Shown here: positions 1 through 64,000 of the stretch, piece after piece
How positions within the stretch are numbered: position 1 is the stretch's first letter
Layout of the letters: each line of letters opens with the position of its first letter
Position numbers and translations under genes: made by a program
Notes under the pieces: model-generated
What the model saw: the letters and a program-made list of their open reading frames with translations, nothing else
Told to the model about the DNA's origin: nothing
The model's database searches: none
Assembly (NCBI GenBank): GCA_050013775.1
Contig: JBEKEP010000001.1
Location: 2,878 to 66,877 of the forward strand
Source: Terracidiphilus sp.
GTDB taxonomy: Bacteria > Acidobacteriota > Terriglobia > Terriglobales > Acidobacteriaceae
Length of the DNA stretch: 64,000 nucleotides
Reading direction: 5' to 3'

Positions 1-950
1 CAAACTCCATCCGAGCCCCAAAGAAACCGATTCGACGAGCCGGAGAGATTGTCTACGAAGTGGCACATCTCCCAGCCGGATCCCACACAATTCTTCTCTA
101 GGTACCAGCGTCCAGGGCCGTCAGCGATTAGACGCGCGGTGAAGAACGGAGGGTGATTGCCCTCGAGGGAGGGGCTGCCATAGAGAAAAGCGTTTAAAGA
201 GACCTGCGCGACAATAGGAGGCAAAAAAATCATTGCCAATTTCGTGGTAATCCCAAGATATCTCCGAAACGGCATTCGTTGGAAGATCGCGAGGACTACA
301 AGCACGATGCATATGGCAATTGCTATCAACAAATGCGTAGCATGGGAGGCAATGGCCCACCAGGAAATCATATAAAGCGTGGTGCGCTCGGTGCGCGATG
401 TACTATCCGGGGCGATTAACAGCAAGAAGATGCAAAGGTAGAGATCCGGGCCTAGGATGTCTGGCATAACGTATGCCCCATACCAACTCAAGCTGCTCAA
501 AAGGCTGAGCAGCATCATGAAGACCAGGAATTGGATCCACATTTTCCTTTGGGCAATGGATCGGAAAACAAGCCAGAGAACCCATGACGTCAAAAGACAC
601 TGGAGAGCGACGATCGGCCAAATGGTGCCGCCCAGATGAAAGGGTAGAATTCCAAGACTGTAAATCAATGACCGTACGCCGTAAAAGGATGAGCGATGAT
701 TCAGAAGGATTGCCGCCGCGACTGCTCGCCCGCCCGAGACATATTCGAGGGTGTCTGGGTACAAAAGCGGAAAGCCGTTGTAGAGTGCGGGCCACGCCAT
801 CAGGAGCGCTCCGAGCGCCACGCCCAAAGGAGCAAAAAGGGACCCCTCTCTTACCGTCCTTTGCAATAGGACAGATATCGGCGGCCTCACAACTTCGTTC
901 GTGTGCATGAGCTTGGGGTCAGAGTTAACCATCTTACGCTGGATTTCCAT
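1..950 (-). CDS. polytopic integral membrane protein, partial (C-terminus lies beyond the window edge)
   Basis: The minus-strand frame is open from position 1 to the ATG at 948-950, with an in-frame TGA just upstream (alternative ATGs at 932 and 908). It is absent from the ORF track because no stop lies in the window. Hand translation gives several hydrophobic helices (LFAPLGVALGALLMAWPALY, WIQFLVFMMLLSLLSSLSWY, WWAIASHATHLLIAIAICIVLVVLAIF). No family recognised. GC is about 50%, versus at least 60% elsewhere. Confidence 0.6.
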   Translation of the reverse strand, partial: MEIQRKMVNSDPKLMHTNEVVRPPISVLLQRTVREGSLFAPLGVALGALLMAWPALYNGFPLLYPDTLEYVSGGRAVAAAILLNHRSSFYGVRSLIYSLGILPFHLGGTIWPIVALQCLLTSWVLWLVFRSIAQRKMWIQFLVFMMLLSLLSSLSWYGAYVMPDILGPDLYLCIFLLLIAPDSTSRTERTTLYMISWWAIASHATHLLIAIAICIVLVVLAIFQRMPFRRYLGITTKLAMIFLPPIVAQVSLNAFLYGSPSLEGNHPPFFTARLIADGPGRWYLEKNCVGSGWEMCHFVDNLSGSSNRFLWGSDGV

Positions 951-1570
951 TTGGCTTCCCTGGTCGCCGTCAATTGCAAGTCCAATTACCTCGGCTCGAG
1001 CCGTCGAATATCCGAGGGAACAAACTAGCCGATTAAACGGCGCGAGACCCCGCAAGATTTGCATCATTGATTTATCAGGGATTTCCGTTTGCCTTTTGGC
1101 TGCGAACCAATATACCCCCATTTGCCTCCGCTCGCGATCTTTCTTGCATCCGTTTCCATCCCAAAGCGCCAGGCGTGCCCTGCAAGGCTATTTTCGTGAC
1201 CCATAAACCATCATTTGCCCCATTTCGAAGCGATTTCACGGACACCCCTCCCTCAACTCCACTCCGCCGTCCAGATTGGTTTTGCCTGGCTGTCGCGCCT
1301 ATCCAGCGGGCAGTGGCAAAGCCAGAATTCGCCGCAGCATGCTTCCAAACCTGTACAGAATCGGCGCGATGTCAGTTTGGAGAGATAACACCCGGAGCCC
1401 TCGACCATCCAGTTGCCCCAAACATCGTGACAATTTGACCGCCAAAACCTGCAACAGAGGGCAAAGTCTGCAAAGGTCAAAATGGCAGAATCCCCTCACC
1501 GGTCTTGACCATTGGCGAACCTTGCCCCATCTAGTCAAAACCTGCAATTTGGCTCTAGACCCGCTTTCAC

Positions 1571-1608
1571 GGCGATGACACGGGTTCAAATCCCGCCGTG
1601 AACGCCAA
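1571..1608 (+). repeat. tRNA 3'-end-like element, copy F1 (T-arm-like GGGTTCAAATCCC + acceptor-like strand + GCCA)
   Basis: ggcgatgacacgggttcaaatcccgccgtgaacgccaa matches copy F2 at 3214..3251 at 30 of 38 positions. No 5' acceptor strand, D-arm or anticodon arm could be found upstream, so it is not a complete tRNA. Confidence 0.5.
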
Positions 1609-1727
1609 TAAAAGCAATAACTTACATGGATCGCTCGTTCCATCGTCATGTGTGGGCGACTCTGTGGCGACTCACCACAATAGGTGCAACGGGACAATTG
1701 CCGCGCGCAGCGAAAGGCTGCCGGGTT

Positions 1728-2597
1728 TCAGCTCCGCCGACTCCGGTAGCGCAGATAGAGATACGCAGCCTTTTCCTTCACACTGACCATTTGCAACCAG
1801 GGAGCAGAACCCGGCACAAACGCCACTCCTTCGACGACTCCCGGTCGAATTGCATCGCCCGCACGGCCGGCGATTTGCGGCGAGAGCGTCAGAAAGAGTT
1901 CGTCTACAGCTTTCGCCGCCAGAAATTGCCCGAACAGCGTAGGCCCGCCTTCGTGGAGAAGCCGCTTTACCCCAAACTGCGACTTGAGCAATTGCAGAAT
2001 CGCCCGCGGAGCGATGCTGCCGCCGCTCGACTTCAAAGCATGGACCTCAACGGAGCCTAGTTTCGCAGCACCCCGGCGCGCGAGCTCATCTCTGCCAGCT
2101 GAGGTTGTGATCACCACCGTGCGGTTAGCCGGCGTTCGGAAAATCGCCCTCTTCAACTCGAGCTGGCCGCTACCGCTAACGATCACGAGCAGAGGATGTT
2201 TTGATTTATGCTGCGCGTTGACTCGGAATTCCTCATATAAATGCTGCGCACCGGGGTAGACGTCTTCAGGAGTCCAAAGGCTCTTCGCGCTTACGCTGTG
2301 CAAAGTTCCGGCGCCGACAATGATGGCATCTGCAGAAGCCCGCAACAGGCCCATGATGAATCGGTCCGCAGGGTTGGAAGCACTGATGGCTGAGCCGCCG
2401 GACTTGCCCTTCATCTCGAAGCTGACGACCCCGTCAAGAGTGGAAACAAAATTCGCAATGACAAACGGACGCGCAGCGGATGATGTGCGAAAGTGCAGAT
2501 CCCCGTCATACAGCTCTCGCAATTTCTGCGGGAGTGCTGGTGCAGCGTATCCCCTGTCGCAATCAATGAGCGTCCGTACGAGCCCCATTTGCTGCAT
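1728..2597 (-). CDS. RibD C-terminal domain / dihydrofolate-reductase-like family protein (pyrimidine reductase-like)
   Basis: 289-aa ORF. The stretch PFVIANFVSTLDGVVSF...AIIVGAGTLHS...HPLLVIVSGSGQLE...LLHEGGPTLFGQFL is typical of the RibD_C reductase fold. Confidence 0.75.
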   Translation of the reverse strand: MQQMGLVRTLIDCDRGYAAPALPQKLRELYDGDLHFRTSSAARPFVIANFVSTLDGVVSFEMKGKSGGSAISASNPADRFIMGLLRASADAIIVGAGTLHSVSAKSLWTPEDVYPGAQHLYEEFRVNAQHKSKHPLLVIVSGSGQLELKRAIFRTPANRTVVITTSAGRDELARRGAAKLGSVEVHALKSSGGSIAPRAILQLLKSQFGVKRLLHEGGPTLFGQFLAAKAVDELFLTLSPQIAGRAGDAIRPGVVEGVAFVPGSAPWLQMVSVKEKAAYLYLRYRSRRS

Positions 2598-2627
2598 TTC
2601 TCAATGCCCCCGCGGATGGAGAAACAA

Positions 2628-3062
2628 CTAGGTGGTTTGTCCGACCTCGATAATATATCCGTCAGGATCGCGGATGTAGCAGCGAATCTCGCCGTACTTC
2701 TGAATCGGCTCCGTGAGGAACTCGGCCCCTCGACTCTTCCATAGTGCATAGCAGGCTTGAATATCGGCAACGCGGATATTCATAAAGCTGTTGATCTTAT
2801 CCGGGTCGACGAGGACGCTGAGAGTTACCGTCGGCTTGTCCGGGGTGGGCCCGCCACCTACGTTGACAATGAGCCACGTATTTGCGATCTGAATATGTCC
2901 AGACGCGCCCTTGCTGTCGCCAAGGCTCAGGATGCGGCCGCCAAAGACCTTTTCGTAGTAGCGAGCTGATCGCTCGATGTCGGCAACAGTGATAAAAAGT
3001 GTGACGGTGAAACCCTCAAGTGGGGGCATCTCATAGCTCTTCTGTCCGACTTGTACGCTCAT
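2628..3062 (-). CDS. VOC (glyoxalase/bleomycin-resistance/dioxygenase) family protein, copy 1
   Basis: 144-aa ORF with a GAGGAG RBS. It ends in the C-terminal motif CYIRDPDGYIIEVGQ and is a close paralog of 8538..8984. Confidence 0.8.
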   Translation of the reverse strand: MSVQVGQKSYEMPPLEGFTVTLFITVADIERSARYYEKVFGGRILSLGDSKGASGHIQIANTWLIVNVGGGPTPDKPTVTLSVLVDPDKINSFMNIRVADIQACYALWKSRGAEFLTEPIQKYGEIRCYIRDPDGYIIEVGQTT

Positions 3063-3213
3063 GGTCGACTCCTCTCGATACAGTGTTCAACACAAATACA
3101 GTATCCCGCGAGTTCCTGTTTCCTTTGTCTTCCCTATGGACATTTACACGGCATTACGGCGCGACTGGCGCCTTGCAAGGCCATCGTGATCCAGACCGTC
3201 AGCGCCCACGCAA

Positions 3214-3251
3214 GGCGATAACACAGGCTCAAATCCCGTTGGGGATGCCAA
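3214..3251 (+). repeat. tRNA 3'-end-like element, copy F2
   Basis: ggcgataacacaggctcaaatcccgttggggatgccaa, 30/38 identical to F1 in the same orientation. It lies in the 494-bp gap between VOC copy 1 and the TonB-like gene. Confidence 0.45.
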
Positions 3252-3556
3252 GATTCCAAATCAGTTAGAGGATTTTTGCGGTCTGCCGGGTCGCTTCCGG
3301 CGATGAATGCGTGACTAAGGATGGGATTGCCGCCCATTGGTGGGGGCCGCATCTAAGAATTGTGAAGGCGGCTCGCGGCAGCCAGTCAGAATAGCAATTC
3401 TCTCTCCCGCCGTCCCAACATCATCTGGAGGATTTCGAGTCGCGCTCCCTCACACAAGAGCATCCAACGTGCTCTCGGTAGCCGATTAAGGGACACTTCT
3501 CGAGAGGACCCCGCATGGAACCATGCCGGGTTGCGCAACGTTCGCGCTTCGCTACG

Positions 3557-5008
3557 TTATCCGCCAAGAGTGAAGATTACGTTGACCGTAGTTTCAACTT
3601 CTGTCGGCTGGTTGTTGAGTTGGTACGGTTTGTAGTGCCAGGACCGCACGGCATCGAGTGCCGCGGACCGCAACATGGGTGGTCCGCTTACAACCTGCAA
3701 ATCCGTAATCGCTCCGGTCTTGGAAATAATGGCATGCAATACCACCGTGCCGGAGACGCGGGCTGCTTTAGCGATGGTCGGATAGAGGGGTTCCGTCTTT
3801 CGAGTCAGCATTCCAGTCGCGACGCCGGATGAAATGACGAGCGGCTTGGAAGCATTCATGACGGGCTGTGCGCGTCCTTTGAAGAGGCTGGGATTCGTGC
3901 TGTTACCGCCCAGGCCATCCGCACCGGTCGTGCTAAAGTTCTCGGGGGCAGGCTCATTTTCCGCGACTTGCTTCGGAATCGTTGTTGGCGCGGCGAGTTG
4001 ACCGTTCATCATTTGCGTCTGCGCCTCTCCCGGCTTCACTGCGTTCTCATTGTTGGTCGGCTGGTCATTCGTCGTCTGTTGATTTCCGGTAGTTGCCTGT
4101 GGCTTGTCCTGAGTGGACTGTCCCTTGGCCGACGGCTTTGGCGCGTTCGTCTGCGGCTGAGTTTCGGTTGTTGCGGGAGGGGGCTGAATCGATTGTTTCG
4201 ACGCGGCCTTCGCTCCATGATGGAACAGCGGGATCATACAAACGATCAGAAGCAGAATCGAACCGGCGCTAACCGGAGCAACGATCATCCACTTCTTTTT
4301 CGCCGTCTTCGGCTCTTCCGGGACTTCGGTTTTCTTCGTAGAAAACAACTGGAAGATTACCTCGTCAGCATCGGCTCTCAGCGCCGCTTTGAATTCGGGT
4401 GAGTTAGTAATTCCATCCGCCTTAGCGGCGTTTTGCCCACGCGGCGTCGCGGCAACCCCGTTTGCCGTTTGGCTGGCGTCTGGTTTGTGCGAAGCGCGGC
4501 TGGGCGATTCATCCACCAACGCGCTCGCCACCTCTTGCTTCCTGGCAATGCCTGGTACGGACGAGGCTGAGTCCGACACACGGGGCTTCTTCGTCACGGG
4601 CGGCAAGATTACTTCGCGTTCTGCCGCTTGGCCTGGCGATTTTGCAGTCTTACCGAAAGAAAGAGCGGCTTCCCATGCTTCCCGTTCCCAGGGGTTACGC
4701 GGCATAGCCGCAGGAATTGCTTCGCCATTTCGATTGACGAATTCCTTTTGCTGCTTAACAAACACCGGCGCGGACGGCCCTGAGCCTGAAATACGCGGCA
4801 TGTCCACCGGGGATTCCGATAATGTATCGTGATCGGCGGACTGCCGGTGCGGCTTTGCAATCTCGTCGAGGGAAAGAGCGGCTTCCCATGCTTCGCGTTC
4901 ACCGGAGTGATCAGGCGAAGGCGCAGAAGAAGATTCGCCATCCCATTCGAAGAAGTCCTCGGGTAGAGTTTCGGGTAGCGACGGAGCTAATTTTTCTGAA
5001 GATGCCAT
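3557..5008 (-). CDS. TonB C-terminal-domain protein with a long (about 240 aa) cytoplasmic N-terminal extension
   Basis: 483 aa with a single TM (WMIVAPVSAGSILLLIVCMIPLF), a Gln/Pro/Thr-rich linker, and a C-terminus LYPTIAKAARVSGTVVLHAIISKTGAITDLQVVSGPPMLRSAALDAVRSWHYKPY that is typical of TonB_C. Its start overlaps the upstream gene by 22 nt. Confidence 0.8.
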   Translation of the reverse strand: MASSEKLAPSLPETLPEDFFEWDGESSSAPSPDHSGEREAWEAALSLDEIAKPHRQSADHDTLSESPVDMPRISGSGPSAPVFVKQQKEFVNRNGEAIPAAMPRNPWEREAWEAALSFGKTAKSPGQAAEREVILPPVTKKPRVSDSASSVPGIARKQEVASALVDESPSRASHKPDASQTANGVAATPRGQNAAKADGITNSPEFKAALRADADEVIFQLFSTKKTEVPEEPKTAKKKWMIVAPVSAGSILLLIVCMIPLFHHGAKAASKQSIQPPPATTETQPQTNAPKPSAKGQSTQDKPQATTGNQQTTNDQPTNNENAVKPGEAQTQMMNGQLAAPTTIPKQVAENEPAPENFSTTGADGLGGNSTNPSLFKGRAQPVMNASKPLVISSGVATGMLTRKTEPLYPTIAKAARVSGTVVLHAIISKTGAITDLQVVSGPPMLRSAALDAVRSWHYKPYQLNNQPTEVETTVNVIFTLGG

Positions 5009-7725
5009 TGACCGTCCCGTCCTTTCTCATAGACAGCGCCTTTGTACTTTCGTGTTTCGCGCGCGTTTGTCCTGGTTGCAGTGCTTTCGCCCGTTACGTC
5101 CGCCGGCTGCGAATCCGCGGGGGCAAGGTGGGTTGAGGTGAAGGTCCACGCGAACTGCGGCTCAGTTTCTGCGGTTGGCGATGAAGCAAGGTCGTGCGAT
5201 CCTTGCACCACAAGCACGACCGTGGCTTTCGCCGTCGCGTAGCTCTCAGTGTCCGACGGAGTGAACGTCGCGGAGAGGGTATACCTTCCAGGTGCGAGTA
5301 CGTTGCCCGCGGAAGGAGTGTAGACAAATGTTCCCTCGACCGATGCCGTAGCATTCAACTGAATATCGCTCAGCGCAGTGCCGTAGGAAATTAGAGAGGG
5401 GACCGGCCAGGTAATGATGCTTGCTAACTTCTCGGCAACCGTGAGCGGCACCACTGTCCTTACCGTTGTGTAATTCAGAGTGTCGGTCGGAGTGAAAATT
5501 ACCGAGAGCTCATGTACTCCCGGCGGGAGTATCTCGCCCGCGGCAGGTGAGAAGATTAAAGATCCCGGGACGGTTGCAGTGGCATTGAGTTGAATAGCGC
5601 TGAGGGCGGCGCCGTAGGTAATCGGCTCCGGTGTCGGCCACGTGATGGCAGGAGTTGCCTTCGCGACAGTCAGCGATGCGGAAGTCTGCGATGTGGAGTA
5701 GCCCAGAGTATCCGCCGGCGTGAAAACCGCCGACAGCCTATGCTCTCCGGCCGCGAGCACCGCTCCTAGGCCGGGGGTATACTCGAACTCTCCCGGAACC
5801 GACGACTCGGCACAGAGTTGCGTGGCGCTGAGCTGTGTTCCGTACGTGATCGGATCGGGTCTCGGCCATTGGATGGCAGACTTTGCCCTGGCCACGGTGA
5901 GTTGCACGGTGGCATGCGCTGTGACGTAATTCGCGGTGTCCGCTGCGGTGAACGTGACCGAGAGTGTATGCACTCCAGGAGCAAGCACCTCGCCCGGTGC
6001 GGGAGAATAGTCGAAGCTTCCAGGCGCCGGTGCTGAGGCGTTCAGTTGCGCATCGCCCAATGCGGTGCCGTAGATGATCGCGGCAGGTGTTGGCCACGTG
6101 AGGGCCGGCGCTGCCTTAGTCACAACGATTGAAATTGCAGCCTGCACCGGAGCGCGGTTGCTGCCGCCTGCCGGAGTAAATGTGACCCATATCGTGTGCG
6201 TTCCCACCGGCAGCACATAGCCCGGGCCGGGTGTGTAGACAAATCTTCCATCGACCGATGCCTCGGCATTGAGTTGGGCGTGGGTGAGTTTGTCTCCGTA
6301 GGCAATCGGGTTGGGTTCAGGCCACGTGATGGTCGGAGCCGGGCCCGTATCGGGCGCATGCAAGACCGCAGTGCTAGGCGGCTCATCATTATCAAATTCC
6401 GCCCGCGCACGGTCTCTGTCGAGATCTCTAAACTCGGATTCTCTAAGTCCGGCATCTTTAAGCCCGGGATCTTTCTTTTTCTCTGGAGGAAGAGGGCGCC
6501 CGGTAATTGAGCAGGCCATCTCCAGGCTTATGCGCGAAATGCATGTGTCTGCTTGCGCGGCGTCGCCGGACTGCAGTCCACGCGCTGCGCCCTGATCATT
6601 TGGAATCTTCCACCGTACCGGCCTGCCAAGAGCCTTGACGATGACATCTTCGTTCGCCGTTTCGTGGAAGCGTGAATCAAACCGGTTGATCACGATTTCC
6701 AGCTCTGAATTGCCTTCGCCGAAGAACTGTGAGATGACACGACTTGAATTGCGCAGTTCGGAGATCCCGGTCTGGGTGACCAGGTAAACGATCGATGCAT
6801 GTTCGAACAGGGCTTTGGCCGCTGGGTCAATCCTCGATCCCGCATCTACGACCACAAGATCGAATTCGCTCCGCGCGATTGCCATCAGCTTCTCGATGTC
6901 GCTTTTGGAAGCCTCGATTTCGGAAATTTGGGTGGGAGCCGCCAGCACGAAGACTCCTGACCGATGCTTGGCGACGATATTCTCAAGAAGAGTCGCATCC
7001 AGCCGGTCGATATTCTGCAGGGCGTAATCTGTCGAGTAGCCCGCGGCAATCCCCAGGCATAGCGCTGCGTCTCCAATGGGAAGAGCGAGGTCAATCAGCA
7101 GGACGCGCTGGTCTGGAGACTGGGCCAGAGCGATCGCAATGTTGCATGCGACCGTCGTAACACCCGATCCTCCCTTGGAGCCGGTAAAGACGAGCAGCTT
7201 TCCCTCGGCCCTCTTTCCTGAGTGACCTCTCTCGCGAAGGGCTGTGGTGGTCCGATCCAGAGCCTTGGCCATGGCGCCTTGCTCAAGAGGCAGAAGGAGG
7301 CACTCACGGGCGCCTGCGCGCTTCGAGCGCTGCGCAAGTTCAGCATCGGCCTTCTCCGAATAAACCATGATCGCTCCCCCGCTTTTGGCACTCGTTTTTG
7401 CCACCAGTTCCAGAGCGGTATCGGGTTCACTGTCCAGATCGAGAATGATCACGTCGAACGACGCCTGCAATCTTTGCAGGCGATCAAATCCCGGAGGATA
7501 GGAATCGAATTCTCGAATCACGACGCGACGAGTTTCGTCGAGAGCCTTGGCCATTGCCAGGCGTCTCCCCTCGTCTGGGCCGATCAAGGCAACCGACAAG
7601 AACTCAGCGCCAATGGCGCCGGCTTGTTTGCTGCCGAGTTTTGGTGACACATCCCCTGAACTCACGGTGAAAGTTGCTCCTCGTGGTACCATTCCCCTTT
7701 TCTCCTCAAGCCCGAATATCGACAT
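4987..7725 (-). CDS. CpaE/TadZ-like (receiver-like domain + ParA/MinD-type ATPase) protein fused to five tandem Ig-like repeats
   Basis: 912 aa. It has a receiver-like N-terminus (FDVIILDLDSEPD), a deviant Walker A (LLVFTGSKGGSGVTTVACNIA), then a charged linker and five repeats of 76-78 aa. No TM segment or signal peptide was seen. Confidence 0.8.
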   Translation of the reverse strand: MSIFGLEEKRGMVPRGATFTVSSGDVSPKLGSKQAGAIGAEFLSVALIGPDEGRRLAMAKALDETRRVVIREFDSYPPGFDRLQRLQASFDVIILDLDSEPDTALELVAKTSAKSGGAIMVYSEKADAELAQRSKRAGARECLLLPLEQGAMAKALDRTTTALRERGHSGKRAEGKLLVFTGSKGGSGVTTVACNIAIALAQSPDQRVLLIDLALPIGDAALCLGIAAGYSTDYALQNIDRLDATLLENIVAKHRSGVFVLAAPTQISEIEASKSDIEKLMAIARSEFDLVVVDAGSRIDPAAKALFEHASIVYLVTQTGISELRNSSRVISQFFGEGNSELEIVINRFDSRFHETANEDVIVKALGRPVRWKIPNDQGAARGLQSGDAAQADTCISRISLEMACSITGRPLPPEKKKDPGLKDAGLRESEFRDLDRDRARAEFDNDEPPSTAVLHAPDTGPAPTITWPEPNPIAYGDKLTHAQLNAEASVDGRFVYTPGPGYVLPVGTHTIWVTFTPAGGSNRAPVQAAISIVVTKAAPALTWPTPAAIIYGTALGDAQLNASAPAPGSFDYSPAPGEVLAPGVHTLSVTFTAADTANYVTAHATVQLTVARAKSAIQWPRPDPITYGTQLSATQLCAESSVPGEFEYTPGLGAVLAAGEHRLSAVFTPADTLGYSTSQTSASLTVAKATPAITWPTPEPITYGAALSAIQLNATATVPGSLIFSPAAGEILPPGVHELSVIFTPTDTLNYTTVRTVVPLTVAEKLASIITWPVPSLISYGTALSDIQLNATASVEGTFVYTPSAGNVLAPGRYTLSATFTPSDTESYATAKATVVLVVQGSHDLASSPTAETEPQFAWTFTSTHLAPADSQPADVTGESTATRTNARETRKYKGAVYEKGRDGQWHLQKN
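5197..6342 (-). repeat. five in-frame tandem coding repeats (about 229-234 nt each) inside the CpaE-like gene
   Basis: Repeat starts recur as ccacgtgatgg / ccacgtgaggg / ccattggatgg / ccacgtgatgg / ccaggtaatga (I/L-T/Q-W-P) near 6325, 6090, 5870, 5640 and 5405. Protein pattern: TWP.P..I.YG..L...QLNA.A.V.G.F.Y.P..G.VL..G.H.LS..FTP.D...Y. Confidence 0.85.
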
Positions 7726-8155
7726 ATTGTCCCTGGGCGGAACTCACAGTTCTCCCGCCTATACCGAACCAAGGTCGTGCAATTCTGGGGGAATTACATC
7801 AAAGCGAGCGTCAATGTATGACTGCCGGCCAAGTAAGTTACGGTGATAATGATGGTAACCATTCTTTAGGTCGATATGGAATACCAGATAACCGTAAGCA
7901 GCCATTACGAAAGTGCTATTAACTATCCCACGCACGGTTGACTGAGCCGGGCGCGATGACTGTGGGGGACACCAAACGAGTCAATCGCTTAGCTGAACCC
8001 CTGCATTTCCCGGGTCCACCTCAGGAGCACGCACTTCCAGGCGCTCTTCTCGCCTGCAAGTTGACGTGGTTTTCTCGCTTTTGCGGACAGGAGCTTCTTC
8101 TCTGCGTGCGGCTTCCCGCAAGCTTCGAACACCCTCTTGCCGATCGCTTATCAAA

Positions 8156-8376
8156 TTAACTTTGGCTGTTGAACCAGTCGATGGCTAATTGGGTGTACTG
8201 GCCGACCTCGATGATGTAGCCGTCGGGATCGCGCATGTAGCAGGGATCTTCGGACCTGATCAATTTTCCGCCAGGAATTCGGACATAGAAGTCCGCCGCC
8301 TTCGCCTGTCCTTCACAGTGAAGAAGTGACACGCGAAGAAACCCTCGCGTGCAACGAGCGCGTCAGGCAGATTCAT
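8156..8376 (-). pseudogene. VOC family gene remnant (N-terminal about 30 codons, frameshift/internal deletion, C-terminal about 25 codons)
   Basis: An AGGAGG RBS precedes ATG at 8376, giving MNLPDALVAREGFFACHFFTVKD, then a premature stop at 8260. A different frame resumes ...YMRDPDGYIIEVGQYTQLAIDWFNSQS* (stop 8156-8158). Both ends match the ends of the two intact VOC copies. Confidence 0.55.
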
Positions 8377-8537
8377 ACCGTGCCTCCTGATGCGGATGAA
8401 TGAGGATGCGGCCGGAAACGCCGACGGTCGAAATTCAGGTTTTGATCTGCCGGCGATCCCATGACGACCAACTGCTTCACGAGCGATTCCCAGTCAGCTC
8501 GTCAGCGCTTGAATCCGCATCCCGCTCGGGCCGGGCG

Positions 8538-8984
8538 TTATCCGTACGTGAGGTCGGTGCTCTGTCCGACTTCAATGATGTAGCCGTCAGGATCGCGGAT
8601 GTAGCAGCGAATCTCGCCGTACTTGGGTATCGGCGGCGTGATGAACTCGGCTCCCCGGCTCTTCCACAACTCATAGCACGCCTGGATATCCGCGACGCGA
8701 AAATTCATAAAGCTGTTGATGTGATTCGGGTCGGGGACGCTGAGCGTTACCGTCGGTTTGTCGGGGGTCGGGCCGCCCCCAACGTTCAGAATCATCCAGA
8801 TATTCGCAAGCTGAAGGTAGGGTGGCGCGTTGCCGTCACCCATGCTCAAAATGCGAGCGCCGAAGACCTTTTCGTAGTAGTGAGCCGACCGTTCGAGGTC
8901 GGCGACGGTGAGGAAATGTGCAACGCTGAACCCCTCGCGCGGGGGCATCTCATAGCTCTTCTGTTCGACTTGTATCGCGCTCAT
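8538..8984 (-). CDS. VOC (glyoxalase/bleomycin-resistance/dioxygenase) family protein, copy 2
   Basis: 148 aa, near-collinear with copy 1 (GGGPTPDKPTVTLSV, FRVADIQACYELWKSRGAEF, CYIRDPDGYIIEVGQ). About 60 nt of 5' flank is also shared with copy 1. Confidence 0.8.
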   Translation of the reverse strand: MSAIQVEQKSYEMPPREGFSVAHFLTVADLERSAHYYEKVFGARILSMGDGNAPPYLQLANIWMILNVGGGPTPDKPTVTLSVPDPNHINSFMNFRVADIQACYELWKSRGAEFITPPIPKYGEIRCYIRDPDGYIIEVGQSTDLTYG

Positions 8985-9088
8985 TGATCGCTCCTTTTGA
9001 TACGGTGTTCATTACAAATACGGTATCCCGAGTTCCGCTCCCGTTCATCAAAAATTGATCGGCGCCAGCTGAGGCCTGTTGGCAGGCC

Positions 9089-9442
9089 CTAGTTCAGCAG
9101 CGATTCCCAATCGACTGGCACTCTTCCTGCCGGGCCGGGAACGGGCTGATTTCTGGGATGCGAGTGCGGCGGAAGCAATTCCGCGCCTTGGATCATTCCC
9201 CGAGTTTCATAGTCGTAGAACCAATCCTCACCCGGCTCGAAGCTGGCGATGATCGAGTGCCCTGTCTCTGCCGCATGTTTGGACGCATGCTGGCTCGGAG
9301 AACTGTCGCAGCAGCCGATGTGCCCGCACTCCGCGCACCGGCGCAAATGCAGCCACCAGCCTTGCGAGGACGCCAGGCATTCCACACATCCATTGCCGCT
9401 CGGCTTTGAGGCAGGGTTGATTCCGCGCACACTCTTTTTCAT
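9089..9442 (-). CDS. UBP-type zinc-finger domain protein
   Basis: CVEC...WLHLRRCAECGHIGCCDSSPSQHASKHAAETGHSII is a classic zf-UBP Cys/His pattern. I chose the start at MKKSVRG (ATG 9440-9442) because the longer ORF N-terminus overlaps a gene remnant. Confidence 0.7.
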   Translation of the reverse strand: MKKSVRGINPASKPSGNGCVECLASSQGWWLHLRRCAECGHIGCCDSSPSQHASKHAAETGHSIIASFEPGEDWFYDYETRGMIQGAELLPPHSHPRNQPVPGPAGRVPVDWESLLN

Positions 9443-9483
9443 TTTCAGTTTTTCCTTTCGCGTACTCTGATCGCAAAAGAATA

Positions 9484-9585
9484 TCAAGCCACCAGCAAAA
9501 CCTTCCCGATTCCACCTTTTTCTGCCCCGGCTTGCGCTTCAGTTGCCTTGCCGATTCGCTGCCGGATGAACTTGCTCAAAATTCC
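9484..9585 (-). pseudogene. C-terminal remnant of an MDR-family NADPH:quinone oxidoreductase paralog
   Basis: Translates to GILSKFIRQRIGKATEAQAGAEKGGIGKVLLVA*, matching the C-terminus of the 10683..11588 gene (AAEGQAAAEKGGIGKVLLVA*). The nucleotide string tcaagccaccagcaaaaccttcccgat is shared with 10683. In-frame stops lie upstream. Confidence 0.6.
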
Positions 9586-9627
9586 GTTTTAGGTGAACTA
9601 CAAACTTTGTTGCGCAGATCAGTACTG

Positions 9628-10548
9628 CTACAGTTGCCCGACTTGCAGGACGATCTTGCCGGGCTTGTGGGGTGCGCCCGCAAGCATTTCTTGCGCCTGG
9701 CGCGCCTCCGTAAGCGGCAGGCTTGAGCCCACACGCGCTTTGATTCTCCCCGCGTCAAACAATGTTGTGAGCGTCTGCAGGCGCGCGGTGGTCACCTCAG
9801 CGTAGAAGAAAACGGCCCCTGCTGGCAGCGGCTGCGTCGAAACCAGGGTGACAAGTTTGCCCCCGGGCTTCAACGCAGCGACGCAGCGCTGAAACGTGCT
9901 GCCCCCGACCGTGTCGAGGATGGCATCCACCTGCGGAAGGTTCTGCTCGAATCCGGACTTGCTCGAGTCGATGATGGATTGCGCGCCCATTGAACGGAGC
10001 AGGCCCTCGTCGTCGAGGTGGGCGATGGCAACCACCTGGATTCCGGCGTCTACGGCCATTTGTACGGCGTAGGCCCCGACGTTCCCGGCGGCTCCGACGA
10101 CCATTACCGTTTGTCCGCGCGTCGCCTCTGCATACTGGAAGAGCATTTGCCAGGCGGCCACGGCAATGACGGGAGCCGATGCTGCCTCTAGGTGATTCAA
10201 TGACTGTGGTTTGGGTGCGACCATCCCGGCTGCGGCCAAGGCGAACTCGGCCTGGGCGCCACAGAACTGTGGATTGGTGACGCCATAAACTTCGTCGGAC
10301 GGCGCGAAGTCCGTAACACCGGGGCCGACTTTCTCGACGACACCGGATAAGTCCGAACCGAGGGTGAGCGGAGGTCGTGGGCTGACCTTGCTCTTGCCCT
10401 CACGGATGAGCGCGTCCCATGGAGCGACGCCTGCGGCCATCACGCGCACCAGAACTTCGCCGGGCCCCGGCGACGGCACCGGTACATCCTCGACCACCAC
10501 GACGTCGGGCGGCCCGAAGCTATGAATTCTGGCTGCTTTCACGGCCAA
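9628..10548 (-). CDS. NADPH:quinone oxidoreductase / zinc-type alcohol dehydrogenase (MDR) family protein
   Basis: 306 aa with a GroES-like N-terminus (GPGEVLVRVMAAGVAPWD) and a Rossmann motif (VMVVGAAGNVGAYAVQMA). Confidence 0.8.
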   Translation of the reverse strand: MAVKAARIHSFGPPDVVVVEDVPVPSPGPGEVLVRVMAAGVAPWDALIREGKSKVSPRPPLTLGSDLSGVVEKVGPGVTDFAPSDEVYGVTNPQFCGAQAEFALAAAGMVAPKPQSLNHLEAASAPVIAVAAWQMLFQYAEATRGQTVMVVGAAGNVGAYAVQMAVDAGIQVVAIAHLDDEGLLRSMGAQSIIDSSKSGFEQNLPQVDAILDTVGGSTFQRCVAALKPGGKLVTLVSTQPLPAGAVFFYAEVTTARLQTLTTLFDAGRIKARVGSSLPLTEARQAQEMLAGAPHKPGKIVLQVGQL

Positions 10549-10682
10549 TTCCCCCTCACCTTGGGGATGCTCGAGGATCCGTTAGTGACTCAGGCCTTCA
10601 TCGATCGCGGGTTCGCTGCCAATGGAGAAAGCCGACTCATCCTAAGACGTTTCCTTTAGGCGTTGCATGTCCAGCAAAGAGT

Positions 10683-11588
10683 TCAAGCCACCAGCAAAAC
10701 CTTCCCGATGCCACCCTTTTCCGCGGCGGCTTGACCTTCGGCCGCCTGGCTCAGTGGGATTCTGGGGCCGAGCGGGATCACCAGTTTGCCATCGCGGACG
10801 GCCTCGGCCATGAACTCCAGAGTTTTCCTGTCGGCGGACGAGAACACCTTCACCACCTTTACGGCTGGGAATTTTTCGGCATTTCGGGGCGGCCCGACAA
10901 CCGATGCATACACGCCTCCCGGCTTCACCTTGGCGATCAAGGTTTCGGCGGTCTTGCCATTCGCCGTGTCGGCAACGGCATCGACCGGAGGAAGACTCGC
11001 AATCGCGCTGTCGTCGTCGGTTGCCACCAACTGATCCGCGCCGGCGCTCTTCGCGTCTCCCATTTGCTTCGCCAGGACTCCCGCAATCACGGTCGCGCCC
11101 AGCTGCTTCGCAGTGAACACCGCCGAACGCCCGACATTTCCCGCTGCGCCCGCTACCAGCACAGTCTGGCCCGCCTTGATTCCGATAGCAGCAGCTAGTT
11201 GATTGCCGGTCGTTGTTGCCAGGGGCAGCGCCGCCGCATCAATCAAATCGAGTCCCTTGGGAACCTTCGCCAGGATCGCCGCTTTCACCACGCAAAGTTC
11301 GGCATAAGTGTTGTCCGTCATGGCGAACACTTGGTCGCCGACAGAAAAGCCTTCCACTCCCGGCCCCAGCTTGGCCACAGTTCCCGAAACGTCCACTCCC
11401 ATCAGTCCCGGAAAGTTGATGGGATAGAAGGACTGTGTAAACCCCGCACGCCGCTTGTAATCAATGGGATTCACGCTCGCGGCAGCCACCCGCACCAGCA
11501 CTTCACCCGGGCCCGCCACCGGATCGGGGTAATCCTCCCACTTGAGCACTTCAGGACCGCCATATTGATGGACAACAATGGCTTTCAT
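10683..11588 (-). CDS. NADPH:quinone oxidoreductase (MDR) family protein, tandem paralog
   Basis: 301 aa with GPGEVLVRVAAASVNPID and VLVAGAAGNVGRSAVFTAKQLGA. Confidence 0.8.
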   Translation of the reverse strand: MKAIVVHQYGGPEVLKWEDYPDPVAGPGEVLVRVAAASVNPIDYKRRAGFTQSFYPINFPGLMGVDVSGTVAKLGPGVEGFSVGDQVFAMTDNTYAELCVVKAAILAKVPKGLDLIDAAALPLATTTGNQLAAAIGIKAGQTVLVAGAAGNVGRSAVFTAKQLGATVIAGVLAKQMGDAKSAGADQLVATDDDSAIASLPPVDAVADTANGKTAETLIAKVKPGGVYASVVGPPRNAEKFPAVKVVKVFSSADRKTLEFMAEAVRDGKLVIPLGPRIPLSQAAEGQAAAEKGGIGKVLLVA

Positions 11589-11677
11589 CTCTCCCCCTCA
11601 TTTGTAACTTGGACCAGCAGGCATGACTCTAAAACTTAGATGCTTCGATTGTGCACGAGCGTATTTGAGAATAGCGC

Positions 11678-11717
11678 AAAAAAATTCGCCCACCCATGAA
11701 TATCCCTGGGTGGGCGA
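11678..11717 (-). terminator. rho-independent terminator after the Flp pilin gene
   Basis: Perfect 11-bp stem tcgcccaccca / tgggtgggcga with a 10-nt loop. On the minus strand it is followed by AATTTTTTT. Confidence 0.8.
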
Positions 11718-11758
11718 TCTTGTGAAGGGAGAATGCGCTATTGCGCGGCCTTGGCTGG

Positions 11759-11950
11759 CTACGCGAGGGAAGTGCTGACGTTGGTGAAGACCTTCGTCAC
11801 TGCGGTCGCAATCGGAGTGATACTTGAGATCATGGCCAGAGCGATCAGCGCGCAAAGCAGCCCGTACTCGACCAGGTCCTGGCCCTGTTCGCTGCTCATG
11901 AGGTTCTGGAACTTCACGTACATTGTGATAAGTCTCTCGTGCATGTTCAT
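11759..11950 (-). CDS. flp: Flp family type IVb pilin
   Basis: 63 aa. It has the leader plus processing/hydrophobic motif SSEQGQDLVEYGLLCALIALAMI typical of Flp/Fap pilins, and an AAGGAGG RBS. Confidence 0.8.
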   Translation of the reverse strand: MNMHERLITMYVKFQNLMSSEQGQDLVEYGLLCALIALAMISSITPIATAVTKVFTNVSTSLA

Positions 11951-12270
11951 TTCGCCTCCTTGTTTGTCTCGTCGTGATTCCGATACTGGGGCAGGGAATC
12001 AAATTGCACAATGCGGCTTTGGCTGCACCACCTCCCGCCCGATAAGTGCTGATTTGCTGTGTATCGGTAACCGTCGAATGGTTACTATCTCCGCCATGCG
12101 CTGCTCCGTGAGTCAACTAAATCGCTGAAATATTTATGGATGTATCTTCTGCACCGTGGAGTGACTTTGGAAAAAATCCTAACGCCAACCCTTGTTTTCT
12201 TGCGCTATACTTAGGCGCTCCACTTCCCCAGGCCCTCTTTCCAGCCATCTTTTTCAAGGAGATTGAGCCC

Positions 12271-14331
12271 ATGCATTTCCCCCTCCCTGGTTTCAAGTCA
12301 ATTCCGGTCCATGCCACCAGCCCGTTCTCTGCCCACACATTGAGAGTTGCGATCTCTCTCCTGTTTGTCGTTATGGCCGCGCGAACCGCTTTCCCGCAAG
12401 CGGAAATCAATCCATGGAAGCCTTCGGGATCGGTTTACTGGATCGCCAATCCTATACGGCTGAACATCGGATACACCGACCAGAACGGCAAGCCCACCGC
12501 CGCCGTGGTCGACTCGCTTTCAGCGCAGCAACTCGCCGGCTTGCCCCCTGGCCTGTTGCAGGCAAAAGGGTCTGACCTTTTTACGGCGGGGCACTTCGAT
12601 ACGCTGTGGACCGCGATGAAAGGCGGCATTTGCAGCGACGTGCAGCAGGCCATCAGTACGCTTGAGAACCACAGCCCCAACTCGCCCTACAACATTCAGC
12701 CCTGCATCATGAATCCCAAGGGCTATCTCACCGCCAACTTTCAGGAGACGTGGGAAGACGATTCGATGAACACGGTCAACGGACGCCGCATCCGCTTCAC
12801 CTTTCAGGCACCGTTGAACGGCGTCACGTTCTGGATGACTTCGCCGCACACGTGCCATGTGGGCAGCAACTGCCCCACTGAACCGACGGATCCGGCCTTC
12901 ACCGTCGTGTTCACCGTCTATCTCACGGTCACCTGCACGTCCACGCCCAACGCCACCAGCTTCGAACTGCCGGTTACCTGCACGCCCGCCGTCGACCTCT
13001 CCGTAGATGGCGTGTACGGCGGCGATGTGACGGGCCAGCTTGTCGCTTCCACCACGAAATTTGTAACGCAGCTTGCAGCGGAAGGCGCGGCTGCGGCGGC
13101 AAGCGGCGGCACCGTCGCGCCCGAGGCGGCAATCGGCGCCATCACTTCGGCCCTCAATCTCGCCGTTCAGGGCATCGGCACTCTCATCGCGGCCGACACC
13201 GATCAGCATTTGCGCGACCAGGTTTCGGCCTATATCGTAGGGTTCGTGAATTCGCCCACGCTCGATTCCAATTCGACCAGCGTGAGCAACGATTTCAATA
13301 CCCTCTTTCAGAATCTTTACCAGGCGTACCTGGGCGGTTTGCGGCCATTCGTCGTGGCCATCAGTCCCAAGCTCGATTTCGATTTCGGTCTCGTCTATCC
13401 CGCCCCTGCCAAGCCGCAAATCCAGAACACCACGGCGGCAAATAACAAGGGCAGTCTCTTTTCGCAAACCATCGCGGTCGCGCAGCCCGAGGTTGTGGCC
13501 GGGCAAATGCTTCCCGTCACAGCATCGTTTTTCCGCGGCGCCTACGTGAATGCGCTGAACATTGCATGGAACAAGACGGTGCTAGGCGACACGAAATCGT
13601 CGCTCGCATGGGGACCTCCGCCGGTGACCATCACCACGCCGGCGCTTACTTTCAACGCCATCGATCTCAAGCCCGCGACGCAATACAAGTTCCAGGTGCA
13701 CGAGTGCGACGGATTGAGCTGCGCTCCGCTGAGCGACGTGCTCACCACCTCCACCGAGGCCACGGGCAGCAACGACGTTTACTTCTGGCTCGACAACAAT
13801 ACCGGCCAGATCATTGGCCACAATACCGTAGGCGCTACCGGCGGACAGTTCATGACCAATGTGCTCATCCCGGCTGCCACTACGCCGGGCGCGCATCTGT
13901 TGCATGCGGGAACCCCTGGCGGCCAGCCTGCTACCGCTTCCATCACGGTCTGCCAGGTGGGCGGCTGCGGGCCTTCGGTCGGAGTTGTCAACACGTCGAA
14001 CAACACTCTTTATCAGCCGGGCTCGGTGGTCGAGGTCGGGTTGCCGGTAGTTGTGCGCGGCTCAAAGTTTGCTCCCGGCGGCTCAGCGTGGATCTGGGTG
14101 GATGGTGTGCAGGGCACGAAAGCAGGGGCCGCGCCGGTGGGGCCGCTGGGCAACTTCCAGGCGAGTTTCACTGTGCCCATGGTCGCAGCTGGAAAGCACA
14201 ATCTCGTCGCCATTGAGCTCAAGCCGGGGGTGAAGCTGCCGCCGACGCCGAAAGGCAAGACGCCTGTATTCCCGCCGCAGGATTTTGTGAGCGCCAGTGT
14301 CGCTGTGTACGTGCAGGCACAGGCGCAATGA
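12271..14331 (+). CDS. large secreted protein of unknown function with C-terminal FN3/Ig-like modules
   Basis: Start chosen at MHFPLPGF (AAGGAG RBS 8 nt upstream). Signal-like stretch VAISLLFVVMAARTAFPQAE. The C-terminal part shows an FN3-like DLKPATQYKFQV and two Ig-like units (G.F...L/VP....G.H.L.A). The N-terminal 450 aa match no family I recognise. Confidence 0.65.
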   Translation: MHFPLPGFKSIPVHATSPFSAHTLRVAISLLFVVMAARTAFPQAEINPWKPSGSVYWIANPIRLNIGYTDQNGKPTAAVVDSLSAQQLAGLPPGLLQAKGSDLFTAGHFDTLWTAMKGGICSDVQQAISTLENHSPNSPYNIQPCIMNPKGYLTANFQETWEDDSMNTVNGRRIRFTFQAPLNGVTFWMTSPHTCHVGSNCPTEPTDPAFTVVFTVYLTVTCTSTPNATSFELPVTCTPAVDLSVDGVYGGDVTGQLVASTTKFVTQLAAEGAAAAASGGTVAPEAAIGAITSALNLAVQGIGTLIAADTDQHLRDQVSAYIVGFVNSPTLDSNSTSVSNDFNTLFQNLYQAYLGGLRPFVVAISPKLDFDFGLVYPAPAKPQIQNTTAANNKGSLFSQTIAVAQPEVVAGQMLPVTASFFRGAYVNALNIAWNKTVLGDTKSSLAWGPPPVTITTPALTFNAIDLKPATQYKFQVHECDGLSCAPLSDVLTTSTEATGSNDVYFWLDNNTGQIIGHNTVGATGGQFMTNVLIPAATTPGAHLLHAGTPGGQPATASITVCQVGGCGPSVGVVNTSNNTLYQPGSVVEVGLPVVVRGSKFAPGGSAWIWVDGVQGTKAGAAPVGPLGNFQASFTVPMVAAGKHNLVAIELKPGVKLPPTPKGKTPVFPPQDFVSASVAVYVQAQAQ

Positions 14332-14392
14332 GCGTATTCTCGTAGCGGCATCGGCCGATCGAATCGCCGCCCCGATGCTGGAGGAGGTCAGA

Positions 14393-15370
14393 ATGATGTA
14401 CCGGTCGAATCTCATCGCAGTGCCGTGTCTCATCGCAGCGGCGTGCATGGTCCCCGTTATCGGCTGGACCGTGTCAAAGGACTTCAACGGGAGAATGTGG
14501 CTTGCGAAAGTACCCGCCCTTCCCAGCAGTGCACAGGTTGCCTATCAGCAGTGGATCGATGATGGCAACGGAGTCCTGAAGCCCGGCGAAGAATTCAAAG
14601 CGGTCGACCAGGGCATCAATGATGTTGTCACCGACCAGGCTCAGGCCAACATGGCATCCCCGGAAAACCAGGCGCAAATGCAGCAGCAACAAACCGCGGC
14701 CCAGCAGCTCGCAGCCAAATACGGCACTCCCGAAGGCCAGGCCCAACTCAAGGCCATGACCCCTGCCCAATTGATGGCCCTGGCCCAGCAGATGCAGCCG
14801 CAGACCAACATGCCGCGCACGGTTTCGCCTGGTGACCAGCAGTTGTTGCAGAAAATTGGCGATGGCGTTTATTCGGGAAAACAACAGGTGATGGCCGACG
14901 TGCTGAAGTTACAGGTTCAAGTCAACGCCGTTGACAGCCAGTGGGACCAGGCTCTGTCTGCACTCGGGCCACAGGAACAAGCGCAGATGAGCAAGTTGCC
15001 CGTTTGCGCGGGCGAAGCTGGGATCCCTTCAAGCCTCGACATGGAAAAACTGGAGCTCACGTTTGCCGATCAGCGCATCGCCATTGCCTCGCAGTACCTG
15101 CCCCAGTTTGCGCCCATCATCGGCAAAGTGCGTGCGGCCGTATTGCCGGAGATCGACTTCGGCGATGATGCGCTTGCCGCCTGGACGCAGCTCTCCGATC
15201 CCGCACTGAAGCAGCAGGTTTCGCCCTCAGCCCATGGAGCGGAGCAGCAGGGCCTTGGCGATGTGGGCATCATTGAGCAGATGGTCGAGGGGGCATCATC
15301 AAGGGCCGCCCAGTCCGTGGAAGACAAGAAGAAGATTGAAGTGAAGTACGCCAACGCCCACGGATGTTAA
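14393..15370 (+). CDS. Gln-rich secreted/anchored protein of unknown function
   Basis: A GGAGGAGG RBS precedes ATGATG at 14393. N-terminal hydrophobic segment LIAVPCLIAAACMVPVIG. No recognisable domain. Confidence 0.55.
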   Translation: MMYRSNLIAVPCLIAAACMVPVIGWTVSKDFNGRMWLAKVPALPSSAQVAYQQWIDDGNGVLKPGEEFKAVDQGINDVVTDQAQANMASPENQAQMQQQQTAAQQLAAKYGTPEGQAQLKAMTPAQLMALAQQMQPQTNMPRTVSPGDQQLLQKIGDGVYSGKQQVMADVLKLQVQVNAVDSQWDQALSALGPQEQAQMSKLPVCAGEAGIPSSLDMEKLELTFADQRIAIASQYLPQFAPIIGKVRAAVLPEIDFGDDALAAWTQLSDPALKQQVSPSAHGAEQQGLGDVGIIEQMVEGASSRAAQSVEDKKKIEVKYANAHGC

Positions 15371-15429
15371 GGCCGGCGCAGAGAACGCCCATCTGGCTTT
15401 TATGGAATTCCACTAAAGGATGGATGATC

Positions 15430-15505
15430 TGGAGCCGACGGTCAGACTTGAACTGACGACCTGCTGATTACGAATCAGCTGCTCTACCAACTGAGCTACG
15501 TCGGC
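15430..15505 (-). tRNA. tRNA-Thr (anticodon CGT)
   Basis: The reverse complement GCCGACGTAGCTCAGTTGGTAGAGCAGCTGATTCGTAATCAGCAGGTCGTCAGTTCAAGTCTGACCGTCGGCTCCA folds as a cloverleaf: 7-bp acceptor, GCTGA/TCAGC anticodon stem, loop TTCGTAA, encoded CCA. Confidence 0.9.
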
Positions 15506-15575
15506 CTGCATCCTTGATTGTATCGTTGCTCCGGTTGAAGGTAAAGGCGCGCCCGATGCGGGTGGAGCTATACTT

Positions 15576-16319
15576 TTGCCCATGCAAGTCGATCCTGTTC
15601 TCGAGTGGCAAAGGCTGACGGCGGAGTACCGCGAAAAGGGCGAAGGAGAACTGCTCGAGCTCGCTCGCGACCATGCCGATCTGACCGAACCCGCGCAGCA
15701 GGCATTGCGCGCCGAGATGCGCAGCCGCGGCTTGGGCGATCCGGAATCCCCGCGCATAGCGCCGGAAGCGGAAGCTTCACAACCAATTTCATTTCCGTCG
15801 CGGCCTGCAGATTCCATCGCAGAGCCTCAATCGGAAGTGCTCACCGACCAGGCAGCTGGGCTGCTCGGTCTCAGCGCGGGAATGCCGCGACTCGTTCCAG
15901 ACCAGCCCGAATCCGATAACGGCGACAATGGTCCGCACGAATACACGTGGAAGACGCCGCTTTGTGATTGCGAGACCAACGATCAAGCGCAGCAGCTCAC
16001 AGCAGTGTTGCGGCAGGCCGGCATCGATAGTTGGATCCAGCAGGCACGCGAGTTCGGACGCCGCAACGCACGAGTCATGGTCGCTGCCGATCAGCTCGAT
16101 CAGGCGCAGGCCGTCGCTGCACAATTCGTTCCCCAAAAGATCGCTGAGGACGCAACCGAGGAAGTGCCGGAGTTTGTCGAGCCTAAGTGTCCCAAATGCG
16201 GGTCTGAGGACGTGGTTCTCGAGGGCGTGGACCCTGAAAACACCTGGCGCTGCGAGCAATGCGACGAGCAATGGACGGAAACCGCGCCGGCAATCGCAGG
16301 GGAAGGTCCAAAGGAGTGA
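15576..16319 (+). CDS. hypothetical protein with DUF2007-like fold segment and C-terminal zinc ribbon
   Basis: 247 aa, acidic, with CPKCGSEDVV...WRCEQCDEQW at the C-terminus. Confidence 0.55.
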   Translation: MPMQVDPVLEWQRLTAEYREKGEGELLELARDHADLTEPAQQALRAEMRSRGLGDPESPRIAPEAEASQPISFPSRPADSIAEPQSEVLTDQAAGLLGLSAGMPRLVPDQPESDNGDNGPHEYTWKTPLCDCETNDQAQQLTAVLRQAGIDSWIQQAREFGRRNARVMVAADQLDQAQAVAAQFVPQKIAEDATEEVPEFVEPKCPKCGSEDVVLEGVDPENTWRCEQCDEQWTETAPAIAGEGPKE

Positions 16320-16337
16320 AAAGATGCTTATAAACGG

Positions 16338-16368
16338 AAAGAGCCGCCCGGCAACAGGGCAGCTCTTT
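16338..16368. terminator. hairpin in a convergent intergenic region (bidirectional terminator candidate)
   Basis: AAAGAGC-C-GCCC ggcaaca GGGC-A-GCTCTTT sits between the converging genes 15576..16319(+) and 16625..17845(-). Confidence 0.55.
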
Positions 16369-16624
16369 CCTCAGGGAGAATAGTCCCAACGGAGGCAAAC
16401 CCATTAGAACTTTCTGGCTGCATACTAGGTTCGGCGGAAAGCAGTGTCAAGGAAAAATATAAGCAAAAATAACTAGTTTTGTTTCAATACTTTAACAATT
16501 GAATCGGGGCACGGACAACCCTATTTTCTTCGCTGATCGTTCGCCTGTATATTTTCGTGATTTCCCGGGATTTGGTGCTGTTTTTTCGGGTTTCCGTCCA
16601 TTTTTCCACAAGATGGAAGCGGCG

Positions 16625-17845
16625 TTAACCCTTCGGATGCGGTTGTTCGGTGACCTTGATCACTTCGACCACTTCCACCGCTTTTTCCCGCAGATCGAGG
16701 TGAATAAACTCCATGTCGAAGACCGACGAGGTCGGTTTTCCCGTCACCTTCCGGTAAAGCGCCCGGCCGCCACCGAAGAACCCGCCCAGCAAAATGGCCG
16801 CTCCACCGCCGATCAGGCTCAGGACGGCAATGCCCATCAGCAGCTTGCTGGTCTTCTCGATATCCGACTGCACCGGCTGCGGAATCGCCGTCATTTCGGC
16901 GTCGTAATGCACGGACTCGATCAAGCGGTGGCTGTCGTCGGGAATGGCATCGCCGCTCACGATCACCACCAGCGGTCCGCTATCCCGCACTTCGAGCGAC
17001 GCGGTATCAGAGTCATTCAGCGGTTTGGGCCATGGTGGCGTCGCCTGGCTGCCGGCCTTCAGATACGCGCGAATCGCGTCCACCTGCGCGTGGGCAATCT
17101 GCGGCGTGGGGTAATCGATCAGCGTGAGCGTGGCCACGCCCGAGGTGAGAGAGTAATTCGCCGTCAGGGTTTCAGCGCCTTTGTCAAACTTGACCAGCGA
17201 TGGCGGCAACACGCCGCCCGCGCCCGCGTAGCCGGCCGGGCCCAGCGCGTAGTGCGTGGTCTGCGGGTCAAGCTGTGCTTTTGGCAGGCTAACAAGGATG
17301 GGCGGAGGCAACGAGCTGCTGCCATAAACCGCAGGCAACTGGCGCGCAATCTCGCGCAATTCGCCTGCCGACTCCGGCCCTATCTGGGAAAACGTGGCGT
17401 CCACGACCGTGGTTCCCACCCAAAACAAAACGCGTTTGTTATCCGACGCCGCGCCGGTGCCGATCTCTTCTTTCGGCCAGCCGTTCTGCCGGTAGTAGCT
17501 GTACGCGCCATAGGCCCCGCTTGCGTCATCGAAGCGCAATGCGCGCAGGCTCAGCGTTTGACCCTCGCGCTTGTAACTGGCCTCGACGGCCGCGTTGAAC
17601 CCATATTCCTTGAGCGCCGCGGCATTGGTTGGATCGGCCTGCGCGGGATCGGTCACCGTTTTCGAGGTTTCAGCCGTCACCCAGCCGTCAAATGCATCGG
17701 GCAAAATGGCCTTGGGCGAAGGCGGAAGCGTGAGGACGGTGGCCGATTTCTTCTCCGCGGCAGTAGGCTGCCCGGCCTGCGCGCACGTCAAAGCCGCGCC
17801 ACATCCGAACGCCGTTACACCGCAAACTATTCCCAACCACCGCAT
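16625..17845 (-). CDS. secreted protein of unknown function with C-terminal TM anchor
   Basis: Start chosen at MRWLGIVCGVTAFGCGAALTCAQA (signal peptide). C-terminal TM is LLMGIAVLSLIGGGAAILLGGFFGG. The long plus-strand ORF opposite (16499..18064) reads as Arg/Gly-rich junk. Confidence 0.65.
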   Translation of the reverse strand: MRWLGIVCGVTAFGCGAALTCAQAGQPTAAEKKSATVLTLPPSPKAILPDAFDGWVTAETSKTVTDPAQADPTNAAALKEYGFNAAVEASYKREGQTLSLRALRFDDASGAYGAYSYYRQNGWPKEEIGTGAASDNKRVLFWVGTTVVDATFSQIGPESAGELREIARQLPAVYGSSSLPPPILVSLPKAQLDPQTTHYALGPAGYAGAGGVLPPSLVKFDKGAETLTANYSLTSGVATLTLIDYPTPQIAHAQVDAIRAYLKAGSQATPPWPKPLNDSDTASLEVRDSGPLVVIVSGDAIPDDSHRLIESVHYDAEMTAIPQPVQSDIEKTSKLLMGIAVLSLIGGGAAILLGGFFGGGRALYRKVTGKPTSSVFDMEFIHLDLREKAVEVVEVIKVTEQPHPKG

Positions 17846-17979
17846 CAAAAACTTCTCACTTCCCCGGGCACGCGCAGCACAAAGCCCCAATCTTCAGGGT
17901 ACACGTTCGCACTACGCCGCTGCCGCGCGCGAAACCTACTCTCTTTTGACACGGAAGCATATAGAAAGGTTCCCGGCGC

Positions 17980-18489
17980 TTACTCGTCTGCGCCAGTCCA
18001 CGGCGTCAGCCGCGGCAGCCAGCGCGGCACATTCTGCTTGAAGCGCAGATACCCGTCGCCGTAGCGCCGGGTGAGCGTGGGTTCTTCGTAAAAGCAGACG
18101 AAGAGGTGCACCAAGAGCCACACGATTGCGAGATAAGCAACCATCGCGCGCCGTTCGAAAAGTATTGCTTCACCGGCCAGAGCGATCAGGATGCCCACGT
18201 ACATGGGATTGCGCACACGACGATAGAAGCCGCTCACCACCAGGTGCTCCGTCGGCGCCGTGGGCACAAGCGTCCCGCGGCCCACAACCACAAAGCGCCG
18301 AATGGATTCAAATGCCGGCGAGACTCCGGCCAGGATGAGCACCGAAGCCAGCAGCATCTGGCCCCACGGTTCGCCGGCCGGAATGCGAAAGTGCGTGATC
18401 CACAACGGCAGATAGACCAACACAAACCCCGGCCCGCCAAAAATGACGAACAGGACAGAGACGATGATGTTGCGACGCGAATTTGCCAT
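17980..18489 (-). CDS. isoprenylcysteine carboxyl methyltransferase (ICMT)/phospholipid methyltransferase family membrane protein
   Basis: 169 aa with multiple TM segments and the motif LVVSGFYRRVRNPMYVGILIALAGEAI. Confidence 0.75.
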   Translation of the reverse strand: MANSRRNIIVSVLFVIFGGPGFVLVYLPLWITHFRIPAGEPWGQMLLASVLILAGVSPAFESIRRFVVVGRGTLVPTAPTEHLVVSGFYRRVRNPMYVGILIALAGEAILFERRAMVAYLAIVWLLVHLFVCFYEEPTLTRRYGDGYLRFKQNVPRWLPRLTPWTGADE

Positions 18490-18641
18490 GCCGGTATGTC
18501 CCGATTAAGATTACGACTTCTCAAGAACAGAGGCTTCATGCGCGCGGCTTCGGCAAACGCGCTGTCGAACCAATTATTCCTTGATCCAACCTTGAGCGCT
18601 TCGCGCGGCGGCAGCGTCGAATCAACAGGAACCCCGAGACC

Positions 18642-19475
18642 ATGAATGGAAAAACTGAAAACATGGGATGCGTCCACTTGCGAATCGCAGCAATTTGGTT
18701 TGCTGCGGCCAGCGCTTTTGCGCAGGGGAATTCGGCGCCCGTCGAAGCACAAAAGGCGCCTGACGGTCTTCCACAATTCGCGGCCGCTTCGGTGCGGCCA
18801 TCCGGCCCAGACAGCCGGGAGCTCAACGGTCTTCGCACCCTCCCCGGCGGCAGGATTATTGGCAAGGGAGTCCGAGCGCAATATCTCATCATGGTGGCGT
18901 TCAACGTCCAGCACTTCCAAATCGCCAGCGCTCCTGTCTGGACTGATTTAGGAACTGGTACGGGATTCGATATCCAGGCTGTACCCCCGTCAGACTCCGC
19001 CTCGGCGCAAGCGAAGCCAGCCTTCTCCGTCGACCCTCCAGATGACGAAGAGTGCCGCATGCTGCAGGCCCTTCTGATCGACAGGTTTCAGTTGAAATAC
19101 CACTTCGAATCCAGGGAGGTCCAGACGTACCTGCTTGAACGCGGCAAGGGCAAGCTCAATCTGCAACCCCCCAAGGACAAGACTGCATATCCCTGGGCCG
19201 GTGGAGACTACCAAACCTGGTATGGCGGGAAAAACATCTCCATGCCCAAGCTGGCCGTACGCCTGAGCGAATGGCTGGAACGTCCTGTGGCCGATCAAAC
19301 GGGACTGAGCGGTTCCTTCGACTTCGAGTACAAGCCCGGCGACGTCGACAACAGCGCTGACATCACGGGGTTCCTTTTCACGGCGATGAAGGCCCTCGGC
19401 CTCGAAATCAAAGCAAGCAAAGGCTCTGTCCAAACCATCGTGATCGATCACATCGAGCGGCCTTCGCCGAATTGA
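18642..19475 (+). CDS. TIGR03435-family (soil-associated, Acidobacteria-expanded) protein
   Basis: 277 aa with a signal peptide, FAAASVRPSGPDS...LRTLPGGRIIGKGVRAQYLIMVAFNV and the C-terminal VIDHIERPSPN, all characteristic of this family as I recall it. Confidence 0.7.
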   Translation: MNGKTENMGCVHLRIAAIWFAAASAFAQGNSAPVEAQKAPDGLPQFAAASVRPSGPDSRELNGLRTLPGGRIIGKGVRAQYLIMVAFNVQHFQIASAPVWTDLGTGTGFDIQAVPPSDSASAQAKPAFSVDPPDDEECRMLQALLIDRFQLKYHFESREVQTYLLERGKGKLNLQPPKDKTAYPWAGGDYQTWYGGKNISMPKLAVRLSEWLERPVADQTGLSGSFDFEYKPGDVDNSADITGFLFTAMKALGLEIKASKGSVQTIVIDHIERPSPN

Positions 19476-19525
19476 GCAGTCGGCGTGCGGCTCAATCGTC
19501 CAAGCTACCCATCGGCATTTCGATA

Positions 19526-19933
19526 TCACCGGAGGTGATGCGGCCACCACAGCGCTACGCCGAGAATCGTGAGCAGCGCGAACGCCAGCGGGAAATAAAA
19601 CGGCGATCCGACGCGATACATGGAAAATGCGTTGATGAGTTCGGCCGGCAATACGAGAACGAGTACGAGCACAAAAACTGAGGGGTCGGGGTTCGGTCCC
19701 GACACGATCACAACGTAGCCGACAGCAACGCCAATGGCGGTGAGCGAGCCTCCGAGGGCACGCAGTAATTCTCTCGTGAGCCTGTGCGCGCCTTCAGTTA
19801 CGCCGCAAATTTTCTTGAGGTTCGATGGAAGCCGAGGAGTGAAGACATCGTAGAGGCCGCCTGCTGTAATGAGAACAGCAGTGAATTCAAGAAGGACGCG
19901 ACCGGAGGTCCACATTTGCTGCTCCTTCGACAA
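19526..19933 (-). CDS. small integral membrane protein, unknown function
   Basis: 135 aa with four hydrophobic segments and high GC3. Confidence 0.5.
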   Translation of the reverse strand: MSKEQQMWTSGRVLLEFTAVLITAGGLYDVFTPRLPSNLKKICGVTEGAHRLTRELLRALGGSLTAIGVAVGYVVIVSGPNPDPSVFVLVLVLVLPAELINAFSMYRVGSPFYFPLAFALLTILGVALWWPHHLR

Positions 19934-19975
19934 TCGTCATCTTAGCAAGCGTGAACAGTTAAACGACTCGGTCGA

Positions 19976-21343
19976 TCACTTTACAAGAGCGGCGAATCCT
20001 ATCGCCGCGCGCCATTCATCGAACGCCGCCAGGGCGCGCTCGCACACGATCCGGTGCCGCTCCTTCTTGTCGCGAATCTTCTTGCGCAATTCTTCTTCCA
20101 GCGGCTCCAGCAAGTCGAAAGTGATGTTCGCCGGCTGAAAGTTCTTCGGATCGGCGTGCGTAATGTAATGCACCAGCGAACCCAGCGCAGTAGCGCGCGG
20201 AACCGGTACAGGCACTTCGCCGCGAGCAATCGCCGCGGCATAAATTCCCACCAGCATCCCCGTGGCGATCGATTCCGTGTACCCCTCAACGCCGCAAACC
20301 TGTCCCGCAAAGGCGAGGCGCTCCTGCGTTTCTCCCTTTAGGAAAAGCGTTTCATCCAGCAGCACCGGCGCGCAGATATACGTGTTGCGATGAATTTGTC
20401 CGTAGCGCAGGAATCGTGCGTTTTCGAGCCCCGGAATCAGTCGCAGCACCCGCGCCTGTTCGCCAAATTTCAGGTGATTCTGGAAACCCACAAGGTTGTA
20501 GCTGTCGGCGCGCAGGTTCTCCTTGCGCAACTGCACCACTGCCCAGGGGTTCTTGCCGGTGCGCGGATCGCGCAGCCCTACTGGCTTCATGGGACCGAAG
20601 CGCAATGTATCGCGCCCGCGCGTGGCCAGCACCTCGATGGGCAGGCAGCCCTCGAAGTATTCCAGCTTCTCCCACTCCTTGCTCTCGGCAGCTTCAGCGG
20701 CCACCAACGCCTCGTAAAAGCAGTCGTACTCCGCGCGATCCATCGGGCAATTGATGTAATCGGCCGTTCCCTTGTCCCAGCGCGCGGCAAAATACACGCG
20801 GCTCATGTCAATCGACTCGGCATCGACAATCGGTGAGATCGAATCGTAAAACGCCAGATGCCCCGCGCCGGTCAGCCGCTCGATCTCTTTGCCGAGCGCG
20901 TCCGACGTCAGCGGTCCCGTCGCAACAATCGTGACCGCCGTTTCGCCGTCCGCCGGTTCCAGGCTCGTCACTTCCTCGCGGATCACGTGAATGCGCGGCT
21001 CAGCTTCAATTGCTTCTGAGATTCGCCGCGAAAACTCCACGCGATCGACGGCCAGCGCGTGGCCCGCTGGCACTGCGCATGTATCCGCAATCGATAAAAG
21101 CGCCGAGCCCGCTCGTCGCATCTCTTGCTTGAGCAGCCACGGCGCCGTATTGGGCGATTCGCTTTTGAGGGAATTCGAGCAAACCAGCTCACCGAAATCC
21201 GTCGTTTGATGAGCAGGGGTCAGGCGCGGCTTTCCGTCCACCATCGCGCGCATTTCGTAGAGATCCACCTCGCAGCCAAGCCGCGCAGCCGTCAGCGCCG
21301 CCTCCGGCCCCGCCAGGCCGCCGCCAATCACGCGAATCCTCAC
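19976..21343 (-). CDS. trmFO: methylenetetrahydrofolate--tRNA-(uracil-5-)-methyltransferase TrmFO
   Basis: FAD motif VIGGGLAGPEAAL, plus LVCSNSLKS and FAGQVCGVEGYTESIATG. I chose the GTG start at 21341-21343, which overlaps the upstream GNAT stop as GTGA. Confidence 0.85.
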   Translation of the reverse strand: MRIRVIGGGLAGPEAALTAARLGCEVDLYEMRAMVDGKPRLTPAHQTTDFGELVCSNSLKSESPNTAPWLLKQEMRRAGSALLSIADTCAVPAGHALAVDRVEFSRRISEAIEAEPRIHVIREEVTSLEPADGETAVTIVATGPLTSDALGKEIERLTGAGHLAFYDSISPIVDAESIDMSRVYFAARWDKGTADYINCPMDRAEYDCFYEALVAAEAAESKEWEKLEYFEGCLPIEVLATRGRDTLRFGPMKPVGLRDPRTGKNPWAVVQLRKENLRADSYNLVGFQNHLKFGEQARVLRLIPGLENARFLRYGQIHRNTYICAPVLLDETLFLKGETQERLAFAGQVCGVEGYTESIATGMLVGIYAAAIARGEVPVPVPRATALGSLVHYITHADPKNFQPANITFDLLEPLEEELRKKIRDKKERHRIVCERALAAFDEWRAAIGFAALVK

Positions 21344-21834
21344 GAAGTGGCTCCCGCACTCCCGGCAAGCCGCTTGATTGCATCGCCGCTCAGCCGCACA
21401 TTGCGCCAATCATCCAGAAACTCGGCGCCCATGGCGGAATAGAAATCGATGGCAGGCGTATTCCAGTCCAGAACCTCCCATTGCAGGCGCTGGCAGCCCT
21501 TTTCCACGGCGAAAGCCGCCACACGTTGCAACAGCGCCTTGCCAATGCCCAGGCCGCGAAACTCCGGCAGCACGAAAAGGTCCTCAAGGTAGATGCCGGG
21601 CCGTCCCTCCCAGGTGGAGTAGTTGTAGAAAAACAGGGCAAAGCCGGCAGGCTGGCCGCCGCGGTCGGCAATCAGGCAGGAATAGAACGGGTTGGGGCCA
21701 AATCCGTCGCGCAGAAGGCCCTCCTCGGTCGCAACCACTGCGTCCGGCGCCCGCTCAAAGGTGGCAAGGGCGCGAATAAAAGCGAGAATCTGTGCGACAT
21801 CTGCCGCGGTTGCACTTCGAATCGACGTTCCCAT
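21340..21834 (-). CDS. GNAT family N-acetyltransferase
   Basis: 164 aa with the acetyl-CoA motif FVLPEFRGLGIGKALLQRV. Confidence 0.8.
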   Translation of the reverse strand: MGTSIRSATAADVAQILAFIRALATFERAPDAVVATEEGLLRDGFGPNPFYSCLIADRGGQPAGFALFFYNYSTWEGRPGIYLEDLFVLPEFRGLGIGKALLQRVAAFAVEKGCQRLQWEVLDWNTPAIDFYSAMGAEFLDDWRNVRLSGDAIKRLAGSAGATS

Positions 21835-22225
21835 GCCCTAATTTTAGGGCCTGCCCCGTCCAGCCCCGCTAACCCCGTTAACTTCGCCAACCCCGCTGTT
21901 TTTACACTGTGATACAGGCCACATGCGCGCCCGCGCCCACCCACTACCATGGGAAGCGGTATCGGCGCGGCGCGTGAAGACTGCGCGACGCAAGGGGCAA
22001 CTCGCGGGCGGGCCTTCTCGTCAAGAAAATGGGGCCGGCGCCGCGACACCCGGCGTACCGGAGCCTGGTTGGCTTAAACCCACTTGTGCAGGGGGCTGTA
22101 TTGGATTTAACGTGGGTCTTGCTCACCAATGCGCTCTGCCGGATGAGTTTCCTCCGCTGCGCCTGGGACTTTGAATTTTTTGAGCTTGCGGGCAATATAC
22201 TTCCCGCCGCTCTCAAGGAGAAAAC

Positions 22226-23410
22226 ATGAAACGCGCTCTTTCACTTTGGCTGGGCCTGGCCGCTGCGGGACTTTTGACCGTGGTTCTCGCGCCCGCACAG
22301 GCGCCGCAAGCGCCCGCTGGAACTACGGGCAAGATTCACGGCAAAGTCATCAATCCCACGGGGCAACCCCAGGGCGGCGGCACGGTGAGTCTCTCCACCG
22401 ACGGCGGTGTCAGCCTCAAGTTCACCTTCCCGGTCGATGACTCCGGCAATTACACCGGAGAAGCGCCCGCGGGAACCTACATGGTGGTTTACCGCGCCGC
22501 CGATACGCCGGCCGGCAAGATGGTCGATTCCATCCGTGGCGTCAAAATCGTTGTCGGGGAGGATACGGCCCAGGACGTCGACATGTCGCGCCAGGAATAC
22601 ATCGACAAGATGACGCCGGACGAGAAGAAGCAGTTGGAAGATTTGAAGAAGGCCAACGCCCAGGCCTTGCAGGCCAACGTCCTCATCAACCAGCTCAATG
22701 CCGATCTGAAGGTCGTTAATCAGGACAAGAAAGACATTGACAACGCAACGGCACTTGCAACCCAGGCCCTGGGCGCCAACGCAGCCAAGGCCGATCTCGC
22801 CAACAAGATCGCCGAGATCAGGACCGCCAAGTACACCGATATCGTAAGCCTTGCGACCAAGGATACAGGCCTCAAGCCGGACGAGGCTCTGCTGTGGAAT
22901 CAGTTGGGCTACGGACAAGCCGGGCTCAAGCAGTACGACGATGCCGTCACGTCATACAAGAAGGCTGTCGATCTTGAGACCGCTTCCAAAAAGCCGCGCA
23001 TGCCCGTCATCGGTCAGGCCCAGGCCGGCTTGGGCGAGTGCTACGCGCGCACCGGCAAGGTTCCTGAGGCCAACGCCGCCTTTGATGCCGCAGCCAAGGC
23101 CGATCCTGCAAACGCGCAACTGTATCTCAAGAACCAGGCGATCATCTTCTTCCAGGAAGGCAATTCGGCTGCGCAGTCTGCTGCGGCGGATGAAGCCATC
23201 AAGGCGGATCCGAACCCGAATGATCCCAACCTCGCCATCCTCTACTACGTCAAGGCGCAGGGGTTGATTATGAGCGCTACCGTCGACGCCAAGGGCCACT
23301 ACGTTCTGCCCCCGGATTGCACAGCCGCCTACAAGAAATATCTGGAATTAGCGCCGCATGGCCAGTTCGCTGCGGACGTGACGGGTATCCTCGCGCAGGC
23401 CGCGAAGTAA
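22226..23410 (+). CDS. secreted carboxypeptidase-regulatory-like domain + TPR protein, paralog A
   Basis: Signal peptide, then GKIHGKVINPTGQPQGGGTVSLSTDGG...GNYTGEAPAGTYMVVY, a coiled-coil region and TPR-like repeats. AAGGAG RBS. Confidence 0.7.
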   Translation: MKRALSLWLGLAAAGLLTVVLAPAQAPQAPAGTTGKIHGKVINPTGQPQGGGTVSLSTDGGVSLKFTFPVDDSGNYTGEAPAGTYMVVYRAADTPAGKMVDSIRGVKIVVGEDTAQDVDMSRQEYIDKMTPDEKKQLEDLKKANAQALQANVLINQLNADLKVVNQDKKDIDNATALATQALGANAAKADLANKIAEIRTAKYTDIVSLATKDTGLKPDEALLWNQLGYGQAGLKQYDDAVTSYKKAVDLETASKKPRMPVIGQAQAGLGECYARTGKVPEANAAFDAAAKADPANAQLYLKNQAIIFFQEGNSAAQSAAADEAIKADPNPNDPNLAILYYVKAQGLIMSATVDAKGHYVLPPDCTAAYKKYLELAPHGQFAADVTGILAQAAK

Positions 23411-23447
23411 AGTCGAAGGACCTCGGCTTTCGGTTAAGCTGATCGCA

Positions 23448-23478
23448 GGGCGTCTGCCACGGCAGACGCCCTTTTTTC
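23448..23478 (+). terminator. rho-independent terminator
   Basis: GGGCGTCTGCC-ac-GGCAGACGCCC followed by TTTTTTCTT. Confidence 0.8.
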
Positions 23479-23513
23479 TTGGAAGGGCTCACCCTCTCTG
23501 GAATCGCCGTACA

Positions 23514-24812
23514 ATGCATTGCATGAGTTTTGCTTTGCGTCTGCATCCCCGCGGCGCGGGTAGCCTCCGTATCGCGATCGGCCTCGTCACCATGTCGATT
23601 GCCGTTTTGGCGCTCGCCCGCGCGGCTGCGCAGCAGGACGCCGGCGCCCCTGTCCAACCATCCGATCAACAAGACGAGGAACGGGACATCGGCTGGATTC
23701 AAGGCCTCGTCACCGGCCCCACAGGCGCGCCCCAGAACGGCGGCATCGTGAGCCTGTCCACCGACGGTGGCGTCACTTTGCGGTATAGCTTTACGGTTTC
23801 CCCAAAGGGCGATTACACCGGCAGAGTGCCCCTCGGCGAGTACACATTGGTTTACCGTTTGCCCGATACGCCGGATGGCAAAGTCGTTGACTTCATCCAT
23901 AGCGTCGTCATTCTGGCCGGAAAGGGCACGACGCAGAATGTCGATATGACGCGCCAGGAGTACCTCGACCGGTTGTCGCCCGAGCAACAAGAGCACCTGC
24001 AGCATATGAAAGAGTCGAACGAAAAAGCCGTGGCCACCAACAACATCATTGCCTCCATCAACGCCGATCTGCACACGGCCAACCAGGACTTCGAGGATGC
24101 AGCGAATGCGCGGGCCACGGCAATCCAAACCCTGGGTTCGACAGCCTCCCCATCGGACGTGGATTCCACGGCCGGCGAAATCAGAGTCTCGAAGTACACC
24201 GAGATCGAATCGCTCATGAGCAAGGCATCCACTGAAATGCCCGACGAAGCTACTGTATGGGTCTATCTGGGGCGCGCCCAGCTGGGGCTCAAAAATTACC
24301 TTGACGCGGAGACCAGCTTCAAAAAAGCAGTTGATCTCACATCGCAGGCCGGAATCACCGGCCCACAGGCCGCTAATGTTGACTCGCAGCTTAGGGGGGC
24401 GGCCAACGCCGGCCTGGGTGAGGTCTACGCCCGGACTCGTATGGTCGACGAAGCCGATGCGTCCGTAGCCGCGGCCATCAAAGCCGATCCCGCCCATGCT
24501 GCCGCGTACCTCCGCAACCTGGCCGTGATCTACTTCCAGGTTGGTAACATCTCGGCGCAAATCGATGCGGCCGACGAGGCCATTAAGGCCAACCCCCAGG
24601 ACGCTGTCCTCTATTTCATCAAGGCCCAGGGACTCTCGGTGAATGCGCCCTTCGATCCCGATACCAATAAACTCAAACTTTCTCCTGAGTGCGTGGCGGC
24701 ATTCAGACAGTACCTGGTGTTGGCCCCCACCGGGCAGTACGCGGCGCGAGTCACCGCCATCCTGCAGAACGCGGCTGGAGATACCGCCGCTAACCCGTCC
24801 GCGGAAAAATAA
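23514..24812 (+). CDS. secreted carboxypeptidase-regulatory-like domain + TPR protein, paralog B
   Basis: Collinear with paralog A (GLVTGPTGAPQNGGIVSLSTDGG...GDYTGRVPLGEYTLVY, VDMTRQEYLDRL, C-terminal PECVAAFRQYLVLAPTGQYAARV). Confidence 0.7.
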   Translation: MHCMSFALRLHPRGAGSLRIAIGLVTMSIAVLALARAAAQQDAGAPVQPSDQQDEERDIGWIQGLVTGPTGAPQNGGIVSLSTDGGVTLRYSFTVSPKGDYTGRVPLGEYTLVYRLPDTPDGKVVDFIHSVVILAGKGTTQNVDMTRQEYLDRLSPEQQEHLQHMKESNEKAVATNNIIASINADLHTANQDFEDAANARATAIQTLGSTASPSDVDSTAGEIRVSKYTEIESLMSKASTEMPDEATVWVYLGRAQLGLKNYLDAETSFKKAVDLTSQAGITGPQAANVDSQLRGAANAGLGEVYARTRMVDEADASVAAAIKADPAHAAAYLRNLAVIYFQVGNISAQIDAADEAIKANPQDAVLYFIKAQGLSVNAPFDPDTNKLKLSPECVAAFRQYLVLAPTGQYAARVTAILQNAAGDTAANPSAEK

Positions 24813-24842
24813 TTCGCGACGCGACGCTCTACAATCCTTTGC

Positions 24843-26126
24843 ATGGGTGGCGACTTGCTCAGTTACACGCAGGCAGCGGCTTTCGTGGCCAAACGCGCGC
24901 AGCGTCTTGTGCGCAGCAAACCGGCGACGGAGCGCGTAACGCTGGCTGCGGCGGCAGGCCGCGTGCTCGCAGAAACCCTCCGCGCCGATAGCGACCAGCC
25001 GCCGTTTGCCCGTTCCACGCGAGACGGTTTTGCCTGCCGCGCTGCGGAAGCCTCTAAGCATCGGCCGCTGGCCATCGCGGGCACAAGCCGCGCAGGCGAT
25101 CCTCCTTCGGGGCCTTTGCCGCGCGGAGCGGCCTGGGAGATCATGACCGGCGCGCCGGTCCCTCGCGGCGCCGACGCGGTCATCATGCTTGAACATGTTG
25201 AGTCTGCCGGATCATCCGCCGCTCCCACCGTCCGCCTTTTGCCGCCACGCACCATCAAGCATGGCGAGAACATAGTGCTTCGCGGCGCGCAGGCGCGCAA
25301 AGGCGACGCGCTGCTGCCCGCAGGAACCCTGATCGACGCCGCGCAGATTGCTCTTGCCGCGTCCTGCGGCCGCGCAGAGCTCAAAGTCTACGCTAGGCCG
25401 CGCGTGGCCATTCTTTCCACGGGCGACGAGCTTGTGCCCATCGCCGCCAAGCCAAAGCCCGGCCAGATTCGCAACTCCAGCGGCGCCATGCTGGCCGCGA
25501 TGGTGGCCGCAGCCGGAGGCGCGCCGTGGATCCTGCCCATCGCGCGCGATACGGCCAGGTCTCTCGACGCCGCGATCGCCCGCGCCGCCAAGGCCGATCT
25601 TCTGCTCATCACAGGCGGCGTCTCCGCAGGCAAGTTCGACCTGGTCGAGCCTGCTCTCGCCCGCGCAGGCGCGCGCTTCCACTTCACCGGAGTGCGCATG
25701 CAGCCGGGCAAGCCGGTGGTGTTTGGAGAGCTGCTCCGCAGCGGCACGAACCCCAACCAAAATGGCCGCTCCATGCAATGGCGCCGCACGCTGTGCTGGT
25801 GGGGGTTGCCGGGAAATCCTGTCTCTTCCGCCGTAACATTTCTGCTGTTTGCCGCGCCGATTCTGGCTGCGCTTGCCGGCCGCATCGATCATGGCCCGCG
25901 CTTTGCTCTCGCGCGTCTCGCCGAGGACGTGAAAACCAAACCAGGCCTGACTAGGTTTCTGCCTGCCGCGTGCACCTTTTCCGGCCCCATGCCAGAAGTG
26001 AAACTCGTCGCGTGGCAAGGTTCCGGCGATCTCGCTGCCATGGCGCTCGCGAACTGCTATCTGGTCGTGCCCGACGAATGCGACTCGCTCGCAGCAGGCG
26101 CAACGGTCAACATTCTTCTGCCCTGA
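24843..26126 (+). CDS. moeA: molybdopterin molybdotransferase MoeA
   Basis: 427 aa with DQPPFARSTRDGFA, PRVAILSTGDEL, ITGGVSAGKFD and MQPGKPVVFG. Confidence 0.85.
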   Translation: MGGDLLSYTQAAAFVAKRAQRLVRSKPATERVTLAAAAGRVLAETLRADSDQPPFARSTRDGFACRAAEASKHRPLAIAGTSRAGDPPSGPLPRGAAWEIMTGAPVPRGADAVIMLEHVESAGSSAAPTVRLLPPRTIKHGENIVLRGAQARKGDALLPAGTLIDAAQIALAASCGRAELKVYARPRVAILSTGDELVPIAAKPKPGQIRNSSGAMLAAMVAAAGGAPWILPIARDTARSLDAAIARAAKADLLLITGGVSAGKFDLVEPALARAGARFHFTGVRMQPGKPVVFGELLRSGTNPNQNGRSMQWRRTLCWWGLPGNPVSSAVTFLLFAAPILAALAGRIDHGPRFALARLAEDVKTKPGLTRFLPAACTFSGPMPEVKLVAWQGSGDLAAMALANCYLVVPDECDSLAAGATVNILLP

Positions 26127-26257
26127 GATTGGGGGCTGCGGAAAAGCATTTCAAGAATGGCACGAAGTGTCAGGGCACGACTTTAGTCGTGCCGATGAGT
26201 GCGAGAAAGAAGACGGGGCTTTAGCCCCTGAAGAAAGATTTTTGAACGAGGACTCTC

Positions 26258-26737
26258 ATGCCCAAGTCCACGAAACTTTCGCATTTCGATGCATCCGGCC
26301 GTGCGGCCATGGTCGACGTCGGCGGCAAGCAGCCCACACGCCGCACCGCAACGGCTTCGGCTTTTGTTGCGCTTTCCGCCGCCGTCATCTCTGTGCTGCC
26401 CACGAACCCCAAAGGCAATCCGCTTGAAGTCGCGCGCATTGCCGGCATTCAGGCCGCCAAGCGCACCGCCGAGCTGATTCCCATGTGCCATCCGCTCGCG
26501 CTCACGCACATCGATGTGCAAACGGAACTTGTCGCGGACGGCGTGCGCATCACGGCGACTGCAGCGACGGTCGGACCAACCGGCGTTGAAATGGAAGCGC
26601 TCACCGCGGCCACCATTGCCGCGCTTACGGTCTACGACATGACCAAAGCCCTCGACAAAGCCATCGTCATTCGCGAGATTCGCCTCGAAGCAAAATCCGG
26701 CGGCAAGAGCGGCGATTTTCGGAGGGAAGCGGAGTAA
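26258..26737 (+). CDS. moaC: cyclic pyranopterin monophosphate synthase MoaC
   Basis: 159 aa with [25 protein letters not shown] and [19 protein letters not shown]. Confidence 0.9.
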
Positions 26738-27054
26738 AGGCTGCGCCGGATCGGACGCCTTTGGCCGGAATCGTGGCTCATTCAGGTCAGAACTTGCGCC
26801 ACGCGACGAATACAGAATCGCGCTGGCTCAGTACTCGTTGTCTTCTGGTCACGAGCCAGCGACGCCCCGAAAATGTCTACCCCGGAGGACTTGAAATAAA
26901 CTGAATTCGGTTCCCCGGCCGTGCTTCGTTTCGGCTCTCACAGCAACCAATGAACCGATTCTGTGTTCAAACAAAACAAGTGATCCGTTGCGGCGATCGG
27001 CTCAATCATTTGTGGGTTCTGTCGCACGCGCTTCCAAGACACAAGGAGACTCCC

Positions 27055-28350
27055 ATGAATGGTCCCTTCAGAATTCGCGCTTTAGCCATCGTCACCCTCT
27101 TCGCGATGCCGCTGCTTTCCCTGCCGGCCGCGCAGGCGCAGATCGGCATTGGCGTCGGCATCTCAGTCCATGTCGCACCGCCCGTGCTGCCCGTCTACGT
27201 GCAGCCCCCACTACCCGCTCCGGGCTATCTATGGACACCGGGTTACTGGGCCTATGGAGGAGCCGGCTATTACTGGGTTCCCGGCGTTTGGGTGCAGCCG
27301 CCCAGAGTCGGTTTTCTGTGGACCCCGGGCTATTGGGGCTTCGCAGGCGGCGCTTACGGATGGCACGCTGGCTACTGGGGCCCGCACGTCGGCTTCTACG
27401 GTGGCGTGAACTACGGCTTCGGTTACGGCGGCATCGGCTTCTTCGGCGGCGAGTGGCGCGGCGGCGCATTCGCCTACAACAGCGCCGTGGCCAACTTCGG
27501 CGGTGTCCACGTCACCAATGTCTACGAGGACCGCACCGTCATTACCCAGAACACCATCGTCAACAACAACCACACCAGCTTCAACGGCCCGGGCGGCATC
27601 GATCGGCAGCCCAGTCCTGAGGAATCCCGCTATTCCGGCGAGCAGCATATGCAGCCCACTGCCAACCAGATGCAGCATCAGAACTTTGCCTCCCAGGACC
27701 GTTCCCAGTTAGCTTCGGTCAACCACGGCGCTCCCGGAACCACGGCGATGTCGAACGAGGGCTCCTATCGCCAGGTGGCGCAGCAGCACGCGCAGTCCCA
27801 GCCCATCTCGGCCGCGGACCGCACGGCCGGCCGCAACTACAGCCCCAATAATCGTGAAGCCAACCAGGACCAGCGCATCGCCAACGGCCTGCGCGACGGT
27901 CAGATGACCTCCGGCGAAGCGTCCGGCGCTGAACGCACGCAATCGAACATCGACAAGCAAGTCCATAACGATCGTGAAGCGAACGGCGGCCATCTGACCA
28001 ACCAGGAACGTCAGCAGATCAATCGCGAGCAGAATCGCGCGAGCCGTCAAATCTACAACGACAATCACAACGGAAACACGGTGAAGCCGAACGAAGTCGA
28101 TAACCGCGAGGCCAACCAGCAGCAGCGCACCGCCAACGGCCTGCGCACCGGTCAAATGACCTCCGGCGAAGCGGGTCGCTCCAATTCCAATCAGTCCAAT
28201 GTCGCTGGGCAGGTCCACAATGAGCGCACGGCAAACGGCGGCGCGCTGACCCCAAAGCAGAAGCAGCAGGCGAACCGCGAAGAGAACCGCAACAGCAAGC
28301 AGATCTACAACGAGAAGCACAACAACAAAACAGCCAATCCCCGGCGTTGA
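27055..28350 (+). CDS. YXWGXW-repeat secreted protein with a duplicated Asn/Gln/Arg-rich C-terminal module
   Basis: AAGGAG RBS and a signal peptide ending AAQAQ. Repeats of GYLWTPGYWAY / YYWVPGVW / FLWTPGYWGF / YGWHAGYWGP. Two 84-aa repeats start at 27850 and 28102. Confidence 0.75.
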   Translation: MNGPFRIRALAIVTLFAMPLLSLPAAQAQIGIGVGISVHVAPPVLPVYVQPPLPAPGYLWTPGYWAYGGAGYYWVPGVWVQPPRVGFLWTPGYWGFAGGAYGWHAGYWGPHVGFYGGVNYGFGYGGIGFFGGEWRGGAFAYNSAVANFGGVHVTNVYEDRTVITQNTIVNNNHTSFNGPGGIDRQPSPEESRYSGEQHMQPTANQMQHQNFASQDRSQLASVNHGAPGTTAMSNEGSYRQVAQQHAQSQPISAADRTAGRNYSPNNREANQDQRIANGLRDGQMTSGEASGAERTQSNIDKQVHNDREANGGHLTNQERQQINREQNRASRQIYNDNHNGNTVKPNEVDNREANQQQRTANGLRTGQMTSGEAGRSNSNQSNVAGQVHNERTANGGALTPKQKQQANREENRNSKQIYNEKHNNKTANPRR

Positions 28351-28404
28351 AGCGAGGGGAGCACTGGTCTATAGCAATTTCACAATAGCTGTAACCATTC
28401 CGTG

Positions 28405-28439
28405 CCCCACCCTTCGCCGGCAATAAACGAAGGATGGGG
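28405..28439. terminator. hairpin between convergent genes
   Basis: CCCCACCCTTCG / CGAAGGATGGGG: a 12-bp stem with 1 mismatch and an 11-nt loop. Confidence 0.55.
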
Positions 28440-28481
28440 TACCCGATGTCGCGGTGAGTTTGCTTTCTGAAGATCTAAGCC

Positions 28482-30404
28482 TCACTTGATCGGAGTCGCG
28501 TTACTGAGGTCCAGCGTTATGGAGTTTGCTCCGGCCTTGAGCTGCACGGCCTGGCCCCAGGCGAAGGGTTGGTTGTTGTAGCGCGTGGAGATCATCAGGT
28601 AGTAGACGCCCGGCGGCACGCCGGGCAACGTGCCTCTGCCGTTGGCATCGGCGCGGACTGCCGAGGCGGCGTCTGCATTGATGGCATTGATGATTTTTTG
28701 ACAATCGGGCGTTCGATTGGCGCAGACCGTGCCCACATACACATAAGGCGACACTCCGGGCGGTACAGAGACGCCGGCATTTGCGATGGCGTCAGCGTAG
28801 CTCGAGCGCAGCAGCACATAGGGATGACCGGCGAATGGATTGGGCGTGCCGGGCTGCGCGGAAAGTCCGGGGATCACCGACAAAACGGCGTTGCCCAGTG
28901 GCGCGGCCGGAGTGGAAAGTCCACCCCCGCCAGCGGCCGGACCTGAATTCCCTGCTCCAGCGTTCATCGTCGCCGGCGCGCCCCCGCTCGAGGGGATCTG
29001 CTGGCTCGGGACGAGCACGGCAAGGTTGCAGGTCAGCTCCATGGGAGCGAAGGTGAAGTCGTCGTTGTCGTCCTGGCCGGTCACGATGCGCCCATGCACC
29101 TGGTAGGCGCCGGTGCTGCCCGGGTCGAGCGATCCATCCGGCCTGAAAGCCAACGCCAGCGGGTGATCGGGCGCGGCAATCTTCACCACTGCGCCCGCTC
29201 CGCCCACATCCACGGTGTAGGGATAGGCGCGTGCGGCGTCAGGTCCGCAGCCCAGAATCACGGATTCCGGAAAGAACTGCACGCTGAATCCGGTAGACGC
29301 GGCGGCAAAGATACCGTGCATGCGAATGCCCGCCGGAGTAGGAGGACCCTTGTCGCCGCCAACCATGGATTTGAGCAAATCGGTTTCCATGGTCTGCACG
29401 CCCACGCCCGTTCCCTTTGAAGTGAGATTGATCGCGGGGCACGTCACGCGTTTCGGCGCGAACCGGGTGTAGCCGTTGTTGGCGTTTCCGGCCACGCGAT
29501 TGCCGGCGGAATCGTACAGGTTGCCGTATTGGTCCTTCTGCGTGGCGCCCGTCCCCGCTGCGCCGCTCACGTAGCCCGCAGCGATCACGCCGTTAATGGT
29601 CACTGGGCCCGGCGGGCCGGTGATGGTTCCATCGCCGTGAACAGCGAGCACGAGAGGCCTGGGCGTGGTGTCGATGGTGAGCGTGGCGTGGCCGTTCTTC
29701 AGGTCGAGCGTGTAGCTCTCCTGGTTGGGCGACAGGTCCGCGCAGTTCACCAGCACGCCCTCGTCAATAAAGTCGAGACGCCAGTACCCGGTGCCCTGGA
29801 AGACTCCGGCCATGTTGGGGCCGGGCTGCTCGGGCTTCTTGTCCGCGCCGGGAAGCATCTGCGAAACCATCTGTGTGAACGCGCCCAGCAGCCCGTTGCC
29901 GGTGCATGTGGAAGCGGGCCGGCCTGACGAGACGCAGCGCCGCAAAGCGCGCTCTTCCCCGTTTTTCGGCGGTGTCACCTGCGCAGGATTCACGCCCGCC
30001 TGGTTGCCGGAACCGGGCTGTGAGTTCTGCGCGGCAGCCTGCGGGTTGGCCTTGGCCACGTTTGCGTCGTAGATCTCCTGCTGTTTTTTCTTGAAGGCTT
30101 CTTCCCGGGCAATTTCCTGCGCAGTAGGTTGCGTGCAGGTGGGGAGCAGTTTTTTCAACGTGCCGCGGGTTTCGGTTGTGTAAGCCATAAAGCCGTTGTG
30201 TTGGGGACGGTCTGGGTGGGCGACCTGGCAGGTGGAGGTGTCAGAGAGATCGCGGATGTTGCAGCTCTCCACGTACATGCGCTCTCCGTTGCACACATAG
30301 GTCACGTTGAGCTTGATGTCCTGTGCGTCGGCACGCACCCCGGCCAAAATCGCCGCGGCAAGAGCCAGCGCAATAACGATGATTCGCAGTGTTCTGCGGT
30401 GCAT
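28482..30404 (-). CDS. large secreted protein of unknown function
   Basis: 640 aa with signal peptide MHRRTLRIIVIALALAAAILAGVRADA. Cys-rich N-terminus, Gly/Ala-rich beta-like body, and a C-terminal CarboxypepD_reg-like end (GVPPGVYYLMISTRYNN). Confidence 0.65.
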   Translation of the reverse strand: MHRRTLRIIVIALALAAAILAGVRADAQDIKLNVTYVCNGERMYVESCNIRDLSDTSTCQVAHPDRPQHNGFMAYTTETRGTLKKLLPTCTQPTAQEIAREEAFKKKQQEIYDANVAKANPQAAAQNSQPGSGNQAGVNPAQVTPPKNGEERALRRCVSSGRPASTCTGNGLLGAFTQMVSQMLPGADKKPEQPGPNMAGVFQGTGYWRLDFIDEGVLVNCADLSPNQESYTLDLKNGHATLTIDTTPRPLVLAVHGDGTITGPPGPVTINGVIAAGYVSGAAGTGATQKDQYGNLYDSAGNRVAGNANNGYTRFAPKRVTCPAINLTSKGTGVGVQTMETDLLKSMVGGDKGPPTPAGIRMHGIFAAASTGFSVQFFPESVILGCGPDAARAYPYTVDVGGAGAVVKIAAPDHPLALAFRPDGSLDPGSTGAYQVHGRIVTGQDDNDDFTFAPMELTCNLAVLVPSQQIPSSGGAPATMNAGAGNSGPAAGGGGLSTPAAPLGNAVLSVIPGLSAQPGTPNPFAGHPYVLLRSSYADAIANAGVSVPPGVSPYVYVGTVCANRTPDCQKIINAINADAASAVRADANGRGTLPGVPPGVYYLMISTRYNNQPFAWGQAVQLKAGANSITLDLSNATPIK

Positions 30405-30918
30405 CTTCTTTGGCCTCCAACGAATCCGGGACCGGGCCCCGGAGCCCAGGCGGGATTGCGGGGACGAGGAAGTTGGAAATACGTCTCAGGGCGCGGAGGA
30501 AGAGAGACACGGAAAGATTCTCCGGCCTGAAAGGGAATGTCAAGGAGTTTCGCAGGACACTGTCGACTTCGCCTGAAACGACGCGGTGAATCAGTTGGAA
30601 CAGACAAACCAGTTTTGGGCCTGTGATCCAGGGATCTGTGGCTGCGACCAGTCCCGTTGAATCCCCTTTTTGGACGCTCCTCCGAGGTTTGACTGGACAA
30701 GTTTTCAACAAAACCCCGCATCTGCCTTCATGAGGAAAGTCTGCACGCCGAGGTATATTGGTAGGGAATTCAGGAATCTTCTCCGGGTAAGGAGAAGATC
30801 CTCCCCTGAGGTCCTCAGTTACGCCAACCGGGCTCCTGATGGTCTCCGATTTTGCTCTGAGGTTGGCCGCTAAACGAAGCTCACACCGCAACCTCTGGAG
30901 CATGCGCCAAATTGGTAG

Positions 30919-32583
30919 TTGACTTGCCTTGGACCTCCAATAGAAGTCGAGGACGTTGTGCGCTCTACCGTTCCGCTGCGTCATAAGCTCATCGCGGTGG
31001 TCGTGGCTGCCGCCACCGCCTGTGGCCTCTATGCCTTTCTTCTCTATCGGGAGGCACAACTGGCCTCAGCCGCTTCGCTCTCTTTCGACTCCGCAGCGGC
31101 ACAGCAACTGGACCCCAACACCGCGCGCGCCCTTCATCCCGCTGTCGTCCTCGGCCAGTCCATTCTCAGCGACTCTTTCGTCGCCACACTCATTCTCCAT
31201 GCCGACCTCGCCGAGCCCTCCACAGCGCACGCCATTGGCGAGTTTCGCACCCGCGTCGAGCTGACCCAGCCGTCCGCCGGGGTTCTTTGGGTACGCTACC
31301 GTGATCCCGATCCCGGCCAGGCCGTCGCCACTGCCAATGCGGTGGCCCAAGCCCTCACCGGCTGGGCGCCTCCGACTACCGGCACTTCTGCACCGGCCGC
31401 GCCCGCATCAGCCGCCGCCCCCCAAGATGCCCCTCCTGCTGAACCGTTGCCAGCCACCGCCCCACGACCTGCTCCTGCTGCCGAGCGGTCGCTGGCCACC
31501 GCTTTGGGGGAATTACAGGCTCAGCTTTCTGCCGCCGATCAACGAGCCGACCCAGAGTCATCGTTGCAGACCGAACGCGATCGCCAGAGATACCTTGAGT
31601 CCCAGGTCCGCGACGCCCAGCAGAAACTGGATGATCTGCGCAACGAGTTCCCGCAATCAGACTCGGCGTCAGGCGGGCAAGTCCACCTGGATGCCATTCA
31701 ACACGCACTCGCTCTCTTCTGGCCTTCTACCGCTGGCCTCAATGCCGCGGGCACCTCTGAAGAGCAGCTCGACTATGAGCGCGATCAGCTCACGCGCGAC
31801 ATGAACGTCATCGCACAGCAGCGCCAGGCAGCTCAGCGCGAAGCGGCCGCCAATGCTGACTCTGTCAATCAACCCGCTTCGGCGGCCGCTGTGCCATCGC
31901 CACTCGCTCCCAGCGCCACCGGGAATCCGCTCCATCTGGAGCGCATGGCCCGGCTCCCCGCGCAGTTGGCCCGGTGGCCTTCCGCTCTCATTGGCTTTTT
32001 CTGCGGCTTGCTCTACTTGGGACTCGCCTTTGCCCGCTATCATTCCTCCGCCGAGTCCGATGACCTGCTCGATCTGCCCCATGCGAAGGCCAATTCCATT
32101 TACCACCTGTTCGACACCGATGCGCGCGGCCCAGCCGATTCCGACGAAATACCGATCGACGCTGATGCGGTCAAAACACCCTCCCGCAAGCATGCCTTTT
32201 TGACCTTGAATCTAGGTTCCATTCCTGCTCCTGCCCGGGACCAGCCTCCGTCCTTCGAGCCAATCCAGGGCTCTACGCCAGTCACTGTCCTCGATAGCCT
32301 GGCGGAGACCGCACCGGTCTCGGCCCACACCGAAATGGCTCAAGCCGCTTCCGCCGCGGATGCCGTTGCTCCCCTGCGCGCTCCGGAGCAACAGGACGAA
32401 GTTTCCCCCGAGGGAATGATCGGAACTAGCGATTCCTGGGAAGAAGAAATCCGTATTCGCTTGTCTCAAACCGACATTGCTCGCATCTTGAATTCGCAGA
32501 TCGTCGCAGAAAATATCGCCACCAAAGGCCCCAACCGCGATGTCGGACCACCTCCATCAGAGACCGACCGTCTCGCCAGCTGA
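30919..32583 (+). CDS. bitopic membrane protein with polysaccharide-copolymerase (Wzz/GumC)-like topology, Ala/Pro-rich
   Basis: N-terminal TM LIAVVVAAATACGLYAFLL, a coiled-coil middle (ELQAQLSAADQ..., QKLDDLRNEF) and a second TM ALIGFFCGLLYLGLAF. The start is uncertain (TTG 30919 or GTG 30958). Family assignment is tentative. Confidence 0.5.
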   Translation: MTCLGPPIEVEDVVRSTVPLRHKLIAVVVAAATACGLYAFLLYREAQLASAASLSFDSAAAQQLDPNTARALHPAVVLGQSILSDSFVATLILHADLAEPSTAHAIGEFRTRVELTQPSAGVLWVRYRDPDPGQAVATANAVAQALTGWAPPTTGTSAPAAPASAAAPQDAPPAEPLPATAPRPAPAAERSLATALGELQAQLSAADQRADPESSLQTERDRQRYLESQVRDAQQKLDDLRNEFPQSDSASGGQVHLDAIQHALALFWPSTAGLNAAGTSEEQLDYERDQLTRDMNVIAQQRQAAQREAAANADSVNQPASAAAVPSPLAPSATGNPLHLERMARLPAQLARWPSALIGFFCGLLYLGLAFARYHSSAESDDLLDLPHAKANSIYHLFDTDARGPADSDEIPIDADAVKTPSRKHAFLTLNLGSIPAPARDQPPSFEPIQGSTPVTVLDSLAETAPVSAHTEMAQAASAADAVAPLRAPEQQDEVSPEGMIGTSDSWEEEIRIRLSQTDIARILNSQIVAENIATKGPNRDVGPPPSETDRLAS

Positions 32584-32732
32584 CCGGCACTCGTGGCATC
32601 GAAGCTCCTGCATTTCACGCGGATGGTATTTTGACGAGGCACAGCTCCCCAAAGGCGCTACTTCCGGATTAGCGACGATCCAACCAGATCTCGACTGAAA
32701 TGGCGTCGTCGGCTGAACCGCTCTGGGCGCCT

Positions 32733-33923
32733 TCAGTTCGCGTCCCAGCTTTGTGGAACATTCACATACGAACGATCGAGCTCGGTGACGGACGCGCAAC
32801 CGAGCAGCCGCAGCGTGCGGTCGAGGTCGGTGCGCAGAATTTCGATGGCGCGATCGACTCCGGCTTCTCCCGCAGCAGCAAGACCGTAGGCATAGGCGCG
32901 TCCGCAGAGCACGGCGCGTGCACCAAGGCAGAGGGCTTTGGCGATGTCGGTACCGCGGCGAATACCTCCATCCATAAGGATCTCGGTTTGCCCGTCAACA
33001 GCCTTTACGACTTCGGGCAACGCGCGCAACGAAGAAGAAACGCAATCGAGTTGGCGGCCGCCGTGATTCGAGACTGAAATGGCTGCGGCGCCTTCATCGA
33101 CGGCGCGGCGTGCATCGTCTCCCGTGAGGACGCCTTTAACGACAATGGGACCGCGCCACAGTTCGCGAATCCAGGCGAAGTCGCTCCAGGTGACTGCGGA
33201 TGCGGCGAGCGCAGTGGCAATATCGATGAGCGGCATCGGGCCTTTGCCCGGGACCACAACGTTGTAGAGCGGTGGGATGCCCCCGTCGCGCAGAAAATTC
33301 AAGAGCCAGCTCGGGCGCGATAGAACTTGCGGAAGATGTGGAAGTTTTTCGAAGGGACCACCGCTGACAAGCTCCTTGGTTCCATTGCGGAAGTCGCGTT
33401 CGCGAATTCCGGAGACGGGTGTATCGATGGTGACAACGAGCGCGGAAAACCCGGCGGCACGGGCGCGTTCAATCGCGGCCTCGGCCGCGCCGCGGCCTCC
33501 CATCAAATACAACTGATAAAAGACGGGGCCGCTCGATGCGGCCCTTACATCTTCGAGTTTGTGTCCGGAGATGGTGGAGAGAATGTAGGCGGTGCCCGCG
33601 TTGCCGGCGGCGCGCGCTGCACCCACTTCGCCCACCGGGTGCATGAGCCGGCTGTAGCCAACGGGAGCCAACAGGAAAGGGACAGCGAGATCGAAGCCAA
33701 GAACGCGCGTGCGCATGCTGCACTTGTCGAACGCGACCGCGTGCCGGGGACGGAAGGTGACGTCCTCATAGACGCGGCAATTCTCGCGCAGGGTAACCTC
33801 GCCTTCAGAGCCGCCATCAAGGTAATCGAAGACGGAGCCGGGCAAGCGTCGCTTGGCGATGGTCCGGAAATCTCCGATGCTGACGACGCGCGGAGAGGCG
33901 ACGGAACGGGCAGATCGAGTCAT
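32733..33923 (-). CDS. FMN-dependent alpha-hydroxy acid dehydrogenase/oxidase (L-lactate dehydrogenase/glycolate oxidase family)
   Basis: 396 aa with FDYLDGGSEGEVTLREN, LYLMGGRG, VVKGVLTGDDA, SNHGGRQLD and DGGIRRGTD. Confidence 0.85.
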   Translation of the reverse strand: MTRSARSVASPRVVSIGDFRTIAKRRLPGSVFDYLDGGSEGEVTLRENCRVYEDVTFRPRHAVAFDKCSMRTRVLGFDLAVPFLLAPVGYSRLMHPVGEVGAARAAGNAGTAYILSTISGHKLEDVRAASSGPVFYQLYLMGGRGAAEAAIERARAAGFSALVVTIDTPVSGIRERDFRNGTKELVSGGPFEKLPHLPQVLSRPSWLLNFLRDGGIPPLYNVVVPGKGPMPLIDIATALAASAVTWSDFAWIRELWRGPIVVKGVLTGDDARRAVDEGAAAISVSNHGGRQLDCVSSSLRALPEVVKAVDGQTEILMDGGIRRGTDIAKALCLGARAVLCGRAYAYGLAAAGEAGVDRAIEILRTDLDRTLRLLGCASVTELDRSYVNVPQSWDAN

Positions 33924-34009
33924 TTCTGTTTGTTATACCAAGGCGGGGAGTTCGTTCACCGGGATTTCCTTTTTCGACCCCCAAAACAGCTGCCATTGTC
34001 TCCCCAATC

Positions 34010-34831
34010 TCATTGGCAGTAAGGGGGTAGATCCTCCTCCGGCTCCTCGCGGAGCACGCCTTCGTCCATGCAGTTGAAAGTCTGCTGGGCCGATATTTCC
34101 CCGTACACTGTGCCGGGATCACCCGCGTAGCCGCTCGGGACAACCCAGCCCATCGGGGGCAGCGGTGGTGTCGCGGGCTTGAGAATGGCCATGAGCGCAG
34201 CCTGGGACGGCCTGTAACTGGAGAGTACGGCTTCGGCTGTGGCGCGCTCCTGAGCGGCCAGCGAGACCGGAATTGTAGCGTTCATCCAAAAAAGCTTGTA
34301 GACGCCGTTGCTGTCTATCGGCAATGAACAGAATCGCGTCTCGAAGTTCTGTGGGCCTTGCGCATTCGTCAAGCTTCCGAGGAAGATGCCGCACTGAGCG
34401 ATTTTGCCGAGCGGCACGGGTTTGGCTGAGGACACGCTGACGCGCGCACCTGGAAAACCTGAGGCGATGGCCGCCTCCTGCCAGACAGCCTCGAGCTTTT
34501 GCGTAAGCGTGGCCTGGTTGGGAATCATCATCGGGTTTTGACCAGCCCTGTACGCACCGCTCCGGATCAAGAGCGTGTTTCCGACGGAGATTGCCTCGCC
34601 ATTCGGACCGGACATTTGGATTTCGGCAGAGGCGGCCTTGGTCACCCTCCACCCGGCAGGTACCCCGACGGTCGCGCTCCCATCAGGCGCTGAGTAAGTT
34701 TGCAAGGGAGTGGACGGAGCAGGTGTTGATTGTTGCGCGGTGGCCAGGGAAGCGCCGGCGATAAAGCCCGCCGCGAGTGCCGCGAACTTCAGGAATTCGG
34801 AACCATGTCTTACCTTCATAGGGAATTTCAT
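34010..34831 (-). CDS. secreted protein of unknown function
   Basis: Start chosen at MKFPMKVRHGSEFLKFAALAAGFIAGASLATAQQ (signal peptide). The upstream part of the listed ORF looks non-coding. Confidence 0.55.
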   Translation of the reverse strand: MKFPMKVRHGSEFLKFAALAAGFIAGASLATAQQSTPAPSTPLQTYSAPDGSATVGVPAGWRVTKAASAEIQMSGPNGEAISVGNTLLIRSGAYRAGQNPMMIPNQATLTQKLEAVWQEAAIASGFPGARVSVSSAKPVPLGKIAQCGIFLGSLTNAQGPQNFETRFCSLPIDSNGVYKLFWMNATIPVSLAAQERATAEAVLSSYRPSQAALMAILKPATPPLPPMGWVVPSGYAGDPGTVYGEISAQQTFNCMDEGVLREEPEEDLPPYCQ

Positions 34832-35138
34832 CCTTTCGCCCCGAGGGAAGATTGGGATTTGATGCGCAACTCTATCACGTCGCAAGCTCTGCGAGCGAAC
34901 AAAAAATTGACCGCAGATCGCTGACCACAGCGCCTCGCGGCATTCGCGGTATCCTGCCCTTCGCCAGAGAAATGCGAAGGATGCGGCGGCCGAAAAAAAC
35001 TTCCCGCGATTTGCATATAATTTCCCCCTTCCGGCGCACAATAAAAACATCAGTCAATAGCCGGTAACCAGTAGCTGGGAGCCTGTCTCGCGGTAGCTGC
35101 CTTCTTGGTCCCTCGTTCCCGTGCTCCCTGCCTTTCCA

Positions 35139-35164
35139 CCCCCCTCCCCCCTCCCCCCTCCCCC
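35139..35164 (+). repeat. (CCCCCCT)3CCCCC homopolymeric tract (G-quadruplex motif on the minus strand)
   Basis: cccccctcccccctcccccctccccc gives four C/G runs of 5-6 separated by single T/A. It is intergenic between ccmB and the 34010..34831 gene. Confidence 0.9.
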
Positions 35165-35408
35165 GGTCCTGACACCCGAAGCCTGAAACCCGCACCCGGG
35201 ATTTCCGCCGAAAATCCGACTTGTGAAACTGTGAAGTCTGCAAGTCACAGCAAAATAAATACTTACACGCACAAACCCTGCAGTCTCACAGGGAATGTGT
35301 TTCTGTGAGTCTGTGCCGCAAAATCGCATCGCTTTTTCGGGCAGAGGTTTGCTGCCGATCACGATTCACGATTCGCGAATCACGAGCTGAAATCTGACAG
35401 CTGATTTC

Positions 35409-36077
35409 TTATTCCGCGTGGAAGATGGTGTCGAAGAGCAGAAGGCTTGCGGTGGTGAAGATGATGTCGTAGCCGAGAAGCATCTTGATCCAAATTGTGG
35501 GATCGCTGTCGCCGGTGAAGATCGCGGTGGTGGATTGCACCATGGCCAAGAGCGCGGGAATGAAGATGGGAAAGAGAATGAGCGAGAGCAGCAACTCGCG
35601 GTTGCGGCTGCTCATGGAGAGCGCGGCGAAGAACACACCATTGCAGACCAAAGCCCATGTTCCCAGCGGCAGCACCAGCGCCAGCAACCACGCGTTGCCT
35701 GTGATATGCAGGTTGTAAAAGATGAAAAAGAACGGCGCCAGAACGACCTGCACGATGGTGACGAAGAGAAAGTTGGCGATGGCTTTGGCGAGAAAGAGCT
35801 CGGCTGCGGGCGCGGGAACCATGCGCTGCGCATCCATCACTTGATGCCGGATTTCGCGCGCCCACGCTTGATTGAGCGCGCTCACCGAAGCGAACATAGT
35901 GGCGACGCAAAGCACTCCGCCTGAGATCTGCTGCGAGAACTCGCCGCGCGGATCGAAGGCGATGGAGAAGAGCACAACCACCAGGCCCGAGAAGAAAAGC
36001 ATGGAGATCATGGCGTCGAGTGTGCGCCACTCGATGCGGAGATCCTTGGCGAGATGCGTCCAGAGAGCGCGGGTCAT
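35409..36077 (-). CDS. ccmB: heme exporter protein CcmB
   Basis: 222 aa from MTRALWTHLAKDLRIEWR, with six TM segments. The ATG overlaps the ybaK stop (ATGA). The longer listed ORF N-terminus is Arg-rich junk. Confidence 0.8.
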   Translation of the reverse strand: MTRALWTHLAKDLRIEWRTLDAMISMLFFSGLVVVLFSIAFDPRGEFSQQISGGVLCVATMFASVSALNQAWAREIRHQVMDAQRMVPAPAAELFLAKAIANFLFVTIVQVVLAPFFFIFYNLHITGNAWLLALVLPLGTWALVCNGVFFAALSMSSRNRELLLSLILFPIFIPALLAMVQSTTAIFTGDSDPTIWIKMLLGYDIIFTTASLLLFDTIFHAE

Positions 36078-36589
36078 GAGCGGCTCTCCGCGGTGACAGG
36101 CTTGGTGTCTTTGGTCAGATCGACAGTCTGGACAGGCTCGCCGATAGCGGCCGCGGCGCGAAGATAGTCGTCGGGAGCGAGGATCAGTTGCGTGCCGCGC
36201 GTGCCCGCGGAAACGCTGATGGTGTCGAAAAGAATGGCCGTTTCGTCGACGAAAACCGGATAAGGTTTTTTCGCCCCGAAGATGGTGACGCCGCCGCGAA
36301 TGTAGCCAGTGAGCGGCTGCACGTCTTTCAGCGGGGACATCTCCGCTTTGCGCCAACCTGCGGCGCGAGCGAGTTTCTTGAAGTCGAGCTCGGCGTCGCC
36401 GGGAATCACCGCGAAAACATAATCACCGGAGCCAGTGGTCGTGAGCAAGGTCTTGAAGACTTGTTCTGCAGGCATGCCGATCTTCTTCGCAACCGTGATC
36501 GCGGTCAGATCGTTGGGATCGACCTCGTACTCGCGCAATACAAAGGCGATGCCGAGCGATTCGAGAGAACGCGCGCCGTTGGTCTTCAT
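36074..36589 (-). CDS. ybaK: YbaK/EbsC-type Cys-tRNA(Pro) deacylase
   Basis: 171 aa with FKTLL, KAEMSPLKDVQPLTGYIRGGVTIFGAKK and ISVSAGTRG, collinear with the YbaK trans-editing family. Confidence 0.8.
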   Translation of the reverse strand: MKTNGARSLESLGIAFVLREYEVDPNDLTAITVAKKIGMPAEQVFKTLLTTTGSGDYVFAVIPGDAELDFKKLARAAGWRKAEMSPLKDVQPLTGYIRGGVTIFGAKKPYPVFVDETAILFDTISVSAGTRGTQLILAPDDYLRAAAAIGEPVQTVDLTKDTKPVTAESRS

Positions 36590-37287
36590 AGCGTCGGGCT
36601 CCCAGGCTCAAAGGATGCGACGCGTCCAGCGTGGAGGGTGAGCACCCAATCGGCGATGGGCGCGGCGAGGTCGCGCTGGTGCGTGGTGAGGACAATGGTG
36701 CGATCGCTCTGGCGGAAGCGGGCGAGGAGTTCGACCATCTGCCGCGCGCTTTCCACGTCCATGTTGGAAAAAGGCTCGTCGAGCAGCAGAAGCTCCGGCG
36801 AGGGAACAAGAACGCGTGCGAGCGAGGTGCGCTGGCGCATGCCCTGCGAGTAATGACCGAAAGGCCGGTTCAGTTCGGGATCGAGGCCGACCTGGCGCAA
36901 AGCTTCGGCAGGCGCGAGGCATTCGCGTCCTGGATAGAGACTCGCGAAGTAGCGCAGATTCTCCTGGGCGGTGAGCTCGTCGTACAACATGGGCGCATGA
37001 CTCATGTAGCCGATGCGGGCGCGTTCCTGCTGCGGCTCCGAGTCGCCGAAGACGCGCACCGTGCCGAAGCTGGGGCGCAGCAATCCCGCAAGGATGCGCA
37101 GCAGCGTGGATTTGCCGGCCCCGTTTTCGCCGAGCAGCACATAGCAACGGCCAGGCTCCAGTTCGACTGTGACCTGGCGCAGCGCGGCAAAACTGCCAAA
37201 GAGCTTGGACACCTGCTGAAGCTGAGCGCAGATATGGACCCGGGCGCCATGCGTTGTAGGTCCGGCAGCGGAGACGTTCGCGGTCAT
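36586..37287 (-). CDS. ccmA: heme ABC exporter ATP-binding protein CcmA
   Basis: Start at MTANV (ATG 37285-37287). Walker A GENGAGKST, signature YSQGMRQR, Walker B LLLLDEP. Confidence 0.85.
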   Translation of the reverse strand: MTANVSAAGPTTHGARVHICAQLQQVSKLFGSFAALRQVTVELEPGRCYVLLGENGAGKSTLLRILAGLLRPSFGTVRVFGDSEPQQERARIGYMSHAPMLYDELTAQENLRYFASLYPGRECLAPAEALRQVGLDPELNRPFGHYSQGMRQRTSLARVLVPSPELLLLDEPFSNMDVESARQMVELLARFRQSDRTIVLTTHQRDLAAPIADWVLTLHAGRVASFEPGSPTL

Positions 37288-37291
37288 GCCG

Positions 37292-37813
37292 TCAGTTGGA
37301 AGCGGTCTGGGTTGAGGAGGTAGTAGATGGCGCAGGGTTGGATGCGCTGGCCGGCTTGGTCGGGGCGGCAGCAGGTGGCTGCGCGCCGGGCTGCGCCGGT
37401 GCGTATTTGCTGGCGCACTTGGCCTGAAGCACCGTGGCATGAAACACGCCGTCGCGGCCGTAGGTGCCCATGGCCAAGGCCTGCGCATCGTCCTTGAAAG
37501 TGTCAGGCGGCGGTTCGGCTCCCTTGTAGCTGACTTTCAGGAGGCGTCCGGAGGGGGCATTGGGCGAGTGGCTCTCGAATTCATTGAGGACGAAATTGAC
37601 ATGCGGCCCATTGCGCTCGATGGAGCCGGGCTCCACGAAACCCTCGACGCGCAGATTGCTGTGGTACGCCTTATCGCCCATTCCGCCCAGCTGGGCGATG
37701 GTGACGTAATAGCTCTTGCTGGACCCATAACCGGTGAAAGCCAACCAGGCGATGGTGCCGAGGATGACGGCGACGGCAATACTGACCTGCAAAGTTTTCG
37801 GGGATTTTTTCAT
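37292..37813 (-). CDS. ccmE: cytochrome c-type biogenesis heme chaperone CcmE, Cys-variant (CxxxY)
   Basis: MKKSPKTLQVSIAVAVILGTIAWLAF forms a TM anchor, followed by LRVEGFVEPGSI and ATVLQAKCASKYAP. The last aligns with E. coli VLAKHDENYTP, putting Cys at the His130 position. The protein ends in a Pro/Ala/Ser-rich tail. Confidence 0.8.
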   Translation of the reverse strand: MKKSPKTLQVSIAVAVILGTIAWLAFTGYGSSKSYYVTIAQLGGMGDKAYHSNLRVEGFVEPGSIERNGPHVNFVLNEFESHSPNAPSGRLLKVSYKGAEPPPDTFKDDAQALAMGTYGRDGVFHATVLQAKCASKYAPAQPGAQPPAAAPTKPASASNPAPSTTSSTQTASN

Positions 37814-38394
37814 GGTCTCTACCTTTTTAACGATACGAGCCTGCAGGACCATGGTCAACCAGAGACGGGGGCTGGGGATGTGATTTGGCTCACATGATGG
37901 CAGGAAGGGGGAACCAGGGACCAGGGGCGTAAGACGGCCGGCGCTTGCGGGAGAAGATTCGACGAGTGGGTGCTAGCGCGTGCGGCGCGGCACCGAGCCA
38001 CGGCGATTGTTGACGCGGCAAGGCTCGAGCGAGGTGGCAACCAGCGGGACGACTATCATTGCGATCAGAATCAGTTCGATCACAAGGTCCTTCATGAACA
38101 GCCCCCAAGGCGTACACAATTTTGCGTGCGTCGGACTTCTTAGAGAGCCCGATGCTGCACCATAGCTCCGCGAAAGGACGATAGGGAATCACTCCAGAGT
38201 GGGAGTGGGCGTGGTTCCTTGGAGGCACCTGCTGCGCAGCAGAGACTGCAAGAGAAATCGTCAGGTCGGCGAGTTTCTTACGGGATGATTTTGTTAACGG
38301 GTTTAAAATAAGATAGTTAACTAGAGTGAGAATTATAACGACCTTGAATCGTTGATCGAATTACCGTGGTAACACAGTGCGGCCAATTCTACTT

Positions 38395-40536
38395 TCAGTG
38401 AACGGTTTCGAGGACGCTGGCGGCACGGTTGAGTGCCTGCGTGAGCACCTGCAACTGCTGCGCGGCCCGGTTTGCATCCTGAACGTCGATGGCCTCGTTG
38501 ACGCCGGGAATAACGACGGCGGCGTAGCCTGTAACCTCGCCGGGGGCGAAGATCGTGTGCCGATACCACGGCCGATTGGGAAGTCCCGCGTCGGAGAGCA
38601 GCGCTGTCTCGGTTTGCCGCAAGGCGAGATTCAGCCGGCCCAGATCTCCGGAAGGCGCGGACTGGAGCGCATACGCGCGCTGGGCCGCCGCAGAAAAGCG
38701 CACAGCTGCTGCCTGGGCGGGAGCAAAGTCGAGCGAGCCGAGACCGGCATCCGGGGCCCTGTGTTTGGCGGCCTCGAGATAGAAGGTGACGGCGCGCGCG
38801 TAGGCAATGTAGTCGTAGGGCAGTAGGTCGGCATCGGCCATGCGCATGGCTTCAAGGCCGAGGACGCGCGCCATTTGCTGCAAATAGAGAAAATGCGGAT
38901 CGGCATTCTGCGTGAACCAGGCAAAGTCGTCGAAGGCCGAGTGATAGACGCCATACGGGCCGCTGGATTCAACATCGGTGGCGGGCACGCCTGCGTGTTG
39001 CAGGAAGGGCGAATAATCCGATCCGGAGCCGAGATCGCCCAGATGCACGTCTTCTCCCGGAATAAGCGGCGCATTCGAGTGGTGTTCACTGTCGACGGAT
39101 GGTTTGAGACGCCAGAGCCGATACACGGTGCCGCCGAGGGGGCTGGGAACGGAACGCGTGACGTTGCGAACGAACTCCTTGAGCGAGGGGACGGCGGAGG
39201 CGGTAAAGTCCGGACCCGAGACGCCCACGTCGATATTGAAGTAGGCCGCGGCGTGGTCGAGGGCGCGGCCCTGCTGCTCGACCCATTCGGTTGAGCCGAT
39301 GAGGCCCTCCTCTTCGGCGTCCCAACTGCAGAAAACGATGGTGCGCCTGGGGCGCCAGCCTTGGTGAAGCAGCGTACCGATGCCATGCGCCGCTTCAAGC
39401 ATGGCGGCCGTGCCGCTGTTGGGGTCGACTGCGCCGTACACCCACGCGTCGCGATGGTTGCCCACGATGACCCATGAATCCGGCTCCTGAGAGCCCTCGA
39501 CTTTGCCAATCACGTCCCAGATGATGCGGCGCTGGTAATCCTGTTGCGAAACCAGGTGGACTTTTTCCCCGCCGGGACCAATGTGGTAGCGGAAGGGCAA
39601 CGCGCCCTGCCAACTTTGCGGCACACTCGGGCCTTTGAGCGCTTGCAGAATGGGCGCGGCATCGTGATAGCTGAGAGGGATCGAGACGATATACGGTTCG
39701 CTGCCGCCGGATCCGGAGGGATTGGGAATGCGGGCGGAGTCGGGCAGGTCGATCGTGGAGGCGACGCCAGGAGTTTCAGGATCGCCGGGATACTTGAAGA
39801 GAAATTGTACCGAGCCGCGCTGCACGCCGGTCTCAGGCCGCCACGGACCGTTCGGCCAGGGATCGCCTTTGGCATAGCCGTCGTCCTGCGGGTCAGAGTA
39901 GAGGAGGACACCCACTGCGCCGCGCTGCTGGGCTAGGTAGACTTTGACGCCACGAAAGTTGGAGCCGTAGCGGCAGATGACGATTTTGCCGTGCAGATCG
40001 ATGTTCCGGGCCGCAAGCTCGTTGAAGTCCTCAGCGCGGCCGTAGTTCGCATAGACCACTTCGCCGGTAACGTCACCTGAACCCGAGGAGCCGTTGAAGG
40101 GCATCACCACGCGGGGATTGTCGGCGGCGGGATCGCCCTCCACATGTTCGGGTGTGGGGCCACTCATCAGCAGATGGCCGGTCTCGTCCCAAGCCTCGAC
40201 GCGGACGACTTTGGGCCAGTTCAGCAGAACGCGATAGGGAACGATCTCTGTCTGGAGCCCGGCGGCGCGAAACTTGCCGGCCACGTATTCGGCGGTCTTG
40301 CGATCTTCAGGCGTTGCTGCTAAATGCGGCTCGAGGGTGAGGGTTTTGAGTTCTTCGCCGGCAAGTTGGGGATCGGGCACGGCCATGAATTTCTCTTCGA
40401 GCCGGGCTTCCGCGCTGAAGTCGGAGTAACCGAACGAAGCAGGCGGCGTAGCTTGCGCCGTCAGCCGGCTTGATGGGAGCACGGTGGAAAGAACAGCCGG
40501 CAAAGCAAGAAGAGCAAGCCTGGTGCGGAGTGTCAT
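38395..40536 (-). CDS. M28-family peptidase with PA and transferrin-receptor-like dimerisation domains (glutamate carboxypeptidase II-like)
   Basis: 713 aa with a signal peptide, VGNHRDAWVYGAVDPNSGTA, FCSWDAEEEGLIGSTEW and SGSDYSPF. Confidence 0.85.
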   Translation of the reverse strand: MTLRTRLALLALPAVLSTVLPSSRLTAQATPPASFGYSDFSAEARLEEKFMAVPDPQLAGEELKTLTLEPHLAATPEDRKTAEYVAGKFRAAGLQTEIVPYRVLLNWPKVVRVEAWDETGHLLMSGPTPEHVEGDPAADNPRVVMPFNGSSGSGDVTGEVVYANYGRAEDFNELAARNIDLHGKIVICRYGSNFRGVKVYLAQQRGAVGVLLYSDPQDDGYAKGDPWPNGPWRPETGVQRGSVQFLFKYPGDPETPGVASTIDLPDSARIPNPSGSGGSEPYIVSIPLSYHDAAPILQALKGPSVPQSWQGALPFRYHIGPGGEKVHLVSQQDYQRRIIWDVIGKVEGSQEPDSWVIVGNHRDAWVYGAVDPNSGTAAMLEAAHGIGTLLHQGWRPRRTIVFCSWDAEEEGLIGSTEWVEQQGRALDHAAAYFNIDVGVSGPDFTASAVPSLKEFVRNVTRSVPSPLGGTVYRLWRLKPSVDSEHHSNAPLIPGEDVHLGDLGSGSDYSPFLQHAGVPATDVESSGPYGVYHSAFDDFAWFTQNADPHFLYLQQMARVLGLEAMRMADADLLPYDYIAYARAVTFYLEAAKHRAPDAGLGSLDFAPAQAAAVRFSAAAQRAYALQSAPSGDLGRLNLALRQTETALLSDAGLPNRPWYRHTIFAPGEVTGYAAVVIPGVNEAIDVQDANRAAQQLQVLTQALNRAASVLETVH

Positions 40537-40569
40537 GCAATCGATCCTTCAGACATGGTTCATTCGCGG

Positions 40570-40974
40570 TCAGGCGACGGGTTGAGCGCAGTGCGCGCAG
40601 CGCTTGGCGGCCAGCGGAATGTCGCTGAGGCATTCAGGGCAAGGCTTTGTGGTGGGTTCGGCCAGCGTTTCGGGTTTCTTGGTGCGCGCCAGCAAGGCGT
40701 TCATGGGCAGAACGATGGCGAAATAAACCACGCAGGCCACGATCAGGAACGAAACCGCCGCGTTGAAAAAGTTGCCGATCTTGATCTGCCCGCCGCCCAC
40801 ATGCAGAATGACGCTGCTGAAATCAGGCTTGCCGATCGTGGCAGCAATTAACGGGTTCAATACGTCGCTGACCAACGACGTCACAATGGCATTGAACGCG
40901 GCGCCCAGAATCACGGCGACCGCGAGGTCCATCACGTTTCCGCGCAGAATGAAATCTCGAAATCCCTTCAGCAT
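40570..40974 (-). CDS. mscL: large-conductance mechanosensitive channel MscL with C-terminal CPxC...CxxC ribbon
   Basis: MLKGFRDFILRGNVMDLAVAVILGAAFNAIVTSLVSDVLNPLI, and the C-terminus KPCPECLSDIPLAAKRCAHCAQPVA. Confidence 0.9.
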   Translation of the reverse strand: MLKGFRDFILRGNVMDLAVAVILGAAFNAIVTSLVSDVLNPLIAATIGKPDFSSVILHVGGGQIKIGNFFNAAVSFLIVACVVYFAIVLPMNALLARTKKPETLAEPTTKPCPECLSDIPLAAKRCAHCAQPVA

Positions 40975-41118
40975 CGCTTCCTCCGGTGCATGGTGATTTC
41001 AGCCGCTGCGGCGAGAGCGCAGGATTCAGCGGCTGAGTTTGCACTCTGCCCATGCTACACGGCGAAAGGGCGGACGCGCAGCGTGGATTGTGGGCTGAGG
41101 CGAGGCGGACCCGTGGCG

Positions 41119-41415
41119 CTACGGCACCGCAATAAGAACCACGATGCCAGCGAGGATCATGAGGTCGGTATAGAGCAGAATCAGTATGCCGGCGTGGTAA
41201 AGACTCCATTCGCGGCGCAGGCAACGGGCCGTTTCTGCCATGCCCCAGGTGGCGACCAGGAGGGCGAGAAACTGCCAATGCGAGCCGTGCAGGTCGTTGA
41301 TGTTCGGGAAGCCTGCGAGGCGCAGGCTGGCGGCAAATGCGCCCAGGGAAAGGAGCATGGCGCGCAGCAGCGATTTTTGCCGCACACGGAAGATGTTCGA
41401 AGAAAGGCGCACCAC
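41119..41415 (-). CDS. small membrane protein, unknown function
   Basis: 98 aa with three hydrophobic helices and high GC3. The start codon is uncertain. Confidence 0.45.
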   Translation of the reverse strand: MVRLSSNIFRVRQKSLLRAMLLSLGAFAASLRLAGFPNINDLHGSHWQFLALLVATWGMAETARCLRREWSLYHAGILILLYTDLMILAGIVVLIAVP

Positions 41416-41660
41416 CTTTCACTGTACCGTGGCGGCATGATGTGAGGGATGTGCCAGATTCGGGCCATTGGAGAATCTTGCAGATAGGCTTCTGGCCGCG
41501 GCTTTTAGACCCAGAAAAGCATAGACCGCAGCCAGGCCCCTGAATGGAGCAAACGTGCTGAAGGGAATGGAATTCGGCATGCAATGGCCGCGCAAAAAAT
41601 AATGTTCGCGCCTCGGGAATTGCGTTAGACTGCCTGCGAAGGCTTTGGGGTTTCGAAAAA

Positions 41661-42704
41661 ATGAGAGGTACATCTACATCGCTGTTGGTCTGCGCGGCGC
41701 TCTTGCTTTGCTGGCCAGCTCTCGCATTTGCCCAGATGGTTCCGGATCCGAATGCACCGCCGCATTCGGATGCTCCGCCAGCCGCGCAGGCCCCCGATGA
41801 GGCGCAAGAGCCGGCGCCGGAGGCTGCTCCGCAACCTGACGCTGCGCAGATGCCGGATACGCCGCCGCCTCCGCCCGCAAACTTTAAGAATCCCATCCCT
41901 GCCGATCAGCTTGCGTTCTTGCGGGACTACGCCGACAAATCGCTGAAAGAAATCCAGAAGGACAAGCGCTTCAAGAACCTTGAGAAACAGATCACGCCGT
42001 CAGCGCGCTATTTTTACCACTACGATAAGTCGCTCTCCGAGGCGAGAGATGAAGTGCTGAATAATGAGCCGCTGCCGGTCACGGTGCGCGACGACCGCTA
42101 CGTGATGGTGAGCAGCGCCGGAGGCGGCGATCAGCACGCCCTCGGACGGGGTTTCCTCTGGTTCGACATGCAGACGGGGATCGGGCTGGGTGGAATCTAT
42201 TTTCATCCCACAAATGGAGAGCCTTCGCCGACGCTGGCGGTTTTCTCAAAGCAACTGACGGATACGGATCTCAGCATGGGGCAATTGCCGCCGGAGTTCT
42301 ATGAGGATTTTGGGCAGTGGGCTCAGGTTGCGCGCGTCGAGTTCATCTCGCCACGCTATTTCATTCCGGATACTGACAAAAAGTACGTGCTGCTCCACGA
42401 TGAGGATTTTTGCGCGCACCCCAGTGGCGAGCCCGCGCCCGAGGGCTGCGACGACATGAATGCCCAGGCGGCCGACGTGGATATGAATGCCGCATATTTC
42501 ATGAATGACACGCATAACGCGACCGACGCCACTGCGTACATGTTGAATTCCGATCAGATGGCATGGCTCGCGGTGCGGGACAGAACTTGCAGGGGTCCGA
42601 ACGGTGTAACCTGCCGGATTCGCGTGACCCGCGATCGCACGGCAGTGCTGACCGGCCATCCCGTGCCCCCGCCACGTCGGTCACCGCAGCCGGTACGCCG
42701 GTAA
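41661..42704 (+). CDS. secreted protein of unknown function
   Basis: Signal peptide LLVCAALLLCWPALAFAQ, a Pro/Ala-rich linker, and a C-terminal MAWLAVRDRTC segment reminiscent of DUF1311/LprI-like modules. Confidence 0.6.
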   Translation: MRGTSTSLLVCAALLLCWPALAFAQMVPDPNAPPHSDAPPAAQAPDEAQEPAPEAAPQPDAAQMPDTPPPPPANFKNPIPADQLAFLRDYADKSLKEIQKDKRFKNLEKQITPSARYFYHYDKSLSEARDEVLNNEPLPVTVRDDRYVMVSSAGGGDQHALGRGFLWFDMQTGIGLGGIYFHPTNGEPSPTLAVFSKQLTDTDLSMGQLPPEFYEDFGQWAQVARVEFISPRYFIPDTDKKYVLLHDEDFCAHPSGEPAPEGCDDMNAQAADVDMNAAYFMNDTHNATDATAYMLNSDQMAWLAVRDRTCRGPNGVTCRIRVTRDRTAVLTGHPVPPPRRSPQPVRR

Positions 42705-42846
42705 AAGCGCCAGGAAGCACCGCTTCTGCTGCGACCAGCTCGACGAAGCTGCGAACGTGCGGCGCGGGAGTGATACACTCGCTGAGCCCAGAGTTGGGTT
42801 CCCCAAAAATCCCAATTTCCCACTGGGCGCACTAGGAGGCAAGACA

Positions 42847-43872
42847 ATGCAAGAAGGCAATTCTGGCGCAGCTCCGCTCAATCCAGGAATCGTTTTCGAC
42901 ATGGTTCAGGCGCATCAGCGCACTGCGGCGCTTAACGCCGCGATCCAACTCGACGTCTTTCGAGCCGTCGGCCAGGGGCCGGGCGACGCAGCATCGATCG
43001 CGCGGCACTGTTCGGCATCGGAGCGCGGCATCCGCATTCTGTGCGATTTCCTGGTGATCAACGGTGTGCTGGCCAAAGAGGACGGGCACTACAAACACAC
43101 GCCATCGAGCGCAGCTTTTCTTGACCCGGTCTCGCCCGCCTGCATGGCATCGGTGGCGCAGTTCCTTACCGAGTCGGCAATCATGCAGGCCGACGGGCAA
43201 CTGGCCGATATTGTGCGCACGGGGCGCACGAATCTTCCCGGCCAGGGCACGGTTGAGCCGGACAATCCCATTTGGGTAGTGTTCGCGGAAAAGATGGCGC
43301 CGATGATGGGGCCCATGGCAGGTCCGCTGGGCGCTGTGGTGCTGGAAGGACGCGACGGGCCCATGCACGTGCTCGATATTGCCGCAGGGCATGGGCTATT
43401 CGGAATCGAAATCGCCAAGCAGAACCCGCAGGCGCGTGTGACGGGGCTCGATTGGGCGCCTGTGCTGCGCGTGGCGTTGAAGAACGCTGAAAAGGCCGGC
43501 GTGAAGGACCGCTACAACATGCTGCCGGGCAGTGCGTTTGAAGTGGAGTTTGGTGGGCCGTATGATGCGGTGCTGCTGACAAATTTTCTGCACCATTTTG
43601 ACAAGATCACGAACGTGGGGCTGTTGAAGAAAGTGCGTGCGGCGCTCAAGCCGGGCGGGTGCGCGGCAACACTCGAGTTTGTGCCGAATGAGGATCGCGT
43701 GTCGCCGCCCATGCCCGCGGCCTTTGCGATGACGATGCTGACGACGACCGCGGAAGGCGACGCCTATACGTTCCCCGAGCTTCTGGCGATGTACGCCGAG
43801 GCAGGTTTCAAGGGGGTGACCGCGCATCCGATCCCGATGAGCCCACACACAGTGGTGATGGGGACGGCGTAG
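42847..43872 (+). CDS. class I SAM-dependent O-methyltransferase (COMT/dimerisation-domain type)
   Basis: A GGAGG RBS precedes ATG 42847. Contains VLDIAAGHGLFGIEIA (SAM motif I), LLTNFLHHF and LKPGG. Confidence 0.8.
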   Translation: MQEGNSGAAPLNPGIVFDMVQAHQRTAALNAAIQLDVFRAVGQGPGDAASIARHCSASERGIRILCDFLVINGVLAKEDGHYKHTPSSAAFLDPVSPACMASVAQFLTESAIMQADGQLADIVRTGRTNLPGQGTVEPDNPIWVVFAEKMAPMMGPMAGPLGAVVLEGRDGPMHVLDIAAGHGLFGIEIAKQNPQARVTGLDWAPVLRVALKNAEKAGVKDRYNMLPGSAFEVEFGGPYDAVLLTNFLHHFDKITNVGLLKKVRAALKPGGCAATLEFVPNEDRVSPPMPAAFAMTMLTTTAEGDAYTFPELLAMYAEAGFKGVTAHPIPMSPHTVVMGTA

Positions 43873-43907
43873 ACGCAGCGAAAGTGTGAAGAAGTGAATT
43901 AGTGAAG

Positions 43908-43938
43908 GGCCGGCGTCAACCGAGAGCCGGCCTTTCTT
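43908..43938 (+). terminator. terminator-like hairpin after the O-methyltransferase gene
   Basis: GGCCGGC-N11-GCCGGCC followed by TTTCTT. Confidence 0.5.
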
Positions 43939-43945
43939 GCGCAGG

Positions 43946-45016
43946 TCATTTCGCGTTGCGGCGGGCGCGGACGGCGGCGGCCAGGTCGGCGAGCAGCGCG
44001 TGCGTTGTCTTCCAGTCGATGCAGCCGTCGGTGATGCTCTGGCCATAAACAAGACTGCCGAGCGGCTGGCCGGCGACTAGCTTTTGCGCGCCGGCGACCA
44101 GGTTGCTCTCAATCATCGCGCCAATAATGTTGCGATTTCCGGCAGCAATTTGCACCGCGACCTCGCGGCCAACGACACCTTGGCGCCGATAATCTTTGCC
44201 ACTGTTGGCGTGGCTGAAGTCGATCATGATGCGCGGGGCGATTCCGGCACGCTCCATGAGCGCGGCGGTTTCGGCCACGCTCTCGGCGGTGTAGTTCACC
44301 GAATTGCGGCCGCCACGCAGGATGATATGGCAGTCCGGATTCCCTGTCGTCACGAAAATGGCCGACTGCCCATGATGCGTGTGGCCGAGGAACGTGTGCG
44401 ACCAGGAGGCCGAGAGCACGGCGTCGATAGCCACCTGCACGTCGCCCGAGGTTGCGTTCTTAAAACCAACGGGACACGACACCCCGGAGACGAGCTGGCG
44501 GTGTACCTGGCTCTCGGTGGTGCGCGCACCGATGGCGCCCCAGCACACGAGGCCGGCGATGTACTGCGGCGAAATCATGTCGAGGAACTCGGTTCCCGTG
44601 GGCACGCCCATTGCGGCCAGGTCGAGCAGCAGATGGCGCGCCAGGCGCAGGCCATCGTTGATCTTGAAGGTCCCGTCGAGATGCGGGTCGTTGATGAGAC
44701 CCTTCCAGCCGATGGTGGTGCGCGGCTTTTCAAAGTAGACGCGCATGACGATGCGTAGGTCGGCGGCAAATTCGTCGATCGCGCCCTTGAGCAGCCCGGC
44801 GTATTCGCGCGCGGCTCTTACATCGTGAATTGAGCAGGGGCCGGCCAGCACCACGAGGCGATCATCGTGGCCGTTGAGGATCGACACGATCTCATTGCGG
44901 GCGTCGAAGATAGTGGCCGAAGCAGCCTCGGTGAGGGGGAGTTCCTCCTCGAGAAAGACCGGGGGAAGGACGACTTTCGTCCATTGAATGCGAATATCTT
45001 CAGTGGGATGGAACAT
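43946..45016 (-). CDS. 3-deoxy-7-phosphoheptulonate (DAHP) synthase, class I (AroF/G/H type)
   Basis: KPRTTIGWKGLINDPHLDGTFKINDGLRLAR and WGAIGARTTESQVHRQLVSGVSCPVGFKN are near-identical in pattern to E. coli AroG. Start chosen at MFHPTED. Confidence 0.9.
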   Translation of the reverse strand: MFHPTEDIRIQWTKVVLPPVFLEEELPLTEAASATIFDARNEIVSILNGHDDRLVVLAGPCSIHDVRAAREYAGLLKGAIDEFAADLRIVMRVYFEKPRTTIGWKGLINDPHLDGTFKINDGLRLARHLLLDLAAMGVPTGTEFLDMISPQYIAGLVCWGAIGARTTESQVHRQLVSGVSCPVGFKNATSGDVQVAIDAVLSASWSHTFLGHTHHGQSAIFVTTGNPDCHIILRGGRNSVNYTAESVAETAALMERAGIAPRIMIDFSHANSGKDYRRQGVVGREVAVQIAAGNRNIIGAMIESNLVAGAQKLVAGQPLGSLVYGQSITDGCIDWKTTHALLADLAAAVRARRNAK

Positions 45017-45209
45017 TGGCTTCTTTTGAGGGCGGTCCGATGACCTCAACAACAATTGCAAGGGAGCCCTATAACGAATCTAACAGCCGAAAATGGGCCG
45101 GAATCCTGTGGGGATAGCGCGACTGGGCAAGAGCCCGGGCCTTTGGGCCCGACTCTTCTGGGACCGAAGTCAGAGACCTGAGGGCCCCTGCTCCCTCCGT
45201 TGCCAGCGA

Positions 45210-45635
45210 TCAGCGCGTAGCTTCGTAGGCGGCGACTCCGCCGCCTGCGGCTGCGGCCACGATGAGGACCGGGATCCAATGGTGGAAGTGGGTTCCGGAT
45301 TCGGAACCCGCGCCGATGTATTCTTTCCCCTTCGTCACGCGGGCCACATCGGCGTAGTCGAAGGTCTCCACCTTATTGCTGTCGGAGTTGGTGATCTGGA
45401 AGGTGGCATCGGAAACGGCGCCCAGAGAGCCTATAGCTTGGCTGCGATCTTGAAGATCGACCTGCACAAAGGTGCCGGCGCGGTATTTGGCGAGGCGTTT
45501 TTCAATCTTCCGCGTGTGCTTTTCGATCTTTGCGGACGACTGAGCCTGGATTGTGGGCGCCAAGGCAATGGATGCGAAGGCGACGGCGACGAGCAAACAT
45601 GAGTTCTGGCGAAGGAAACGGAGAATTCTGTTCAT
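45210..45635 (-). CDS. secreted protein with C-terminal TM anchor, unknown function
   Basis: MNRILRFLRQNSCLLVAVAFASIALAPTIQAQ signal peptide, and a C-terminal IPVLIVAAAAGGGVAAY. Confidence 0.5.
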   Translation of the reverse strand: MNRILRFLRQNSCLLVAVAFASIALAPTIQAQSSAKIEKHTRKIEKRLAKYRAGTFVQVDLQDRSQAIGSLGAVSDATFQITNSDSNKVETFDYADVARVTKGKEYIGAGSESGTHFHHWIPVLIVAAAAGGGVAAYEATR

Positions 45636-45819
45636 GGGGCCCCCAAAAAGAAGAAAGCATCGACTCTGATGCAATCGCGCACGCTGCAATCGCCTGCAGA
45701 GGGTTTCACAATAGCACTATATTGAGTTGGACGGTGAAGAGGCGGCTGAGAAGCGTTACGAACGTCATGAAAGACGCGTGAAGATGCCACGATGGGTACT
45801 TTAGGCAGCACGCTGCGCC

Positions 45820-45849
45820 TTGACATCGACAGAAGAGCGTCACTAAACT
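45820..45849 (+). promoter_or_regulatory. candidate sigma70-type promoter for hrcA (TTGACA-N18-TAAACT)
   Basis: Perfect -35 ttgaca at 45820-45825 and taaact at 44-49 of the next decade. Sequence inspection only. Confidence 0.3.
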
Positions 45850-45880
45850 TAAAAAGGAGTATTCCCGGAATTTTAGTACC

Positions 45881-45905
45881 TAAGTCCAAGTAATGAGGGG
45901 ACTTA
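45881..45905 (+). promoter_or_regulatory. perfect inverted repeat TAAGTCC-N11-GGACTTA in the hrcA leader (operator candidate, not canonical CIRCE)
   Basis: Seen directly. It lies about 35 nt downstream of the candidate -10 and 84 nt upstream of the hrcA ATG. Confidence 0.3.
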
Positions 45906-45988
45906 ATTGACGGGAATTCCTGCCTGGAAGGCACCAAAGCGGGTTTGTTTTCTGGCTGCGATCGGGGCGGGAGAGAGAGGCTCGAAAG

Positions 45989-47089
45989 ATGTCCGATGTG
46001 CGCCTCAGTCCGCGCGAGCGGCTGGTTTTGACCGCCATCATCGAACAGTACATCGCGACCGGCGAGCCGGTAGCATCGCAGGCAGTTGCGCGCCTGTTTG
46101 CCGACCGGGAAGGCCTGAGCTCGGCTACGCTGCGCAACGTGATGGCCACCCTGGGCGATGCAGGACTCCTGGAGCAGCCGCACACCTCGGCTGGCCGCGT
46201 TCCTACTGCGGCGGCTTTCCGTTACTACGTGGGACAGATTACGCAACCCGGCCGCGCGACGGCAGGCGGAGGGATCTCCGCGGCGGGAAGTGCGGAATCT
46301 CCGCTAAGCGTGGCGCGTCGCGGCCAGATTGAGGAAAGTTTTTCCGGGGTGTCGAGCTCGCATGATTACCTGGAGCGCACCTCACACGTGTTGGCGCAGC
46401 TTTCGCGCGGACTGGGCGTGGCGCTGGCCAGCACTGCGACAGAACAGGTGCTGGAGCACATTCATTTTTCGCGGCTTTCTACGGGACGCGTGCTGGCCGT
46501 ACTGGTGACCCAGGCGGGCGCTGTGCAGGATCGCGTGCTTGCGCTCGATCACGAAGTGACGCCGCTCGAACTGGAAACCGCGAGCCGCTACTTGAACGAA
46601 AACTTCCACGGCTGGCCGATTGATCGCATTCGCGTAGAGGTGGAGCGCCGCGTTGAGCTGGAGCGTGAGGCCTATCGCCAGTTGCTGACCTCGGTGGAGG
46701 AATTGTGCCGCAAGGGCGCGTTGGCCGGAGATGAAAGCGGACCAGCGTTGTTTGTGGATGGCATTGCGAATTTGATCGGCGCGGAACAGGATCGCGAGCA
46801 GTTGCGCCAGATGCTATTGACCCTGGAGGCCAAGCAAAGGCTGGTGGAGCTGCTGAACGCTTACGTGGATGGCCGCCAGCAGGAGGTGCGCGTGGTGGTG
46901 GGCCTGGATGAAGCTTCACCCGCAATGCAGGATCTGGTGCTGATTGGCGCGCCGGCCCGGCTGGGCGGAACCAATGTGGGGACGGTTGCCGTGATCGCGC
47001 CCACGCGCATCCAATACCAGGAAATGATCGAGGCAGTCAGTTACATTGCGCGTCTTTCCGAGCGGCTCCTCGATGTGCCCAGCGCGTAG
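45989..47089 (+). CDS. hrcA: heat-inducible transcription repressor HrcA
   Basis: LSPRERLVLTAIIEQYIATGEPVASQAV winged-helix N-terminus, 366 aa. Confidence 0.9.
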   Translation: MSDVRLSPRERLVLTAIIEQYIATGEPVASQAVARLFADREGLSSATLRNVMATLGDAGLLEQPHTSAGRVPTAAAFRYYVGQITQPGRATAGGGISAAGSAESPLSVARRGQIEESFSGVSSSHDYLERTSHVLAQLSRGLGVALASTATEQVLEHIHFSRLSTGRVLAVLVTQAGAVQDRVLALDHEVTPLELETASRYLNENFHGWPIDRIRVEVERRVELEREAYRQLLTSVEELCRKGALAGDESGPALFVDGIANLIGAEQDREQLRQMLLTLEAKQRLVELLNAYVDGRQQEVRVVVGLDEASPAMQDLVLIGAPARLGGTNVGTVAVIAPTRIQYQEMIEAVSYIARLSERLLDVPSA

Positions 47090-47167
47090 GCGCAAATAGC
47101 ATGCAGCCGCGCCAAGGAATTTTCATCTAAGTAAGAGTATTGATTTGTTCGGAGAACGTGCTGAATC

Positions 47168-47785
47168 ATGGTGAATCAGGAGACAGATGAGTTGAAGGTG
47201 AGAGGATTCAAGGACGCCGCCAGCAGCGCAAAGGGAGCGAAGATCGATCCCGCGACGGAGTTGCCTCCGCCCGATGAGTTTGTGACCGGTGCAGAGACGG
47301 AAAAGCCGGCAGAGGCCGCCTGCCAAACCGAGATCGATCAACTGAAGGGAGAACGCGATCAACTGCTCGATCGGCTGGCGCGCCTTCAGGCGGAATTCGA
47401 GAATGCGCGCAAACGCGCCGAGCGCGAGAAGGCAGATTTCCGCGACCATGCGACCGGCAGCGTCGTGGAGCAATTCCTGCCGGTGCTCGATAACTTCGAG
47501 CTGGCGCTCAAGTCCACAGGCTCGGTGGAGCAATTGCGCTCGGGCGTGAGCCTGATCATGAAGCAGATGGAAGAGGTTCTGCAAAAAATGCAGGTGAACG
47601 CGATTCCCGCAGTGGGCGAGCCCTTCGATCCTCGGATGCACGAGGCGCTGGGCAGCGTGGAGCGTGATGACCTTCCCGACCAGCATGTGGCTGAGGAGAT
47701 TCGCCGCGGCTACAAGATCCGCGAACGGCTGCTGCGGCCTGCGCTGGTGCGTGTGGCACATAATGCGAAGCAACAGAGTGAATAA
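47168..47785 (+). CDS. grpE: nucleotide exchange factor GrpE
   Basis: RLQAEFENARKRAEREK, FLPVLDNFELAL, FDPRMHEA and GYKIRERLLRPALVRV. Confidence 0.9.
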   Translation: MVNQETDELKVRGFKDAASSAKGAKIDPATELPPPDEFVTGAETEKPAEAACQTEIDQLKGERDQLLDRLARLQAEFENARKRAEREKADFRDHATGSVVEQFLPVLDNFELALKSTGSVEQLRSGVSLIMKQMEEVLQKMQVNAIPAVGEPFDPRMHEALGSVERDDLPDQHVAEEIRRGYKIRERLLRPALVRVAHNAKQQSE

Positions 47786-47903
47786 GTGAAGCGAGTGAAG
47801 CAGGGGAAATTTGCTGGATTGCGATCTGAAGAAGGCTGCCCTATTGAACGATAAGGAACAGTGTGGCTGATTGCTGAAGGCTGAGAGCTAGATCAAGGGA
47901 GCA

Positions 47904-49046
47904 ATGGGTTCTAATACAAGAGTGAGCAAAGCAGATTATTACGAGTTGCTTGGCGTCTCGCGTGACGCCACCGATCAGGAATTGAAGAGCGCATACCGTA
48001 AACAGGCTCTCAAGTTTCATCCTGACCGCAACCCCGGAGACCACGCGGCCGAAGAGAAGTTCAAGCAGGCCAGCGAAGCCTACCAAGTGCTGAGCGACGC
48101 TGATAAGCGCGCGGCGTACGATCGCTACGGCCACGCCGGCCTGGGCTCGCAGGGATTTGGAGCCGGACCCTTTGCAGGCGGCGTGGACCTGGGAGACATC
48201 TTCGGCGATTTGTTTGGCGAGATGTTCTCGATGGGTGGCGCTCCGCGCGGGGGATCTCGGGGTCAGCGCCAGCAGCGCGGCGACGACCTGCGCTTCGACC
48301 TGACCATCGATTTTGAAGATGCGATTTTTGGCACGGAGACCGAGGTAAAGGTCCGCCGCCTGGAGACGTGCACAAAGTGCCATGGCCAGGGCAGCGCATC
48401 GGGCCGAGGCCCAAGCGTTTGCAGCCACTGCCAGGGCCATGGGCAACTCCGCTATCAGCAGGGATTCTTCTCGGTTGCGCGCACCTGCGCGGCCTGCGGC
48501 GGCACGGGCTCGGTGATTGGCGATCCGTGCGCGTCCTGCCGCGGGGAGGGCCGCGCGGCCACGGAGATCAAGCTGAACGTGAAGGTTCCGCCGGGTGTCG
48601 AAGAGGGAACGCGCATCCGCTACGCGGGCGAGGGCGATTCCGGTCGCCGCGGCGGGCCCAAGGGCGATCTTTACATCGTTCTTGCCATCCGTCCGCATGA
48701 TTTCTTCGAGCGCCACGGTCACGATCTTTATTGCGTCCTTCCCATCAGCTTTCCCCAGGCGGCGCTGGGCGCAGAGTTTGAGATTCCCGGCATCGACGCT
48801 CCGGTGAATATCAAGATTCCCGAAGGCACGCAAAGCGGCAAAGAGCTGCGTGTGAGGGGACGCGGCGTTCCCTTCCTGAACGAGAAGGGCAATGGAGACC
48901 TGATTGCGAAAGTGGTCGTTCAAATTCCGCGCAAGCTGAACCGCGCGCAGCGTGAGCTGGTGACCAAGCTTTCCGAGACCATGAGCGTGGACAACAGTCC
49001 CACCTCGCCGGGGCTGATCGAGAAGATGAAGGACTTGTTCAGTTAG
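47904..49046 (+). CDS. dnaJ: molecular chaperone DnaJ
   Basis: J domain [33 protein letters not shown], a G/F region, and four CxxCxGxG zinc motifs. Confidence 0.95.
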
Positions 49047-49048
49047 GT

Positions 49049-50500
49049 TCAGATCGCCAGCAGCGCGATAGTGGCGATGGCGATTCCAATCGCAAGGCTC
49101 ATGCGGTCTGTCAATGCGAAGACGAGAGGATCCTCGTCCAACTCGCCGCGCGAAGCCAGCAACCAGATGCGGCAAAGCCATAGAATCATCAGCGGCACAA
49201 TCAGCCACAGAAATTGCGGGCGGCGATAGAGCACGACAATGTCGCTACTGCTGATGTAGAGCGCGAAGACCATGACGGCCGCAAAGGCGCTGGCTGTACC
49301 GAAACTCCGCAACTGATCGGTATCGGCCACCAGATAGCCGCGCCCGTTGTGCGGCGGCGACCCGCTGCTGCGCAAGTTTTGCAGCTCAGCAAACCGCTTG
49401 ACGATGGCCAAAGAGAAAAACAGAAAAACGGAAAAACCGGCCAGCCAATGCGAGATGTGTGTTTCGGTGGCGGCGCTGCCGGCGAACAGGCGCAAGGTGT
49501 AAAGGCCGGAGAGCACCAGCACATCCACCAGCGCGATCCGCTTCAGAACCCAGGAATAGGCTAGCGTCGATCCCAAATAAAGCAGCAGCCATCCGGAGAA
49601 GGCCATAGGCAGCAGGCGCGCGCCCAGGAACGCCAACAACAAAAAACCGGCGACCATGCAGAAACCGGCAACGGCCGGGAGATCGCCCGCGGCAAAGGGG
49701 CGCTGGAGCTTTTTCGGATGTCGGCGGTCGACCTCGATGTCGAACAGGTCGTTGATGATGTAGGCCGAAGAAGCCGTGAGGCTGAAACAGAAAAATGCCA
49801 GCAGAGCATTCGGGAGGCGCCTGGCGACGGCTGTGTGCGCCAACAGCAGGGGCAGAAAGATAAGTAGATTCTTTGCCCACTGATGGACGCGCATGGCGCG
49901 GAGCGCAGTCCAAATGGAGCCGGCGCCTTCATCGAAGGTGCGCGAAGGACGCATGCGGCGGAGATACATCCTGAACCGCAGGCGAAGGCTGGGATTGGCC
50001 ACCATGATTTCAGCCGCGTGAGCCAGCATCGGCAGGTCGGGAGTGTCGTTGCCGATATAGTCGTACTCGTCGCCGAATTGGCTGCGCACGCGATCGAGCT
50101 TTCGATTTCCCGTCAGGTTGATTTCGCCGTCGCTGCCCAAAACGCCGGTAAAGACGCCGAGATGCGTGGCAACCCGTTGCGCCAGCCGGACATCCGCTCC
50201 TGTGACCAGGTAAAGAGCGCGGCCGCGTGCGCGTTCCTCATGAAGATATTGCAGCAGGGTGCGGTTGTAGGGCAGATGTGCTACGTCAAGCGAGACGTGA
50301 GAGGTGACGAAGGCCTTGAAGGCTGCCTTGCCGCGGAGCAGGCGTCCGGGCAGAGCGAACAACGATGACGGATGGGTGCGCGCCAGCACCAGCAGCGAGT
50401 CCACGAGAGTGTCAGATTTGACCAGGGTTCCGTCGAGGTCGACACATAGGGGACGGAGCGCTGTTGCGGGAGCTTCCGGCAGAGAGACAACCTGGGACAA
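49049..50500 (-). CDS. HAD-like phosphatase domain fused to UbiA-family prenyltransferase (decaprenyl-phosphate phosphoribosyltransferase-like)
   Basis: N-terminal CVDLDGTLVKSDT (HAD motif I) and GNDTPD, then 8-9 TM segments with NDLFDIEVDRRHPKK (UbiA NDxxDxxxD). Confidence 0.75.
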   Translation of the reverse strand: MSQVVSLPEAPATALRPLCVDLDGTLVKSDTLVDSLLVLARTHPSSLFALPGRLLRGKAAFKAFVTSHVSLDVAHLPYNRTLLQYLHEERARGRALYLVTGADVRLAQRVATHLGVFTGVLGSDGEINLTGNRKLDRVRSQFGDEYDYIGNDTPDLPMLAHAAEIMVANPSLRLRFRMYLRRMRPSRTFDEGAGSIWTALRAMRVHQWAKNLLIFLPLLLAHTAVARRLPNALLAFFCFSLTASSAYIINDLFDIEVDRRHPKKLQRPFAAGDLPAVAGFCMVAGFLLLAFLGARLLPMAFSGWLLLYLGSTLAYSWVLKRIALVDVLVLSGLYTLRLFAGSAATETHISHWLAGFSVFLFFSLAIVKRFAELQNLRSSGSPPHNGRGYLVADTDQLRSFGTASAFAAVMVFALYISSSDIVVLYRRPQFLWLIVPLMILWLCRIWLLASRGELDEDPLVFALTDRMSLAIGIAIATIALLAI

Positions 50501-50586
50501 ACGTTCACCTCAGGGAAGAAGTGCAACTCGAAGTTGTATCGATGATAAGACGAGAAGTTGGGTGGGAGAATGGAATGGAGGGATTT

Positions 50587-50662
50587 TGGTGGAGCTGAGC
50601 GGGATCGAACCGCTGGCCTCCTCGTTGCGAACGAGGCGCTCTCCCAGCTGAGCTACAGCCCC
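50587..50662 (-). tRNA. tRNA-Ala (anticodon CGC)
   Basis: The reverse complement GGGGCTGTAGCTCAGCTGGGAGAGCGCCTCGTTCGCAACGAGGAGGCCAGCGGTTCGATCCCGCTCAGCTCCACCA has the G3:U70 Ala identity pair, loop TTCGCAA and an encoded CCA. Confidence 0.9.
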
Positions 50663-50800
50663 ACAGGTGCTTCATTTATCTTAGCAGCGAGGCAGAAAAT
50701 GGGAAAGGGCGGGCAGCCGGTGGCGGCATTCCGGCGCATGCCAGAGCACGAGATTGGGACATTGAAGACAAATCATTTGCAAGCGTTGAAGGGGTAGGGT

Positions 50801-51730
50801 ATGACCAATCCAGCAATGACCGACCAGCCAGAATGCTGGCCCGCGCTGCCGCTCGATTCCTGGCGGGAGACCTGCGCCACGCTGCACATGTGGACCCAGA
50901 TTGTGGGCAAGGTGCGGCTACGGCTGACGCCGCTCGTCAATCAATGGTGGAATGTTCCTCTTTATGTGAGCCCGCGCGGGCTCACGACGTCGAACATTCC
51001 TTACGGCACGCGGTCGATCGAGATACGATTCGACTTTCTTGCGGACAAACTGGTGCTGGAGTGCAGCGACGGATTGGTGAAGGAACTGCCGCTGCGGCCC
51101 ATGGCGGTCGCGGATTTCTACCGGGAATTCATGGAGATGCTGCGATCGGCAGGGGTCGAGGTGAGCATTTGGCGCATGCCGGTGGAGATCCCCGATCCCA
51201 TTCCCTTCGACGAGGATCGTGTCCACGCGACGTACGACGCCGAACGGGCGAAGACTTTCTGGTCCATCCTGCGCTCCGTGGATGCGGTTTTTTATCAGTT
51301 TCGTTCGCGATTCATCGGCAAAGTCAGCCCGGTGCACTTTTTCTGGGGAAGTTTTGACTTGGCGGTGACGCGTTTTTCCGGGCGGAAGGCGCCGGAGCGG
51401 CCGAGCGCCGACTTCATCACGCGCGAAGCCTACTCGCACGAGGTGAGCAGCGTGGGATGGTGGCCGGGCAGCGGCACGATGAGCGGTCCGGCGTTCTATT
51501 CCTATGCTTCTCCGGAGCCGCAGGGATTCAAGGAAGCACGCGCGCGTCCGGATGCAGCCAACTACGACAAGGGACTTGGCGAGTTTCTGCTCGCGTATGA
51601 CGATGTGCGTGGAGCGCAGTCGCCGAGTGGCGATCTACTGGCATTTTGCGAGAGCACCTACGATGCCGCGGCAAATCTGGGCCATTGGGATCGGCAGTCG
51701 CTGGAACGGGATGAGGGCGCCGAGAGCTGA
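50801..51730 (+). CDS. DUF5996 family protein
   Basis: WPALPLDSWRETCATLHMWTQIVGKVRLRLTPLVNQWWNVPLYVSPRGLTTS matches my memory of the Ava_C0101/DUF5996 family. Confidence 0.65.
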   Translation: MTNPAMTDQPECWPALPLDSWRETCATLHMWTQIVGKVRLRLTPLVNQWWNVPLYVSPRGLTTSNIPYGTRSIEIRFDFLADKLVLECSDGLVKELPLRPMAVADFYREFMEMLRSAGVEVSIWRMPVEIPDPIPFDEDRVHATYDAERAKTFWSILRSVDAVFYQFRSRFIGKVSPVHFFWGSFDLAVTRFSGRKAPERPSADFITREAYSHEVSSVGWWPGSGTMSGPAFYSYASPEPQGFKEARARPDAANYDKGLGEFLLAYDDVRGAQSPSGDLLAFCESTYDAAANLGHWDRQSLERDEGAES

Positions 51731-51739
51731 AACGAACTC

Positions 51740-52237
51740 CTACGATTGTGCGTCCGTGTCGGGATGCAAGAACGCCAGAAACACGATGCCGATTACAGTG
51801 AAGCTTCTGAAAGCTTCCTCCTGCCCATTCCAGGTGCTTGACTGCCACATGAGAAACCACTCACCGCCGACGGTCAGAAACGCCACGAGCCACATCAGCA
51901 ACGAGAGCGTGAGCGCAAGCACGGGCAGGAATTTGGCCGCGTTGAAGGCCGCAGCAGGCAGGCGCAAAGCGCGCAGCAGGCGGGCAATGCCCCACCAAAG
52001 CAGGACGCCCGTGATGATTTCCCAAGCAATGATGCCGATGTAAAAGACGCGATCGACGACTGGCGAAGAGATCGAACGCCACATGCCACCATTGCCCGGG
52101 AAGGTTGAATCCATCAGCAAAACATGACGAACAAACTGCGCGTTCGTGCCGAAATCGGTAAGGTTATTGAACACGACAAGGCTGTAAAACAAAGCAACGC
52201 CAGCCAGCAGCAGCAGCTTCGCAGTGCGAATCATCAT
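51740..52237 (-). CDS. DUF2165 family small integral membrane protein
   Basis: MMIRTAKLLLLAGVALFYSLVVFNNLTDFGTNAQFVRHVLLMDSTFP, with four TM segments. Confidence 0.65.
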   Translation of the reverse strand: MMIRTAKLLLLAGVALFYSLVVFNNLTDFGTNAQFVRHVLLMDSTFPGNGGMWRSISSPVVDRVFYIGIIAWEIITGVLLWWGIARLLRALRLPAAAFNAAKFLPVLALTLSLLMWLVAFLTVGGEWFLMWQSSTWNGQEEAFRSFTVIGIVFLAFLHPDTDAQS

Positions 52238-52278
52238 TTTGTGTGCGGCCTCAATCGCCCTCGAAGTGTGAACAGACC

Positions 52279-52770
52279 CTAGATCGGAGCTTCCCAGTCG
52301 TCCGTCGCGGTCTTGCCGCCATCGGACCATGTGACTTGGATGGCCTGGTAATCAAGCGTAATCTGCTCGTTGCGGCCCGCCTTGCGAATGCTCAAGATGG
52401 TGGCGTTTGTGAGCACGATCTTCTGTGCAGTCTTCGCGCCGCCCGTGGCGCCCTCAAGAGTAATCACCACTTCGCTCAACGACTCGTTTGTACTCAACGC
52501 CGTGGCGAACTTGGGCGACGCAGCATCGACCTCTCTGACGATGGTGATGGTAGAGTGCATCCGTCTGCCGGTGGACATCCCGGTCGGGGTATCGCGGACG
52601 ACGCTGATGAGCTTGATGCTATCGGACATCGCATCGCCCTTGATGGGTCCTTGCTTGGCGCCTTTCACCGTCATGTACGCATTGACCGCGGCCATGGCCG
52701 GCACTGCGGACAGCAGCGCAGAGAGCGCGCCGCAAAGCACAAACAACCTTCCTGCATGAACGAATCGCAT
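52279..52770 (-). CDS. Hcp (T6SS tube protein)-like protein with predicted N-terminal Sec signal peptide
   Basis: An AAGGAGG RBS sits 7 nt before ATG 52768-52770. The N-terminus is MRFVHAGRLFVLCGALSALLSAVPAMA, then VNAYMTVKGAKQGPIKGD..., TGRRMHSTITIVREVDAASPKF and ITLDYQAIQVTWSDGGKTATDDWEAPI. Confidence 0.7.
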   Translation of the reverse strand: MRFVHAGRLFVLCGALSALLSAVPAMAAVNAYMTVKGAKQGPIKGDAMSDSIKLISVVRDTPTGMSTGRRMHSTITIVREVDAASPKFATALSTNESLSEVVITLEGATGGAKTAQKIVLTNATILSIRKAGRNEQITLDYQAIQVTWSDGGKTATDDWEAPI

Positions 52771-53001
52771 CGCAAACCTCCTTGAGCTTTCAATCGGTGG
52801 GAAGCCGTGAAGCCGGGTGCGGTATTTCGCAGTGCTTTCCCGGCGGCGACAGTATATCGCCCGTTGCCGCTGCTGCAATCTTTTTCTGCATTCGTTTGAA
52901 AGCCAAAGTACCGGGCGCACCTGGCAGAGCCGGGACAGGGGATCGGCGTTGGAACGCAGGTCCGAAAGTGAGAGTCGAGGCCGTTCAGCCAGGACCCGCG
53001 G

Positions 53002-53352
53002 CTACGCCTTGAGGGCCGCCAGGCTATCGGCGGCCGTGGCATCGATGGGTAATAGCGTGTTGGTCCTGGTCAGTTCCAGCAAGGACACGATCCGCGGAGC
53101 CACGCCACAAAGGCGCAATGCGCCGCCTTTGGCTGCGAGCGAGCCGTAGGCATACACCAGCATGCCGAGTCCCGCGCTGTCGATGAAACCAACGTCGGTC
53201 AGATCGAAAACGACTTTATGGACGCCGTCGTTGATGATTGACCGCACTTGCGATTCCACCATGCTGAGAGAGGAGCCGAGCGTGATTTGCCCCGTAAAGA
53301 CAACCACGGCACAGCCGTCAGGATGCTTGTCGATCGATGCACTCACAGGCAT
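53002..53352 (-). CDS. STAS-domain anti-sigma-factor antagonist
   Basis: 116 aa with VVFDLTDVGFIDSAGLGMLV (the conserved phosphorylatable Ser context). Confidence 0.8.
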   Translation of the reverse strand: MPVSASIDKHPDGCAVVVFTGQITLGSSLSMVESQVRSIINDGVHKVVFDLTDVGFIDSAGLGMLVYAYGSLAAKGGALRLCGVAPRIVSLLELTRTNTLLPIDATAADSLAALKA

Positions 53353-53365
53353 GGCGAGATTTTAC

Positions 53366-53412
53366 ATGGAAAAGCCGTCAGGGCAGAGGAACATTTTCTG
53401 CCCTGACGGCTT
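53366..53412 (-). terminator. rho-independent terminator after rho
   Basis: Perfect 15-bp stem AAGCCGTCAGGGCAG / CTGCCCTGACGGCTT with an 11-nt loop. On the minus strand it is followed by TTTTCC. Confidence 0.8.
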
Positions 53413-53435
53413 TCGTTGCATTCTTCAGAAGCTGC

Positions 53436-54692
<1,257 letters not shown>

Positions 54693-54923
54693 CTGCGTGA
54701 AGGCGGGATGTGTTGGGTGGGATACGGAGGGAGAAGTGCTCCGGAGGAGAAGATGCGAAAGGCATCGAGACGTTCAACCGGCGCGAAACCAGCCTGGAAA
54801 CCAGACCCCGAGTCTACCAAACGAAACTGGTGTGACAGAGCGCCTGGAAAGAGCTGCAAATTCTAGAGGGAAACTACCCTTGATTCTTTGCCTGATTTAA
54901 CCTTGCAAGCGACACGCTGGCCG

Positions 54924-55145
54924 TTAGGCCGCGCGACGCCTTTCCACTGGCTGAGCCGCTGGCGCCTGTTCGGGCTTAGGGGCCTGCGGACTGGCCGTCT
55001 CAAAGCGGCACAATACTTCGTTTGTGGTGTCCTGCAGCCGTGTATTCGGCTTGTGGAGTTTCCGAGTTGCCTTGCTTGCCAGTTGACAGAGCTGGTAGCG
55101 ATTGTTCACATGCGAGAGTGCCTTGAAAACAAGATCAGAACGCAT
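54924..55145 (-). CDS. putative DNA-directed RNA polymerase omega subunit-like protein
   Basis: 73 aa from MRSDLVFKALSHVNNRYQLCQLASKATRKL, following the omega pattern NRY.L...A.KR.R.L. An AAGGAG RBS lies 9 nt upstream. The assignment is tentative. Confidence 0.45.
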   Translation of the reverse strand: MRSDLVFKALSHVNNRYQLCQLASKATRKLHKPNTRLQDTTNEVLCRFETASPQAPKPEQAPAAQPVERRRAA

Positions 55146-55779
55146 ATTGCTTATCTCCTTATTCTTCAATTCCCTGCACAGGACGAGTCCCAGATTGACC
55201 GCCGGTGCAGTAGAGGGGAGCCATTACAAACTAGGGCTGCCCCAAATTGCCGCTCCATACCTTAGACGCACTCTTCACGCCGCCGAATTCAAAAATCTTG
55301 GTGACGATTGCACGCTATGAGATGGAAGCCATACCCTATCGGATTGCAGTTTGCGCCTCGAACCCCGGGTGCCTTGCACGGCTTTTCCGGAAGCTCCAAA
55401 TGCGCACCCTAGGCATCAACGGAGCACCTGCTCTTAGTTTGATGCTGGAAATGTGCTGATAGGCACACGCGGGCTGCAAATGCGCAACCTGCCCTCTACG
55501 GATGGCTACAGTGAGAGTATAACCAACCTCCGTTGGGGTCAATAGTTATTTCGCGCCTTTCGGAGAGCGGTTACGGAGCATTGGGTGACCGGTTCCCATA
55601 GGATAAGCTTGTGCCGCTCTTCATCGCGCCAACTTATCTATTATCAGTCACCTAAAGATTATGCCATGCCAGCATTCCCACCCCGGCGCGAGCCGCGTTC
55701 CCGGGCGCAAAAGTGCCGGCAAAGGCTAGTGTCAAAAAAGTGAACCTAAGCGGTTACCTGTTCCCGAGGGCGCCGCGCC

Positions 55780-56001
55780 CTATTTGGACTTGTGCGCGCC
55801 GCCCCAGGGGCGTCCGTCGGGATCGGAGAGAAGCAAGCGCCCATTCCGATCGCGACCGCTGGCAGGGCGTTTGACGGCCTTGTGGCGTTTGGGGGAGGCG
55901 ATCAGTTCATCCAGCCGGAAGAGACCCACCACGAGGATTCCCACGGAGGGAACAGCCACCAGGAGGGTTTGCCAGCCGGATTGCAGAACGGTGTCTTGCA
56001 C
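55780..56001 (-). CDS. small hypothetical membrane protein
   Basis: 73 aa with one TM (TLLVAVPSVGILVVGLF) and a basic tail. Coding status is uncertain. Confidence 0.3.
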   Translation of the reverse strand: MQDTVLQSGWQTLLVAVPSVGILVVGLFRLDELIASPKRHKAVKRPASGRDRNGRLLLSDPDGRPWGGAHKSK

Positions 56002-56148
56002 GACGAACTCCAGGATGCAGAGGATTTCTTAGACTCTAATGAGATATCGCCAATAAATAGAAAATATTCATATACCAAGGTAACCGCCCTCTCAGTAACG
56101 AGCGCAATAACACGGACGGTGTATGAATCGAGTCTGCGAAATGCGGCT

Positions 56149-57708
56149 CTACGCCCAGTAGCTGCGGTCGAGAGTACGGTACTGAATGGCTTCGGCGAGA
56201 TGGGCGACGGTGAGGGACTCCGTCCCTTCCAGATCCGCAATAGTGCGTGCCACTTTCAGAATGCGATCGTGGGCGCGCGCGGTGAGCCCTTGCTGTTGCA
56301 TGGCGCGCTCGAGAAGCCGCTCGGCGTCGGCGCCGAGTTCGCAGTGGGCGCGAATCTGCCGGGTGTTCATCTGCGCATTGGCATAGATTTTTTCACCGTG
56401 CTTTTTGAAGCGTTGGTGCTGGCGCTCGCGGGCCGCCATCACGCGGGCGCGAATCTGTGCGGAGCCTTCGGCCGCCGCACCGCCGCGCAATTCCTTGTAC
56501 TGAACCGCGGGAACTTCGATGTGGATGTCGATGCGGTCGAGCAGGGGGCCGGAGATCTTGGCAACGTAGCGCTGGATCATGGGCGGCGTACACAAGCACT
56601 CGCGCGACTTGTCGTTGAAGAAGCCGCAGGGGCAGGGATTCATGGCCGCGGCCAGCATGAATCGCGCGGGAAAACTGAGCGACATGGAGGCGCGCGCGAT
56701 CGTGACGGTGTGATCCTCAAGCGGCTGGCGCAGGACCTCGAGAACATTGCGGGGAAACTCGGGCAACTCGTCAAGAAACAGCAGGCCATTGTGCGCCAGC
56801 GACACCTCGCCGGGACGCGGCACAATGCCGCCGCCGATGAGGCCGGCGTCGGAAATGGTGTGATGCGGCGCGCGGAAGGGGCGCTGGGTGACAAGTCCCG
56901 CGCCGGCTTCGAGCACGCCGGCGACGGAATGGATCTTGGTGGTTTCCAGAGCTTCCTCAAAGGAGAGCGAGGCCAGGATCGAGGGCAGGCGCTTGGCGAG
57001 CATGGTTTTGCCCGAGCCGGGTGGGCCGATCATAAGAATGTTGTGGCTGCCGGCCGCGGCCACTTCAAGCGCGCGTTTGGCAGTTTGCTGGCCGCGCACG
57101 TCGCTGAAATCGACGCTGAATTGCTCGAGTTTGCCCAGTAAGTCTTCTGTGATCACGCGATAAGGCTCGCGCTGAATCACTCCAACCACAGAAGTGTTGA
57201 GGAGTTCGAGCACATCGAGGAGCGAGGAGACCGGATAGACGTTCACCCCTTCGACGACTGCGGCCTCGGCGGCGTTGGCCAGGGGAAGAATCAGGTTGGG
57301 AATGCCTTTTTCGCGAGCCAGAATGGCCACGGGCAACATGCCGGAGATGGGGCGCACACTGCCATCGAGCCCGAGTTCGCCGACCATGAGGAAGCGGCTG
57401 AGGTCGTTGGTGCGCAGTGCGCCGTAAGCGCCCAGAATGCCGACGGCGATGGGCAGATCGAAGCCGGATCCCTCTTTTTTCAGGTCGGCTGGTGCGAGAT
57501 TGATGGTGATGAAGGTGGGCGGGATGAGGTAGCCGGAGTTTTTGATGGCGGCGCGCACGCGATCGCGGCTCTCGCGCACCGCGGCATCGGGCAGGCCTAC
57601 GGTATGAAAGTGATCCTCGTTCGACACCACGCCGCTGTAGTCGACTTCGACATCGATGAGATTGGCATCAATGCCGTAGACTGCCGCGCTAAGGGCCTTG
57701 AAAAGCAT
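56149..57708 (-). CDS. YifB/ComM family Mg-chelatase-like AAA+ ATPase
   Basis: 519 aa with the N-terminal Lon-protease-like VEVDYS...[14 protein letters not shown], Walker [12 protein letters not shown] and [11 protein letters not shown]. Confidence 0.9.
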
Positions 57709-57840
57709 GGTGGAGGGCTGCGGAGCGCAGTGTAGCAGAAGACGGTGATCAGTGGTCTGTGATCAGTGAACAGCACGCGGATGCAGACAGCGGGAACAAT
57801 GCGTGTGAGGATTCGGTCTAAGATGGTAAGCGCTTCAAGA

Positions 57841-59061
57841 ATGGAGAAGGAGAACGCCGTGCGGAGATGGATTGCGAGTATATGTTTGTGCGCTGCGATG
57901 GCATACCCGGTATGGGCGGGACAAGCGCCGGACAACGAGGCAGCCAAGGCGAATACGCTCTACGAAGAGGGCAAGCATGTGGATGCCCTGCCGCTCTACG
58001 AGGATTTGGCCAAGTCCTATCCCAATGAGCAGCTTTATCAATCGCGGTTGGCCGCCTGCCTGGGAGCCGCAGCGCTGCAGACGAACGACGCCGCGCAGAG
58101 GAAGGCGCTGATCACGCGTGAACGCGACGCGGCGCGGCGTGCTGTCGAGTTAGGCGACAAGAGCAACGTGACGCAGATGATGGCGAACATCGATCCCGAT
58201 GCGCCGGGCAGCGTTGCGCAAGGGAGCCCGGCACAGGCGCTGATGGAGGCAGCGGAGAAAGCATTCGCGGCCGGGGACTATCAGACGGCGATGACGAAGT
58301 ACGTGGCAGCGGCCACGGCCGATCCGCATCTCTACGTGGCCGCGCTTTATGCGGGCGATGCGGCGTTCAGCCAGCACGATCTGCCGACGGCGGCGCGATG
58401 GCTTGCACGCGCCATCGCCATCGATCCGAATCGGGAGACCGCGTACCGCTATTGGGGCGATGCCATCGTGCTCTATGGCAACGACCCGGAGGCCGCGAAG
58501 AATAAATTTATCGACGCGGTGGTGGCGGAGCCTTACAGCCGATTCTCGTGGCAGGGATTGCAGCAGTGGGCGGTGCGGGAGAAGGCTGTGCTCAGCTCGC
58601 CGAAGATCGAACGGCCCGCAGCGCCTGCCGTGGATCCCAACAATTCAAAGAACATCACGATTAACGTCAATCCCTCCGATGCGCTCGACAAGAATAACGA
58701 AGGAAGTTTTGCCTGGGCCACATACTCGATGAAGCGCGCGCTCTATCGCGGCGATGAGTTCAAGAAGCAGTTTCCCAACGAAAAGGAGTACCGGCACAGC
58801 CTGAAGGAAGAAGACGACGCTTTAAGCACGGTGGTCGCGGTGATCCGGGAGAAGAAGATCCCGCCCGAGAAGCTCGACGAGAGCATGCGCAATTTGCTGG
58901 AAGTGTATGACGCGGGCATGCTGGACTGCTGGATTCTGATCAACGGCGCCGACGAGGGCATTACGCAGGACTACGCTGCCTACCGCGATGCGCACCGGCA
59001 GCTATTGCACGAATACGTGGCGCGTTTTGTGGTGCATGGCGGCGTGACTGCGGCGCAGTAG
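57841..59061 (+). CDS. secreted TPR-like protein, unknown function
   Basis: MEKENAVRRWIASICLCAAMAYPVWA signal peptide, then helical-repeat content. The start is uncertain (57766, 57823 or 57841). Confidence 0.55.
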   Translation: MEKENAVRRWIASICLCAAMAYPVWAGQAPDNEAAKANTLYEEGKHVDALPLYEDLAKSYPNEQLYQSRLAACLGAAALQTNDAAQRKALITRERDAARRAVELGDKSNVTQMMANIDPDAPGSVAQGSPAQALMEAAEKAFAAGDYQTAMTKYVAAATADPHLYVAALYAGDAAFSQHDLPTAARWLARAIAIDPNRETAYRYWGDAIVLYGNDPEAAKNKFIDAVVAEPYSRFSWQGLQQWAVREKAVLSSPKIERPAAPAVDPNNSKNITINVNPSDALDKNNEGSFAWATYSMKRALYRGDEFKKQFPNEKEYRHSLKEEDDALSTVVAVIREKKIPPEKLDESMRNLLEVYDAGMLDCWILINGADEGITQDYAAYRDAHRQLLHEYVARFVVHGGVTAAQ

Positions 59062-59068
59062 CCCCGCT

Positions 59069-59794
59069 TCAGACGCGATCGTCGGGGAAGATGCCGACGG
59101 CTTCGCCGGGGGCAATGTTTTGCCCCGCGAGGACGATGGCATGGGTGGCGATGTGAGCGCCTGCGCCAATGAACGTGGGCTGCAGCCGCACCTTGTTGTA
59201 GTCCTGCGGATCGTGCCAGAAAGAGAAGACGCGCGAAAAGGAGCCGATGACTGCATTGTTGCCGATGGTGATGCCGCCGCGGTCGTTGAGCAGGGCGCGC
59301 TGGCGAATGGTAACGCCGTCGCCAATGGAAAGGTTGTAGCCGTAGGTCAGATCGACGCCGTGGTAGATTTTTACGCCGGTGCCGAGATGCTCAAAGATGT
59401 GCCGGCCGAGCATGCAGCGGAAGCGCAATCCCAGCCAGTGATTGAGGCCGACCGGCGAACGATCGAACATCTGCCAGAACCAGAGCAGGGGCTTGCGGCG
59501 CGCAAAGCGCTCGCGGTCCACTTCGGCAAAGTGCTCCTGTTCCATGGTGACGTTTTGTGGGTCGAGCGAAAGAGTGACTACGTTGCCCGGCAACTCCGAG
59601 GTGAGCTGGAGGTTGAGTTTGCCGCCGAAGGGACGTCCGAGATAAAGCTGGTAGAGCTGGTCGCGCACGATTTCGCCGCGGCGCTCCGGAGAACTGTGAC
59701 GGACGAATTCGTCGTCGAGGAATTGAATCCAGCGGCGATAGATCTCTTCGGCTTCAGGCGTGGGGCGGGGAGCGGAGCTTTCGGGAGCGGCCAT
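59069..59794 (-). CDS. hexapeptide-repeat (left-handed beta-helix) acyltransferase
   Basis: C-terminal imperfect hexapeptide repeats: GVKIYHGVDLTYGYNLSIGDGVTIRQRALLNDRGGITIGNNAVIGSFSRV. Confidence 0.7.
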   Translation of the reverse strand: MAAPESSAPRPTPEAEEIYRRWIQFLDDEFVRHSSPERRGEIVRDQLYQLYLGRPFGGKLNLQLTSELPGNVVTLSLDPQNVTMEQEHFAEVDRERFARRKPLLWFWQMFDRSPVGLNHWLGLRFRCMLGRHIFEHLGTGVKIYHGVDLTYGYNLSIGDGVTIRQRALLNDRGGITIGNNAVIGSFSRVFSFWHDPQDYNKVRLQPTFIGAGAHIATHAIVLAGQNIAPGEAVGIFPDDRV

Positions 59795-59832
59795 GACTCA
59801 GACGATAGAACAGGGAGTAGGGGCTAGGGAAG

Positions 59833-59901
59833 AGTGTGAGTGTGAGTGCGAGTGCGAACATGGTTCCACCCGCCCGGCACACTCACACTCGCACTCACAC
59901 T
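59833..59901. repeat. 24-nt (GAGTGY)4 hexamer arms forming an inverted repeat (21-nt loop) just downstream of yidC
   Basis: agtgtgagtgtgagtgcgagtgcg ... cacactcacactcgcactcacact. The arms are complementary at 21 of 24 positions. Confidence 0.85.
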
Positions 59902-59905
59902 GTTC

Positions 59906-61768
59906 TTACCGCTTGCCCTGGATGGTTTTTGGGTTTACGCCAGCCTTTTTGGCTGCTCGTCGGGCCGCGATGGCGTGCATCTCCTTGCCGTAAGTCGACT
60001 GATTGATGAAGAGTTGCAAGGCGAGATTCAGCACGTTGCCAGTGGCCCAGTAGAGTGCCAGGCCCGAAGCATAATGCCAGAGGAAGCTGCCCATGAAGAT
60101 AGGCATGATGAAGGCCATCATGCGCCGCTGCATAGGATCCATGCCGGGCGAGGGCGTGATGTACTGCGTGAGGAACATGGAGACAATGATGAGCAGGGGC
60201 AGAATGTGCGTGGGATCGGGTTGCGAAAGATCGGGCAGCCAGAACCAGTGCGACTGGCGCAGTTCGACGGCGTTGTAGAGGACGCGGAAGAAGCCGTAAA
60301 ACAGCGGGAGCTGGGGCAACATGGGCAGGCAGCTGCCGTACATGTTGACGCCCTCCTCCTTGTAGAGGGCCATGACCTCCGTGTTCATCTCGTTCTTCTT
60401 GGGGTCGTTCATTTTCAAGTTTGAATAGCGCTTGCGGATGGCGTCGACCTTCGGCTGGATGCGCATCATCTTGAGCGACGACTTCATCATCATGAAGCGC
60501 AACGGGATGAATGCAATGTTGAATACTGCCGTAAAAAGGATGATGGCCCAGCCCCAGCTGTACGCACCGGCGCCGATGAAGTTGCGCAGGAAACGCAGCG
60601 CGTAATAAAGGGGCTTGGCGATGACTCCCAGCCAACTGCCGAACTGGATGAGCGATTCGAGACCGGGACCGTCAGGCTTGCCGTCAGCGCCGATGGCGTG
60701 GATCGACTTGAGAAGCTCGGTTTCCTTGGGGCCGGCAAACAAGCGCAAGCGGGTATCGCCACTGGTGTTGCCGACGGCGAGCCCGACTACATCGACTGAA
60801 GATTTCCTGCTGTTCTGATCGCTGGGGTCGGCGGACAACTCGATGGAGTTGTGGAGAGTAACGACCGTGGTGCTGTCGGGAACCTCGGGCAGAAACGCGG
60901 CGGCAAAGTAAAGATCCATGACGGCCGCGTACTGATACGACGCTTCCAGCGTGTTATTGCCGCTTACTTTGGCGGCGGCCAGCACATCCGGCCGGTCGCC
61001 GATCGACCAGGCGAAGAAGGAGGGCGTTGGCATCTGCCCGCGCAGCATGGAAGTCTGATGTAGCTCTTCCATGTCGCCCAAGCCGGAGGGCCACTCCACC
61101 AGTGTGCGCACGGGCGCGCCATTGCGCTTGACCTCGGTTTCGACATTGACCACGTAGTTGGTGCCGAAGCTAAAGGTCTTCACGGCATCGATGCCGTTGG
61201 CCGAATAATGGAAGGTAATCGTTGCCGGCGCAAGGAGCTGGCCGGTGGCCGAGGGTTGCGCGCCGCCGTAGCTGACCTGGTAGAGAGCGTCGTTCAGCTG
61301 TGTGGTGAGCGCCGGTTCATAGGTGTAGAGCGCGAGCGGCAACCCGAAGCGTGCTGCGGCCTGCGGTTGCACCAGGTCGAGCGGCTTGCCGGCCGAGTCA
61401 AAGTACTTCTTCAGGATCCAGTTCTTCACCTGCGCGCCACGGTTCGTGAAAACGATCTTGTAGAACTCGTTTTCGACAGTGGTGTAGGTCTCAAGCGGGG
61501 CCGAAACCTGCGGCGTGGCCGAGGGCGCCTGCGCGGCGGCGTTTGGCGCTTGGCCCGGTGCGGCAGGAGCGGCAGAAGCGTTGGGAGCAGCGGGCTGCGA
61601 CTGCGTTTGCGCAGGCGGCTGCTGGTCCGGCTTGGGCTTTGCAAAAAAGTACTGATAGCCGAAGATGGCGGCCATGGCAAGGAGCATGAAGGCCATGGTG
61701 GAGCGCATGTCGCCGCCGCCACCGCCGGACCCCTGCGATTGCAGATTGGGATTCTGTATTTCGGGCAA
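59906..61768 (-). CDS. yidC: membrane protein insertase YidC
   Basis: 620 aa with an N-terminal TM, a large periplasmic P1 domain, and the C-terminal core WGWAIILFTAVFNIAFIPL...MMRIQPKVDAIRKRY. Confidence 0.95.
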   Translation of the reverse strand: MPEIQNPNLQSQGSGGGGGDMRSTMAFMLLAMAAIFGYQYFFAKPKPDQQPPAQTQSQPAAPNASAAPAAPGQAPNAAAQAPSATPQVSAPLETYTTVENEFYKIVFTNRGAQVKNWILKKYFDSAGKPLDLVQPQAAARFGLPLALYTYEPALTTQLNDALYQVSYGGAQPSATGQLLAPATITFHYSANGIDAVKTFSFGTNYVVNVETEVKRNGAPVRTLVEWPSGLGDMEELHQTSMLRGQMPTPSFFAWSIGDRPDVLAAAKVSGNNTLEASYQYAAVMDLYFAAAFLPEVPDSTTVVTLHNSIELSADPSDQNSRKSSVDVVGLAVGNTSGDTRLRLFAGPKETELLKSIHAIGADGKPDGPGLESLIQFGSWLGVIAKPLYYALRFLRNFIGAGAYSWGWAIILFTAVFNIAFIPLRFMMMKSSLKMMRIQPKVDAIRKRYSNLKMNDPKKNEMNTEVMALYKEEGVNMYGSCLPMLPQLPLFYGFFRVLYNAVELRQSHWFWLPDLSQPDPTHILPLLIIVSMFLTQYITPSPGMDPMQRRMMAFIMPIFMGSFLWHYASGLALYWATGNVLNLALQLFINQSTYGKEMHAIAARRAAKKAGVNPKTIQGKR

Positions 61769-61818
61769 AGGATACTTCCTATCGTTCGGAAAAGGCAGTT
61801 TCTAGGCCGCCGTTTCTT

Positions 61819-62103
61819 CTATGGTAACGGTTCGCGGGGCAGGGCCTGCGAACTGCAGCTGCAATCCCCGCTGGAGCGAGCAGGCGGGACAGGATCGAAT
61901 CCGCCCGGCGTGAAGGGATGGCAGCGCAACAGACGCCAAGCGGCCAGTCCGCAGCCCCGCAATGGACCGTGCGTGGCAATGGCGCCGGCCGCGTATTCAG
62001 AGCAAGTTGGGATAAATTTGCATCGGCTGGTGCTCACCGCATGCAGCGCCGGAGAAATCCAGCGGCGGTACCAGGCGATAAGTGCGAGCAGAAAGCGTGT
62101 CAT
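61819..62103 (-). CDS. yidD: membrane protein insertion efficiency factor YidD
   Basis: [13 protein letters not shown]....[42 protein letters not shown]. Its start overlaps the rnpA stop. Confidence 0.9.
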
Positions 62104-62549
62104 GGTGCGGGTGTACCTGGGGCCTGTGATGCGGCGACAGGCGACTTGGCCAGGCGCGACGCCTCATTTCCAGCCTGTTCAAGGATACGTACGATCTCAG
62201 CCTCAAGTTGCGCAAATTCCATGGAGAGCACGTTGCGGCGGGGATGAAAGATGAGATCGAAGCCCTGAGGCAGCAAATCGACGTGGCGGCGCAGTGCTTC
62301 ACGCATGCGGCGCTTGATGCGGTTGCGCTCGTTAGCTTTGCCCATGACTTTGCCCACGGTGAGGCCGACACGTGATTCTGGCGTGGCTGCAGCATCCGGA
62401 CCGGCAGGCGTCCGCGGCGCCAGGAACCAGCTCATGGACGCGGATTGTCTCTTGCGGGCGGCCGCGTAGGCGCGCTGATAGTCGGCGTGCTTGCGCAGGC
62501 GCGCTCCCGCCAGGGTTTGGCGTTGAGCAGGCCTGGATAGAGAATTCAT
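62100..62549 (-). CDS. rnpA: ribonuclease P protein component RnpA
   Basis: [35 protein letters not shown]. It occupies the conserved position between rpmH and yidD. Confidence 0.85.
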
Positions 62550-62619
62550 GACGAATACTCGGGGAAGAATGACCCCACCGCGCGACGGGTTCCGGCGAGA
62601 AAGCCAGAATCGGCGAGGC

Positions 62620-62775
62620 TTAGTCGCGGTGCCCGGCGCTGACCGAGACGCGCTTGCGTCCCACAGCGCGGCGGCGGCTGAGTACGGCGGCGCCGGCCTT
62701 GGTCTTCATGCGCGACCGGAAGCCGTGCGTTTTCACGCGGCTGCGGCGGTTAGGTTGAAATGTGCGTTTGGGCAT
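62620..62775 (-). CDS. rpmH: 50S ribosomal protein L34
   Basis: [45 protein letters not shown], with start ATG at 62773-62775. The longer listed ORF is an upstream extension. Confidence 0.95.
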
Positions 62776-63303
62776 CGTGACCCGCTCCTGTACCTTGAAT
62801 AAATCTGCGAATGAACAGCACTTACGAGTATAACGTAGGCGGAGTTGAGAATCCAGCGCGGGGCGGCCGGGCGCGGCGAATCGGACAGCGCTCGGTGCGG
62901 CCGAGGAAATAGAATGAGTGGGACGCTGTGCCAAATTTAGCGTGCAATTTTGGGACGCTTTTCGTAGTGGCGAGACGAAGCGCGACCAGTTTCACCAACC
63001 TTGGTGCAACTTTCCGAGGGCCAAAAAAGTTATGTGAAAGAACCGTTGCAATGGAGCCGAGATGTGCGCTACTATCGGACCCGTTCACGAAATTTCATTT
63101 GAAGTTTCAAACAATCTGCGTTACGGCATTTTAATCAAAACGCCCCGGGGTCGACTCTTGAGGGGCACATCAGCAGCCGACAGGTAACCGGTCTCCGGTA
63201 AGAGCACGGAAAGCGAAAGCGCTTTTCGGGTTGCCGGGCTGTTGCCGGAAAGCTTAAATTTAACCGCCAGGCTTTGGCCGGCGGAAGAGGCTAGGATTGT
63301 ACG

Positions 63304-64000
63304 ATGGCATTTGCGACTTCGCCGGCTCCGGCACTTAACCCCTGGCTCCAGATTCTCTCGGCACTCGAGAAGAAGGTCATTCGGCAATCCTTCGAGACCT
63401 GGCTCAAACCCACGCGATTCAGCCATGCCGCAGGGCGCGTGCTTTACGTGCGCGTGCCTTCAACAGAGTTCCAGCACATTGGCGAGAAGTACGGCGACCT
63501 GATTCAGGAAGCGATCGACCTCAACGCGCTGGAATTCGACGACGTGAGCTTTGTGACGGCGGAGGAGGATCCGTCGATTCCGCCGCTCCGCAGGGATGGC
63601 GGCTTCGGGCCGATTCCGAGCCACGCGCCCACGGCGCCGCCGGCGCCGGCGATGCGCACGCCTGAGCAGAGTCGATTTGACTGGTCAACCGCGGCACAAC
63701 TGAACTCGCGTTACACGTTCGATGCCTTTGTGATCGGCAACGGCAACCAGTTTGCGCGTGCCGCGGCGTTGGCGGTGGCCGAGCGGCCTTCGCGCGCCTA
63801 CAATCCGCTCTTCCTGTATGGGGGCGTGGGCATGGGCAAGACGCACTTGATGCACGCCATCGGCCACGAAGTGAAGCGCAGGCAGCCGACCGCGAGTATC
63901 TGCTACGTCTCCGCGGAAAAATTCACCAACGAGATGATCAACTCCATCCGCAACGATCGCATGACCAGCTTCCGCGACCGTTTCCGTACGGTGGATGTAC
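63304..64000 (+). CDS. dnaA: chromosomal replication initiator protein DnaA, partial (continues beyond the window)
   Basis: Hand translation from ATG 63304: MAFATSPAPALNPWLQILSALEKKVIRQSFETWLKPTRF...YTFDAFVIGNGNQFARAAALAVAERPSRAYNPLFLYGGVGMGKTHLMHAIGHEV (Walker A). Not in the ORF track because no stop lies in the window. Confidence 0.9.
   Translation, partial: MAFATSPAPALNPWLQILSALEKKVIRQSFETWLKPTRFSHAAGRVLYVRVPSTEFQHIGEKYGDLIQEAIDLNALEFDDVSFVTAEEDPSIPPLRRDGGFGPIPSHAPTAPPAPAMRTPEQSRFDWSTAAQLNSRYTFDAFVIGNGNQFARAAALAVAERPSRAYNPLFLYGGVGMGKTHLMHAIGHEVKRRQPTASICYVSAEKFTNEMINSIRNDRMTSFRDRFRTVDV

Follow-up and report, generated by a model that had tools for sequence, protein, structure and literature searches.

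A TadZ/CpaE-like ATPase with an Ig-like stalk and its overlapping TonB-like partner: a probable envelope-anchored Tad organiser detached from its operon in Acidobacteriaceae

Two overlapping genes in a 64,000-nt stretch of Terracidiphilus sp. DNA (hereafter the window) probably encode a TadZ organiser that is tethered to the cell envelope through a stalk of Ig-like repeats and a TonB-like anchor. The first gene product, a protein of 912 aa, probably belongs to the TadZ/CpaE class, which organises the machinery of the Tad (Flp, type IVc) pilus; the second, a membrane protein of 483 aa, most likely anchors this organiser to the envelope. No paper describing a TadZ variant with an Ig stalk and a TonB-like anchor was found in the literature. 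Coordinates of all features are collected in Table 1.

The 912-aa protein is conserved at 77 loci and has 496 homologs of identical architecture. Pfam and NCBIfam matches support the domain identity of both members of the pair. In the ATPase domain, AAA_31/CbiA covers residues 176–385, and PDB entry 3ea0 is matched both by sequence (E 3e-27) and by fold (TM 0.81 in Foldseek), followed among the fold matches by MinD, FlhG, FleN and Soj. The Walker-A-like motif carries valine in place of the canonical P-loop lysine, the catalytic P-loop lysine being absent, and G182, K184, G185, G186, G188, V189, T190 and T191 are invariant across 73 sequences; its KGGSGVT agrees with the TadZ consensus K/RGGxGxS/T, as quoted in bioRxiv 10.64898/2026.07.08.737194. 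The preceding receiver-like domain is atypical: Response_reg matches residues 55–156 weakly and below the Pfam cut-off (E 3e-4, 21 bits), AF2 models an alternating beta/alpha pattern (pLDDT ~85), and the lysine of the canonical 'KP' motif is replaced by leucine (L145-P146). D96, D98 and S123 are conserved in the homolog alignment, and this domain and the ATPase jointly align to the two-domain Eubacterium rectale structure 3fkq over 402 columns. A Kyte-Doolittle-19 scan found neither a TM segment nor a signal peptide in the protein, the sole window of at least 1.6 being an ATPase core strand with two Asp residues.

Beyond the ATPase, the linker opens with EKKKDPGLKDAGL, a degenerate remnant of the basic, hydrophobic motif KKKGFSLFG in which the short, tad-embedded CpaE proteins of the lineage terminate; EKKKGFSLKGLGRS is retained at the linker position in other long forms. 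The long forms hold such a remnant at the position where the short CpaE proteins end, which bears on the origin of the extension. The five repeats that follow (73–77 aa each, 41–59% pairwise identity, HMM E ~1e-38 per repeat) are covered by Ig_CFAP65_4th and HYDIN_VesB_CFA65-like_Ig in Pfam, are modelled by AF2 as five beta-sandwiches (pLDDT ~90) and match tandem Ig arrays in Foldseek. The C-terminal tail motif, a 20-aa beta-hairpin end, is predicted to form a three-strand beta meander (pLDDT ~83); it is almost invariant across 73 homologs and is still present at 45% identity, and other subfamilies carry it after the ATPase and ahead of the Ig array.

The TonB-like partner has 321 homologs. 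Its N-terminal peptide, with M1, A2, P12, T14, L15, P16, F19, W22 and D23 invariant in 68 sequences, opens a cytoplasmic arm of ~240 residues that holds two short helices (REAWEAAL at 4871–4900 and 4658–4693) and a juxtamembrane helix. Residues 26–238 have a net charge of -10, are rich in A/S/E/P and fall below pLDDT 50 apart from helices 35–46, 106–117 and 204–222, and the TonB-like family consensus has a duplicated unit of ~70 aa in this region. KKK precedes the TM helix and a conserved LFHHG follows it; the periplasmic spacer contains GADGLGG and the conserved motif MMNxQLxAPxxIP (3965–4015), which is retained in fused and tad-embedded forms and of which M334, Q337, P341 and I344 are invariant in the family alignment. 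TonB_C is matched at residues 406–481 (E 4e-18, 66 bits), and the C-terminal domain is modelled at pLDDT ~90, with the TonB C-terminal domains 1xx3, 6i97, 1u07 and 2gsk as its best Foldseek matches (TM 0.76–0.83, rmsd 1.6–2.0). The TonB of E. coli has a mid-membrane His, which is absent from the TM helix of the 483-aa protein, and no MotA_ExbB or ExbD match was obtained in Pfam among the ~60 window ORFs of about 100 aa or more that were scanned. Energisation in the manner of a true TonB is doubtful, because exbB and exbD are unlinked and the TM helix lacks that His. The first-pass annotation had read from the letters a receiver-like domain, an ATPase and five Ig-like repeats without TM segment or signal peptide, overlapped by 22 nt with a partner of one TM helix and a long cytoplasmic N-terminus, and this outline was upheld by the ORF coordinates, Pfam, AF2 and the hydropathy scan, Pfam confirming the CpaE/TadZ and TonB_C calls and giving the repeats the family names above.

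Table 1. Features of the gene pair and of the nearby flp gene, in positions of the window
Feature	Residues	Position	Strand	Basis or remark
Gene for 912-aa TadZ/CpaE-like protein with Ig stalk		4987..7725	(-)	whole ORF including stop
Atypical receiver-like domain	43-165	7231..7599	(-)	weak Pfam, AF2, structure alignment
ParA/MinD-fold ATPase domain	176-410	6496..7200	(-)	Pfam AAA_31/CbiA, PDB 3ea0
Walker-A-like motif GSKGGSGVTT	182-191	7153..7182	(-)	conservation, TadZ consensus
Disordered linker	411-464	6334..6495	(-)	pLDDT <50 (AF2)
Five tandem Ig-like repeats	465-842	5200..6333	(-)	repeat HMM, Pfam, AF2, Foldseek
Ig-like repeat r1		6106-6333	(-)	
Ig-like repeat r2		5878-6105	(-)	
Ig-like repeat r3		5650-5877	(-)	
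Ig-like repeat r4		5419-5649	(-)	
Ig-like repeat r5		5200-5418	(-)	
C-terminal tail motif ETRxYKGAVYEKGxDGQWHLQKN	888-912	4990..5064	(-)	conservation, AF2
22-nt gene overlap		4987..5008	(-)	sequence
Gene for 483-aa TonB-like bitopic protein		3557..5008	(-)	whole ORF including stop
Conserved N-terminal peptide MASxEKLxPxLPETLPEDFxEWD	1-25	4934..5008	(-)	proposed docking motif
Acidic, mostly disordered cytoplasmic region	26-238	4295..4933	(-)	AF2, composition
Single TM helix	239-263	4220..4294	(-)	Kyte-Doolittle-19 maximum 2.54; AF2 helix 243-262; conservation
Q/T/P/N-rich periplasmic spacer	264-398	3815..4219	(-)	composition, conservation
TonB C-terminal domain	399-483	3560..3814	(-)	Pfam, AF2, Foldseek
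Flp-type pilin gene, 63 aa, ...GQDLVEYGLLCALIALA...		11759..11950	(-)	4 kb upstream of the pair, same strand

In ~70 of 77 related Acidobacteriaceae loci the ATPase gene is followed immediately by the TonB-like gene, and these two are the only genes conserved across the 77 loci compared. The ATG of the TonB-like gene falls within the tail codons for Gln and Trp (caATGg), and the 22-nt overlap recurs in most loci with an adjacent pair as well as in 10 of the 12 tad-embedded pairs examined. Single-chain versions of the pair, which run from the ATPase through the Ig array and the TM helix to TonB_C, occur in at least five separate clusters at 50% identity (P0017, P0242, P0243, P0245 and P0246), all five without the tail motif and without the N-terminal arm of the partner, including its motif. 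Adjacency and translational overlap in ~70 loci, together with these natural fusions, argue that the two proteins form a real, dedicated cytoplasm-to-periplasm module, as had been proposed, and joint conservation of the tail motif and the N-terminal peptide, with their joint loss in the fusions, suggests that the two may bind each other directly. Since the single-chain forms place the repeats on the ATPase side of the TM helix, they also place the Ig stalk firmly in the cytoplasm, again in line with the earlier claim.

The wider family supplies the functional context. In relatives at 47–52% identity the pair is part of complete tad operons, where it takes the place of cpaE, with the prepilin peptidase on one side and tadA on the other (in L085 and L078 the order is A24 peptidase, ATPase-Ig, TonB-like, TadA, TadB, TadC, PilZ-like, TadE, TadG), and these embedded pairs match the window pair in the 22-nt overlap, the tail motif and the partner motif TLPxDFxEWD, which the embedded partners share as TLPADFxEWD, sometimes in two copies. 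Among 64 tad loci sampled, ten carry the pair in this slot and 52 an ordinary short CpaE; at the tad locus L120 a long Ig form stands without an adjacent TonB-like gene, which indicates that the partner is not obligatory. A neighbour-joining tree, which carries no support values, nests the window clade among tad-embedded CpaE proteins. Judging from these loci and the tree, the ancestral context of the pair is the tad operon, which the window clade has left: phmmer found no homologs of TadA, TadB, TadC, A24 peptidase, TadE or TadG in the window, and neither core tad genes nor exbBD stand beside the pair there or in the ~75 nearest relatives. The five closest relatives (L003, L035, L055, L059, L065) have a homologous flp gene 3–5 kb upstream of their pair, and the other detached loci do not; the flp gene of the window is possibly the remaining link to the Tad system. 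The label 'orphan' given by the first-pass annotation therefore suits the window and its nearest relatives and does not extend to the wider family, and the alternative it had allowed for, that close homologs always sit in tad operons, applies to distant homologs only. Its module, domains and detachment are retained; its view that the pair maps to no described system is not supported, since distant relatives have this pair in complete tad operons where cpaE would stand. The window copy is a conserved, detached derivative, to be taken neither as a relocated fragment that has broken down nor as a new system of separate descent.

It is possible, though unlikely, that the detached pair has ceased to serve pili and was co-opted as a regulator of outer-membrane transport. 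Certain TonB-dependent receptors would then have the TonB-like protein as their specialised energy transducer, switched or clustered from the cytoplasm by the receiver-ATPase-Ig protein upon ATP or a phospho-signal. Such a role is consistent with the canonical, well conserved TonB C-terminal domain, the separation of the pair from tad genes in ~75 loci, the Asp96, Asp98 and Ser123 kept in the receiver-like domain, and the CarboxypepD_reg/Plug receptors that are often near the pair in Acidobacteriaceae loci, though not conserved. However, neither a receptor nor an exbBD gene is conserved beside the pair, the TM helix lacks the His of the E. coli TonB kind, the pair goes back to the tad operon and an flp gene is still close by in the window subclade; moreover, TadZ-type Walker-A variants are not known to act as transporter switches.

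Subfamilies in which the TonB-like anchor is swapped for a multi-TM domain (P0012) or a K/A/P-rich basic tail (P0249, P0251, P0254, P0259) suggest one hub with interchangeable anchors, and this would also suit a general envelope-anchored positioning system for non-pilus cargo such as the division site, polysaccharide export or another polar organelle, with the TadZ-like ATPase reused as a ParA/MinD-type landmark that the TonB-like protein fixes to the cell wall. We consider this improbable: the surroundings of the pair offer no conserved candidate for a cargo gene, and the tad operon is the only recurrent functional context found, even though paralogous short CpaE-like ATPases of the lineage form tandem pairs outside tad loci and the fused form P0017 adjoins GGDEF and Wzz/Wzy/Poly_export genes.

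That the pair is a decaying, relocated tad-operon fragment without present function is very hard to maintain and is already contradicted by conservation. The ORFs are intact at 45–95% identity across ~70 species-level genomes, with invariant motifs, the overlap and the partner all preserved, against which stand the separation from tadA/B/C and the prepilin peptidase and a few frameshifted or split copies (L049, L055, L059, L072, L082) that stem from long-read MAGs, where misassembly may account for them. Export of the Ig-like repeats for an extracellular role, as with other bacterial Ig arrays, a reading encouraged by Foldseek matches to a repeat type and fold typical of extracellular proteins (Sap S-layer, GhpA, cadherins), is effectively refuted by the absence of a signal peptide or of a TM segment between ATPase and repeats, and by fused forms in which the lone TM helix separates the repeats, on its N-terminal side with the ATPase, from the TonB domain.

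In the proposed tether, the 912-aa protein, which is co-translated with its TonB-family bitopic partner, would be bound to it by its C-terminal end, so that the two together span the envelope. On the far side, the TonB domain would grip a periplasmic or outer-membrane partner, with a receptor's beta-strand 'TonB box', peptidoglycan and the N0 domain of the pilus secretin as candidate ligands. The Ig stalk would act as a spacer that keeps the TadZ-like hub a fixed distance beneath the inner membrane, there to recruit or position its cargo. Two precedents exist: polar placement of type IVa pili requires PocAB-TonB3 (PMC5285504), and the long disordered N-terminal arm of the TonB-like GltJ recruits cytoplasmic regulators (PMC11135422). 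Because no core tad gene adjoins the pair in the window and its ~75 nearest relatives, the present cargo of the detached pair could be something other than pili; the window copy may nevertheless still serve Flp pili, and the pair is best read as an envelope-anchored variant of the known TadZ/CpaE organiser.

The gene pair of the window encodes a TadZ-class ATPase extended by a cytoplasmic stalk of Ig-like domains, together with a bitopic partner that ends in a true TonB domain; the ATG of the partner gene lies within Gln-Trp codons near the end of the ATPase frame (caATGg). In the 912-aa protein, Pfam places AAA_31/CbiA at residues 176-385, a sub-threshold Response_reg match at 55-156 (E 3e-4) and two Ig-like families, Ig_CFAP65_4th and HYDIN_VesB_CFA65-like_Ig, over residues 470-850. 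In NCBIfam it is matched best by Ssd, an actinobacterial CpaE homolog, and by MinD, with both scores far under the respective cut-offs (63 bits for minD_bact vs a cut-off of 213). An AlphaFold2 model built with 73 homologs (mean pLDDT 75) comprises a receiver-like domain of alternating beta and alpha elements (43-165), the ATPase (176-410), a disordered linker (415-460), five beta-sandwiches in the repeat region (pLDDT ~90), a disordered segment (844-887) and a terminal three-strand beta meander (891-911, pLDDT ~83). The top Foldseek match in the PDB is the Chlorobium ParA-family ATPase 3ea0 (TM 0.81), which is also recovered by sequence (E 3e-27). The fifth is 3fkq from Eubacterium rectale, which we take to be the published TadZ structure and which aligns over 402 columns spanning both the receiver-like and the ATPase domains, ahead of MinD, FlhG, FleN and Soj; by sequence it falls below the phmmer threshold of E 1e-3, the likeness being at the fold level only. 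The Walker-A-like motif KGGSGVT, with Val at the position of the catalytic lysine, is invariant in the 73 homologs and fits the TadZ consensus K/RGGxGxS/T quoted in a study of Bdellovibrio TadZ (bioRxiv 10.64898/2026.07.08.737194). In the receiver-like domain the Asp and Ser are kept and the conserved Lys is replaced by Leu. The protein resembles TadZ/CpaE (Aggregatibacter TadZ, Caulobacter CpaE, 3fkq) in having an atypical N-terminal receiver domain followed by a ParA/MinD fold whose Walker-A-like motif has no P-loop lysine. Unlike them, it is encoded outside a tad operon, comes with a TonB-like partner of its own and carries about 500 further residues (linker, five Ig-like domains, conserved end motif).

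The five Ig repeats (73-77 aa each, residues 465-842) share 41-59% pairwise identity, and an HMM built from them recovers each one at E ~1e-38 and finds no further copy elsewhere in the window. By Foldseek the region resembles the tandem Ig arrays of surface proteins. The first-pass annotation had nonetheless assigned the repeats to the cytoplasm, and this placement stands: a Kyte-Doolittle scan of the 912-aa protein finds neither a TM segment nor a signal peptide, the sole hydrophobic window being an ATPase core strand with two Asp. The same topology follows from five relatives in which both proteins are fused into a single chain, namely P0017 (1445 aa), P0242 (1322), P0243 (2041), P0245 (1529) and P0246 (1134). 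Their order is receiver-like domain, ATPase, Ig array, linker, TM helix (KKKW...), periplasmic MMxDQLNAP and TonB_C. Such a chain crosses the membrane once, with its ATPase dependent on cytoplasmic ATP and its TonB domain in the periplasm, and for this reason the Ig array has to be cytoplasmic. To our knowledge, long Ig-like arrays inside the bacterial cytoplasm are unusual. Repeat number ranges from 2 to ~19 between lineages (17 were found by the repeat HMM in P0243), and this variability suggests a molecular spacer. In one relative, P0113, seven near-identical repeats follow each other in a row, which points either to a tandem amplification of very recent date or to an artefact of the assembly; such near-identical copies argue for stalk length and against specific binding.

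In the 483-aa partner, TonB_C matches residues 406-481 (E 4e-18, 66 bits vs a cut-off of 24.6), TIGR01352 also matches in NCBIfam, and the best Foldseek matches of the C-terminal domain are the TonB C-terminal domains 1xx3, 6i97, 1u07 and 2gsk (TM 0.76-0.83). One TM segment (~239-263), with KKK on its N-terminal side, is preceded by 238 cytoplasmic residues. In the AlphaFold2 model this arm is mostly disordered, with short helices at 35-46, 106-117 and 204-222, the TM helix then leads into a likewise disordered Q/T/P/N-rich spacer, and the C-terminal domain is modelled with confidence; the model contains no folded cytoplasmic domain and TonB_C is the only Pfam match. The overlap, domains, repeats, TM segment and TonB domain described by the first-pass annotation are hence all correct by ORF analysis, Pfam, AlphaFold2 and Foldseek, and its AAA_31/CpaE-type and TonB_C assignments are upheld by profile search. 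The partner shares with TonB the single N-in membrane anchor, the extended low-complexity periplasmic spacer and the TonB-fold C-terminal domain. It differs in its 240-aa cytoplasmic arm, TonB proteins being generally devoid of a cytoplasmic domain (PMC8262864), and in a spacer that is rich in Q/T/N/P and not of the Pro-Glu/Pro-Lys type. Further differences are that its own partner is a cytoplasmic ATPase and that no exbBD is linked to the pair, according to the Pfam scans of the window and the lack of a third conserved gene in 80 loci of relatives. Its TM core also lacks a mid-membrane His, and a conserved HH (in LFHHG) lies instead at the periplasmic end of the helix. In E. coli TonB, the His of the SHLS motif in the TM segment couples to ExbB/ExbD, and this motif varies among TonB paralogs. 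The partner's EDFFEWD was considered as a FFAT-like motif, its two phenylalanines amid acidic residues being a possible ligand of MSP/ASH-like Ig domains. This reading was rejected because the second Phe is unconserved (the x of the consensus DFxEWD is G, S or N) and because Trp occupies the site where FFAT requires a small residue.

A search of 5.8 billion proteins returned 496 relatives of the long protein, mostly of 880-900 aa with the same architecture and named 'Flp pilus assembly CpaE family ATPase' by their sources, and 321 relatives of the partner; the ATPase-Ig family comprises hundreds of protein clusters. Scanning one genome per species gave 289 stretches encoding a relative, of which 80 loci were kept, all from Acidobacteriaceae or Terracidiphilus-type MAGs and many from peat, bog, fen or palsa sites, and these were compared together with two loci from other look-ups (82). 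The gene pair, whose conservation across genomes the first-pass annotation had put up for testing, is maintained: among the 77 loci in which an ATPase gene can be recognised, ~70 have the TonB-like gene as its immediate downstream neighbour in the same orientation, the exceptions being contig ends or split ORFs, and the two genes are translationally coupled by an overlap of exactly 22 nt in most of these adjacent pairs. When all ORFs of the 82 loci were clustered, the two pair genes, present in 77 and 71 loci, were alone in being conserved; no further cluster extends beyond 23 loci, and the recurrent neighbours (aldo-keto reductase, GH94, RND efflux pump and GH9) mirror lineage synteny only. 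In the long-read MAG loci L049, L055, L059, L072 and L082, the ATPase or the TonB-like gene is fragmented, which could be due to homopolymer frameshifts of the assembly or to genuine decay.

The first-pass annotation could not map the pair to a described system. It can now be located in the cpaE slot of complete tad operons, in L085, in L078 (an Acidobacteriaceae MAG) and in 10 metagenomic tad loci, all with relatives at 47-52% identity. The L085 operon consists of an A24 prepilin peptidase, the ATPase-Ig protein P0039 (1302 aa, 52% identity over only about half of the 912-aa query), a TonB_C protein (342 aa) whose gene again overlaps by 22 nt, T2SSE (TadA/CpaF), two T2SSF proteins, a PilZ-like protein, TadE and Tad/TadG; L078 has the same operon. 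The TonB-like partners of L085 and L078 start with MVPPEEIEKEKPETLPADFSEWD and MAPTVKIEGKQPATLPADFGAWDSGEHPETLPDNFDDFD, respectively, and keep the periplasmic motif and TonB_C. As for TadZ/CpaE, relatives of the window protein are thus encoded directly upstream of tadA and after the prepilin peptidase. Metagenome contigs were scanned with the L085 TadA and the gene directly upstream of tadA was typed in the 64 loci with enough upstream sequence. A short CpaE occupies this position in 52 (stop-to-stop frames of 391-590 aa, mostly 400-470) and the long Ig form followed by a TonB-like gene in 10, with the 22-nt overlap in eight; a long form without partner was found once (L120), as was a CpaE slot without CpaE (L113). 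A neighbour-joining tree of 159 ATPase cores, computed without support values, gathers all 83 detached Ig forms in one clade, which includes the window protein and the five fusions and is nested among the tad-embedded CpaE proteins. Taken from gene order and this tree, the module appears to derive from a Tad pilus operon, its ancestral position being the cpaE slot. The possibility raised by the first-pass annotation that close homologs always sit in complete tad operons, the window copy then being a relocated fragment, does not hold for the closest ~75 relatives, all of which are detached from core tad genes, and holds in part for the more distant tad-embedded ones.

KKKGFSLFG is the typical C-terminus of the short tad-embedded CpaE proteins (36 of the 52 have such an ending by a loose pattern), and this basic/hydrophobic motif is similar to the one that targets MinD to the membrane. 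At the corresponding position, just before the linker, EKKKGFSLKGLGRS is retained in many long forms, and the window protein has a degenerate EKKKDPGLKDAGL there. We infer that in the latter a protein anchor has taken over from the lost terminal motif. MinD itself shares the ATPase fold, but the 912-aa protein lacks the P-loop lysine of KGGxGK[ST] (the second Lys being replaced by Val), ends in the conserved tail motif instead of a C-terminal amphipathic helix and has no MinC or MinE.

Several other arrangements were seen in relatives. The closest short 'CpaE'-annotated proteins (P0266 group), expected in tad operons, were found outside tad loci, and the tad link came from the long P0039-type relatives. 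These short proteins, paralogous CpaE-like ATPases of the same lineage, form tandem pairs beside CYTH, Sua5 and Hfq genes, as seen for P0394 and P0435 in L083 and L084. In L084 the tandem pair is directly preceded by the gene of a small TonB_C protein (121 aa, with signal peptide); it was rejected as a conserved association because it is degenerate in L083, where a 57-aa remnant is left. In the tad-embedded locus L111, the TonB-like partner carries two copies of TLPxDFxxWD/FD and its arm contains a long repetitive A/E/K/R-rich stretch (AEAKAQAEARRQAEADA...) that looks like a coiled coil. The long-form tad operons are preceded by a gene for a sigma-54 activator and, behind it, one for a conserved protein of 470-490 aa without Pfam match, and L078 has an additional short receiver-ATPase CpaE-like gene.

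In the window, the pair does not lie next to tadA/cpaF. As the first-pass annotation had stated, tadA/B/C, the prepilin peptidase and exbBD are missing: phmmer with queries from a relative's tad operon found no TadA, TadB, TadC, A24 peptidase, TadE or TadG in the six-frame translation of the window, and Pfam found no MotA_ExbB, ExbD or pilus family among the ~60 ORFs scanned. The genes that flank the pair are unrelated to it; they encode a glyoxalase and a RibD_C protein downstream and, upstream, between the pair and flp, a protein without Pfam match, a zf-UBP protein and two alcohol dehydrogenases. The one tad-locus feature is the flp gene. Searches with the window Flp (phmmer) revealed one homolog, or in some cases two, in the five closest loci, at a distance of 3-5 kb upstream of the pair and in its orientation, and none in the remaining detached loci; the closest MAGs include CAVQMV01 (L065, 94% identity), CAWAZR01 (L055) and CAVSQE01 (L003). 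In many tad loci flp is in its canonical place before the A24 peptidase. This proximity may reflect inherited synteny only; it is nevertheless consistent with what a broken-up flp-cpaA-cpaE... operon would leave behind.

The window holds other features of note. The five ORFs that begin beside flp have no Pfam match (the 731-aa one at E 1e-3, the others at E 1e-5), and they could be genuine unknown genes or wrong-strand ORFs of GC-rich DNA. An isolated Hcp gene (T6SS_HCP) has as its neighbours the genes of a STAS-domain protein and a DUF2165 membrane protein; it is the sole type VI secretion gene among the window ORFs scanned. The cumulative GC skew rises steadily after its minimum and yidC and rnpA are present, so that a replication origin or terminus may lie within the window.

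Coordinates of the features of the window and of the compared loci (L numbers)
Feature	Position	Strand	Remarks
ATPase-Ig ORF, 912 aa	4987..7725	minus	overlaps the 483-aa ORF by 22 nt
TonB-like ORF, 483 aa	3557..5008	minus	Pfam TonB_C
Flp-type pilin ORF, 63 aa	11759..11950	minus (strand of the pair)	monocistronic, 4 kb upstream of the pair
Five same-strand ORFs (731, 357, 247, 521, 179 aa)	12136-18645	plus	begin beside flp
DUF3738 protein	18642-19475		behind the five-ORF run
Minimum of cumulative GC skew	~32-34 kb		region about 32-36 kb noted
Hcp/DUF2165/STAS group	52279-52920, 51740-52330, 53002-53352	minus	
yidC and rnpA	59906-62549	minus	near the right window end
flp regions upstream of the pair	L003:4998-5591, L035:3169-3750, L055:2466-2699, L059:6488-6838, L065:5569-5802		phmmer
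Region of the sigma-54 activator, the 470-490-aa protein and the additional CpaE-like gene of L078	L078:2487-3716, L078:6772-8220, L085:5129-6556	minus	
Tandem CpaE-like ATPase pairs	L083:8588-11206; L084:8089-11206		
TonB-like partner with two motif copies	L111:8582-9901		tad-embedded

The fusions are informative as to how the two separate proteins might be held together. All five lack both the otherwise nearly invariant tail motif of the ATPase-Ig protein (ETRxYKGxxYxKGxDGxWHLQ) and the partner arm with its otherwise nearly invariant peptide M-A-...-P-x-T-L-P-x-x-F-x-x-W-D. The simplest reading of this joint absence is that the tail motif and the N-terminal peptide form a non-covalent joint between the two proteins, which fusion would make needless. 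In several subfamilies one or two further copies of the tail motif stand between the ATPase and the Ig array, and by this distribution the motif behaves as a movable module. Other endings are found as well: P0012 ends in a multi-TM domain, and P0244 and P0075 in a fused TM helix without TonB_C. In one subfamily (P0249, P0251, P0254, P0256, P0258 and P0259), the Ig array is followed by an acidic spacer, a degenerate second half-ATPase segment, an extra ETRxYxGxxYxKGxDGxW copy and a long K/A/P-rich tail like that of histone H1, which suggests a DNA or polyanion anchor replacing the TonB-like membrane anchor.

Known systems offer partial likenesses to this arrangement. PilM docks on a conserved N-terminal peptide of the bitopic PilN, and the fused equivalent is GspL of type II secretion; the logic of a cytoplasmic protein held by a bitopic N-terminal peptide, fused in some lineages, is the same, although there is no homology, PilM being actin-like and TadZ ParA-like, and the periplasmic domain of PilN being ferredoxin-like and not TonB_C. 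In Pseudomonas aeruginosa, type IVa pili depend on PocAB-TonB3 for their formation and polar placement, and the authors of that study pointed out the likeness of the secretin N0 domain to the signalling domain of TonB-dependent receptors and suggested a TonB3-N0 interaction (PMC5285504). PocA-PocB-TonB3 thereby also places a TonB-family protein in type IV pilus biogenesis, but it works with ExbB/ExbD paralogs and type IVa pili and has no ParA/MinD-type partner, Ig array or gene fusion, and no PocAB-like genes are evidenced for the window system. In Myxococcus, the 377-residue cytoplasmic arm of the TonB-like GltJ, which includes a disordered linker, recruits MglA-GTP and AglZ (PMC11135422). 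GltJ/GltG of the Agl-Glt gliding machinery are similar in being TonB-like bitopic proteins with a long, largely disordered N-terminal arm, the short motifs of the GltJ arm recruiting cytoplasmic nucleotide-dependent regulators. GltJ differs in that its arm has ZnR and GYF domains, neither of which is found in the 483-aa protein, and in that it binds the GTPase MglA and AglZ, whereas the partner of the 483-aa protein is a TadZ-like ATPase. By analogy, these PocAB-TonB3 and GltJ precedents make a TonB-like protein in a hub-tethering role plausible.

In the mechanism proposed, the tail hairpin would dock on the N-terminal peptide of the partner, whose TonB domain would hold on to a ligand in the periplasm or outer membrane through paired beta strands, in the way that TonB binds TonB boxes; the Ig array would act as a spacer and the TadZ-like domains would recruit TadA and the platform. 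A physical tether and a Tad origin, taken jointly, are held with good confidence, and the explanation as a tethered TadZ, taken as a whole, is moderately favoured. A current pilus function of the window copy is rather in doubt, by a narrow balance: it might still serve Flp pili, perhaps in trans through a tad operon at another site of the genome, or have been co-opted. It is unlikely, if conceivable, that a TonB-family protein is integral to a subset of Tad (type IVc) pilus machines, in which a rigid cytoplasmic Ig stalk of 5 to ~19 domains would mechanically join the TadZ hub to the outer-membrane secretin, to another TonB-box envelope protein or to a pmf-driven ExbBD-type motor, the detached copies then being a second-generation tether reused as a free-standing, envelope-anchored positioning device. 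At a rule-of-thumb length of ~4 nm per Ig domain, such a stalk would measure ~20-75 nm, and a spacer of this kind could be visible to cryo-electron tomography.

The protein families involved are known. A literature search found no paper on a TonB-like component of tad loci or on a CpaE with Ig repeats in Acidobacteria, and the combination of TadZ with a cytoplasmic Ig stalk, an end motif, a TonB-like anchor, fusions and a large detached clade is described in no paper found. TadZ/CpaE places the Tad machine in the cell and is the least understood Tad part. A lineage widespread in soil and peat fills one and the same operon slot with three interchangeable solutions: a short protein with a terminal basic/hydrophobic motif, an Ig-stalk protein with a TonB-like partner, and a fused chain. 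Together they give a direct, testable hypothesis for how the TadZ hub is anchored to the envelope, and they would add, after PocAB-TonB3, a second and independent case of a TonB-family protein in pilus placement and not in nutrient uptake.

Follow-up and report, generated by a model that had tools for sequence, protein, structure and literature searches.

How does a gene for Hcp come to carry what looks like a Sec signal peptide and to stand among housekeeping genes? [quoted passage not shown] The gene addressed here lies on the minus strand of a 64-kb stretch of DNA from a peat-soil Terracidiphilus; we call this stretch the window. It is flanked by a STAS-domain gene and rho upstream and by a convergent DUF5996 gene downstream; more distant neighbours are a tRNA-Ala gene, hrcA and dnaJ, genes for a DAHP synthase and a comM-like product, and yidC. 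The tRNA is tRNA-Ala(CGC) (50587-50662, minus strand), located between a UbiA/HAD gene and the DUF5996 gene; because of its presence, the overlapping ORFs listed at these positions are spurious.

The Hcp ORF runs on the minus strand from the ATG at 52770 to the stop codon at 52281-52279 and encodes 163 aa, recovered exactly as quoted in a preliminary description of this DNA. The Hcp-like identity proposed there is borne out by family profiles as well as by the fold. Pfam PF05638 (T6SS_HCP) matches the 163-aa product with 60.9 bits (cut-off 23.5) over residues 32-148, covering profile positions 1-129, and TIGR03344 (TssD) matches with 71.2 bits (cut-off 58.9) over residues 28-161, covering profile positions 2-166. 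Residue 28 of the product corresponds to position 2 of the TIGR03344 profile, so the predicted mature protein starts where an ordinary Hcp starts. The mature Hcp/TssD domain (52282-52689, minus strand; 136 aa) retrieves Hcp3 of P. aeruginosa (3he1, E 7e-9) when its sequence alone is searched against the PDB, and the hallmark Hcp motifs KQG..KG, TGRRxH, ASP, and DDW are kept.

A first structure prediction based on a shallow alignment gave a pLDDT of 66.7, and the AF2 model of the mature domain built with 109 homologues reaches a pLDDT of 80.6 and a pTM of 0.75. In Foldseek, this model matches the Hcp structures 8z7k (TM 0.80), 3he1 (TM 0.80), and 4hkh (TM 0.79), all with a probability of 1.00. 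Hcp structures alone occupy the top of the PDB ranking, and viral and phage tail-tube models reach a TM of only ~0.5. A PDB match entitled "Fimbrial protein" (7fcf) was dropped as a lead, as this entry is itself a T6SS Hcp. By sequence and fold, the ORF product is thus a bona fide Hcp (TssD). Its mature domain is ~25 aa shorter than that of leaderless relatives and has trimmed loops, shorter also than those of solved Hcps, which may alter ring stacking or ring formation.

Codons 1-27 (52690-52770, minus strand) encode a Sec-type signal peptide that is conserved in 33 Acidobacteriaceae loci. The window sequence with its predicted cut (slash) reads MRFVHAGRLFVLCGALSALLSAVPAMA/AV and comprises the n-region MRFVHAGR, the h-region LFVLCGALSALLSAV, and the c-region PAMA, with a predicted signal peptidase I (SPase I) site after A27 (AMA/AV). 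These assignments rest on rule-based checks and conservation, i.e., on tripartite architecture and small residues at -3 and -1; in the rule-based check, the window protein shows all features of a tripartite Sec/SPase I leader. A lipobox of the form [LVI][ASTVI][GAS]C is absent from the protein, in which Cys13 follows V-L and is replaced by Ser in many homologues. Likewise, a Tat twin-arginine motif is lacking in the window protein, which has the single Arg8, and just 8/120 family members have RR among their first 15 residues.

Conservation argues that the leader, described at the outset as apparent, did not arise by chance. The consensus of the close family reads MRIVHxGRLFVLCGVVSALLxAVPAMA/AVDAYMTV; A25, A27, and A28 are invariant in an alignment of 24 sequences, and the AxA motif is present in 112/117 family members. 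The ribosome binding site AAGGAGG (52783-52777) is separated from the ATG by 6 nt (TTTGCG). The preliminary description had the consensus right and gave the spacing as 7 nt, a trivial difference. In 33/33 loci with differing flanks, both AGGAGG before the ATG and the n-h-c architecture are kept.

ORF over-extension is frequent among gene callers, and Met33-TVKG resembles the start of an Hcp. Translation could accordingly begin at Met33 (ATG 52674) and yield an ordinary leaderless Hcp, the upstream "signal peptide" being untranslated. We give this reading next to no probability. As had been noted before, Met33 has no purine-rich site upstream when the sequence is read, in contrast to the consensus AGGAGG 6 nt before the ATG at 52770 in all 33 loci. 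Moreover, Met33 is replaced by I in L012, L020, L023, L025, and L027 as well as in the database protein P0103, by L in L032 and L034, and by H in the database protein P0076, so an internal start is excluded for these homologues. The Hcp profile alignment begins already at residue 28, upstream of Met33. Within the leader-coding region, third codon positions vary most while the amino acids are conserved, and the same arrangement of leader and Hcp domain recurs in more than 100 distant clusters.

The h-region is long (~15-17 uncharged residues) and very hydrophobic, as expected if the N-terminal segment were an uncleaved signal anchor that tethers the Hcp domain to the inner membrane, facing the periplasm. 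The class-wide pattern argues against such an anchor, which we consider unlikely: Ala is near-invariant at -3 and -1, -2 is variable, and Pro stands at -4. This corresponds to the classic SPase I pattern of the von Heijne -3,-1 rule. Additionally, a cut after A27 would recreate the native N-terminal strand of Hcp exactly. The conserved leader hence looks cleavable, and from rules and conservation we strongly infer export and cleavage.

The leader is a feature of a much larger group of proteins. The close family comprises 288 matches, nearly all of 163-166 aa, from Acidobacteriaceae or Terracidiphilus MAGs of peat and soil, and a full-library HMMER search yields 1,690 relatives. A signal peptide-like N-terminus stands directly before the Hcp N-terminal strand in 104 of the 150 nearest cluster representatives at 50% identity. 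Presequences of the 154 leader-bearing relatives have a median length of 27 aa and contain an uncharged run with a median of 17 residues; K or R occurs in the n-region of 151 of them, and Ala is found at -3 in 99 and at -1 in 113, with -2 variable. Side by side, the N-termini read MALNAYLKLKG... in a leaderless and ...AEA/ALNAYLKLKG... in a leader-bearing form, and a further leader-bearing example reads ...APLEAEA/ALNAYLKLKGQKQGEIKGSVTQKGRENSIMVIAV. In some leader-bearing forms, the mature N-terminus is nearly identical to that of canonical Hcps.

In a rough neighbor-joining tree, leader-bearing and leaderless proteins fall into blocks, with at least 10 parsimony changes over the tree, in a biased sample in which some "leaderless" proteins are possibly truncated gene calls. 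The class is found in at least Acidobacteriota (Candidatus Angelobacter) and Bacteroidota (a Bacteroidetes MAG). The preliminary description knew of no such system, and full-text literature searches likewise yielded no description of a signal-peptide, Sec, or periplasmic Hcp, an absence that is no proof of novelty. Leader-bearing Hcps form a large, apparently undescribed class.

Several relatives show other architectures. Tandem-Hcp giants include P0153 (1230 aa) with a hydrophobic leader at its N-terminus and seven domains, P0169 (2164 aa) with six domains and Big_13 domains, P0264 (881 aa) with six domains, and P0158, which has five in 646 aa and whose gene call may be partial; they may form single-chain pseudo-hexameric rings. 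Further extracytoplasmic architectures are a lipoprotein-Hcp (P0256) and a fusion of DUF7151, collagen, and Hcp (P0230). Two groups combine a leader, an extra N-terminal stretch of ~70-90 aa, and an Hcp domain (P0138/P0170/P0233/P0248/P0252/P0269 and P0255/P0257/P0263). In one Acidobacteriaceae MAG (L032, ~10001-11100), two family ORFs of 162 and 200 aa by ORF call lie in tandem, which suggests a local duplication.

A functional tube protein of a T6SS has no signal peptide, is made and polymerised in the cytoplasm as hexameric rings stacked within the TssB/C sheath, and is encoded with T6SS core genes (TssA-M, ClpV, VgrG) or depends on them. Here, the conserved 27-aa n-h-c leader precedes the domain, and core genes are missing from the window and from 49 related loci. 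In the 64-kb window, 30 further large ORFs were examined, and not one belongs to a T6SS Pfam family. When 12 authentic core proteins of a T6SS, taken from a control locus, served as tblastn queries, no match to TssA/B/C/E/F/G/L/M, TagF, ClpV, or VgrG was obtained in the window and the 49 related loci (0.89 Mb), while Hcp itself matched 48 loci in the same search. The initial observation that no T6SS genes lie nearby therefore extends to the entire window, and close relatives do not place the gene beside a T6SS either. The leaderless control P0308, in contrast, is embedded in a full cluster (TssK-L-M-TagF-TssA-B-C-Hcp-E-F-G-ClpV-VgrG-PAAR), and all seven sampled contexts of leader-bearing proteins from other lineages (7/7) are orphan with unrelated genes around them. 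Within the Acidobacteriaceae, the gene is found in many different neighbourhoods. When all ORFs of 41 loci were clustered, each cluster stood beside it in at most 10 loci, and the shared ones include nothing that looks related to a T6SS.

Genomes with a T6SS commonly contain orphan hcp genes. The window gene could hence be a displaced gene for an ordinary tube protein serving a T6SS encoded elsewhere, with a leader that is irrelevant or that serves a second, T6SS-linked role. Indeed, a T6SS has been reported in some Acidobacteriaceae (PMC9113992). The genome of the window may also harbor one outside the analysed stretch. Nevertheless, we regard a displaced tube protein as very unlikely. The conserved Sec leader, which is under selection across more than 100 clusters, would take the protein out of the cytoplasm, where the tube is built. 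T6SS genes occur in 0/8 leader-bearing contexts and 0/49 related loci, unlike in the leaderless control, and the window gene is adjoined by none of the vgrG, PAAR, or effector genes that are usual in typical orphan hcp islands.

The gene following Hcp encodes a small DUF2165 membrane protein of 165 aa (51740-52237, minus strand; PF09933, 194.8 bits). As described initially, it begins 41 nt after the Hcp stop codon, at 52237. From this arrangement, the preliminary description had derived the idea that Hcp works with DUF2165. Such a two-gene functional system of an exported ring and a membrane partner could draw on the short distance, the common strand, the terminator-free gap, and RNA contigs that bridge the Hcp-DUF2165 junction, and in the lineage of the window both genes are probably co-transcribed. 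A survey of co-occurrence argues otherwise. DUF2165 adjoins the Hcp gene in only 5/37 loci (L001, L002, L004, L005, and L007), which are fully syntenic with the window and encode a Rho 99.8% identical to its own; in ~30 other family loci, phmmer finds no DUF2165 at E≤1, and it is absent from the seven contexts of other lineages. We found no description in the literature of DUF2165 paired with a leader-bearing Hcp. The partnership was consequently rejected, as the adjacency is confined to five closely related, near-identical syntenic genomes and is not conserved across lineages, and we hold a joint function to be extremely improbable. DUF2165 is a lineage-specific neighbour through shared ancestry, not a conserved partner.

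On the upstream side, a STAS-domain protein (53002-53352, minus strand; PF01740) is encoded outside the Hcp unit and is covered by separate RNA contigs. Among Acidobacteriaceae loci, the syntenic group is the only one in which the STAS cluster adjoins Hcp. Outside this family, a STAS gene lies just upstream of a leader-bearing Hcp in an unrelated lineage (P0290 locus, L048 4806-6463), as it does in the window (52279-53352); in the P0290 locus, an HtrA-like protease gene is located downstream on the opposite strand. This recurrence may be a coincidence or a hint of a link to a stress regulon. In a Bacteroidetes MAG (L045 10001-12093; L046 211-2303), the genes that come after a leader-bearing Hcp, on its own strand, encode a PF07484 phage-tail-collar protein and a T9SS Por_Secre_tail protein, and this trio could represent a real partnership in that lineage.

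While its neighbours change, the Hcp gene keeps its own upstream region. An alignment of 33 upstream regions with unrelated flanks delineates a conserved module of ~145 nt (52771-52915, minus strand). It consists, in this order, of the near-invariant motif GGCGATATACTGTCGCCGCCGG (52861-52840), a segment of variable length, a 5′ leader that reads CCGGCTTCACGGCTTCCCA..GATTGAAAGCTC in the window and CCGGCTTCACGGCTTCCCA..GATTGAAAGCTCAAGGAGG in the alignment across loci, and the AAGGAGG ribosome binding site. The insert between GGCGATATACTGTCGCCGCCGG and the conserved 5′ leader ranges from 14 to ~130 nt. The GGCGATATACTGTCGCCGCCGG motif occurs a single time in the window (0 expected by chance) and once per locus. 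Within it, TATACT (52856-52851) lies inside a GGCGA/TCGCC inverted repeat and is a candidate -10 box, although a scan with a simple sigma-70 consensus called no promoter in the module. The same module is present in L001-L037 just upstream of the match, so that gene and module travel together to unrelated places in the genome.

For the upstream regions of the window and of L008, Rfam returned nothing above noise. A structured RNA is likewise not supported: RNAalifold on six long-leader variants gave compensatory changes in only 2/26 pairs and an unfavourable covariation term. From its sequence, we infer that the module combines a dedicated promoter, an operator, and a 5′ leader; it may serve as the operator of a dedicated regulator, with GGCGATATACTGTCGCC as the candidate target. 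Together with this conserved module and its strong ribosome binding site, the Hcp gene makes up a self-contained unit of one gene.

Transcription of this unit is evident in four metatranscriptomes from peat and wetland, in which contigs cover the ORF including the leader-coding part and extend to 52796, 26 nt upstream. RNA depth is zero at 52820-52890 in the four runs, and the separate STAS contigs cover 52923-53375. These are low-depth assembled contigs that carry no strand information and do not allow the 5′ end, predicted near 52844, to be mapped. Peat and wetland communities express the gene.

In the five syntenic genomes (L001, L002, L004, L005, L007), the Hcp gene evolves with a dN/dS of 0.21-0.46, compared to 0.003-0.20 for its neighbours at similar dS (rho 0.003-0.02; DUF2165 and DUF5996 0.09-0.20). 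Correspondingly, identity to the window is 72-91% for Hcp and 92-98% for STAS, with Rho almost unchanged as given above. The Hcp protein is under purifying selection, yet evolves markedly faster than its neighbours. Relaxed selection, diversifying selection, or an exchange of alleles between lineages may be responsible.

Together, a bona fide Hcp domain, a conserved leader, and the lack of T6SS context across a large family lead us to a T6SS-independent, Sec-exported, and SPase I-processed Hcp protein, presumed to form rings and to act in the cell envelope, as the probable answer to the question raised by this locus. The repurposing for the envelope or the exterior that had been proposed initially is therefore also our best reading. 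The precursor would be exported across the inner membrane by virtue of its 27-residue Sec signal peptide, and signal peptidase I would cut after Ala27 to release a mature protein of 136 aa. This would start with AVNAYMTVKG..., the very N-terminus of an ordinary Hcp. By homology, Hcp-like rings would be expected, located in the periplasm or further out and not forming a cytoplasmic T6SS tube. As a leading guess, these would be binding or scaffold rings that work independently of a T6SS in the envelope or outside the cell. The functional part of this reading is weak because no conserved gene neighbour provides a clue.

The lumen of canonical Hcp rings is a binding site for effectors. An Hcp ring in the periplasm might correspondingly act as a decoy or sponge that binds incoming Hcp-dependent T6SS effectors or caps tail tubes and thereby protects the cell. 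Such a role would be in line with a dN/dS above that of all neighbours, with a single-gene unit that has its own putative promoter and is inserted at many genomic sites, and with some leader-bearing proteins whose mature N-termini all but match canonical Hcps. Even so, we rate it as rather improbable. The dN/dS of Hcp is still below 1, the neighbours are housekeeping genes without the context of a defence island, and PADLOC found no match to known defence families for Hcp, DUF2165, STAS, and DUF5996. A search against PHROGs gave a single weak match, to a protein of unknown function.

The envelope Hcp that we favor can be set against known systems. With canonical Hcp/TssD (Hcp1 1Y12 and Hcp3 3HE1 of P. 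aeruginosa, Hcp1 4HKH of EAEC), it shares the Pfam and TIGRFAM families, the β-barrel fold (TM ~0.8), the hallmark motifs, and an N-terminus equivalent to its own mature N-terminus. In contrast to these, it has a conserved Sec-type leader and a mature domain shorter by ~25 aa with trimmed loops, and its gene is an orphan that lacks T6SS, VgrG, PAAR, and effector genes in its vicinity. Its folding is predicted to take place outside the cytoplasm, which would make it unfit for a tube assembled in the cytoplasm. Orphan hcp and hcp-vgrG islands likewise hold an hcp-family gene away from the main T6SS cluster. Their Hcp, however, is leaderless, usually accompanied by vgrG, PAAR, and effector-immunity genes, and dependent on a T6SS elsewhere, whereas the window gene has a leader, lacks such companions, and lies between housekeeping genes (hrcA-dnaJ ... 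rho ... yidC). Another Hcp variant is Hcp-ET, also with a terminal extension, but there a C-terminal toxin is fired by the T6SS, while the window protein carries an N-terminal export signal and no toxin domain. Tail tube proteins of phages and eCIS (gp19-like) have a distantly related tube fold in common with the window protein; the structural similarity is much weaker (TM ~0.5), phage or eCIS genes are not found nearby, and the sequence family is clearly Hcp.

More broadly, and as a tentative idea of low probability, leader-bearing Hcps could be widespread, multi-phylum extracytoplasmic ring proteins with a T6SS-independent biology of their own, either decoys that block effectors or tubes or components of a new secreted or surface structure. 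The idea of a new structure fits the six- and seven-domain tandem Hcps and the lipoprotein-Hcp and collagen-Hcp fusions.

For genome annotation, the class described here means that hcp labels such as "type VI secretion system tube protein" inflate the number of T6SS counted in metagenomes, above all for soil Acidobacteriota. For the biology of the family, it would mean that the ring fold of Hcp has taken on a second role, located in the envelope or outside the cell. This second role is open to direct experiment because the unit is a single small gene.
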